From contig NIVC01000232.1 in the NCBI GenBank assembly GCA_002269645.1, positions 1 to 64,000 of the forward strand: a DNA stretch of 64,000 nt, read 5' to 3'. A program made the position numbers and the translations under genes. The notes under the pieces are model-generated. The model was not told the origin of the DNA. It made no database searches and saw only the letters and a list, made by a program, of their open reading frames with translations. Positions 1 to 64,000 of this stretch are shown here, piece after piece. How positions within the stretch are numbered: the stretch's first letter is position 1; each line of letters opens with the position of its first letter. The stretch comes from Macrostomum lignano (lineage: Eukaryota).

Positions 1-15142: not shown

Positions 15143-15853
15143 TATAATTACGGCATTAAGCTGGAAATAGTGAAAATTAGCTACTCAGGTCAAAAATAAA
15201 ACAGCAGATAACGAACAATATTTTATCATTTCGTACAAACAACACAGCAGTGATAAAAATAGGAAAGCAGTAACTCGAAAAACAAGAGTCACAGCTAGTT
15301 ACGGCCTTGCTCAGCATTGCCAGTAATCTTAATTTTTCATATTCAATATCTTTAGTGTTTGAAATTGCTGCAAAAAGTAGAGCTGCTTCTGCTCGGATTA
15401 TTCGTAGCGTATACCCTGCAAAGAGAAATGGTATATAGCTCGTGTATGCGGAAACTGACTCGGGCATCGTGTTATGGTGCTGAAGCTTTAGCTATTTGCA
15501 CAAATGAGGCTTTTGGTGCTAATCAATTATTAAGGTAATTGAACGGAAAATTTAAAATATCTTAAACTCTTAGGATAAAACAGTATTTAAGAAATGATTA
15601 ATTTTAGACAAAAGCTCAAAAGTTTTAAAAACTCACCGAATTCTAGGATTCCATTCCAGCAAGCTCTTTACACATTTATGATAACATTTATGTAAACATT
15701 AATTTAAAATGCATTGTTGAAAAAAGCCGGCAACTAATGTAACTTTATCCTTCCTTCCGCAGTCCGTTGACAGCTGCCTCAAATGACTGGCTCATGTCTT
15801 CAGTATAGGCAATTTGAGATTTCCGGGTCTCTGCAGCATTCCTCTTTCTCACT

Positions 15854-17065
15854 TTAGTCAGTGATTTTCTCCACAAGAAGCTTCACCACTTCTAAATGAT
15901 GGAAAAATTCAGCAGATTTCGCAGCTTCCTTGCAGCACTGATCTCTCACATTTTGGTCAGCGACTGTTTCCACAAGAAACTTTACCACTTCTAAATGACC
16001 ACTCGATGCCGCAGACTTCGCAGCTTCCTTGCAGCACTGATCTCTCACATTTTGGTCAGCGACTGTCTCTACAAGAAACTTTACCACTTCGAAATGGCCT
16101 TTCTGTGCAAAATAATTCGCAGCTTCCTTGTAGCACTGATCTCTCACATTTTGGTCAGCGACTGTCTCCGAAAGATACTTCACAACTTCTAAATGACCAA
16201 ACTCTGCAGCAGTTTTCGCAGCTTCCTTGTAGCACTGATCTCTCACATTTTGGTCAGCGACTGTCTTTACAAGAAACTTTACCACTTCTAAATGACCACT
16301 CGATGCCGCAGACTTCGCACCTTCCTTGCAGCACTGATCTCTCACATTTTGGTCAGCGACTGTTTCCACAAGAAACTTTACCACTTCTAAATGACCACTC
16401 GATGCCGCAGACTTCGCAGCTTCCTTGCAGCACTGATCTCTCACATTTTGGTCAGCGACTGTTTCCACAAGAAACTTTACCACTTCTAAATGACCACTCG
16501 ATGCCGCAGACTTCGCAGCTTCCTTGCAGCACTGATCTCTCACATTTTGGTCAGCGACTGTCTTTACAAGAAACTTTAACATTTCTAATAGAGCATCACT
16601 TGCAGCATATCCAGCTTCCTTTGAGCCCTGATGTCTCACACTTTGACCAGTGACTATCTCCAAGAGAAACTTCACCACTTTTAAATGACGATCTGTAGGA
16701 GTAGATTCCGCAGCTTCATTACAGCACTGATATTTCACTCTTTGATCCCAAATTTTTAAGATCAACATGTTTTTTATAGAGTCTTTCTTATTTTGCTTTT
16801 TTACCCCATCTAGTAGAGCTGCGACCACATCCCATTGACAAGCTTCTGCAGCATATTCTGTTGCCTGTAAGCAGCACCGATCCCGGGCATCTTGTCCGTC
16901 CACTTTGTTTACTACGAAATTAATGAGTTTTGTGCGACCTTGGATCGCTGGAAATTTTATAGCCGTAAAACAGTGCTCATTTTTTAAACGGCTGTCTTCA
17001 ATGCGTTCGAGTTGCTGCGTGAATAACTCAATCAATCTCGTATCGTCATCTTCATCGCTGCTCAT
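15854..17065 (-). CDS. D1: ankyrin-like repeat-only protein (~403 aa, ~9 repeats of 33 aa)
   Basis: ATG at 17065 (MSSDEDDD); 99-nt repeat KEAAKSAASSGHLEVVKFLVETVADQNVRDQCC. The stop TAA replaces an expected CAA, clipping ~18 codons. Confidence 0.8.
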   Translation of the reverse strand: MSSDEDDDTRLIELFTQQLERIEDSRLKNEHCFTAIKFPAIQGRTKLINFVVNKVDGQDARDRCCLQATEYAAEACQWDVVAALLDGVKKQNKKDSIKNMLILKIWDQRVKYQCCNEAAESTPTDRHLKVVKFLLEIVTGQSVRHQGSKEAGYAASDALLEMLKFLVKTVADQNVRDQCCKEAAKSAASSGHLEVVKFLVETVADQNVRDQCCKEAAKSAASSGHLEVVKFLVETVADQNVRDQCCKEGAKSAASSGHLEVVKFLVKTVADQNVRDQCYKEAAKTAAEFGHLEVVKYLSETVADQNVRDQCYKEAANYFAQKGHFEVVKFLVETVADQNVRDQCCKEAAKSAASSGHLEVVKFLVETVADQNVRDQCCKEAAKSAEFFHHLEVVKLLVEKITD

Positions 17066-17630
17066 CTTTATGATTTGATTTTCCAAAGTATTACTCGTAT
17101 AATACTTGCTTACGTCAATGATTGCTTACGTAGTTGCAAAGGAAGTTGCATATTAAAAACCAAGTCTATTTTTCCAAGTATGCGGCGATTCAAATGTATT
17201 TTAATGTCGATAAACTCGCAATGTTCCTGAAGGTTAAAGGCCAGTGGACAAATATTCAGAATAGAATGGTATATATGATAATATTATTCTTTTTCAATGC
17301 TGTAAATATTGCTGTTGTAGCCTACTGTATCTTATATCTAAAGCTGAGTGTACCAATCGATCGACCGGCCGGGTTTAACAAGGCGCCGCGGCCGCGGAAC
17401 GATTTTTTCCCAGGGGGCAAAGTTTCCGAAACTCAAGACCAGAAAGTGACAAAAAAGAGACAATGACACTCTCGGACAGTGACAAAAAATTGAGCAAAAC
17501 ACCTAAACTTAACTTTTTCTGCTTTCAAAAAAGGGGGCTCCACCCTTAGATATAGGCACAGCAGATATATTAATTTAATATGATTTGGCATCGTTGTTAT
17601 TTATATTTTAAAATCTCACTGACTCATGCA

Positions 17631-18406
17631 TGTGCATAAGGTCGTCTGGGGGTTTAGGATATTAGTTAGCAAATAAACGGTAGAGTGAATTGTGTAAATT
17701 TATGTGTAGAGTGAACAGTAAAGTGGTGGGTAGAGTAATACTTGTAGATTAAGGGTAGCGCTACTAGACAACTCCGTAAACGTCGATTTCGCGAAGGTCC
17801 GTCGGGCTGATGTCGGCCTCTAGCACCGCGGCAAGGTGCTCCCTCGGGGTGTACCACCTCCCCTGGGGTGTACCTCCAGCGGGGTGGGCGTCCAGCGAGT
17901 GTACCTTCAGCGGGTTGGGCCTCCAGCAGGTGTACCTCCAGCGGGGTGGGCGTCCAGCGAGTGTACCTCCAACAGGTGGGCCTCCCTCGGGGTGTACATC
18001 CGGCGGGGGGATTCCCGCCCCTCCCACCAATGTCGTGTGCACGCGTTAGTCAGTATAGTGTTGGGGCAGGCGGTGTAGGAAGGAAACCCCCGGTGTTGAC
18101 GCAGCCCTGTACAGTGAGCAACCAGCCCCCTTGTAGCAGGATGCGGGGGACAGAGAGCAGCCCTGTCGGAGGGGTGTGCTGGGACAGAGATTGCGAGGAG
18201 GCAGTAAGGGATAGAGGAAGCTGCCCGGTATGTCGCAGCGCGCGGCGCAGGACAGAGAGGCAGTGTGTAAGTCACCCCCGCGGAGGGACAGAGAGCAGCC
18301 CTGGCAGGAGGCGCGGGACAGAGAGGCAGTGAATCACACCCCCACGGAGAGACCCGTACAGAGAGCCCCCAGAGAGAGGGACAGACCAGCCGCGAGCAAC
18401 GTGTCA
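17631..18406. repeat. GC-rich LTR-like/TE segment with internal ~30-bp tandem repeats
   Basis: Repeats GTGTACCTCCAGCGGGGTGGGCGTCCAGCGA (17850-18000) and GGACAGAGAG motifs; TG..CA ends but no TSD found. Confidence 0.35.
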
Positions 18407-20145
18407 TATCAAACCCTTAAATAGAAGCAGTTCAAAGTGCTTTGTACAGTGCAAACAAAGGCTACAAGACTGTCGAGATTCGACTGGTTTTATTATCGGC
18501 ACCTTTCAATAAGCAGCCTGTGTAATAGCTGGGCAGTGAAATGCAATGAATAATCTTACTGTAGCAGACAGGGAACGTACACTCGATACTTTAATGCTTT
18601 AATTGGAAAGTTTCAAACGCAAACTGTTTCTCGAGTTTTAAGCGTTGAGAGTAGAGAATTATATTGTGTTGGTTTGTGACTGGTCTTGACTTGTTCCACC
18701 AGTGAAGAGCGAGAGAACCCGAGGCCCCGCCAGGGCCGAGGGCGAGTAAATAAGTTAGACTCCCATGCATTTTGAAATTTCACGTTTTTTCGCCAAAAAA
18801 TGTTCCTGTTTTGCAACCATTGCATCGATTAAGTTGAGTGAGGTGTCGATTGATAGAAAACTTTTCGATCTATCGAACGAATATACTTTTAAGTGCAGAG
18901 ATTTTTTAACTGAGCCGTTAATTAACTGGAAAGACAATTTCTTCAAAAGTGCTTCTAGGAGATCTCAAAATTCTGGTACATCTTACGAAATACGGCTTCG
19001 AAATCTGAGGATCAAAGTTGTAAAACTAAATTTTCTACAAAATGGTATATGGCGCTTTGATTTATTTCGGCGTCTTTATGCAGTTTTTGTGGGTTTTTTA
19101 GTAAAAAAAATGACCCTCATTTTATTATTTCCTCCCTTTTTCCTACGAAGCTTTTTGAGTTTGGGCTTCAAAGCAGTGCTTTTAGATGTGCAATGCAAAA
19201 ATCTACAAGTGTCTAAAGTTTTGTTTTCCTACGATTCTGCAGTGCTGAGAAAATCGACAAGAATCGATTTTGAAAAAAATCACATGACTTTCGTATTATT
19301 GCTCATTATAATTTTGAGAACATGGTGCGAATAATCCAACTTCGAATTTCTATAGCATAGTTGCTGTACTATATTGGTTTAAATTGCCGCCGTCTGATTT
19401 CGCTGCTTTCGGGTTGAAAAATCGATCAGAAATCGATAATTTGTGATTTTTGGCTGATTGGGTGCCAGAAAAATGGGTGATTAAATTTTTAAAAGAATGG
19501 TAAATCAAATGCGGACACTGCAATTAGTTGTACTAATGTCTGGCTAAAATTGACCAAGTTTTTTGAGTGTCTGCAACAAGTGCTCATGTGTCAAAAGTGA
19601 TCGGAAATCGATCAGAGTAGTGATTTTTTAATATTTTGCTTGAAATCAGGAAAAAAACGCAATAGGACGGCAATATTTTAATGACGGCTGATTTCCCACA
19701 AAACGAGGCATATTTGTGTGCAATTTCTAGAGATTCGGTTCATTGGGTAAAAAATTATCGATAAAAAACTGAAAACTTGACTTTTTACTCTTATGTTCGT
19801 TCCTGGGCTATTTAAACTGGAAATGGTAGGAATTTTGCACTGAAACCAATGCACAGTGTTCCAGACAGTTGGTTTATAAAATTACTTCCGTTTCATAACC
19901 ATTCGATGTTTTTTTAGGTAAAAATGCTTTTTTTGCACCAAAATTCATCAGATTAAGCTGCATACCGCTTTGCATAATCTGCATTTGCATGCGATTGCTT
20001 GCATGGCTTTGTCATTGGGCTGAGTTAAGCTGGTTAGAAAGGAAAGGAGAAGGAAGGAAAAGAAGGAATATTCGTACATACAATGTACACACCCGTCGCT
20101 TCCAAGTGGGGTTGTGGCAACGTGAGAGGGCTTGGCTGGCTGGAG

Positions 20146-20320
20146 CACCCCAACTGCCAGCTGGAAAACTGCCAGCCGACAACTGCCAGCCGGAAAACTG
20201 CCAGCCGACAACTGCCAGCTGGAAAACTGCCAGCCGACAACTGCCAGCCGACAACTGCCAGCCGACAATTGCCAGCCGACAACTGCCAGTTAAGAAAACT
20301 GCCAGCCGACAAGTTCTAGC
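20146..20320 (+). repeat. Left arm of inverted 14-15-bp repeat array (AACTGCCAGCCGAC)n
   Basis: Starts CACCCCAACTGCCAGC; mirrored at 25590-25797. Confidence 0.85.
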
Positions 20321-21014
20321 TAATTGAATCTACTGTAGCCTACTTATTAGCTAAGTAAAAAGCATGAAACTGTTTGGCTAGCAAAAGGCTTGTGGGGTAG
20401 CATTAAATGTCGCTCTTCCCTTCCCTAATTTTTTCAGATTTCCATTAGAAGTATATACGTCGTATGTGAGGAAAAGTTCTGCTGTGCAAATTTTATACAT
20501 ATTACAAGTCTGAGTGTGTAATGTAGACAGTTTATTTTAAGTTTCAAGCACTGAATTACGAGTTACGCCACTGATGTACGAACTAAAGCCCCGTAGAATA
20601 GGTTCTTGTAATGACTCAGACTAGCTATTTAGTTTGGCGAGAGAAACGATGCACTTAAATGAGCCGACTGCTCAATTCAATATATTTATAGGCACGAGAG
20701 CATTGTGTAATAAGAGTATTGCTACGAGTTAGTTCATCGACCAAGCCAAGTATATTATTACCGCGCAGAGCGTACACTACATCTCTCCTCATTTTGGATT
20801 AAAAGTTTTACTGCAAAAGGTTTTTTAAAAACTGAAAATTACCACAAATACGAGTAAAATCTTGCAAAGAAGAAACATTAATAGAGAAAATGTTACTGGT
20901 TGTACATGTAATATGCCTTAGCTGGAGAATGAACAATTTTCTATCCGCAATCTCAAGACGCAAAAGCAAAATCAAACAAGATATTAGCGTCAGTCTGCCA
21001 AGCGCGAGTTATAG

Positions 21015-22471
21015 TTAAACCCTATAGTTCACTTTCACCTTGGCCTCTCGGGGGTGTGGTCGCAGCGCAATTGGAGGGGTCGCGGGTTCGCTCCCCGCAG
21101 CTTGCAGGATCGGCGGTGCGGTCTCCCCGACAGGAAAATCGGGCTCTGCATCTGGCGCTACCCGCTTCAGGTCAGTGCAGTGCCGCCTGCAAACTCTGGC
21201 GCCCTGCCGAATGGTCATCGAGTCGCCCTTGACACTCTCGACCAGCCAGGGTGTCCACTCGAACGGAGCCTCGCCCTTGAGCGGATTTAGTCGGCGCCGG
21301 AGCACCGTGTCGCCGACTTTGAGCCCATGCGGTCTCGCCTGCCGTCGCTTGTCCGTGTAGCGCTTGCCCTTTGCCTTGCTGCTGGCGTCCTGCTGTCGGA
21401 GCCTCCTGTCTGCGATGGCCACCGGTCTCGACGGCCTGATTGACGGGATGGCGTCGTTTGGGACGCGACCCAAGAGCAGCTCGGCTGGTGCCCGGTTGGT
21501 GGTTCGCTGCGGCGTGCAACGGTAGGCCAGCAGCCACTCGTCAAGGGCCGCCCTCCAGTCGCGCTTCTGGGCAATGGCAGCTCGTACAACCTTATTGATG
21601 GAGCGATTCAGGCGCTCAGTGATGCCGTTGGCCTGCGGATGCAGCGGTGTGATGAGACGCTGCCGGATTCCGTAGCTGTCCAGAAAGCCTTTGAACTGGG
21701 CCGAGGAGAATGGCGGGCCGTTATCGGTGACCAGTACCTGTGGGATGCCGAATCTGGCGAACGAATTCCTCAGCTTGGGAATCAGCGCTTCGGCCGTTGT
21801 GGTCTGGACGATCTCGACTTCAGGGAAGCGCGAGTAGTGGTCAACGCAGACGAGTAGCATGCTGCCTTGAATGGGGCCTAGCAGGTCTGCCCTAGTGTTA
21901 GCCATGCAGCTTTCGGGATCGGCGTCGGCTTCAGCGGCGCGGCGGTCACGTCGGCCGCGTGCGACGTAGCTGCACAGGCTCGGCAGGCACGCACGAAGAG
22001 CTCCGCTTCTGTCTGCATCCTCGGCCACCAGACTTTGGTGCTCAAACGGTCAACCGTCTTGCGCAGGCACTGATGACCGCGGTGTGCCAGGTCCAAAACC
22101 AGGCGCCGAAGCGCCATTGGAACTACGATTCTCTGGCCCCGCAGGAGCACGCCGTCCGCTGCCGATAGCTCATTCCGTAGGGCGTGGAGCGATCGCATCT
22201 CCGCCGACTCGAGGCTCCATCGTCCTGTCTCCAGCGATCGAATAGCGGCTTGAATTGTAGCATCTTGCAGCGAACTCTCTTGCACTGAGGACAGCGACAG
22301 CGCGTTCGGTATGGCCGCCTGGACGATTGCAGCGATGCAGAGGGTGTCGAGCTCTTCGCCGACATTTCTTCCTCGTGTTGGCAGCGGCTGCCGGCTCAGC
22401 ACGTCCGCTGGGTTAAGTGGGCCAGGCTGATATTCGACTGTAAATTTCATGTGCTGAATGCGCAGCGCCAT
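21015..22471 (-). pseudogene. Gypsy integrase (H2C2 plus DDE core, frameshifted)
   Basis: AHRGHQ..VWWPRM..CRAC; VDHYSRFPEV; VTDNGPPFSS; HPQANGITERLNR. Confidence 0.9.
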
Positions 22472-23917
22472 TCTTTCGATCCTCGGGGAGGCCTTGAGCC
22501 ACTGCTGAACAATGCGATGAGCGGCTTGTGGTCTGTCACCACCGTAAATGTCGGAGCGCCGTGCAGATAGTACTGAAATTTCAAGCAGCCGTATTTGACG
22601 GCCAGCGCCTCCTTCTCAGTCTGGGAGTAGCGCTGCTCAACATCGGATAGCGTCCGGCTGGCGTACGCGACAGGCCGGTTGGTGCCGTCCGCTTGCGTCT
22701 GCGTTAGGATCGCGCCCAGGCCCGCTGGGCCTGAAGAAGGCGAGGGTGCCGCTGGTCGCAATCCGGGTCTTCACGTCGTCAAAAGCTCGTTTCTCGAGGT
22801 CAGTCCATGCCCAGGGCTCGCCTTTCCTAGTCAGATTGCGCAGTGGCCTCGCTACATCCGCCAGCCCGGGGGTGAATGAGGCCAGATAGTTGACCAGGCC
22901 TAGGAACGAGCGCACCTCTGTGGCGGTCTTTGGCTCGGCAAATGCGTGGATGGCTTCCAACTTGGACTGGGTTGGTCTGACACCTTCACTGGACAGCTGC
23001 ATCCCCATAAACGTGACCTAGGTACGGGCGAGCTTGCATTTTAACGGATTCAGCGTCAGCCCGTGCTGCGCCAGTCGTCGCAGACATGCCTGCAGGTTGC
23101 TGTGGTGCTCGGCCACGCTGTGCCCATACACGATGATGTCGTCGTGAATCCATTTTACTTTCGGGAGTCCAGCTAGCACGGATGACATGACCGCCTGGAG
23201 AATTTCCTGGGCCGTAGACAGTCCCATACAGAGCCGTGTCAGCCGCCGCAGGCCTCGTGGTGTCGAAAAAGTCAGAAGATGGCGGCATTCGTCGGCGACT
23301 GGGATTTGATAAAATGCCTTCGCGATGTCGAGCTCTGAGAATAGCTGCGCTCCTGCCATGTCTCCCGTCACCTCCTCGAATGTCGGGATGGGATGCCGCT
23401 CTCTAATGACCGACTTGTTCAGGTCTCTCAAGTCCTGCGTAATCCTGATCTCGCCTGGAGTCTGCTTGGGCACGACGACGATGCGGGCTACCCACGGACA
23501 GGGGCCTTCCACCGGCTCGATGATGCCTTGGTCCTCGAGGCACTGCAGCTCGGCGTCGACTGCCTGTGCGAGATGTATTGGCACCCTTGATGGGGGATGA
23601 CAGACCGGCCTGGCTCCCTCCTCCAGGAAGATGCGGGCGGCATAGTTTTTGAGCCTGCCGATTCCGCTGAAGACTAGTGCGTTCTCCGTTAGGAGTTCGT
23701 GCAGGGCCGGTGCCCCCGGCGCATGTAGGACGTCCTTTGGGATCCCTGTTAGCATGCTGTCTAGCGAGACCTCGGGAGACGGACGCAGCTGGTATGCCAC
23801 CTTGTTCTCCGGGCCGACTCGCAGAATCTGAAGTCTTTCAGCGCTTCTCCGGCCAATGATGCAAGCGCCCTCACCGTCGAGCACCAAGAACGGTAGTGTC
23901 TCGTGGATCTCGAACAC
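22447..23917 (-). pseudogene. Gypsy reverse transcriptase and RNase H (broken)
   Basis: LDIAKAFYQI, WIHDDIIVYG, stop at 23018; RNase H YASRTLSDVEQRYSQTEKEALAV; pieces in different frames. Confidence 0.9.
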
Positions 23918-25053
23918 GCTGACTTGCAGGTCTGCCTTGCCAGCAATCTCAGCGGCTCTTGGCTTCCGTATGGGTAGACCTTGTCGCTGGTGGGCTGCAG
24001 CGCGGCTTTTTGCGGCATCCTGTCGTAGGCCGCCCTGTCGATGATGTTGCAGGCCGCGCCGCTGTCGATGAGCACCTTTGTCTTGAGCCCGTTAATTGTC
24101 GCAGGCGTCCAAGTAGAGCCGTAGTTCCTCAGGGTGAATAGCTCGTGCTCGATGGGGTCGTCTTGCAGATATTCGACTCGACCCGGCGGAGCCTCCTCCT
24201 GCGGTTCGTCAACGGTCCTCAGAGGGACTTTAGCTGCTCCTCGACACGCCCGAGCGAAATGACCCATCTTGCCGCAGCGTCGACACGCCTTGTTACGGGC
24301 TGCCTCGCACGTCTGATGTCCTGGTCGCCCGCAGCGATCGCAGTTGATGCCGCTGTCTCTTGCCGCGGCAGCCGGCCTGGTTGTATGGGATGGTCGGTTA
24401 CGAGGTGGACGCAGCGCCGCCACATTCGAAGCGGAAGGATGGCCCGTGTCGGCTGCGGCGCCGATCTCCATGGCCTGGGCCTGCTGCTCCGCTGCCTCCC
24501 TCGCTCGGATTCGCTTCAAAACGTCGTCTAAGGAGACATCGTTGAGCTGCAGGAGTTCCCTCCTGATCCTCTCGGACCGGTAATGAGCCACGATCTTGTC
24601 CCTGATGAGCGAGTCTCGGAGTTCGCCGAATGTACATTGGTCCGCAGCCTTGCGTAGCCGATGATACCAGGCCTCAATTGACTCTCCTTCCTCCTGCCGG
24701 CATATTTCAAACTGGTACCTGAGGAAGACAACGCTGTTCTTTTGGTCGAAGATACCCTGCAACTCTTTGATGAGCTCCTCCGCGGACTCTCCTTTCTTGA
24801 CGCCGTTATCGTCCATGAAGTCTTCCAGCTTCTCGCCCGCAGTGTAAACTAAGAGCTCCAGCTGCTGTGTCGCATCTGTGATGCCAGCTGCGCGTATGTA
24901 GCTGTTGAACCTTCGCGTCCAGGTTTTCCATCGCTGAGCTCTTGTCAGAGGATCGCCTTCGAGGTCAAAGGCGTCTGGTGCCGCGAGTTGCAGGGCCTGT
25001 GCCATATTTGCTGAATCACCGTTCGTTATCAGTGCGCAGGGGGTTGGCCTCAC
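23761..25053 (-). pseudogene. Gypsy gag with Zn knuckles and aspartic protease
   Basis: RQEEGESIEAWYHRLR..CTFG gag motif; CRRCGKMGHFARAC knuckle; IDSGA protease; frameshift before RT. Confidence 0.9.
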
Positions 25054-25329
25054 TGAGAGTTTGCTTGCGACGCCATGTAATGACTCAGACTAGCTATTTA
25101 GTTTGGCGAGAGAAACGATGCACTTAAATGAGCCGACTGCTCAATTCAATATATTTATAGGCACGAGAGCATTGTGTAATAAGAGTATTGCTACGAGTTA
25201 GTTCATCGACCAAGCCAAGTACATTATTACCGCGCAGAGCGTACACTACAGTTCTAATACGAGCTATAGAAACAACATGAACAATAAATTACATTAGCCC
25301 AAGAGTCACAGAAATAGGGGCAGTGTCCA

Positions 25330-25530
25330 ATGGCTCGCCCTGCTAGCAAGAGAACGAAGTCCACCCGCCGGCGGTGTCCAGCGCATTGGCGTCGCACACC
25401 AGGCTGTCCAGTGAGTCTAAATATCGCTGAGTTTGAGCCTGGCCCCGCCTGAACAGGCCCTGCATGGTGAGCAGGATGTCCTGGACAGGTTGGGGGCAGT
25501 AAGTAGCTTTCGGCACGGATGACGTAGTCC
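25330..25530 (-). mobile_element. 3' fragment of RTE-like LINE
   Basis: YCPQPVQDILLTMQGLFRRGQAQTQRYLD is homologous to the LINE end at ~39700-39800. Confidence 0.65.
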
Positions 25531-25589
25531 GAGCTATATTTTTTACAGCTGTCTGCATTAACATTAGTGGTACTCCAGCTAGCACTTGT

Positions 25590-25797
25590 CCGGCAGGCAG
25601 TTTTTCGGCTGGCAATTGTCGGCTGGCAATTGTCGGCTGGCAGTTGTCGGCTGGCAGTTTTCCGGCTGGCAGGTTTCTTGGCTGGCAGTTGTCGGCTGGC
25701 AATTGTCGACTGGCAATTGTCGACTGGCAGTTTTCTGGCTGGCAGTTTTCTCGGCTAGCAATTGTCGGCTGGCAGTTGTCGGCTGGCAGTTGGGGTG
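25590..25797 (-). repeat. Right arm of inverted repeat array (GTTGTCGGCTGGCA)n
   Basis: Ends GCTGGCAGTTGGGGTG, the reverse complement of the 20146 end. Confidence 0.85.
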
Positions 25798-25989
25798 GAC
25801 CCGTATTATGTCCCACAAAACTGGCCTGGCTTTCCAAGCACTTAAGCTGATGCTAGAGGATCTTGCGCCGAAACAACCAGCTTAAATGGAGTTGTATAAC
25901 CCTGCTGCTGCTACGCTCTAGAGACTTTAGACAATTTTTTTAGATCGAGGGCCTATTGTAGAAGATTCCAGTTCATGGTTGCGGGCCAG

Positions 25990-26520
25990 ATAAGAGAGGA
26001 AATGAAAGAGAATAGATGGAGAAGAGAAAAGAGGAGATAAAAGATAAAGATAAGGCAAGGCGAGGGAAAAGCAAGAGGAGAGGGGAGACTAGAGAGAGAT
26101 TAGAGAGGAGAGAAACAGAACAGACAAAGAGAAAAATGGGATAAGTAAATATTTAAATTTTTCTTGAGATCTCAAAGTTCTTTTTTATCGGTACAAAACT
26201 AGGTTTATCAAGTAGTATGAAGACCCACGTCTAAAAAGAAGCCCGTTCACTGGTGGCAAAAAGACGTGTGCGTCTTCATACTACTTGTTATTAAATTGAT
26301 GGATTGAAGGATAAATTAATGGATTGCAGTTTAAGGGAGAGGATGAGAATGTTAAATGAGGGAATAGAAGAAAAAGAATACGAAAGAGGAGATAAAATAT
26401 TAGATAAGAGGAAACATAAGATTAGAAAATTAAAGGAGAGAGAAGAGAGTAGAGATGAGAGCAGAGAGGAGAGTTACAAATAGAGAGAGCAAAGAGGAGA
26501 GAGAAGACAGGAGAGAGAGT
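25990..26520. repeat. GA-rich low-complexity tract
   Basis: Strong purine bias on the + strand. Confidence 0.7.
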
Positions 26521-27244
26521 CTCAGTCTGGACGATGGGGTCATGGGATTCAGCTGATGGATTTCAGGGAATGGAATTCTGGCAATGGGAGTTCTATCCCC
26601 TTTCTCCTCCAATTTAGGAGTTGGCCACGTTTTTCTATAACATATTAGTACGTAGAATGGAAAAGCTAAAATAAATTCCGTGATAATTATTTTTGGCATA
26701 AAGTGAGTCTTTCTTGGAGCACTTTTTAAAGAAGCATGTTGAACTTTAAGCATGTTTTAACGTTAAATAGCAAATAAGTTGGCTCGCCAGTCTTGACTTA
26801 CTGATGGTTCACGTACGCTCGTATTATAAAATTACAGATGAAGTGATAAAAGAATTTTGTCAGCAATTCTGTGAAATAGGAACCTACAAGTGCAATTACA
26901 TAGTTGTAAAATCTTGTAAACGTAAAAATAATTACCACGGATGGGGCGCCTGCTATTTTTACCACTCTAAAAGACTTTTTTGCTCAATATTTTAGAGGAC
27001 CATAAGCTTATCATATCGGTCAACATGTTGGATCTCGCAATACCTGTCATCATAGATTGGAATTCTATTAAAACTACGGCGCTTGTCGTAGTTAGAATTG
27101 TTTGGCAATGTTAAAATAATAATGTAATAAAATGTTTACTATTCCAAGAAAATGTGCTGGTTCCTGTTGCCCAGTTCGTTGATAGGGTCTTGTTTAGGTA
27201 AATTCTTCTATAACCAAACGTAGCAGAGTTTTAGCATAGTGCTA

Positions 27245-27425
27245 CGAGTATAGCGTCGTACTCACGATTGAGAGGTCGGGCGTTCGATTCTCGGCAAACT
27301 CTAAACAATTTTTTGTTTATGTCCTTGAGCAAGACACCTAACTCTGCATGCATTGCTTCAGTTCACCCAGCTGTAAAATGGGTGCCAGCATAACTGGGGT
27401 AATTTAGGGTGTGTGGCGACCCCCC
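27245..27425 (+). mobile_element. CORE-type SINE
   Basis: B box CGTTCGATTC, then GTCCTTGAGCAAGACACCTAAC..CAGCTGTAAAATGGG resembling the MIR/CORE domain. Confidence 0.75.
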
Positions 27426-28279
27426 CAGTCCTTGGACTGAAAAACCATAAGAAGTTTTCTGATGCAAATAGCTGCGGTTAGCTGTCGGTTCGAATTCTGC
27501 CGATTTGGGCAGGTGTAATCAATAATTAAATAAAAAAAACAATCACATGATGATTCCCAATTTTTTCAACCTCTTACCTTTTGTCTGCAAGAAACAGCCA
27601 AATCGAAACACCAAGTCTACCTTTGGGATAGTAAGAAGATGTTCTTTCTTTAAGCTTTTCAGTTTTTGTTGCCAGTGCAGTATCTGTCATAAGGCTGTCC
27701 TTCTTATAGATATATGAGACAGAGGAGGCTGCTTCATTTTTTACCGAGTTTGAGAGCTTGTGAGTCACATTGTGCTGCATCCACCAGTCTACCCCTCCGC
27801 TGAAGTGTTTACTCTGGTTTCGGGCCTAAATTAGAGCTTAGACCGAGGCTCTGAAATATAATAGCGTACGTACGAGCTACGCACAGATTTTAATAAGAAG
27901 GGTGCTCGAAAAGTAGTAGATGCTACCAATGATGCATCGAGCCCCAACCAAGCAGGTTCCAGAAGCATAACGCTGGCACCTGTAGTGCATGAGCAATCGG
28001 ACTTGCTATTGTTCTCACCGTGTGTTTAAAGCCAGAGGTAAAAGCTCAGAGCAGACAAGCCTTCCCACGAGACGACGCTACTCGCGTATGTTCGCAAAAA
28101 AGCTGCTTACTTATGCTGCTTTCACTTTTATCTTGAATCACGTGATTTCGATTATCATAGAATATTTGCTGGACCAGCTTGAAAACTTAATTTAAATTTC
28201 GCTTTGATTTTTGTAAGTTTTGCATTGCCCTGTTGCCAGTTAAGCTAAAAGAAATCGGCTTTTCTCTCTGTTTATTGTT

Positions 28280-28280
<1 letters not shown>

Positions 28281-28336
<56 letters not shown>

Positions 28337-28337
28337 A

Positions 28338-28389
<52 letters not shown>

Positions 28390-28430
28390 ACCACTACTAC
28401 TACTACTACTTACCACTACTACCACTATTA
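28281..28430. repeat. (ACT)n microsatellite upstream of gene A
   Basis: Direct reading. Confidence 0.98.
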
Positions 28431-28634
28431 CTATCATCCATCAGCTATCAACCATCATCAACCATCAACTAAAACAGCTTAAGTACTGTGCATCATCTTA
28501 ACGCATGTACTTACATTTCGTTCAATTTTAGCCAGCTACTTCGCTCATATTCTGCACCAGACGACAAGAAATTTCAGTACCAGCTATATCGGCTTGCTTT
28601 TGACGCCATCCAGTCGCGCTAAGATCTGCTCGGC

Positions 28635-31600
28635 ATGAGTCAAAGCAGCTTAATAGATGTTGTAAAGGGTGGCGAGCAAGAGCAATTAAAAGCTTTAGTA
28701 GAGCAGACACATGACCCGAGAGCAAAAAACCAGTTATGCCAGGATGCAGTTTCTCTTTCTGCGCAAAACCAGAAATGGGAATTTGTGGAGTACTTGATGA
28801 GTTGTATTAGCGATGAAGATGCCAGGAGCCAGAGCTGCATAACGGCTTCCATTCACGCAATGAAGTTCAAACAGATGGATAAACTGGAATCATTCATAAA
28901 CAGCATGGGAGACAGCGAGCGGAAGGACAATTGGTGCCGTGAGATGGCAGAATCCGCCCAAATATGGCGCTCTTGGGATGTCGTGCAAATTCTCACAAAA
29001 GCCATCAGCAACCAAAGCTTGAAGGACCAATGCTGCCGCAACTTCGCTAACGCTGCTGCAGACAGCCAGGATTTACAGGTCCGAAATTTTTTTGTTGAAC
29101 TGAGCTCAGACGAGGAGTTGAAGCAACAGTTTAGCATGGAGGCAGCTGGAACTGCAACAAGCAATCAAGAGAAACAAGTTGCAGAAAAAGCATTGTTGGA
29201 GACACTAGAGCTGCTATCTAAAGAGGCCGCTGAACCAGAAGTGAGAAAGCAGTGCAGTGATGTCTTGGCACAGCACGAATCAGATCAACGGCTCTCAGTA
29301 ACAGTCGCAGCAAGGCATATCGGTGCCAAAGGCTACGCCCAACTTGTCAAAGCACTGCTCAATAAATTTGAAAATGAAAGCGAGAGACGTGAATTGTGCA
29401 TGACTGCTGCCGAATTTGCTGCTAGAAGTGGACACTTGGGACGAGTAAAGTCCGTGTTGCATGGCTGCGAAGACACAAGACTCAAGCATGAATGCTCAAT
29501 AAAAGTAGCTGAAGTTGCATCCAGGTGCGGTCACTTTGAAGTGGCAAAACATGCTATTGAAGCCATCAAAGACCAGAAACTAAGAGACAAGTGTTGCCTT
29601 AAGGCAGTCAAGGCGTCCGCAAAGAATCGTCAACTTTTTATCACAAAGTTTCTGGTAGACTCCGTTGCAGAAAATTTGAAAGACCAGTGCTGCAGCAGGG
29701 CCACTCCGCCTGCAGCAAAGAACGGTCATCTTGAGGTGGTGACCTATCTGGTTCAAGAAATGGTTGACAAGACTCTAAAAGATCAGTGCTGCAGCAGGGC
29801 CACTCCGCCTGCAGCAAAGAACGGTCATCTTGAGGTGGTGACCTATCTGGTTCAAGAAATGGTTGACAAAACTCTAAAAGTTCAGTGCTGCAGCAGGGCC
29901 ACTCCGCCTGCAGCAAAGAACGGTCATCTTGAGGTGGTGACCTATCTGGTTCAAGAAATGGTTGACAAAACTGTAAAAAATCAATGCTGCAAGAAATCTG
30001 CAGAATCCGCTTCGGATTCGCAAAAATGGGATGTCGTGAAATTTCTAGCTGAGTCTATCAGCAACCAGGGCCAAAAGGACGAGTGCTACGCGTCTGCTGC
30101 AGAATCTGCTGCTTGGAGTGGCAACTTGGAAAAGACGAAAGACTTTGTTAACAGCATCAATGATTCAAGCATTAAAAATCAGGGCTATCTGCGATCAGTG
30201 GAGTCAGCTGCCAACAATCTGAAGCTCGAAGTTGCGGAGTCTTTATTTCGGATGGAATTTCCACAATCTATTAAAGATAAAGGCAGATTAGTAGCAGTCA
30301 GACCGGCTGCCAAAAACGGCTACTTTGAATTCGTGAAGTTTATCATTGAGACAGTCTCAGAAAAGCAAGTGCGAGACAAGTGCTGCTTGACTGCAGTTGA
30401 GCCAGCGGCTTTCAACGGCCACACCGAGGTGGTGAATTTTCTGGTTCAGTCGGCTGAAGAGCCATCCGTCAGGCTGGAGTGCTGCATGAAGGCAGCGGAG
30501 TCCTCACAAAGTGGCGGTAAAACTGATGTATTCGATGCTATCTCAAAAGAAGTCGATGATCTGAAAGATGAAGGGCTGAAGGATCTCTACTACAGCAGGG
30601 CTGCTGAGTCTGCAGCACAATGCGGCGAAGCTGATGCCATGATGTCCTCGTTGCGGAATGTTCGCGATGCAAAACGGAGAGCTGAGTGCGACCGTCAATG
30701 CGCCCTCGCCGGAGCGTCTTTCGGACACGAAAACGTCGTAGAACGCTTTGATATTGAGCCGCAGTGGCTCTTTGACTTACCGCCGTTGCTTCAATTTTTC
30801 TCTATGATGGCACTGAAGAATGAAAACTCTATTTTAGACAAAACATTGTCAACCATGCAGCCGGCAGAAAAGTTTAGGCTTCTTCTACTATCGATTTACA
30901 GTGAACATGTTTCCCTGGCCTTCGCTATCCTGCGTCAGCTCACCAGAGATGTTTTTGACCTGCCAGACAGCGAAGGAGCCACTGCTCTCATGTTGGCAGC
31001 TGATTCAGGTCACCACGAGCTCATCGAGAAGCTTGTGGAACTCGGTGCATCTGTGCAAGTCCAAGACTGTCACGGTCGGACTGCTCTGACTCGAGCATGC
31101 GAAGCGGGTCACGTGCGAGCTGCAAAGAGCCTGATAGACAATGGAGCGGATGCGAGTCACCAAGACGATCGGGGTTTGACATGCGTGCAGTGGGCGGAGC
31201 AGCACGGACACACAGAGCTGCTTCGGATACTTGATTCTTTTTACTCAAGGTAAAATATTTATCAACTATGCACAAGTTTAATAATTGATTCCTCTTGAAA
31301 ATTGAAAAGCAAAATTAAGAACGTGAGCGCTATCATTTTTGTTATGCGGCATGTTTCGCCTCGAGTCAGGCATCGTCAGGCTCTAAAAAATTAGTAAGGA
31401 TTTATTTGTTTATTTATTTAACATTTTAGGCAAAACCGGGTCGATAAAGTCAGAAAAAAACATATAAATTAGCAGTAGATGCACAGTCCAGCCGAGTGCT
31501 CACAGAGTTTACAATGAGGTTACAACTTTCCACTGGGTTGGGCAGAAAGCATTGAAGCTTAGCAGAAGACGAAGAAGATATTAATTTCTGACTTTTTCGA

Positions 31601-34088
31601 CCCGGTTTTGTCTAAATTGTTAATAAATAAATAAATAAATCCTTACCAGCTTTAAGAGCCTGACGATGCCTGACGCGAGGCGAAATATGCCATATAACAA
31701 AATATGATAGCGCTCACGTTCTTAATCTTGAAAATTGCAAGTACGTATTCAAATATTTACGCATTTTAGGAACGAAAATCGCGCACAGGACGAGACGCTG
31801 AGCACGGAGTTGCACGAGCTGTTCAAGTCGGCAGGATTCACCCGCGACAGAGCCGAGTGCCAGCAGGCGATGGCCGACTACCTGCAGAGAATCGCCATTG
31901 CGGTGGTCCGTGACGACAGTTGGCTGACTGGCAGCTACGCAGAGGGCTGGGCGAACAGTCTGGTTCAAGTGAACGGCAGAACGGCGGATGACTCAGACAT
32001 CGACTGGACGGTCTTTGTTGCCGGACAGAAGTTTCATCTCCAGGGCGGGTGCTCCCAGACGGGAGAGTGTGCACAGGCTAATCAGCTGATGGTCACAAAA
32101 GGTCATGCTAATATTCTTGAGAGTTGTGGTACGTAGAAGTTTTTGCGACTGTTACCGCGGTAGTCATACTTTTCGTCAAAATTCTACACGTCCATACACA
32201 CAAGCTCTTATAGAAATCTGTACCTGAACCACTGCGATGTTATAATCTGAAATATTCGACACTATATATCTTCAACGTATTGTATCATTACATCAGATCG
32301 AGAATACCATTGTAATACTGTCTGATCCATGTATACCTTAAACCAATTAGAAGTCAAGTGTCAGAAAAAGGTACAGGCGGCCAAAACTCATCTACAAGGG
32401 TAAGAACAAAAAATAGTTGTTAAAAAACTAGAACAAATCATTTACATTTTAGGCAGCCAGCCTGCAGTATCAACGTCTCCAAGCGGCTTGAGACCGAGAA
32501 TGGACCTGTGCCATGCAATTAGGTGCTGCAGCGACTTTTGCACAGATACTGAAAGGATTAAATTCATCACTGATAGACTGCCAAAAGTTCATCTGGTGAG
32601 AGCAACCCGACCTACAAAGCAAACCCAAAACGAGCTCAGGGTGAGCTTCAGCTTACACGAAAAGCGAATCATGAGAAGCCTCTCTGATGTCCAGGGCCAA
32701 CTCTTCACAGTAATCAAGTTTATCTTCAAAAAATACTTACCCATCACACTGAAAACACCTGGACTCAAGACTTACCACGCAAAGACTCTGCTCTTCTTCA
32801 TGCTCGAGAAGCATGGAACCGAGCATTTTAATCAGGTTTGGAAGCCGGAAAAGCTGATTTCTCTTGTGAAAGAGGCTCTCGAAATGATGCTAAGCTTTAT
32901 CGACTCGAGTAGCTCGCCCGACGAGTGCATGCCGCACTTCTTCATGTCGGATGCTCCGCTGTACTTCAAGAACGCTGGAATCGGCGGCGACTTCGACAAC
33001 ACAAAGTCGAGGGTTCGACTCCGACTGAGCGAGGTGCGAAGAAACATTGGAGAAATAGTGAATGTGCTGAAAGAGCATTTAAGACCACTGCAGTCACAGA
33101 ACTTTTACTTCCACCCTTTTGCTCTACTGCCGTTGGCATCACCAAGTAGAGTGAGCGAAGTGAGACCGAGACGCAAAAACCAATACCTGCACTTTGCGGA
33201 TGCCTACTGTGTAATTTACCAGTGCCTGCAGAAGCTGACGTCAGCAGAAACGGATGAGGCCTCCCTAATGAATGACCTGCAACTTCTTGACCGACTGCAG
33301 TGGTGCAAGACTGCCGCACTCTGCCTCAATGTCATGGCGCACTTAAAGTTCGGAGAGGTTGTGGAGGCCGAGTCACCACTGAAGAGGCTCTGCAATCACT
33401 CTGCTCAGCTTGCTTGGACGCCAGAATGCTTTCCAACCAGTCGGCTGGAACATTGGGAGGTTCCCGACGACTCAGACTGGGCGTGGAGGTTCTGCTTTCC
33501 ATGCGACACTCGGCCTCGTTTTCCTTTTCTTCCCGAGTTCACGCAGACTCTGTTCATTGCCAGACTGTCTCAGCCTCGGTCCTCACACCTGTACGTGAAC
33601 TTCCGCTGCCTGAGCTGGAGTCTCCAAGCTGAGCTGCTCCGCGATCGAACACCCGAAAATAAAATCTCATTCGATGCTTGGAAGACTCAGCTGCAAGAGG
33701 ACCCGGACTTGGAGGAGCTGCTCACCCTGGCTCACTACAGCAACAGTCGCGAGCATGTGGAGTTCTGCTTGCAGCAGATGGAGATTGAAAGGACGAGATG
33801 CGCGTTGCCATGGAGTCTGTTGATATGGATAAGCTTCAGTCTGTCAGACTTAAATTCGAGAGATGCACCGCAGAAACGGCGTCAAAAGCGATATTGCAGA
33901 ATGAGAGTGAGCTTTCCAACTTCAGTGACATGATAGAAGTAGCTGATTCGCTTGTTGTTAAGTCTGAAACTGTGTCAGGGGTCGTGAAAATCGGCAGTGT
34001 TCTGTTCAGAATAGTAAAATCGCATTTCGGAATAGTTGTCATGTTGATTTTTATTGTAATTTTTGTGTTCTATCTTCCCGCTGTTTGA
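28635..34088 (+). CDS. Gene A: ankyrin-repeat / cGAS-like (Mab-21, cGLR) nucleotidyltransferase / C-terminal TM; exons 28635-31249, 31770-32128, 32453-34088 (1-nt deletion near 33788)
   Basis: In-frame junctions: phase 2 AG|GTAAAA..TTTTAG|G and phase 1 G|GTACGT..TTTTAG|GC. NTase motifs LTGSYAEG..DSDIDW, MDLCHAI, LRVSFS, KTYHAKTLLF, MPHFF. Three canonical ANK repeats end exon 1. Tail FGIVVMLIFIVIFVFYLPAV* lies in the shifted frame; as assembled the CDS stops at 33933 (1484 aa). Confidence 0.88.
31314..31726. mobile_element. Foldback element in intron 1 of gene A (~140-bp inverted arms, Penelope pLTR-like)
   Basis: ATTAAGAACGTGAGCGCTATCAT.. mirrored at ..ATGATAGCGCTCACGTTCTTAAT; each arm carries CTGACGA-stem-GAAA. 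Confidence 0.75.
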
Positions 34089-35424
34089 GTTCTTTATCGT
34101 TTATAGCGGAAAACTGAGTGGTACTCGACATATTTTACCCTTTTAATGATGAAACGTTTAAGCACACGAAGGACAGAACAGAAATATCGAAAAAAATTTG
34201 AGACTTTTAGGTACTGAGGAAAATTTGATACGACTAAAATGTTTTAATCTCATCTTATAATATAATTAAATCTTACACGTGAGAAAATTCAGATTGAAGA
34301 TACGAGCTATGTATATACTGTAATGTGTTTTGGTAAATATTGGCCTGTTAGTCTAGAACATTTTGCTTTTTGTTGTAAGATATGACTTTACAATTTACAA
34401 TTTAACTTTTCAGACAGTTTTTCTGTAGTATGAATCGAATGCTCCAATACTATACATTCGTTCGTTTAGTGCCTTGTATTTTGTTATCGGTTTTCCAAAC
34501 ATATTCTCTACAGTATAAATACGCGCTGTTGATCTGTTCATAATTTTAACAGTCGGGACCGGAGATCACGTGGTAGTCAAACCGTGACCATCGCGACAAC
34601 CCCTGGTTACCTGACCCGGGATGACACCGTTAGCCAAAGGGGAGGACTTTGGTGTAGCTTTAACGTTAGACCACCCTGGCTTAGCGACCCAGTAAGTACA
34701 CTCGATAGATAGAATATTGTTGAACCATCACTGAAAACCTGTTGTATAAGATTTTACCAGAGTGCAAGAGTAGCAAGACTAGGATCTTGTATATAGTGAC
34801 TCAAGTCATTGCGAGGTTAAGTTGAATTACATTGTGAGATATTTGGGATTAGAGTGCAACATTTTTAAAGTATGTAGCTAAAGCTATTGTCTAAATATGT
34901 TTTTTTTCCTTCAAACTTACCAATTTTAAATTTCTGTTGGTTAGTAATTGATCTACAATTGTTGAAGCCGTCATTTATGCGTTTAATTTTAATTTAATTT
35001 GATTATTTATGGTTGAGTTTTCCATTTTTTTGTTGCAACTACTGTTGAAAATCTAATAATTGCTTGTATTAGTTCTGGTTGCAGAATTGCTTTACGAGCG
35101 CGTAGTTATTAGCTTGTTAATAAAATTGTTTCAGTTCTGTCGTTAAATTGAGCGTGATACCAATTTTGTTCACTACAGGCCGTTAATATTGAGAGCTGCA
35201 ACTTTTAAACGTTCTTAGTATTTAATATTTAATATTTAATTGCCTAATAGAGGTTTCTTCTAGCACTGCCAGAAGACCCACCTAATGCATTTTTAACTAA
35301 CATGTACTTTAACCATCACTACTTTTGGCTTTTGGCCTCTCGCTACAATGTTTGTCTTATTGATTTTATCAAATAGATTTTCGTTAGCTAGAATTGGTTT
35401 AAAGTGTTTGGAACACGCAGGGGC

Positions 35425-35499
35425 ATTTTAGCCTAGTCGTTAGAGCATATGACTCACGACTGAAAGATTGGGGGTTCGATTCACGGCCCAATCGGAACA
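35425..35499 (+). mobile_element. SINE tRNA head (same family as 40770-40950)
   Basis: TAGCCTAGTCGTTAGAGC..GGGTTCGATTCACGGCCCAATCGG. Confidence 0.6.
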
Positions 35500-35610
35500 A
35501 TTCGATACTTGGAAGATGCGGCTGCAAGAGAACCCGGACTTGGAGGAGCTGCTTACTCTGGCTCACTACAGCAACAGTCGCGAGCATGTGAAATTCTGTC
35601 TACAAAAATG
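35500..35610 (+). pseudogene. Orphan fragment of cGLR exon 3
   Basis: FDTWKMRLQENPDLEELLTLAHYSNSREHVKFCLQK* versus gene A 33669-33780 FDAWKTQLQEDPDLEELLTLAHYSNSREHVEFCLQQM. Confidence 0.9.
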
Positions 35611-36980
35611 AAGAGCTTCAAGGACAAATAAATTGCTGTTGTTTTAAAGCTTTTTTGTTGAATTCTAAACTAACTTTTCTTTTAATTTCGTAATTCTATT
35701 TATTATGATTTTTTCTTAGAATTTGGGTCGGTTTTAGTTTAGCTAAGGTGACTAAACGTTTTGACCAAGAATAACTTTGGAGATCGACGTAAATTTTCGG
35801 AGGTCTTGGTCGTAACAAAAAATTTTTACGAGGACTATAAACCCTCGCGACATGTATGAAAATTACTCAGCTAATTAACTTTAGATTTTTTGAAATGCGC
35901 TTGAAAGGCGCTTTGGGTTATTAGTCGTACTCGACGGTAAGTGAAAGGATAAATACAATTAGTTGGAATACTTTTTATATTGTTAGTACGTCTGTACTAT
36001 TACTTATATTCACGATCGTCTATCGTACCACTCATTGTCACTATTGAACCATTCAATAATTTTGTTTTAGTTCTGAATTTAGCTTTGAAAGTTGTTTCTG
36101 CACTTGCCCCGTCGCTTCACGACATATTTCGCACATCTTCCATCCTGATTTTTATATCGTACATATCATGCTAATGTACTCATACCAACCCCCTAAAAAT
36201 CCTGTGCTTCAATCCCCCTTTCTGTTAAATTGAAAATCAATAAATCTAAAATACCGGACTGCTCTCAACAATATAAGTTGTTTGTGTAGCTATTTTTGCT
36301 GATTCGATACTACGCTCGTAGCCGCACACTTTTAAGAGTTTTAGATTCCTAAACCTCTTTAGGATAGGCTTAGGTAAATGGCCAGCCACGAATAGATTTA
36401 GCAGCAGACAGGCTGCTTAAAAGACGAAGAAGTAAAAGGGCTCGGCGATGAGGAGCGGCTTCACATTAAATAGGCTAAATAAATAAATAGGCTCGACGAG
36501 TAAAAGGAAAGACAAAATCTAGGCTCGTACGACAACTAGGACTCAGAACCGGTTAGTAAAACTGTTGCCTCAGAGCGACGTTGACCATGATGCGATGCAG
36601 CCACTGCAGCACACGACGAGTGAGTGAAGCTGCTCGACGTATTCTATGACGAAATAGCGTCGGCGACAACTGATGCAACGGTACCTGGGCGGCGACGGCA
36701 ATATGCGAAGTTAATTTGAAAAGTATGACTAAAATAGAACAAATTAGCAATAACTATTGAGGTCCTTTCGACTAGGAATACTTGGACTAGTAGTATACAA
36801 GGACTACTAGACTAGAGTCTATAACGAGTGTTCCTAGTGGCCCTTGCACGTATATTCGTACTCAGTAGCTGTAGCTTAAGTCATTAGAAACGGTGACCTT
36901 ATCTGGTTAAATATTAAGAATGACGTGTTAGCCCTAGAAGATGTATTATTGGTTTAAAATGTTCAGAAGATCTTTTGTGT

Positions 36981-37084
36981 CTACTACTACTACTACTACT
37001 ACTACAACTACTACTACTACTACTACTACTGCTACTACTACTACTACTACTACTACTACAACTACTACTACTACTACTACTACA

Positions 37085-37117
<33 letters not shown>
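36981..37117. repeat. (ACT)n microsatellite
   Basis: Direct reading. Confidence 0.98.
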
Positions 37118-37118
<1 letters not shown>

Positions 37119-37149
37119 GGACCGCGGGCTGAAAGAGCTCTCACCGCCG

Positions 37150-38160
37150 GACTGACACCAGCAGTCAACAACCTGCACCTTCCGCAAGACTTGCGACTGT
37201 CATCGATCATTAAGGAGTTCAGCGACAGGTTTCAAGGGATCGGCTGGATCAAGGACGTCTCAGTCAGCATCTAACTGAATTGGAACAAGTGTTGCCAGTC
37301 TGCCACCAAACCGCCGTGGAAAAGGAACTGAAAGACCAGCTAGCAGCCGGCATCCTGGAGCGAGTAACGGGTCCCAGAGCCTGGAGCTCACGTATGGTGG
37401 TCGTTCCGAAATCCTCGCCAGGTGAGATCTGCCTCTTGCACGCATGACCTGAGGTATGTCAATAAGTGCGTCATCCCAGAAAAGCAGACAATACCAACAT
37501 TTGAGGATGCCAACGACCAGATGGCCGTCTCCAACAAGTTCTTCGAACTGGACGTTGTCAAGGCCTTCCACCAGATCAAGGTCAGCGAGGAATCACAGCA
37601 GCTGCTCACCTTCTCAAAACCTCAAGCGCCTTTGCATGGGATTTACTCCAGCATCCGTCATGACATCTATCCTGAGCGGTTTGAGAGGCGTGCAGTGGGT
37701 TCATGGCGACATCATTATCTTTGCCAGCACCTTAAAAGAGCGCAGAGAGAGGCTGCTCAACTGCCTCAACAGGCTGCGCCAAAACAATGTGACTCTGAAC
37801 CCCCGCAAATGCCGCATTGCAACCCAACAGGCCGACTTCCTGGTCATGGACCTCTCGGCGGCCGGAATCCAACCGACCGAGGAAAGGCTGGAGGCTGTGG
37901 CCAACTTCAAGCGACCAGAAAATGCAACGGAGGTGCGGTCCTTCCTCGAACTCGTCACATTCGTAGCCCGCTTAATCCCAAACGTCGCCGACAAACCAAG
38001 GCCACTTCGAGAGCTGACCAAGAAGAATGCAACATGATCGTGTGGCTCACAGCAAGCCTCAGCCTTCCAGTCCATCAAGCAGTCGATCGCACACAGCACC
38101 ACACTGGCCTTCTTCAGCAAGAACTGCGAGATCAGCAAGTTGAACTGCGAGATTCAACAA
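37150..38160 (+). mobile_element. Degenerate Gypsy RT fragment related to the 20.6-25.2 kb element
   Basis: ELDVVKAFHQI, WVHGDIIIF, TEVRSFLELV, LRELTKKN across shifting frames. Confidence 0.85.
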
Positions 38161-38395
38161 AAGCTTCGGTGAAATCGAGCAGCCCTAGTCACAGACAGCG
38201 TTATGGGTATTTGCATTGTAACTTAGACTTGATTGAGATTGCGTAACCATATTGCTAACTTTTCTGGAGACTGATACTGACTGATTGAGAAATCGAGCAC
38301 GTAAGCTCGTATAACTGCTTTGTTTGACTTTTACTAAAACCGACTTGATATGAGTCGAATTATAAGCTGTTCTACGACTCTAGCTACTCTAGATT

Positions 38396-38565
38396 TCACC
38401 GATCACCAACCATGAGTCACTTGTGCCTCTCACCGATCACCAACCATGAGTCACTTGTGCCTCTCACCGATCACCAACCATGAGTCACTTGTGCCTCTCA
38501 CCGATCACCAACCATGAGTCACTTGTGCCTCTCACCGACCACCAACCATGCGTCACTTGTGCATC
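38396..38565. repeat. Second array of the 34-bp minisatellite (5 units)
   Basis: Units at 38412, 38446, 38480, 38514, 38548; same downstream flank as the 3.7-4.2 kb array. Confidence 0.95.
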
Positions 38566-38722
38566 TGGACACGGAAGGTGCCTCAATTGCTTCTTTAATG
38601 TGACATGTGTTTCAGAGGGTGTCTGTCGAGGGTGAAAAGAAGTTTATCTTGTGTGCGTGCATTCAGCTTGATTGGCTGCGGCAAGCAAGCTCAAAAGAGC
38701 TCGCTTCGCTCGCTCTTTCTCG

Positions 38723-38753
38723 CTATCTACTATCTATCTATCTATCTATCTGT

Positions 38754-38787
<34 letters not shown>

Positions 38788-38788
38788 G

Positions 38789-38860
<72 letters not shown>
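38723..38860. repeat. (TATC)n microsatellite
   Basis: Direct reading. Confidence 0.98.
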
Positions 38861-38861
<1 letters not shown>

Positions 38862-39699
38862 ATGCCTAATGTATACTCATTAATGCATTTATCCATAAAC
38901 ACTGTCCATAAACACTAGAACTACGCTCACTGCACTCCTCACTGACCAGCAGCTCGATACACCAGTTGTATTTTGTCTCTACGTATGCTATACGTTCACC
39001 CCTCCCCCATCCAGCTCTCCCAAAGCCTCGACGATTCAGGGTGAGCAGGAACAGGCGGGCAAGTCAAGTGTCAGGCAGGGCGCAGTGTAGCCAAGCGCCT
39101 GCAAATCCCGCAGCCACTCTCACGTGCAGTGGGAATAATCCCGATTCCGCGTCGGCACTCCGTTGCAAACACGTCACGTTGCAACTTCGAGAAGGGACTA
39201 TAAATTGTTTCAATTGCTGAATGCTGAAACTTTAGAGAGTTTGGGACTGATTTAAGTAATGAATGTTTCAAGTGTGAGGACAGAAACCGCACCATCCTTG
39301 ACTAAGGAAAACGTATTCAAGGAGTACAGTGACGTGTTTGGAGTTTGAATGCTTGTCTGGAAGATGCTTGCTAGTCTTCGGCTCTCGGGATTAAAAGAAA
39401 TACAACCCTAAAAACCATGCATTACGAGCGTGTCGTCTACAAACAGCATCGAATGATTCACAAGCCATAAACCATGAGCTATGGCCTGTAGAGCTTTGCT
39501 AAGTCTGCTTTGCTGCAGACTATTGCTTTATCAATAAATTTTGTGTTATGCATTGCAGTGCTCATGTCTATGTGCTTGACTTCAGTGCTCTTAATAAGCC
39601 GTGAATAAAAGAGAAAGAAGTGGCGGCTGCGGGATAAAATACAATGTACGCTGGTACGCTGGTAACTCCCTTTAATTAAAGATTACGGACTTTGACTTT

Positions 39700-40450
39700 G
39701 ACTGTGGCAGTCCACGTATCGACGGGTTCGGGCCTGACCCCGCCTGAACGGGCCCTGCAAGGTGAGCAGCAGGACGTCCTGAACAGGTTGGGAGCAGTAG
39801 CCCTCGGCCCGGATCACGTGCGGCCGGCTCAGTTGAAGTCACCGCTGGCGCAGGATGATGAACGGGCGCTGCAGCTTGGCCCGATCGTACAGGGCCTCCG
39901 TCCCGACGCTCTCGTCAGCTCGAAAGGCCCCCACGCAGCAGCCCTGACTGCGCCGAGTCCAGCTGCCACTCTAGCATAGCCGTCAGCGTCCACGTCTCGG
40001 CGTTGTATAGCAAGACGGTTTCGACCACCGTCTGTCACAGCCGAGCCCTCTGGCGGTCGGGCAGCGCTTCGGACTGGAGGATGGCTCGGATCGAACGAAA
40101 GGGCGCCCAGGCAAGTCCTCTGCGCCGCCGGAGATCCTCTTCCACGTGAGACACCAGACCGCCGTGGCAAGTGAACCGCTGGCAGGGTGCGAGCTTGGTC
40201 GTCTGCCCGTCTGCGCCGCGGCATGTCAGGTCCGCTGGGATGTCGGTCGGCATGGGTCCACTGGCTCGCCGGTAAGACCACCCACTCCTGAGCTGCGACT
40301 TGCGGCTCCGCGACCAGCTCTACCGACCGCCAAAGCAGCGGCCGTGACTACTATCGTGCTCTGTTGGACACCCGCGTGAAGCGTCAATTCGCGGGTGCCT
40401 TCGTCGCCGCGCTTGGAGAACAGCGCGAGGCGGAGTATTCCGACATCAGC
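39700..40450 (-). mobile_element. 5'-truncated, decayed RTE-like non-LTR retrotransposon
   Basis: Minus strand: EEDLRRRRGLAWAPF..ETVLLYNAETWTLT..QPVQDVLLLTLQGPFRRGQ, with stops and frameshifts. Confidence 0.8.
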
Positions 40451-40769
40451 ACCGCCGTTAGACGGTCCCGCTGATGCGGCCAGCGCAAAAATCGCTGCCT
40501 GTCTGGCAGAGCGACCCAACTCCGCAGAAACCGGTGGCACACAGGCGACGCTAAAGACGCGTTTGAGCGCCTTCTTATTTAATGTAATAGTTAAGCATGT
40601 GACGGTATTTAAGTTATTTTTCGGAGAGAAAAGCACACCAATCGCTTTTTTCGCTTCTTATGCTTTTCATTCATTAAGATACAATTACGGATATGATTCC
40701 ACAATTACAGGCAGAAATTAGCCTCTTTAAATTACACCTACTCTAATAGTAGACAGATATTGTGCAACC

Positions 40770-40950
40770 GACAGGTGGTCGCCACACGCACCCTCAATTA
40801 CCCCAGCTAAGGCTGGCACCCATTTTATAGCTGCGTGAACTGAAGCAAATGCAGAGTTAAGTGTCTTTCTCAAAGGCACAGATTTTTCCGATTGGGTCGT
40901 GAATCCAACCCCCGACCTTCAGTTGTGAGTCCTATGCTCAAATAACTAGT
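40770..40950 (-). mobile_element. CORE-type SINE
   Basis: Reverse complement matches the 27245-27425 SINE (GACACTTAACTCTGCA..AAAATGGGTGCCAGC). Confidence 0.75.
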
Positions 40951-42077
40951 TTACAACATAGGTAGGGGTCTTTTAACACTTAAAATCAGTTCCAGGAACG
41001 AATGAAGATCTGATCAAATGAATCTGACGATGAAGGTAGCAAGAGGCTAAAGGTAAAATATAGTGAAAGTTAAAGTACATGTTGGTTAGCAGTTAATTAG
41101 ATGGATCCTTTAGCAGTGCTCGAAAGTTCTCTATTAGGCATTTCGTTTACTCATACAATCACAAAAACATTTAACAGTTATAGCATTCAGAATTAGCGTC
41201 CAGTAGTGGTCACTACTAATAAACTCACACTCAGTTTCACGGCAGAACTGCTACAATTTTAATGTCAAAATAATAATTAAAGCATTTCTGCAACTAGAAC
41301 ATATACAAGCAACTACTAGGTCAGGTTAGGCCAGCTAGAGTGGTCAACGTTAAAGGCTAAAGCTACGTTAAAGTATTTCCGCTGGTTAGGGGCGTCGTAC
41401 CGAGTCAAACTTGGAAAGCCAGTTCACCAGGGATCTACGCTCGTACTCAAAGGTCAAAGTTTGACTACCACGTGATCTCCGGTCTGACTGTTAAAATGAT
41501 CAATAGAAATGCGTATAGCCATGTCGCGTGGAAAACTCCCGGAAAACAAGTAATATTAGAACATAGGATTAATACATACAGAAAAAACTGCTAAATTCGT
41601 GCGCGAAAAACAGCAAAAACGTGATAACTAAATTTAGTGCAAAATACACGCAAAAGCACAAAAAGTTACTCGCTCATAAAATACCTGTTTTAGCCCGACG
41701 AATGTAAAAGTAATACGCTTTCCGTTCTACATAATTCGTACCAAAATTCTAAACAAAAATAATTGTCACCAAAGCTAGGCAAAGATGACAGTGCTAAAAA
41801 GTTTAAGTGGAAATTTCAAAGTCATTTACGAGTTATACAGTAAAAAAGCACACTTTTCGACACGAAATAGATCAATATTTTCCTAATTTATCCAACCGTA
41901 TCCTCATGTCTTCAATCTGACTTTTATCATCTGTAAGATTAACTTTTTTACTTTTTTTCCAATGTATAATTTTTTCAGTTTAAAAAACTTTTAATTAATA
42001 TTTTAGTTCTGTGCTTCGTGTGCTTAATCGTAGAAATCGAGTTTCCATTCAATTTGCCGCTCGAAAATATAGGGCAC

Positions 42078-45000
42078 TCAAACAGCGGGAAGATAGGATA
42101 CGAAAATGACAATAACAATCAACACGACAACTATCAAGAAGTGCAATGCTAGTATTCTGAGAATACTGCCAATTTTCTTGACCCGTGACACAATTCCTGA
42201 CTGAATGAGTAGCAAATCAGTGGCTTCTATCACGGCACCAAAGTCGGAAAGCTCACTCATCCATATTTTCTTGACCAATTGAAGCTTATCTTTATCAACC
42301 CTCTCCATGGCAACGCGCCCCTCGTCTTTTACAATCTCCATCTGTCTCAAGCAGAACTCCACATGCTCGCGACTGTTGCTGTAGTGAGCCAGGGTGAGCA
42401 GCTCCTCCAAGTCCGGGTCCTCTTGCAGCTGAGTCTTCCAAGCATCGAATGAGATCTCATTTTCGGGTGTTCGATCGCGGAGCAGCTCAGCTTGGAGACT
42501 CCAGCTCAGGCAGCGGAAGTTCGCGTACAGGTGTGAGCACCGAGGCTGCGACAGTCTGGCAGTGAGCAGAGACTGCGTGAACTCGGGAAGAAAAGGAAAA
42601 CGAGGCGGAGAGTCGCACGGAAAGCAGAACCTCCACGCCCAGTCTAATTCGAGAGGTACTTCCCACGTACTCCGGTTCTTGAATCTTCGATTTGATAACA
42701 GCTCTGGGTCCCAAGCAGTCTGTATGGAGTGACTCTGAAGTCCAGTTAGTGTTACCTCAGCCTTCTTAGCCTCACCAAACTTGAGGTGAGCCATGGCAGT
42801 GAGACACAAAAAGGCACATTTAAACCAATTCAGCTGGTCCAACAGACTGAGTTGAGTCGCGAGGTCATCTTGATTAGTGTGATCTGACTGGAGCAGCTGC
42901 AAGCAGTGATGCACTACGCAGTAAGCATCCGCAAGGTGTAGGTACTGATCAGTGTACTTTGACGTGACTTCTTTCACTCTAGCTGGATGCGTGAGTGGTA
43001 GAATGGTGAACGGATGGAAAAAGAAGTTCTGTGACTGCAGTGGTCTCAGCTGTTCCATGAATTGCTCAATTACTCCTTCGATGCCGAATCTCAACTCACT
43101 CAGTCGGAGTCGAACCCTCGACTTCGTGTTGTCGAAGTCGCCGCCGATTCCAGCGTTCTTGAAGTAGAGCGGAGCGTCTGACATGAAGAAGTGCGGCATG
43201 CACTCATCGGGCGAGCTGCTCGAGTCGATGAAGCTCAGCATCATTTCAAGAGCTTCTTTCACAAGAGAAATCAGATTTTCCGGTTGCCAAGCCAGATTAA
43301 AATCCTCGGTTCCGTGCTTCTCGAGCATGAAGAAGAGCAGAGTCTTTGTGTGGTAAGTCTTGAGTCCAGGTGTTTTCAGTGTGATGGGTAAGTATCTTTT
43401 GAAGATAAACTTGATTACTGTGAAGAGTTGACCCTGGACATCAGAGAGGCTTCTCATGATCCTCTTTTCGTGTAAGCTGAAGCTCACCCTGAGCTCGTTT
43501 CGAGTTTGCCTTGTAGGTCGGGTAGCACTGACGAGATGAACATGTAGTCCTGGATCGTCAGCGTTGGGGCGTATAACCAATTTTTTGAGCAATTTTCTGT
43601 TTTCTGTACAATAGCTACTGCAGCACTTTATGGCATAGCACAGGTCCTGTGTTGGTCGAACACCGCCTGCTGGTGTCGTGACTGCTGGCTGGCTTCCTAT
43701 ATGGTGGATAATAGTTGAGTAAAAAATTCTGGACTGCATGAGTAGGAATGCGGGCTTAAAAACGTCGGAAGTGATATTCTCTTTACGGTAACTTTTTAGC
43801 GGTCAAAGGATTTTTAGCTCGTATTTAAAATTTGTCAGGATTTTTTCTGGGATCAGTTTCAAAGAAGCACCTGTAATATCTATATTATTTGAATAAAATG
43901 GCCTCCTCATAATTATGCTTTATTTCAACGAACCTACCACACAAACCACTCTTTTCTCTCGGAGGGGCCAACATTTTATATTACTTTAGTCTGACTAACT
44001 AGCGTGTCATGTACGGTTTTACACTAAATATTCTTAACTTACCGGACCCTTCATTCACTTGGGCGTGTCCGTTTGTCACACGTAACTTGGTGCCGGGTGG
44101 ACAATGGCAGTGGTTATTCAAATGCATTATCAGTCCAGCAATGAACACAGTCCAGTCGATGTCTGACTCAGCTGCTGTTCTGCCATTTACTTGCATTAGG
44201 CTATTAGACTATCCCTCTGCGAAGCTACCCGTAATTTCTATTTCGCCTTGAACAATAGAAATTGCAACTCTTTGAAGGCAGTCGGCCATTGCCTGCACGC
44301 TCTGAGCTCTGGAACTCGTGAATCCGGACTTTTTCAGCAAATCGTGTAGTTTTAGGCTTTTATTGTTGCCGTCGTTGCTTCTGAAAAGAATATTTTGACT
44401 CAATCGACAATTATTTTGGAAAGTAACAGCAGCTTAGAGTCATTAATGCAGTTTGTTCTCTAATAAATAAACTTCTATTTAAATGCACCATTAAAATTAC
44501 CTTAGACTTGTCGCTTCCAGCAATCGCAGCACCTCGGTGTGTCCTCGATTCTCTGCAAGCTGCGCGCAAGTCAGACCCTGATTGTCTCGATGGCTTGCAT
44601 TCGCCCCAGAGTCTATTAGAGACTTGACCGCACGCACGTGACCTGAATTGCACGCTCGAGTCAAAGCGGTTCGACCGAGACTATCTTGAGCATTTACTGA
44701 AGCATCGTGCTTTATCAGTTTCTCGATGAGCTCGTGGTGACCTGCATCAGCAGCTAGCATGAGAGCTGTGGATCCATCTTTGTCTGACAGATCGACTTGC
44801 TGTTTGCAGACAAAAGGCACTAGCGCTAAGGCAAGTGCGACGCAGCCTTTTGAAATTGATTCCGTTAAAAGATGATGAGTTTCAGCTTTACTCATACGAG
44901 GCAAAAGTTTTTTAAGAATTGAATTCTTTCCTTCCCTCGCCAACTTTGAAAAGAAATCCACGAAGTCTTTGTCTTCCTTAAGCCATTGGGGCTGAAGATC

Positions 45001-47029
45001 GAAGTAGTCTACGATGTGTTGGTGATGAAAGGAAGCTCCTGCCCTTGCACATATGTGGTTGCATTCTTCAACGTCGCCGTTTTTATTTTTAATTTGGTCC
45101 AAAAAACGTAGCATGCTATCCTTTCTTCCGGACTGAGCTGCTGATTCCGCGGCCATTTTTGCTAAGTCGTAATTAAAATCTCTGGATACGATATGAAACA
45201 CTTCAGGGTGGCCGCCACTTCCTGAACCTCTCACCGCTTTTAGGTGACATTCGTGCTTAGCAAAGGCACTTACTGATCGCATTAAGTAGTGCACCACTCT
45301 GGAGTGACCGTTGAATGCAGGCCGCAGCGTGCTCCACGGCAGTCAAGCAGCACTTGTCTCGAACTCGATCTTCAAACACGGTTGTAATGAGAAATTCAAC
45401 AAAATCAAGGTACTTGTCTTTGGACGCGTGCTTCATCGCTCTTTCATAGCCTTCATTTCGCAGGACCTGAGTAACTGACTTCATCTGAACTAATGATTTG
45501 ACGACATTAAATTTCAGATTACTGGCCGCTGACTCAATTGACTTAAGATAGCTCTGACCCTTCCGGTGCGGATCAGCGATTTTTGACACAAAGAATTTCG
45601 TTTCTTCTGCCTCTCCGCTCCATGCGGCTCGTTCTGCAGCGGTTTCGTAGCAGTCATCTTTACCGTCATCTGAGCTGACAGATTCTGCCAGAAATTTAAC
45701 TACAGACCATTTTTGGTTATCTGACGCAGCCTTTACAGCATTCTTGCAGCACAGATCTTTGCGTCGTTCGTCTTTGATTCTGTTCACCAGATCAGTTACC
45801 GTCTCCAGATCGCCATTTCTTGAAGCTGGCTCAGTGGCATCGCTACAGCACTGGTCTTTCAGCTCATCTGCAATCGATTCGACAAAGAACCACATTGTCG
45901 ATATTTCTCGATTCGAGGCGAATTTTTCTGCCGCTCTCATGCAACAATCATTTCTAGCCTCGGGATCATCGATGGCACGAACGCAATATTTAGCCATATC
46001 GCAGTGAATTCTCTCGGCAGCGATTTCAGCAACTTTCAGACAGCGCGCATGCTTGAATCTTTTGTCAGTGCAGCTGTCTAAAAGGAACTTGACGACATCA
46101 AACATATCGGCTTTAGCAGCTGACTGTGCAGCAACCATACCGCAGGCGTGCATTTCAAACTTATCGTATAGATTTATCAGTACTAGCCGCAAAACTTCTA
46201 AGTACCCCTTTCGGCCAGCGTATCTTGCTGCCTGCCGGCCAGTGGTAGTCGTGCCTTTGAGTAGCTCGAGTGCTTTTTCCATCTCAAGTTTTTCGTTCTC
46301 ATAGACCTCTAATATATGAAAGCAAATGGCTTTAACATTTTCGTTCGATTTACTCTGCAATATTTTTATGATTTCAATAAAATTATCCTCGGCCATACTC
46401 TTCCTTGCTTTAGCGCTTTGATTAGCCAGTGCTTTCAGCTCTGTTGCCACATCCGACTGGCTGCAACCAGCTGCAACTTCAGCCAGCTCTAAGCAACAAC
46501 GAGCCCTCACTATGTTGTCGGCGATCTTCTCGATATACGACCTCACGCGTTTCCACTGTTGATTATCTGCAGCAGCTTTTGCAGACACCTCGCAGCAAAT
46601 AATTTTCAATGGCTCTGTACTTTTTTCAATCAACGTATCCAGAAGCTTCCATTTCTGCCAATTAGCAGCAGTCTTCACCATGTCGAAGTAAAATTGGTCT
46701 CTTGAACTTCTGTCTGATTCTTGCGGTTCGTGAAAGCTTTTGTCATCCAATTGACATAGATTTTCAGCTACTTGTATGTAGCACTGACTTTTAAAACGCT
46801 CGTCACAAATAGCTTGCACCAAGATTTTCAATATCTTCCATGAAATAGGGTTGTGCATACATTTACTGGATGCATGTAAAGCTGCGATCCTGCATACTTC
46901 ATACCTCTGCTTTACGTCTTGCATTTCTTCTACCATATGCTCAACGCTTTGTAGATCGCCTTCATTTATCGCCTTCAGTATTTTCCCGTACTTGAAATTG
47001 ATGACTGCTTCGACTTTCCTTGACGCCAT
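42078..47029 (-). pseudogene. Gene B: inverted paralog of A (ANK-cGLR-TM), disrupted; exons 47029-44501, 44380-44043, 43696-42078
   Basis: Same intron phases (2 then 1) as A; motifs ITGSFAEG*..ESDIDW, QDLCYAI, KTYHTKTLLF; intact TM tail. Apparent ~7-nt insertion frameshift near 45325; TAG at 44209-44211 where A has Trp. Confidence 0.85.
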
Positions 47030-47296
47030 CGGCGAAGAAAAATCTGAAAAAAATTTTTCACAACAACTTTATTCAGCTACTCAAGTTGATTTCAGCACAA
47101 ATCCGCAAAGAAATTCGAAAACATTATTTGATTTTTCTATTTTTATTAATGTTCTATCTACGGAGCTAAACCAATATATATTTAATATCAGATTTTGAAA
47201 GAAAAAATTTGTGTTCAGTCTAACAATAGTCCAAACAACAACGAATGTGCAGAAACGGAAATAAATTATACGTCGCAAGAAAGAGGTTCTGACAGG

Positions 47297-48620
47297 TGTT
47301 GTGTGTGACTACGATTCTTCCTTATAATAACTTCAAGTCTATTCCTTTGGTGCTAAGCAAATACATCTCTCTCAAAGTGCACGCATACTATTTCATTGGT
47401 CATTTCATCAACATATAACATGGCGACGAGGATTGAAGCAGCACGCAAATGCTGACCTCATACAAGCGCTGACCTCATTCAAAGCTCAGTCCTGACTTCT
47501 CGAACGGCGAATTCACTAGAATTCAAGCTCGGCGACGTGCCAATTATGTATCCCGACGTAGATCAATACCTAAAAAGGTTCAACTTCTACTTATCGGCTA
47601 CGAAGAGGACCGATGATGACGCGAAGTCCGTGTTCCTGGCTACCTGCGCCTTTGCAGCCTTTACACTCGTGGAGACTCTCGTGCAAGCAAGCAAGCAAGT
47701 TGACTCAGAGGAGTGCACATTCAGCGCAATGCAGACGGCCATAACGGAACACTTAAAGCCAAAGCGACTACTACACTACGATCGACACATACTAAATTCA
47801 ATGATGCAAGAGGCAGGCGAACCGATTTCTTCTTTTGTTGGACTGCTGAACAGCCAGGCCAGAAAGTGTCAATTCGGAGACCTTTTAAATTGTCTATTCT
47901 GTCTCAATTCATATTTGGACTTGCGGATCAAGCATTACGACAGAAATCACTAATTAACAAAAGAATAGCTCACACTTGACGACGCCGTTCGTGACGCACT
48001 GCTCTCCGAATCAGTACAATCTGCTACTCATGCATCCAGCACCATCGCCACCGTTCTGAACCTCAAGGACCAAAGGTGACTTTAAACCCAAAAGAAGAAA
48101 CAAGGGCAGCATTGGCATGAAAGGGGATGCGCGGAAACAACCCCATTAAAGCAGCAGCTCGAATTAAAATGTATTTGGCATTTTGAATGAAAACAGCGAT
48201 GCAAGAAAATTTGAAAATAAAGCTTTAAAAAAATGGGCTTACCGCTTACACAGGCAGCCAAAAAATGCCGAGCCAACTGAGCGAGACACCAATAAAAGGG
48301 GCGACGGCGCAGAGGCTAAAGCCCACCCCACCAGGCCACCACCCCACGCACGCAGAGCCGAAGCAACCCCCACACAGAGCGGACAGAGGGAGAGAGAGAA
48401 CCTACGCAAAGCGACACACTGGTTATTGACTAGTCAAGACCAGTCAAAAACCAACACAGCTCCCTCTACTAAGCCGCAGTTCAAATCAAATCCACATAAA
48501 CATGCTGAACGTCCAGGTGGAATTTGCTTTTCCTGCGGTAAACCCGGACATTTGCGATCCGCATACAAGTTTGACCAAGCGACGTGCAAGAAGTGTGGCA
48601 AAGAAGACAGATAGTGAAAG
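47297..48620 (+). mobile_element. 5' fragment of a second Gypsy element (short LTR, PBS, broken gag)
   Basis: TGTT..AACA 47297-47420 followed by PBS TGGCGACGAGGAT (tRNA-Ser-like); gag KPKRLLHYDRH..QEAGEPI..KCQFG; CFSCGKPGH knuckle. Confidence 0.8.
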
Positions 48621-49452
48621 AGAGGTATTGACCGCGCACCCAACTAAACTCGAATTTAAAGAAAACGATCGACAATCTTCGAACTTACACTTGTTTGAGT
48701 AGCCGCAGAATGAATTATTTTTTTCTCTTTTTAAACTGCAAAAAAATCTTAGATTTCGTCGCTTAAGTAGATCGCTTTCCCTTTCAGGACCGGAGGACCG
48801 GGTGTGCCGGTCTTTTGTGCCACTGGCTTTTGCTCTGCGTTTGTCTTTTGGGGTTTAAATTAATATTTGGAACGATAGCCAACGGAGACACTTCATTCCG
48901 CCAAATTGCGAGGAAAGAAATGCAGTAAGCTATTGATATAGGCTCACTCTTTTTTATACAGCCATATACGCTAGTACTAAGAGCTTTTAGAAAAGAACGA
49001 GAACAGACAAAAGACAGAAGCTTACAGTCTGAGAAATCGGCACAGTTTTTGTAACTAGACAATTGGAGCCCAGACTTGGACGCCTTGAATCTAGTAACGA
49101 ATCTCAATAAGAGGGGTGCAGCTACGTTAAAGCTTTTTATTCAAATTAACGTCAATATAGAGTAAAGCGTAGCATACTTCTATTCTTTGAGCATAAAAAT
49201 GAGATTCGCAGCAGCAGCAAGTTGAAGTGTAGCTTGCTTAAATGAGACGCTTGCTTAAATACGCGCTCTTACGCGTGTATCAGTCGTCATGAGCTTCTTA
49301 GGGAGCTCTCTGTGTCTGTCTGTCTCTCGCTCGTCTGTCTCTGTCTTTCTTAAGTAAAGAGTTAGTAAATTTGAGCAGGTATAAAAGCATAAGTTGGTTG
49401 AGCAGGGTGCCGAACCGGCACGTTGGAGATTTAGCTCTGCATGTACAATTAT

Positions 49453-50385
49453 TCACCCGAAAGGTGGTTCATTTGTGTTATTGATTAGGGCAGGCAGCTT
49501 TGACGGACAGAGAATGTCCTTAAGAGAGCGTGACCTGGTGTACGCAGCCACTGTGCTTAGCTCTCGTGCATGCTCAGAGATGGTTGTGCGTATTTTGTGT
49601 ACAATATTGGCGGAGTGGTCCGTGAATGGAATCACAATCGGAATGCAAGCACTTCTGCTACTGTCAGCTGTGTTGAGACCAGCAGGTGTCCAAGTGCTCA
49701 GCAAGTTGATTCGTTTCTGCTCCATGTCTCGTCCTCGGCGTTGAGCACCTTCCTTGTTGGTCTCAAGTTCAGGGCTGAGGTACCACAGTCTCATGAAGCG
49801 GAGATCTTTAATGTTGTGGTTAAACGAGCAGAAATGTCTTGAGACCGGGGTGTCTTTAGCGAGTCTAATGTCGCTCAGGTGGGCCAAGAGCCTAACTTTT
49901 AGAGCTCCACCCGTCTCGCCTATGTAGACACAGTGGCCGCTGCAGGCTTTGCAAAGAATTGCATAGACAGCGTTTCGAGAGTCATAGCGGACTTTCTGGC
50001 AGATTCTGTAGATCATTTTCGTAGACTTTGAGCCTGGACAGACTTGGCCCCATTGGCCGTGTTCTTTGCATAAGTAGCAGCTTTGAATGCCGCAATCTTG
50101 GAAGCCGAACTCCCGTTGCCAGTCGGTGTAGAACCCCAGCTGGGTAAGGGCGGATTTCTTAGCGTCTCGGATCAACCCAACTGAGTGTCCTTGTCTCTTT
50201 AGGATGCCCAACAGACTGCTGCTAGCCTCATCAAAATCTTCCTTGAAGGTGCATCGACGTGCGTAGCGGAGAAATTGGGATTTCATGATCCCCTTGAAGG
50301 TGTGTTTGGGATGGAATGAGGACGGGTCTAAGAGTTGGCGCGAGTCGGTTGGTTTAGAATATATTGAGCAAGTCAGCCTTTTCAT
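49453..50385 (-). mobile_element. 5'-truncated Penelope-like element (Neptune-type), RT thumb plus GIY-YIG endonuclease
   Basis: YSKPTD..SSFHPKHTFKGIMKSQFLR; Cys linker CGIQSCYLC; NAVYAILCKAC..YIGETG..RLLAH..PVSRHF. Confidence 0.88.
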
Positions 50386-50397
50386 GTCCCCTTCTAA

Positions 50398-52327
<1,930 letters not shown>

Positions 52328-52429
52328 TTCCCATGTAAGCCTTGCTATCTCAGCTATTCCCTGTAAACTGTGACGTCTCAGTGATTCCCCCCCCCCCAGT
52401 CTTGGCATCTCATCAATTTTCCCCTAGCC

Positions 52430-52686
52430 TTGGCATCTCAGCCATATTTTCATAGGCCTTAAAAATCTCAGCCATATTTTCATAGGCCTTAAAAATCTCA
52501 GCCATATTTTCATAGGCTTTAAAAATCTCAGCCATATTTTCATAGGCTTTAAAAATCTCAGCCCTATTTTCATAGGCTTTAAAAATCTCAGCCATATTTT
52601 CATAGGCCTAGGCTTTAAAAATCTCAGCCATATTTTCATAGGCTTTAAAAATCTCAGCCATATTTTCATAGGCCTTAAAAATCTCT
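52430..52686. repeat. 30-bp minisatellite (GCCATATTTTCATAGGCYTTAAAAATCTCA), ~8 units
   Basis: Units at 52441+30n; a related degenerate sequence lies at ~13430-13495. Confidence 0.92.
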
Positions 52687-53086
52687 TCAATTCCCCGTAA
52701 GCTTTGATATAAGCAAACACTGCTTTTCTTTAATATGCCGTGCATAATTTAATTAATTTTGCTCACATTTCTCCTTCGTTCAGCCAGCGATCCTGCGATG
52801 TCAGGTCCCGTTGTAAAAAACATCCGTTTCAGAGCGTCCGTTTTGCGACTTGTCTCGCTAGATTCGATGCACTGAATTGATTGCTCTGCTCTGTTCTGTT
52901 TGCTCTGTTCCACTGACTGACTCATTGTCTTAGTTGCTTTTGTGAAACTAAAATTCAGTACCCGCGTAACGTTCCATTTCCACATTTGTGACCATTCAAT
53001 CCCCAGCTAAACTACATCCTAGATACATATCAGTACGTTTCCATATATGTACAGCGACTGCGGTGTTTTGCCCCCCCCCCTTGCAG

Positions 53087-54760
53087 ACGCAGCAGACGAA
53101 GACCCAGCGCAGGCCGAGTCAGCGCGCAACAGCGCAGGCTTCTGCAGCAGCAGTAGCAGCAAGCACCAAGCCGAAGAAGGGCCGCAATGTTAACTCCCAG
53201 CCAAAAGTCGCTGTACACGTGGAGAATCCCACTCCTAGCCAGCAACCCATTCTGTGCACATTCTGCGGGTCCTGGCCCCCGAGTTCCATTGCGACCGCTG
53301 CCCCCCTGTAGGTCAGCATACGTGCGACGGCTGCAATACACAGTTCCATAATCACCCCGACCGACGCAGTCATCAGCCTGTGCGTCTACACGAAGGTAAG
53401 CTCAGAAGATATTGATACCGGGTTAAACATTTGCGAAGTCCAAGTCCACACTGTCTCGGATGCACTACAAGTCCCCCTCTCCCACGCCCACACAATCCCT
53501 CCAGTAATCAATACGGAGCCCGCTGCCCCGTCTGTCTCTGAAGGCGCGGAAAACAGTCAGCCTGCCGCGCCAGCGACAGTCAACGAAGAAGCTGCCGGCG
53601 AAGCTGACGACGCTCCCACAGGTCCGTGCCACCAGTGCAGCTTGCTGGAGGAGCAACTCGGCGAGGCCCGGACGACCGCCAACCGCCTTGACGCGACGAT
53701 CGTCGAGCTGCGCGAACAGGTCGCCGAGGCCGCGAGTGCACACCATGCAGAGGTGGCATCTCTCCGGATGGAGATTGACCACCTGCGGAATGTGTTGGCG
53801 GACCGAGACGCCGACCGACACCGTCTGGATTCTGACCTCCTGGCATTGCAGCGCAACGTCGTTGAGTGGGTGCAGTCCACTCGGCAGCACCTGCAGGGGG
53901 ACCTGGCACCTCGAAGCGCGCTACAACGCCATCATTGTCTGGAAAATCGTCGTGATGAGGCTGCGGCAACCGAGTCTACGTTTTTGTCGCAGCTCTACTC
54001 CACGGAGGCGGTGTCGTTCTCTGCTGCCACTGCAGCCGCCACCGTGTCCGCCCAGCCCATGGCCGCCGCTGCTGCTGTGCATCAGCAGGACCTGGCTGCA
54101 GGCGGGGCGAGCGGCACGATGACGCCACTATTGGCCGGCTATAATATCTTGGTAAGGCGTCACACTGATTTTTTACAAAACCAAGTATTTTTACTTGCAA
54201 TCACTTCCGTTATTCCGTGTATTTCATTACACTGTCAGGTTCCTGCCCTCACCGCCGTCGTCGTTCGGTCGGCACTAAGTGACTTCAAGCGGGACCCGGA
54301 CGCTCACAATCGGAGCCGCCTGATCCGGAAGCTGCTGCAGGCCCTCTTCACCAAAGAGGAGCTGCAAATCAGCAGCTGGTCCGGCAAGACCCGCCGGCCC
54401 GGCGCTGCTAACAGCCCCGAGAAAATGATGCAGGCTCCGTCGGCTGCAAAGCTTGACGTCCTGGCGTCTTTCCTGTTGACGGAGGCCGGCATTGCTGACT
54501 GCAACGACGAGGTCCGGGCCGTGTTTAAGAACATGGCCGACAACAGTCGGCGGGGCTCGCGCCCGAAGGCTGCTCGTCCTGCCCCTGGAGGTGGCGATAC
54601 GCAAGCCGAAAAGCGCCCCCGCCATGCAGAGTCTGCTATCACACTGCAATCACGGCCGGCGAATGCGGCGAATGCGTCTAATCCTGAACCGGCGGCGAAT
54701 AGGGGATCTGCACCAGTGGTTAATGATGGCTCTGAACCGGCGGCGACTGCGTCTGCCTAA
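53087..54760 (+). CDS. Spliced B-box / coiled-coil / BEN-domain protein (exons 53087-53395, 53505-54151, 54239-54760; first exon unresolved)
   Basis: B-box-like LCTFC..FHCDRC..TCDGC..FHNH..SH needs +1 nt in the C-run at 53276-53280. Phase-1 intron 53396-53504 and phase-0 intron 54152-54238. Heptad region; BEN-like RLIRKLLQALFTKEELQISSWSGK..KLDVLASF. Confidence 0.65.
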
Positions 54761-55384
54761 AAACGTATAATCTGTGTCAAAATAACATCACAAAAATGGT
54801 TACACGTTTTCGTCTTCATGCTGGTTTAAAAGCGCTCTTGCAAGCTAGCTTCAACTCATCCACTGTTTTTTCAGTTGCAAGTTACTAGTGATTCCCCACA
54901 AAATTTGTCCCGGCGAAAAGTTCATTATTGCTGCACCGGGATATCTGTTGAGTTTGACTCAACAGCGCCATGCTTTTATTGTTCTTTAGTACTTTGCATT
55001 GCATTACAAAAAAACAAAAAAATACATTGTGGCTCTCATTACATTTCCAGCTCCACTGTTTTTGCTGCTCCAGCTCCACAGCATTTTATTATGTTCCAGT
55101 TCAAGATTTACGTTTACAACTTTCTTTGCTGTTTGTATTACTTTCTTGTTACAGCTACGACTTTTATGCAGCTTGTCTTTTTGCTCAGTCATTTGCCAGC
55201 GAATTAATGTTAATGTTAATGTTAAAAATAATATTTAATTAAATACATACGTTCCTAGTTGTGTTATAAATTAAAAAACCAATTAAGGTAACTAGCTAAA
55301 AATTTTCAGCCATTATCTCTTACACTTTTGATTATTTTCTACGTACGGGACGCAGCTAGTACAGTGTATTCCCGAAGTACCGCG

Positions 55385-55520
55385 GCGTAAGCAATTACCG
55401 GGCAAGGCGTATTTCAAGCGTAGCACTGGCGTATGCCAGGCTGGCAACATGCGTATCTCAAGCGTACCGCGGGCGTAAGCTTAGCGGGCAAGGCGTATTT
55501 CAAGCGTACCGCGAGCGTTA
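55385..55520. repeat. Short GC-rich direct repeats (GGGCAAGGCGTATTTCAAGCGTA), possible TE subterminal region
   Basis: The motif recurs at ~55400 and ~55487, with partial copies between. Confidence 0.45.
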
Positions 55521-57004
55521 ACCCCACCCCAAACCCCAGCTGGTTAGGCGTGCGTGGGCGGTTTCTAGGCGTATTTTTGGCGGTTTCTGAAAATGTGCCT
55601 CAGTTTTACGCCTGTTTTACGCTTCTTTACGCACAACCTGCTATGTTTACGCCAAGTTTACGCGAAGCTCCCCCATCCTCCCCATAGCCGCGCACCCCCA
55701 CCCACCCCTCCCCCGGAGCGTTTTTAAAGCGCATTTTAGGCGTATTTCGCGCTCCGTTTTCCAGCGGGGTAGTGTCTGAAAATTGAAGTAATTTTACTTT
55801 CACAGATAGCAAATATTTATTACTGTAGCATTATAAATGAAAGAAATGATCATTACAATAGCTTTTGTGTGAACAAAGGAAACATGATTAATTAGTAACT
55901 GTGTAAGGGATTTAAAGTAAATAAAAGAAAAGGAAAGAGCTAGGCGGTGGTTCGTATTATATTTGTTTAAAAGACAGCGGAGTAAGAAGTAAGGAAGAAG
56001 TAAAGATTATCCGCTGTGGGCACCGTATATTTATAGCCATCAGGAGCATCGCCGGAAACTTCTAGAAAATTCTTAGTATTATAACAAAACAAATATTAAT
56101 TATTGATTCCTATTAGATTTGCATTAATTGTAGTACTGCTTTACTGTAATAAATTATACTTTGAATAATTATAAATGCGAGTATTGAAATTAGTTACTGT
56201 GAGAGAAATTTCGAGAATTTAATTTGTACTCTACAGGGAAATTTCTACAAATTAAATAATTCAAATGCATCGAACTTTCGCGAAGGTCACTACAACTTAC
56301 AGTAACAAGTAAAAAAGTAACAAGTAACAAGTAACAAGTAAAAAAGTTTATTTACCTTTTCATTATAGACGAATATACACATATGCTGGCATGTAAACCG
56401 TGACATAAAAAATACGAGCGCTGCTACTTACAGCTTTCTAACACAGGATTAGAAAAACTTAACTTGAATACTGAATACTAGCATTGTCAGAGGGATCTTC
56501 GTACATTAAGCATTTAAGAACAGCCAGACAGACAGACAAAATAGTGCATAAAGTCAATACAGACACGTATGACGGAATGGTTCGTTAAGTTAGACAGTTG
56601 TATGGGCAAGGACTGATTGAAGGATTGATTGATTGATTGATAAACAACAGAAAATATGAAAGAATATGTACATGTACGAGTAATATGGGCTAAACGTCAG
56701 TTAGCTGTTTGAGAAGTTTGTTGAAAAAAGCAATACAAACGATTAAATAATATTCAAAATACAACACTGCGCATAATTGAAACAACCATGAATCCACAGA
56801 TAAAGTTGATTATTGTACCTAAGGTATTTCAGATATTTTAAGCAACGATTAAAGCGACGAATAGTTTTGTGTGTACAAGCATAACGAAAACATGATTATC
56901 AATAAATAAAAATATTAAATCTTCTAACTTTCGAATATATAGTTCAAGTTGCACATATTAGTACACGTACAAGTCAGGAAAATCACGCATTTTAACGAAG
57001 AAAT

Positions 57005-57256
57005 CAGGCGCATCGCCATGGATTTTATGGTGGGGGGGGGGACAAAGCCAAGAGTTCTACATTTTATAATCCTACATTTTACTCATTTTAGCGCCGTCGG
57101 CGCTATGTTTTGTCGCCATGCAGCAAAATTATTGATTTCCACAACGGGCCACAATTGTGGGGTGGGGGGGGGACAAAGCACTGGCATGTCCCTCCCAGAT
57201 CTTTTACTGGGGGGGGGGGGCATGTCCCCCTGTCTCCCCCGTTGGCGACGCCCCTG
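57005..57256. mobile_element. hAT-type MITE (252 bp)
   Basis: Imperfect TIRs CAGGCGCATCGCCA / TGGCGACGCCCCTG; 8-bp TSD GAAGAAAT (56997-57004 and 57257-57264). Confidence 0.9.
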
Positions 57257-57583
57257 GAAGAAATTAACTACATCTTTTTAACGCAGGGTAACAAAGATTT
57301 AAATTGATTAATGTTACAAGAATAAGCTGTTACACCTGAAAACCAATTTAAAGTCAGTTACAGCCTTGCTCAGCTTTAGCAGTAATATTCGTCTTTGCAT
57401 CGACTTCTGTTTGTGTTTGGAATTGCTGTGACAGATAGAACTGCTTCTGTTAAGAATATTCTTTGACGTAGTAAAAGGAAAATAACAAGCGCAAACAACT
57501 TTAGTGATTCGCTATGGTGTTGACTATGGTTGTAGCTCTTTTTCATCCCTATTTCGCAGTTCCGTGACGTATCCATCACATGG

Positions 57584-60500
57584 CTAGTTTGTCTTCAGTA
57601 GACATTGCAAGTCCCTGTAGCACTGATCACTAACACTTTGGTCAGCGATTGTCTTCACAAGAAACTCAACAACTTTTAAACGACCATCCAATGCAGCAGA
57701 TTTCGCAGCTTCCTTGCAGCACTGATCTCTCTCATTTTGGTCAGCGACTGTCTCCACAAGAAACTTCACCACTTCTAAATGACCACTCGATGCAGCAGAT
57801 TTAGCAGCTTCCTTGCAGCACTGATCTCTCTCACTTTGGTCAGCGACTGTCCTCACAAGAAATTTCACCACTTCTAAATGACCGAACAGTCCAGCAGATT
57901 CCGCAGCTCCATTGCAGCACTGATCTCTCTCATTTTGGTCAGCGACTGTCTCCACAAGAAACTTCACCACTTCTAAATGACCACTCGATGCAGCAGATTC
58001 CGCAGCTTTTTTGCAGCACTGATCTCTCTCACTTTGGTCAGCGACTGTCCTCACAAGAAACTTCACCACTTCTAAATGACCACTCGATGCAGCAGACTTT
58101 GCAGCTTCCTTGCAGCACTGATCTCTCTCAATTTGGTCAGCGAATCTCTTCACAAGAAGCTTCACCACTTTTGAGTGACCATTTTTTGCAGCAGATTTTA
58201 CAGCTTCCTTGCAGCACTGATCTCTCTCACTTTGGTCAGCGACTGTCTCTACAAGAAAATTCACCACTTCGAAATGACCATTCTATGCAGCAGATTCTAC
58301 AGCTTCCTTGCAGCACTGATCTCTCTCACTTTGGTCAGCGATTGTCTTCACAAGAAAATTCACCACTTCGAAATGACCATTCCATGCAGCAGATTCTACA
58401 GCTTCCTTGCAGCACTGATCTCTCTCACTTTGGTCAGCGATTGTCTTCACAAGAAACTTCACCACTTCTAAATGACCATTCCTTGAAGCAGATTCAGCAG
58501 CTTCCTTGCAGCACTGATCTCTCTCACTTTGGTCAGCGATTGTATTCACAAGAAACTTCACCACTTCTAAATGACCATTCCTTGAAGCAGATTCTGCAGC
58601 TTCCTTGCAGCTCTTATCTCTCTCACTTTGCTGAGCGAATTTCTCCAGAAGAAACTTCACCACTTCTAAATGACCGATCGATGCAGCAGATTCAGCAGCT
58701 TCCTTGCAGCACTTATCTCTCTCACTTCGAACGGTGATTTTCTTCACAAGAAACTTCATAACTTTTAAATGAGCACTCCATGCAGCAGATTTTGCAGCTT
58801 CCTTGCAGCACTGATCTCTCTCACTTTGGTCAGAGATTGTCTCCACAAGAAATCTCACCACTTCTAAACGACCATCCCATGCAGCAGATTTTGCAGCTTC
58901 CTTGCAGCACTGATCTCTCTCACTTTGGTCAGCAAATCTCTTCACAAGAAAGTTAACCACTTTTAAATGACCATTCCTTGCAGCAGATTTTGCAGCTTCC
59001 TTGCAGCACTGATCGCTCTCACTTTGGTCAACAATTTTCTCAATAAGAAAATTCAGTACCTCTAAATGACCATTCCTTGCAGCAGATTTTGCAGCTTTTT
59101 TGCAAAACGAATTTCTCTCACTTTTTTAGCGACTGTTTTCACAAGAAATTTCACCACTTCTAAATGACCACTCGATGCAGCAGACTTTGCAGCTTCCTTG
59201 CAGCACTGATCTCTCTCAATTTGGTCAGCGAATCTCTTCACAAGAAGCTTCACCACTTTTGAGTGACCATTTTTTGCAGCAGATTTTACAGCTTCCTTGC
59301 AGCACTGATCTCTCTTATTTTGGTCAGCGACTGTCTCTACAAGAAACTTCACCACTTCGAAATGACCATTCCATGCAGCAGATTCTACAGCTTCCTTCCA
59401 GCACTGATCTCTCTCACTTTGGTCAGCGATTGTCTTCATAAGAAATTTCACCACTTCTAAATGACCATTCCTTGCAGCAAATTTCGCAGCTTCCTTGCAG
59501 AACGGATCTCTCTCACTTTGAACGGCGACTGTCTCCACAAGAAAATTCACCAATTTTAAATGACCACTCGATGCAGCAGATTCCGCAGCTTCCTTGCAGC
59601 ACTGATCTCTCTCACTTTGAACGGCGACTGTCTCCACAAGAAACTTCACCACTTCTAAATGAGCACTCAATGCAGCAAATTTCGCAGCTTTCTTGCAGCA
59701 CTGATCTCTCTCACTTTGGTCAGCGACTGTCTCCACAAGAAAATTCACCACTTCTAAATGAGCACTCAATGCAGCAAATTTCGCAGCTCCCTTGCAGCAC
59801 TGATCTCTCTCACTTTGGTCAGCAACTGTCTTCACAAGAAACTTCACCACTTCTAAATTACCATTCCTTGCAGCAAATTTCGCAGCGTTCTTGCAGCACT
59901 GATTTTTCTCACTTTGATCAGTGACCTTCTCGACAAGAAACTGCACCACTTCTAAATGAGCACTCAATGCAGCAAATTTTGCAGTTCCCTTGCAGCACTG
60001 ATCTCTCTCACTTTGGTCAGCGACTGTCTCCACAAGAAACTCTACAATTTGTAAATGACCTTTTGATGCAGCAAATTTCGCAGCTTTCTTGCAGCACTGA
60101 TCTCTCTCACTTTGGTCAGCGACTGTCTTCACAAGAAACTTCACCACTTCTAAATGACCTCTCGATGCAGCAGATTCTGCAGCTTCCTTGCAGCACTGAC
60201 CTCTCTTACTTTGGTCAGCGACTGTCTTCACAAGAAACTTCACCACTTCTAAATGACCACTCGATGCAGCAGATTCCGCAGCTTCCTTGCAGCACTGTTC
60301 TTTTATATTGTGGTTTCAAATTTTTGGGACGAACAATTGGAGGACCTTAATTTTTCCAATTTTTGCTGCGTATTTTACCGCTTGAGAATAGGACTTGTCT
60401 TTTATAATTTGTTTCTTTGTCTCGTCAATTAGAAATGCGACCAGATCCCATTGACTAGTTTTTGCAGCAAATTCTGCTGCCAGTAAGCAGCACTGATCCC

Positions 60501-60681
60501 GATCGTCTTGGACGGCCACTTTGTTTATTACCAACTGAACAAGTTTTGTGCGTCCTTGAATCGCCGGATATTTGATAGCCGCAACACAGTATTCATTTTT
60601 CAAACCGCTGTCTTTTATGCGTTCTAGTTGCTGCGTGAATGATTCCAGCAATATCATATCGTCATCTTTATCGCTGCTCAT
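57584..60681 (-). pseudogene. D2: ankyrin-like repeat-only gene, ~27 repeats of 33 aa, disrupted as assembled
   Basis: N-terminus MSSDKDDD is homologous to D1; in-frame TGA at 60316-60318, 1-nt deletion near 59125, in-frame TAG at 58283-58285. Confidence 0.85.
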
Positions 60682-62199
60682 AGTTATGCTCTAGTTTTCA
60701 GAAGTATTTTAAAGATGCTGATTGCTTGAGTACTTGCAAAGGCATTTGCAACTTTGAAGCCAAGTCTACTCTTCTAAATCTTCAGCAATTCCAATGTATT
60801 TTTTGTTTCGATTAACTAGCAATGTCCTGAAGGTTAAAGGTCAGTGGACAAAATATGCAGTATAGAATGTTATTCAAAATTATGTTTAAAGGCTATATAA
60901 GCTGGCTCTCCAGACATGATCTATTTATAGTGTGTATCCCTTGTATTCTAGATTTATTTAGGGGCGAAAAGTGCGCTCGAGATAATTCGCAGAATCTAAC
61001 ATTTACATTTTTTCCTTTGCAGAAGGCGTCTTAAAGTTGCTTCTAATTCTTGTTATTCTTGTAAATCTTGTAAATGCTGATTCCTGCTGCCCAGTTGAGC
61101 ATTTAGGTTTGTAATTGGGTAAATTATCGCCTGAACAAACGCACACAACGATTGCTTAATTCCTAATTTTCTCAATGTCTTACTTTTGGTTGCCTTTTTA
61201 TATATTGTCTTTGCTTTGATAAAAGATACACCAAATCTACTTTTCGAAACGTTAGAAAATTTTCTTTCTTTAAGCCAGTCAGCATATGCCAGTGCAGTGA
61301 CTGTCGTCACGACAGCCTTTTTTATAGAAGAATGCGACACAGCACGCAACGAAGGCGTGCATTGAGGGTTGTTGCTGCCTATCCGCGCCCGCGCCGGCTT
61401 GTTATTCTGTTGCATTGTGCTGCATCCATCGACCAACCCCTCCGCTTAAGGGGTTTAACTTGACCGAGGCTTTAAAAAATAATATCGTACGAGCTACTTA
61501 CAGTTTTCAATAAGAAGCGGTGCCCGAAATTTAGAAGACGCTACCTAATCCACTGAGCAACAACCTAGCAGATTCCACTAGCTTTCACGCTGGCACATGA
61601 AGTGCATGAGCAATCCAACTCGCTATTGTTCTCAGCTTATGCGGTAAAGCCGGGGGTAAAAGCTTAGGACAGACAAGCCTTGCCACTAGACGAAGCTACT
61701 CGCGTATGTTTGCAATAAGCTGCACACTCAATGCTGCCTTCGCTGTTATAATAAAATCACGTGATTTCGATTATCATTGAATATTTGCTGGAAACTGTAT
61801 TCGACATTTTGCTTTTGACTTCGGTAAGTTTTACATTGCATTGTTGCTAGTTAAGCTGAAAAAACTTTCGGCTTTTCTCGCTGTTTTAAAAAATACCAGA
61901 AATAGAACAAGGCTTTAAGCCCTACTTTAAGTTTTTCGTCAAGTCAGGTTTACATTACCGCCATTAGCGGTTACAATATTGCTCAAATCAATGTGCAGTT
62001 ACTTCGGTCTTCGGACACACTTCAAAACTGATTAGAGCAATCTTGGACCCGCGGGGTAATGGCGGTAATGTGAATCGGCCTTTTGTGTGCTGTTTAAGAC
62101 TGCAGAGGCTTTCCGACTACATTTACCTTAGTATATTGGTGTTATTAATATTAATAACATTAAAATTTCTATGGCAAAAATTTTACAACTAACGCTGAT

Positions 62200-62455
<256 letters not shown>

Positions 62456-62693
62456 GCCTTAGTCTCTTAGTTTCGTATTGCCTTAGTACCTGCATTAGTT
62501 TACCTGCCAACAACTGAACAACAACTGAAATATTGCTGAATTTTGATGCATTGCATATTATCTACTTTCTTCATTCAATTTTAGCCAAGCTACTGCGCTC
62601 GTAATCTGCGCTAGACACGAGGAAATTTCAGTATTAACTAAAAAGCTTGCTTTTGACGCCATCCAGCCGCACCAAAATCTTTACTTGTTCAGC

Positions 62694-64000
62694 ATGAGTC
62701 AAAACAGCTTAAAAGATGTTATTAATGGTGGCGATCTAAAAAAGTTAAAAACTTTAGTAGAGCAGACGCATGACTCGAACGCGAAAAACCAGTTATGCCA
62801 GGATGCAGTTTTGCTTGCTGTGCAAAACCAGAAATGGGAAATGGTGGAGTATTTGATAAGTTGTATTGGCGATGAAAACGTCAGAAACCAGAGCTGTATA
62901 ACCGCCGCCAATCACGCAATGAAGTTCAAACAGGTGGATAAACTGGAATCATTCATAAACAGCATCGGAGACAATCAGCTAAAGGACAATTGGTGCGCTG
63001 AGATGGCAGAATCTGCCCAAATATGGCGCTCTTGGGATGTCGTGCAAATTCTCACAAAAGCCATCAGCAACCAAAGCTTGAAGGACCAATGCTGCCGCAG
63101 ATTCGCTATCGCTGCTGCAGACAGCCAGGATTTACAGGTCCGAAATTTTTTTGTTGAACTGAGCTCAGATGAGGAGTTGAAGCAACAGTTTAGCATGGAG
63201 GCAGCTGGAACTGCAACAAGCAATCAAGAGAAACAAGTTGCAGAAAAAGCATTGTTAGAAACACTGGAGCTGCTGTCGAAAGAGGCCGCTGAACCAGAAG
63301 TGAGAAAGCAGTGCAGTGATGTCTTGGCACAGCACGAATCAGATCAACGGCTCTCAGTTACAGTCGCAGCAAGGCATATCGGTGCCAAAGGCTACGCCCA
63401 ACTTGTCAAAGCATTGCTCAATAAATTAGAAAATGAAAGTGAGAGACGTGAATTTTGCATGGTTGCTGCTGAATATGCTGCTAGAAGTGGACACTTTGAA
63501 CGAGTAGAGTCCGTGTTGCATGGCTGCAAAAGCACAAGACTGAAGGATGAATGCTCAATAAAAGTAGCTGAAGTTGCATCCAGTTGCGGTCACTTTAAAG
63601 TGGCAAAATATGCCATTGAAGCCATCAAAGACCAGAAACTAAGAAATAAGTGCTGTCTCAAGGCTGCTGAGGCATCCGCAAAGAATCGTCAGCTTGAGAT
63701 CACAAAGTTTCTGGTAAACTCTGTTGCAGACAACTTGAAGGACCAGTGCTGCAACAGGGCCACTCCGCCTGCAGCAAAGAACGGTCATCTTGAGGTGGTG
63801 ACCTATCTGGTTCAAAAAATGGTCGACAAAACTCTTAAAGATCAGTGCTGCAAGAAAGCTGCAAAATGCGCTTCGGATTCGCAAAAATGGGATGTCGTGA
63901 AGTTTCTAGCTGCGTCTATCAGCAACCAGGGCCAAAAGGACGAGTGCTACGCGTCTGCTGCAGAATCTGCAGCTTGGAGTGGTAGGTTTGAAGAGACGGA
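62694..64000 (+). CDS. Gene C: 5' part of a close paralog of A (ANK exon), open to the window end
   Basis: MSQNSLKDVINGGDLKKLKTLVEQTHD.. aligns colinearly with A from 28635; not in the ORF track because no stop falls inside the window. cGLR exons are predicted beyond 64000 but not seen. Confidence 0.85.
   Translation, partial: MSQNSLKDVINGGDLKKLKTLVEQTHDSNAKNQLCQDAVLLAVQNQKWEMVEYLISCIGDENVRNQSCITAANHAMKFKQVDKLESFINSIGDNQLKDNWCAEMAESAQIWRSWDVVQILTKAISNQSLKDQCCRRFAIAAADSQDLQVRNFFVELSSDEELKQQFSMEAAGTATSNQEKQVAEKALLETLELLSKEAAEPEVRKQCSDVLAQHESDQRLSVTVAARHIGAKGYAQLVKALLNKLENESERREFCMVAAEYAARSGHFERVESVLHGCKSTRLKDECSIKVAEVASSCGHFKVAKYAIEAIKDQKLRNKCCLKAAEASAKNRQLEITKFLVNSVADNLKDQCCNRATPPAAKNGHLEVVTYLVQKMVDKTLKDQCCKKAAKCASDSQKWDVVKFLAASISNQGQKDECYASAAESAAWSGRFEET

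What the first reader, a model, noticed from the sequence alone, without database searches (positions are those of the whole stretch)
28635..34088. Ankyrin / cGAS-like nucleotidyltransferase / tail-anchor receptor revealed by splicing
Seen: three separate track ORFs join in frame through canonical GT-AG introns (31250-31769, 32129-32452) into one ~1,500-aa protein, and paralog B has the same intron phases. The NTase signature (GS..DSDID plus a third Asp in MDLCHAI) and Mab-21 motifs (RVSFS, YHAKTLLF, PHFF) are intact. Known: these motifs define the cGAS/Mab-21 (cGLR) family, whose members make nucleotide second messengers in animal innate immunity. Inference: a membrane-tethered receptor in which a variable ankyrin-like solenoid senses a ligand and gates second-messenger synthesis. 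cGLRs with accessory domains exist, but I do not recognise this atypical-ANK plus tail-anchor combination.
Basis: partly seen in the sequence, partly recalled or inferred. Interest (0 to 1): 0.9.

Follow-up and report, generated by a model that had tools for sequence, protein, structure and literature searches.

The report
Flatworm ankyrin-fused cGAS-like enzyme gene
This is a three-exon Macrostomum lignano gene joining a long ankyrin-repeat region to a cGAS-like enzyme domain; this gene family is already catalogued, and the membrane anchor is out of frame here.

Summary
The splicing is real. Exons 28635-31249, 31770-32128 and 32453 onward join in frame through GT-AG introns, at the same junctions as annotated Macrostomum lignano paralogs. 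The exon 2-3 domain is a cGAS-like nucleotidyltransferase. A structure model (pLDDT 92) matches only cGAS structures, and the catalytic residues Gly-Ser, Asp-x-Asp and a third Asp are intact.

Two parts of the finding fail:
- The tail-anchor ORF (33789-34088) is in a different frame. Gene A lacks one base at 33787/33788, so the protein as assembled ends at 33933 (1,484 aa) with no membrane segment.
- Paralog B in this window is disabled by an in-frame TAG and a 7-bp insertion.

The novelty claim is also weaker than stated. Li et al. 2023 already list ankyrin-cGLR fusions as an architecture, include M. lignano proteins with ankyrin repeats in their domain table, and cloned two members of this subfamily (about 60% identical) for their enzyme screen. 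Neither was among their 15 labelled active enzymes.

The C-terminal anchor appears only in the A/B subclade, and I found no description of it. Enzyme activity, ligand and downstream receptor remain inferred. Verdict: a new member of a known kind, with modest interest.

The parts
28635..31249 (+). Gene A exon 1 (871 codons plus 2 bases): N-terminal ankyrin region
   Evidence: ORF from ATG 28635. It ends at an AG|GT donor and joins exon 2 in frame.
28728..30749 (+). About 20 degenerate 33-residue ankyrin-like repeats (D-QCC-x-A-x3-AA-x-GH-x-EVV-x-FLV); boundaries approximate
   Evidence: 33-residue register in the segmentation. Pfam Ank_2 gives six stretches on exon 1, and pure arrays of this repeat score Ank_2 at E=3e-55.
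29679..29991 (+). 99-bp tandem repeat, 3.2 copies, 96% matches: three near-identical ankyrin-like repeats
   Evidence: Tandem Repeats Finder.
30939..31232 (+). Canonical ankyrin repeats (residues 769-866)
   Evidence: Pfam Ank_2 769-844, Ank 781-811, Ank_4 818-866.
31250..31769 (+). Intron 1 (520 nt, GT-AG, phase 2), mostly a foldback MITE-like insert at 31310-31730
   Evidence: nested inverted repeats.
31770..32128 (+). Exon 2: N-terminal part of the nucleotidyltransferase core, with Gly-Ser at 31930-31935 and Asp-Ile-Asp at 31996-32004
   Evidence: G53 is invariant and S54 and D75 are at least 90% conserved in the 28-sequence alignment. They lie at the end of strand 1 and the start of strand 2 in the model.
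32129..32452 (+). Intron 2 (324 nt, GT-AG, phase 1)
32453..33933 (+). Exon 3 as assembled, up to TGA 33931-33933. Holds the third catalytic Asp (32503-32505), Mab-21_C (about 32728-32955) and a family-specific C-terminal extension (about 33154-33786)
33787..33788 (+). Frameshift site: a two-base remnant (GA) of the codon that is GTA in paralog B
   Evidence: A-B alignment and frame translations.
33789..34088 (+). Tail ORF, out of frame with exon 3 (99 codons plus stop). Hydrophobic segment GIVVMLIFIVIFVFYLPAV at 34029-34085, ending at the C-terminus
   Evidence: Mean Kyte-Doolittle hydropathy 2.92. Its two indels relative to B are multiples of three.
42078..47029 (-). Paralog B: exon 1 47029-44501, exon 2 44380-44043, exon 3 43696-42078, with the tail anchor in frame. 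Disabled here by TAG at 44211-44209 and a 7-bp insertion at 45327-45321
62694..64000 (+). Paralog C (start of exon 1, cut by the window end): a tandem duplicate of A
   Evidence: 88% nucleotide identity to 28280-29793. Its translation matches the N-terminal part of P0009 by eye; not scored.
35324..35608 (+). Relic fragment of a cGLR C-terminal extension
   Evidence: tblastn, 44% identity to gene A domain residues 476-561, E=1e-15.

Best explanation
Gene A is one copy of a large Macrostomum lignano expansion of ankyrin-repeat-fused cGAS-like receptors (cGLRs, Mab-21 nucleotidyltransferase family).

Shown:
- It has three exons.
- The N-terminus has about 700 residues of degenerate 33-residue ankyrin-like repeats, followed by three or four canonical ankyrin repeats.
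- Next comes a cGAS-fold catalytic domain with an intact Gly-Ser / Asp-x-Asp / Asp active site.
- Then a family-specific helical extension of about 210 residues.
- Last is a C-terminal hydrophobic tail that is in frame in the B lineage but shifted by a one-base deletion in A as assembled.

Inferred: the protein sits in the cytosol, since it has no signal peptide. If the tail is translated, the protein would be anchored by its C-terminus with everything else facing the cytosol. On binding a still unknown ligand or partner, plausibly through the fast-evolving ankyrin region, it would make a nucleotide second messenger, as characterised cGLRs do.

The locus shows gene birth and death: A and C are tandem duplicates, B is a disabled inverted copy, and a relic fragment lies nearby. 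Gene A may therefore be a recently damaged copy rather than a working gene.
For: - All 29 protein hits but one are M. lignano proteins carrying Ank and/or Mab-21_C domains.
- Pfam Mab-21_C scores 27.4 bits against a cutoff of 24.1.
- A family profile hits only cGAS, cGLR1 and Mab-21 chains in the PDB with any significance (best E=1.2e-8).
- The AlphaFold model has pLDDT 92 and pTM 0.92. Its top 50 Foldseek matches are all cGAS, at E about 1e-9 and TM 0.55-0.60 over about 380 columns.
- G53 is invariant and S54 and D75 are at least 90% conserved in the family. Gene A also has D77 and D136.
- dN/dS between A and B is 0.21-0.40 across the solenoid, the catalytic domain and the extension.
- Splice junctions match annotated paralog models.
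- Li et al. 2023 classify M. lignano proteins of this subfamily as cGLRs and list ankyrin-cGLR as an architecture.
- The tail's two indels relative to B are multiples of three (45 and 3 nt), which argues for coding constraint until recently.
Against: - No activity data exist for this protein.
- The two closest tested paralogs (rows 92 and 93 of Table S3, about 60% identical) carry no active-enzyme label in Li et al..
- Pfam's N-terminal Mab-21 model (PF03281) gave no hit at E<=0.01.
- The tail anchor is out of frame in A.
- No A-like tail exists in the protein database.
- Neighbouring copy B is clearly disabled.
- Whether M. lignano has STING was not tested. The planarian Schmidtea mediterranea is reported to lack both cGAS and STING.
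Confidence: 0.6

Rival explanations
1. The one-base deletion at 33787/33788 is real, and gene A is a decaying copy. It would make either a soluble 1,484-residue protein with 48 junk C-terminal residues or no stable product. The locus would then be a graveyard of recent duplicates rather than a working receptor gene.
For: - The frame as assembled stops at 33933.
- Paralog B, 8 kb away, has a nonsense codon and a 7-bp insertion.
- A relic fragment lies at 35324-35608.
- A foldback element sits in intron 1.
- No identical or A-like tail protein is in the public collection.
Against: - The other 1,436 codons are open.
- dN/dS against B is 0.21-0.40.
- The tail ORF stays open for 99 codons, and its two indels relative to B are in-frame.
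- The missing base adjoins an A-run, which I regard as a typical site for long-read assembly indels.
- The reference contig differs from this window by other single-base indels.
Confidence: 0.3
2. The Mab-21 domain is not an enzyme. It would be a nucleotide-binding or purely structural scaffold on a membrane, like the mitochondrial adaptors MiD49/MiD51 or MAB21L1, with the ankyrin region recruiting partners.
For: - By my recollection, other Mab-21 family members are membrane-anchored and catalytically silent (MiD49/51).
- The M. lignano constructs were not among the labelled active enzymes in the Li et al. screen.
- Some family members have lost catalytic residues. P0035 and P0036 have Asn in place of the second Asp, and P0040 lacks the first.
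Against: - Gene A keeps all five catalytic positions.
- G53, S54 and D75 are at least 90% conserved across 28 diverse members.
- The best structural and profile matches are active cGAS and cGLR1. MAB21L1 and MB21D2 score far lower, at E=0.029 and 0.38.
- Li et al. note that in-vitro inactivity is expected when the ligand is unknown.
Confidence: 0.1

Closest known systems
Ankyrin-fused cGLRs catalogued by Li et al. 2023 (cGLRs are a diverse family of pattern recognition receptors; PMC9980059), including M. lignano PAA93208.1 and PAA68676.1
   Same: Same species and same subfamily, about 60% identical over the catalytic domain and extension. They share the GSYAEGW...DSDIDW...QD(T/L)C motifs and an N-terminal ankyrin region. 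Ankyrin-cGLR is a named architecture in their Figure 1C, and M. lignano accessions with Ank_2 appear in their Table S2.
   Different: Gene A itself has no match in the protein search above 87% identity. A and B carry a C-terminal hydrophobic tail, which is absent from the other 168 family sequences examined (one chimeric-looking model scores marginally) and is not mentioned in that paper's text or tables.
Vertebrate cGAS and Drosophila cGLR1 (PDB 4o69, 4k9b, 8gjy and others)
   Same: Same bilobed nucleotidyltransferase plus Mab-21_C fold (TM 0.55-0.60) and the same catalytic motif layout.
   Different: Sequence identity is only 12-16%. A single-sequence search of the PDB finds nothing. I saw no counterpart of the vertebrate zinc-ribbon DNA-binding insertion (by eye; not tested). 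Gene A adds an ankyrin N-terminus of about 870 residues, a C-terminal extension of about 210 residues and a tail. Its ligand is unknown.
MiD49/MiD51 (MIEF2/MIEF1), membrane-anchored Mab-21-fold proteins (from my own knowledge, not tested here)
   Same: A Mab-21-type nucleotidyltransferase fold tethered to an organelle membrane by a single helix, facing the cytosol.
   Different: MiD proteins are anchored at the N-terminus, lack the catalytic residues and have no ankyrin repeats. Here the anchor is C-terminal and the active site is intact.
P0001 = BOX15_Mlig015951g2 (M. lignano, partial model)
   Same: It corresponds to paralog B: 99.8% protein identity over exon 3 and 97.9% nucleotide identity across the locus. 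It shows ankyrin, cGLR and tail anchor in one open frame.
   Different: It is 70% identical to gene A. The model is partial at the N-terminus. The contig that encodes it lacks the first 1.2 kb of exon 1 and has its own single-base difference from this window.

Membership tests
cGAS-like receptors (cGLR; Mab-21 / CD-NTase superfamily) | cGAS-type bilobed nucleotidyltransferase fold | tested here: met
   AlphaFold model with pLDDT 92 and pTM 0.92. The top 50 Foldseek PDB matches are all cGAS, at E about 1e-9, probability 1.00 and TM 0.55-0.60.
cGAS-like receptors (cGLR; Mab-21 / CD-NTase superfamily) | Active-site motif G[GS]...[DE]x[DE]...[DE] on the core strands | tested here: met
   G53-S54, D75-I-D77 and D136 are present in gene A. 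G53 is invariant and S54 and D75 are at least 90% conserved. They sit at the strand 48-52/helix junction, the start of strand 75-89 and strand 134-143 of the model. Metal-site geometry was not measured.
cGAS-like receptors (cGLR; Mab-21 / CD-NTase superfamily) | Match to curated Mab-21 profiles | tested here: inconclusive
   PF20266 Mab-21_C scores 27.4 bits against a cutoff of 24.1, so it is met. PF03281 (the N-terminal Mab-21 domain) gave no hit at E<=0.01. A family profile reaches cGAS at E=1.2e-8.
cGAS-like receptors (cGLR; Mab-21 / CD-NTase superfamily) | Synthesis of a nucleotide second messenger on ligand binding | not testable with these tools
   The closest tested paralogs (Table S3 rows 92 and 93) carry no active-enzyme label.
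cGAS-like receptors (cGLR; Mab-21 / CD-NTase superfamily) | A cognate receptor such as STING in the same genome | not tested
   No sensitive search of the M. lignano proteome was possible with the tools and caps available. The planarian S. mediterranea is reported to lack STING.
Tail-anchored membrane proteins | A single hydrophobic helix at the extreme C-terminus of the translated protein, with no signal peptide | tested here: not met
   For gene A as assembled, the hydrophobic segment (34029-34085, hydropathy 2.92) is in a different frame from the rest. The feature is met for the B-lineage protein P0001 (hydropathy 3.53, six residues after the segment).
Ankyrin-repeat proteins | Tandem 33-residue repeats matching the Ank profiles | tested here: met
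   On exon 1, Ank_2 scores E=2.8e-40 with six stretches, and Ank, Ank_3, Ank_4 and Ank_5 also hit. The 33-residue register is shown.

The most novel reading that the evidence does not exclude
The A/B subclade would be a previously undescribed tail-anchored class of ankyrin-cGLR. It would hold an active second-messenger synthase on the cytosolic face of an organelle membrane. This would occur in the one flatworm lineage that kept and greatly expanded cGLRs while most flatworms lost them. Sister clades fuse the same cGLR module directly to a caspase domain, which hints at signalling routes that do not pass through STING.
Probability: 0.2. Interest if true: 0.6.

Novelty: new member of a known kind. 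Interest (0 to 1): 0.3.

Why it matters
If the tail-anchored form is expressed and active, it would be a case of a cGLR positioned by a C-terminal membrane anchor. It would also give a handle on what the large Macrostomum cGLR expansion senses, since Li et al. report that most flatworms lack cGLRs. As it stands, the main value is corrective. The gene belongs to a family already catalogued and partly screened, the claimed continuous 1,500-residue frame is broken before the anchor, and the neighbouring paralog is disabled.

Tried and rejected
- A single-sequence phmmer search of the 564-residue domain against the PDB found nothing, even at E<=10. A family profile was needed.
- The first AlphaFold run, with 8 sequences over 564 residues, was poor. 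It had pLDDT 60 with the catalytic core below 50, and its Foldseek result was ambiguous. It was replaced by a 28-sequence, 352-residue run.
- A protein search with the tail ORF found no scoring hit, so no intact A-type allele could be shown.
- Literature searches for a tail-anchored or transmembrane cGLR found none.
- Searches for STING in Macrostomum gave nothing usable.
- I considered a short intron that would restore the tail frame. I rejected it because A and B are colinear across the site, with conserved residues on both sides.
- I considered that the window might come from another Macrostomum species. I rejected this because paralog C appears by eye to encode the N-terminal part of M. 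lignano P0009, and flanks reach 99.7% identity to the M. lignano assembly.
Full report
**What is in the sequence**

The window is eukaryotic DNA. The ORF at 28635-31253 ends at an AG|GTAAAA donor. A TTTTAG|G acceptor at 31769/31770 opens a 359-nt exon, which ends at TG|GTACGT (32128/32129). A second TTTTAG|G acceptor at 32452/32453 opens the last exon. Joining the three pieces gives one open frame of 1,484 codons, ending at TGA 33931-33933. The junction peptides FYSR|NENRAQ and ESCG|SQPAV are the same as in annotated Macrostomum lignano gene models P0009 and P0001. Paralog B on the minus strand has introns at the same positions and phases, but of different lengths (120 and 346 nt). Nucleotide similarity between A and B is confined to the exons. 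The splicing claim therefore stands.

**What does not hold**

It does not.

- The hydrophobic tail ORF (33789-34088) is in a different frame from exon 3.
- Aligned with paralog B, gene A lacks one base (ATTG-AAAGG against ATTGTAAAAG), leaving a two-base codon remnant at 33787-33788.
- On both sides of that point the two genes are colinear and conserved (MEI / KDE.RVAME), so a hidden intron is excluded.
- With the base present, the frame would be 1,536 codons.
- The two indels between the A and B tails are 45 and 3 nt, both multiples of three. The tail stays open for 99 codons.
- The deletion is therefore either recent, polymorphic or an assembly error next to an A-run. I cannot tell which.

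Paralog B, cited as support, is disabled in this window. TAG at 44211-44209 replaces the Trp of GSFAEGW, and a 7-bp insertion (CTGCGGC, 45327-45321) shifts exon 1 relative to the M. lignano reference contig.

**Organism and family**

A search with the exon 2-3 protein returned 29 proteins. All but one unnamed JGI sequence are from M. lignano, and most carry Ank and/or Mab-21_C domains.

- P0001 (BOX15_Mlig015951g2) is 99.8% identical to B over exon 3. Its contig matches the window at 97.9% across the gene and up to 99.7% in flanks.
- A third paralog, C, starts at 62694 and runs off the window. It is 88% identical to A at the DNA level. Its translation matches the N-terminal part of P0009 by eye; I did not score it.
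- The window is therefore M. lignano.
- The locus holds A and C as tandem duplicates about 34 kb apart, B inverted between them, and a relic fragment at 35324-35608.
- An exhaustive profile search found 696 cluster representatives at E<=1e-3, of which 88 were at E<=1e-30. Many are 800-2,400 residues long, with the cGLR domain preceded by a long N-terminal region. This points to a very large expansion.

**Is it a cGAS-like enzyme?**

- Pfam gives Mab-21_C just above threshold (27.4 against 24.1 bits). The N-terminal Mab-21 model gives no hit.
- A single-sequence search of the PDB finds nothing.
- A 28-sequence family profile significantly hits only cGAS, cGLR1 and Mab-21 proteins, with a best E of 1.2e-8.
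- A first structure model from a shallow alignment was poor. A second, from the 28-sequence alignment, has pLDDT 92 and pTM 0.92.
- The top 50 Foldseek matches of the second model are all cGAS, aligned over about 380 columns with TM 0.55-0.60.
- Gly53-Ser54, Asp75-x-Asp77 and Asp136 are present (codons at 31930-31935, 31996-32004 and 32503-32505). They lie where the nucleotidyltransferase motif requires: after strand 1, at the start of strand 2, and on a later strand.
- dN/dS between A and B is 0.21-0.26 for the solenoid and the catalytic domain, and 0.40 for the C-terminal extension.

Family membership is therefore well supported. Enzyme activity is not shown.

**The ankyrin region**

Exon 1 holds about 20 degenerate 33-residue repeats of the form D-QCC-x-A-x3-AA-x-GH-x-EVV-x-FLV. 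Three or four canonical ankyrin repeats follow. Pfam scores both kinds as ankyrin. Three repeats form a 99-bp tandem array at 96% identity, and P0009, the model that corresponds to paralog C, has fewer repeats than A. This fits a fast-changing surface. That it binds the activating ligand is only inference.

**The tail anchor**

Among 170 family sequences examined, only P0001 (hydropathy 3.53) and the A tail ORF (2.92) end in a strongly hydrophobic segment. One further sequence, P0055, scored marginally (2.03), but it is a 3,379-residue model that looks chimeric. The anchor is thus a feature of the A/B subclade. It is demonstrably in frame with ankyrin and cGLR domains only in the partial model P0001. 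A protein anchored this way would face the cytosol entirely.

**Comparison with what is known**

Li et al. 2023 (PMC9980059) report the following:

- Ankyrin-cGLR is a recognised architecture.
- Most flatworms have no cGLRs apart from Mab21-like proteins.
- M. lignano accessions with Ank_2 domains appear in their domain table.
- Five M. lignano proteins were cloned for their 140-enzyme screen. Two of them (PAA93208.1 and PAA68676.1) belong to this very subfamily.
- Active enzymes carry a label in that table, and the M. lignano rows do not.
- The authors note that many cGLRs look inactive in vitro for want of their ligand.

I found no paper describing a tail-anchored or transmembrane cGLR. By my own recollection, MiD49/51 are Mab-21-fold proteins with an N-terminal anchor and no catalytic residues. 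Whether M. lignano has STING could not be tested. The planarian S. mediterranea is reported to lack both cGAS and STING.

**Verdict**

Splicing and the enzyme domain are real, but the continuous frame to the anchor is not.
It is a cGLR with ankyrin repeats, but the mechanism is inferred and the novelty was overstated.
- Gene A is a new, unannotated member of a known and already catalogued kind.
- The C-terminal anchor of the A/B subclade is the only element that may be undescribed.

Noticed in passing
window 62694-64000 (+): A third paralog, C, is cut by the window end. It is 88% identical to gene A at the DNA level, and by eye it encodes the N-terminal part of M. lignano P0009. The upstream homopolymer microsatellite is duplicated with it (28233-28472 and 62171-62470).
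   Followed up: partly
window 31310-31730 (+), inside intron 1 of gene A: A foldback, MITE-like element of about 420 bp with nested inverted repeats (31-52 nt arms, 83-94% complementary). It accounts for most of the size difference from B's 120-nt intron 1.
   Followed up: partly
window 35324-35608 (+): An isolated fragment, 44% identical at protein level to the C-terminal extension of gene A (residues 476-561). It is probably a relic of another paralog.
   Followed up: no
window 15833-17086 (-) and 57577-60603 (-): Long arrays of near-identical 99-bp (33-residue) QCC-type ankyrin-like repeats with no cGLR domain nearby. A similar array lies upstream of the B-type gene on the reference contig (L001 2792-5644). 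It is unclear whether they are separate genes or detached exons.
   Followed up: partly
relatives P0035 (1,099 aa) and P0036 (2,111 aa), from the representative search: Family members in which the cGLR domain is followed by ankyrin repeats and a caspase domain (Peptidase_C14, E=3e-25 and 3e-27). Both have Asn in place of the second catalytic Asp. 'Peptidase_C14' and 'CASc' do not occur in the stored (partly truncated) supplementary tables of Li et al.
   Followed up: partly
L001 9912 / window 45492, and L001 upstream of 9604: The reference M. lignano contig has its own single-base difference in exon 1 of the B-type gene. It also lacks the first 1.2 kb or so of that exon, which may explain why P0001 is annotated as partial. 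No fully intact copy of B was seen.
   Followed up: partly
genes A and B, exon 3 versus exon 1: Synonymous divergence between A and B falls from 2.6 in the 5' solenoid to 0.4-0.8 in exon 3. Blocks of 93% nucleotide identity (32587-33033 and 33468-33838) suggest gene conversion at the 3' end.
   Followed up: partly
window 21015-25053 (-), 37422-38246 (+), 10890-11363 and 50354-52408: A retrotransposon with integrase, reverse transcriptase and zinc-knuckle Gag ORFs (possibly Gypsy-type; not typed), a degraded reverse-transcriptase fragment, and two long microsatellite tracts with strong GC skew.
   Followed up: partly
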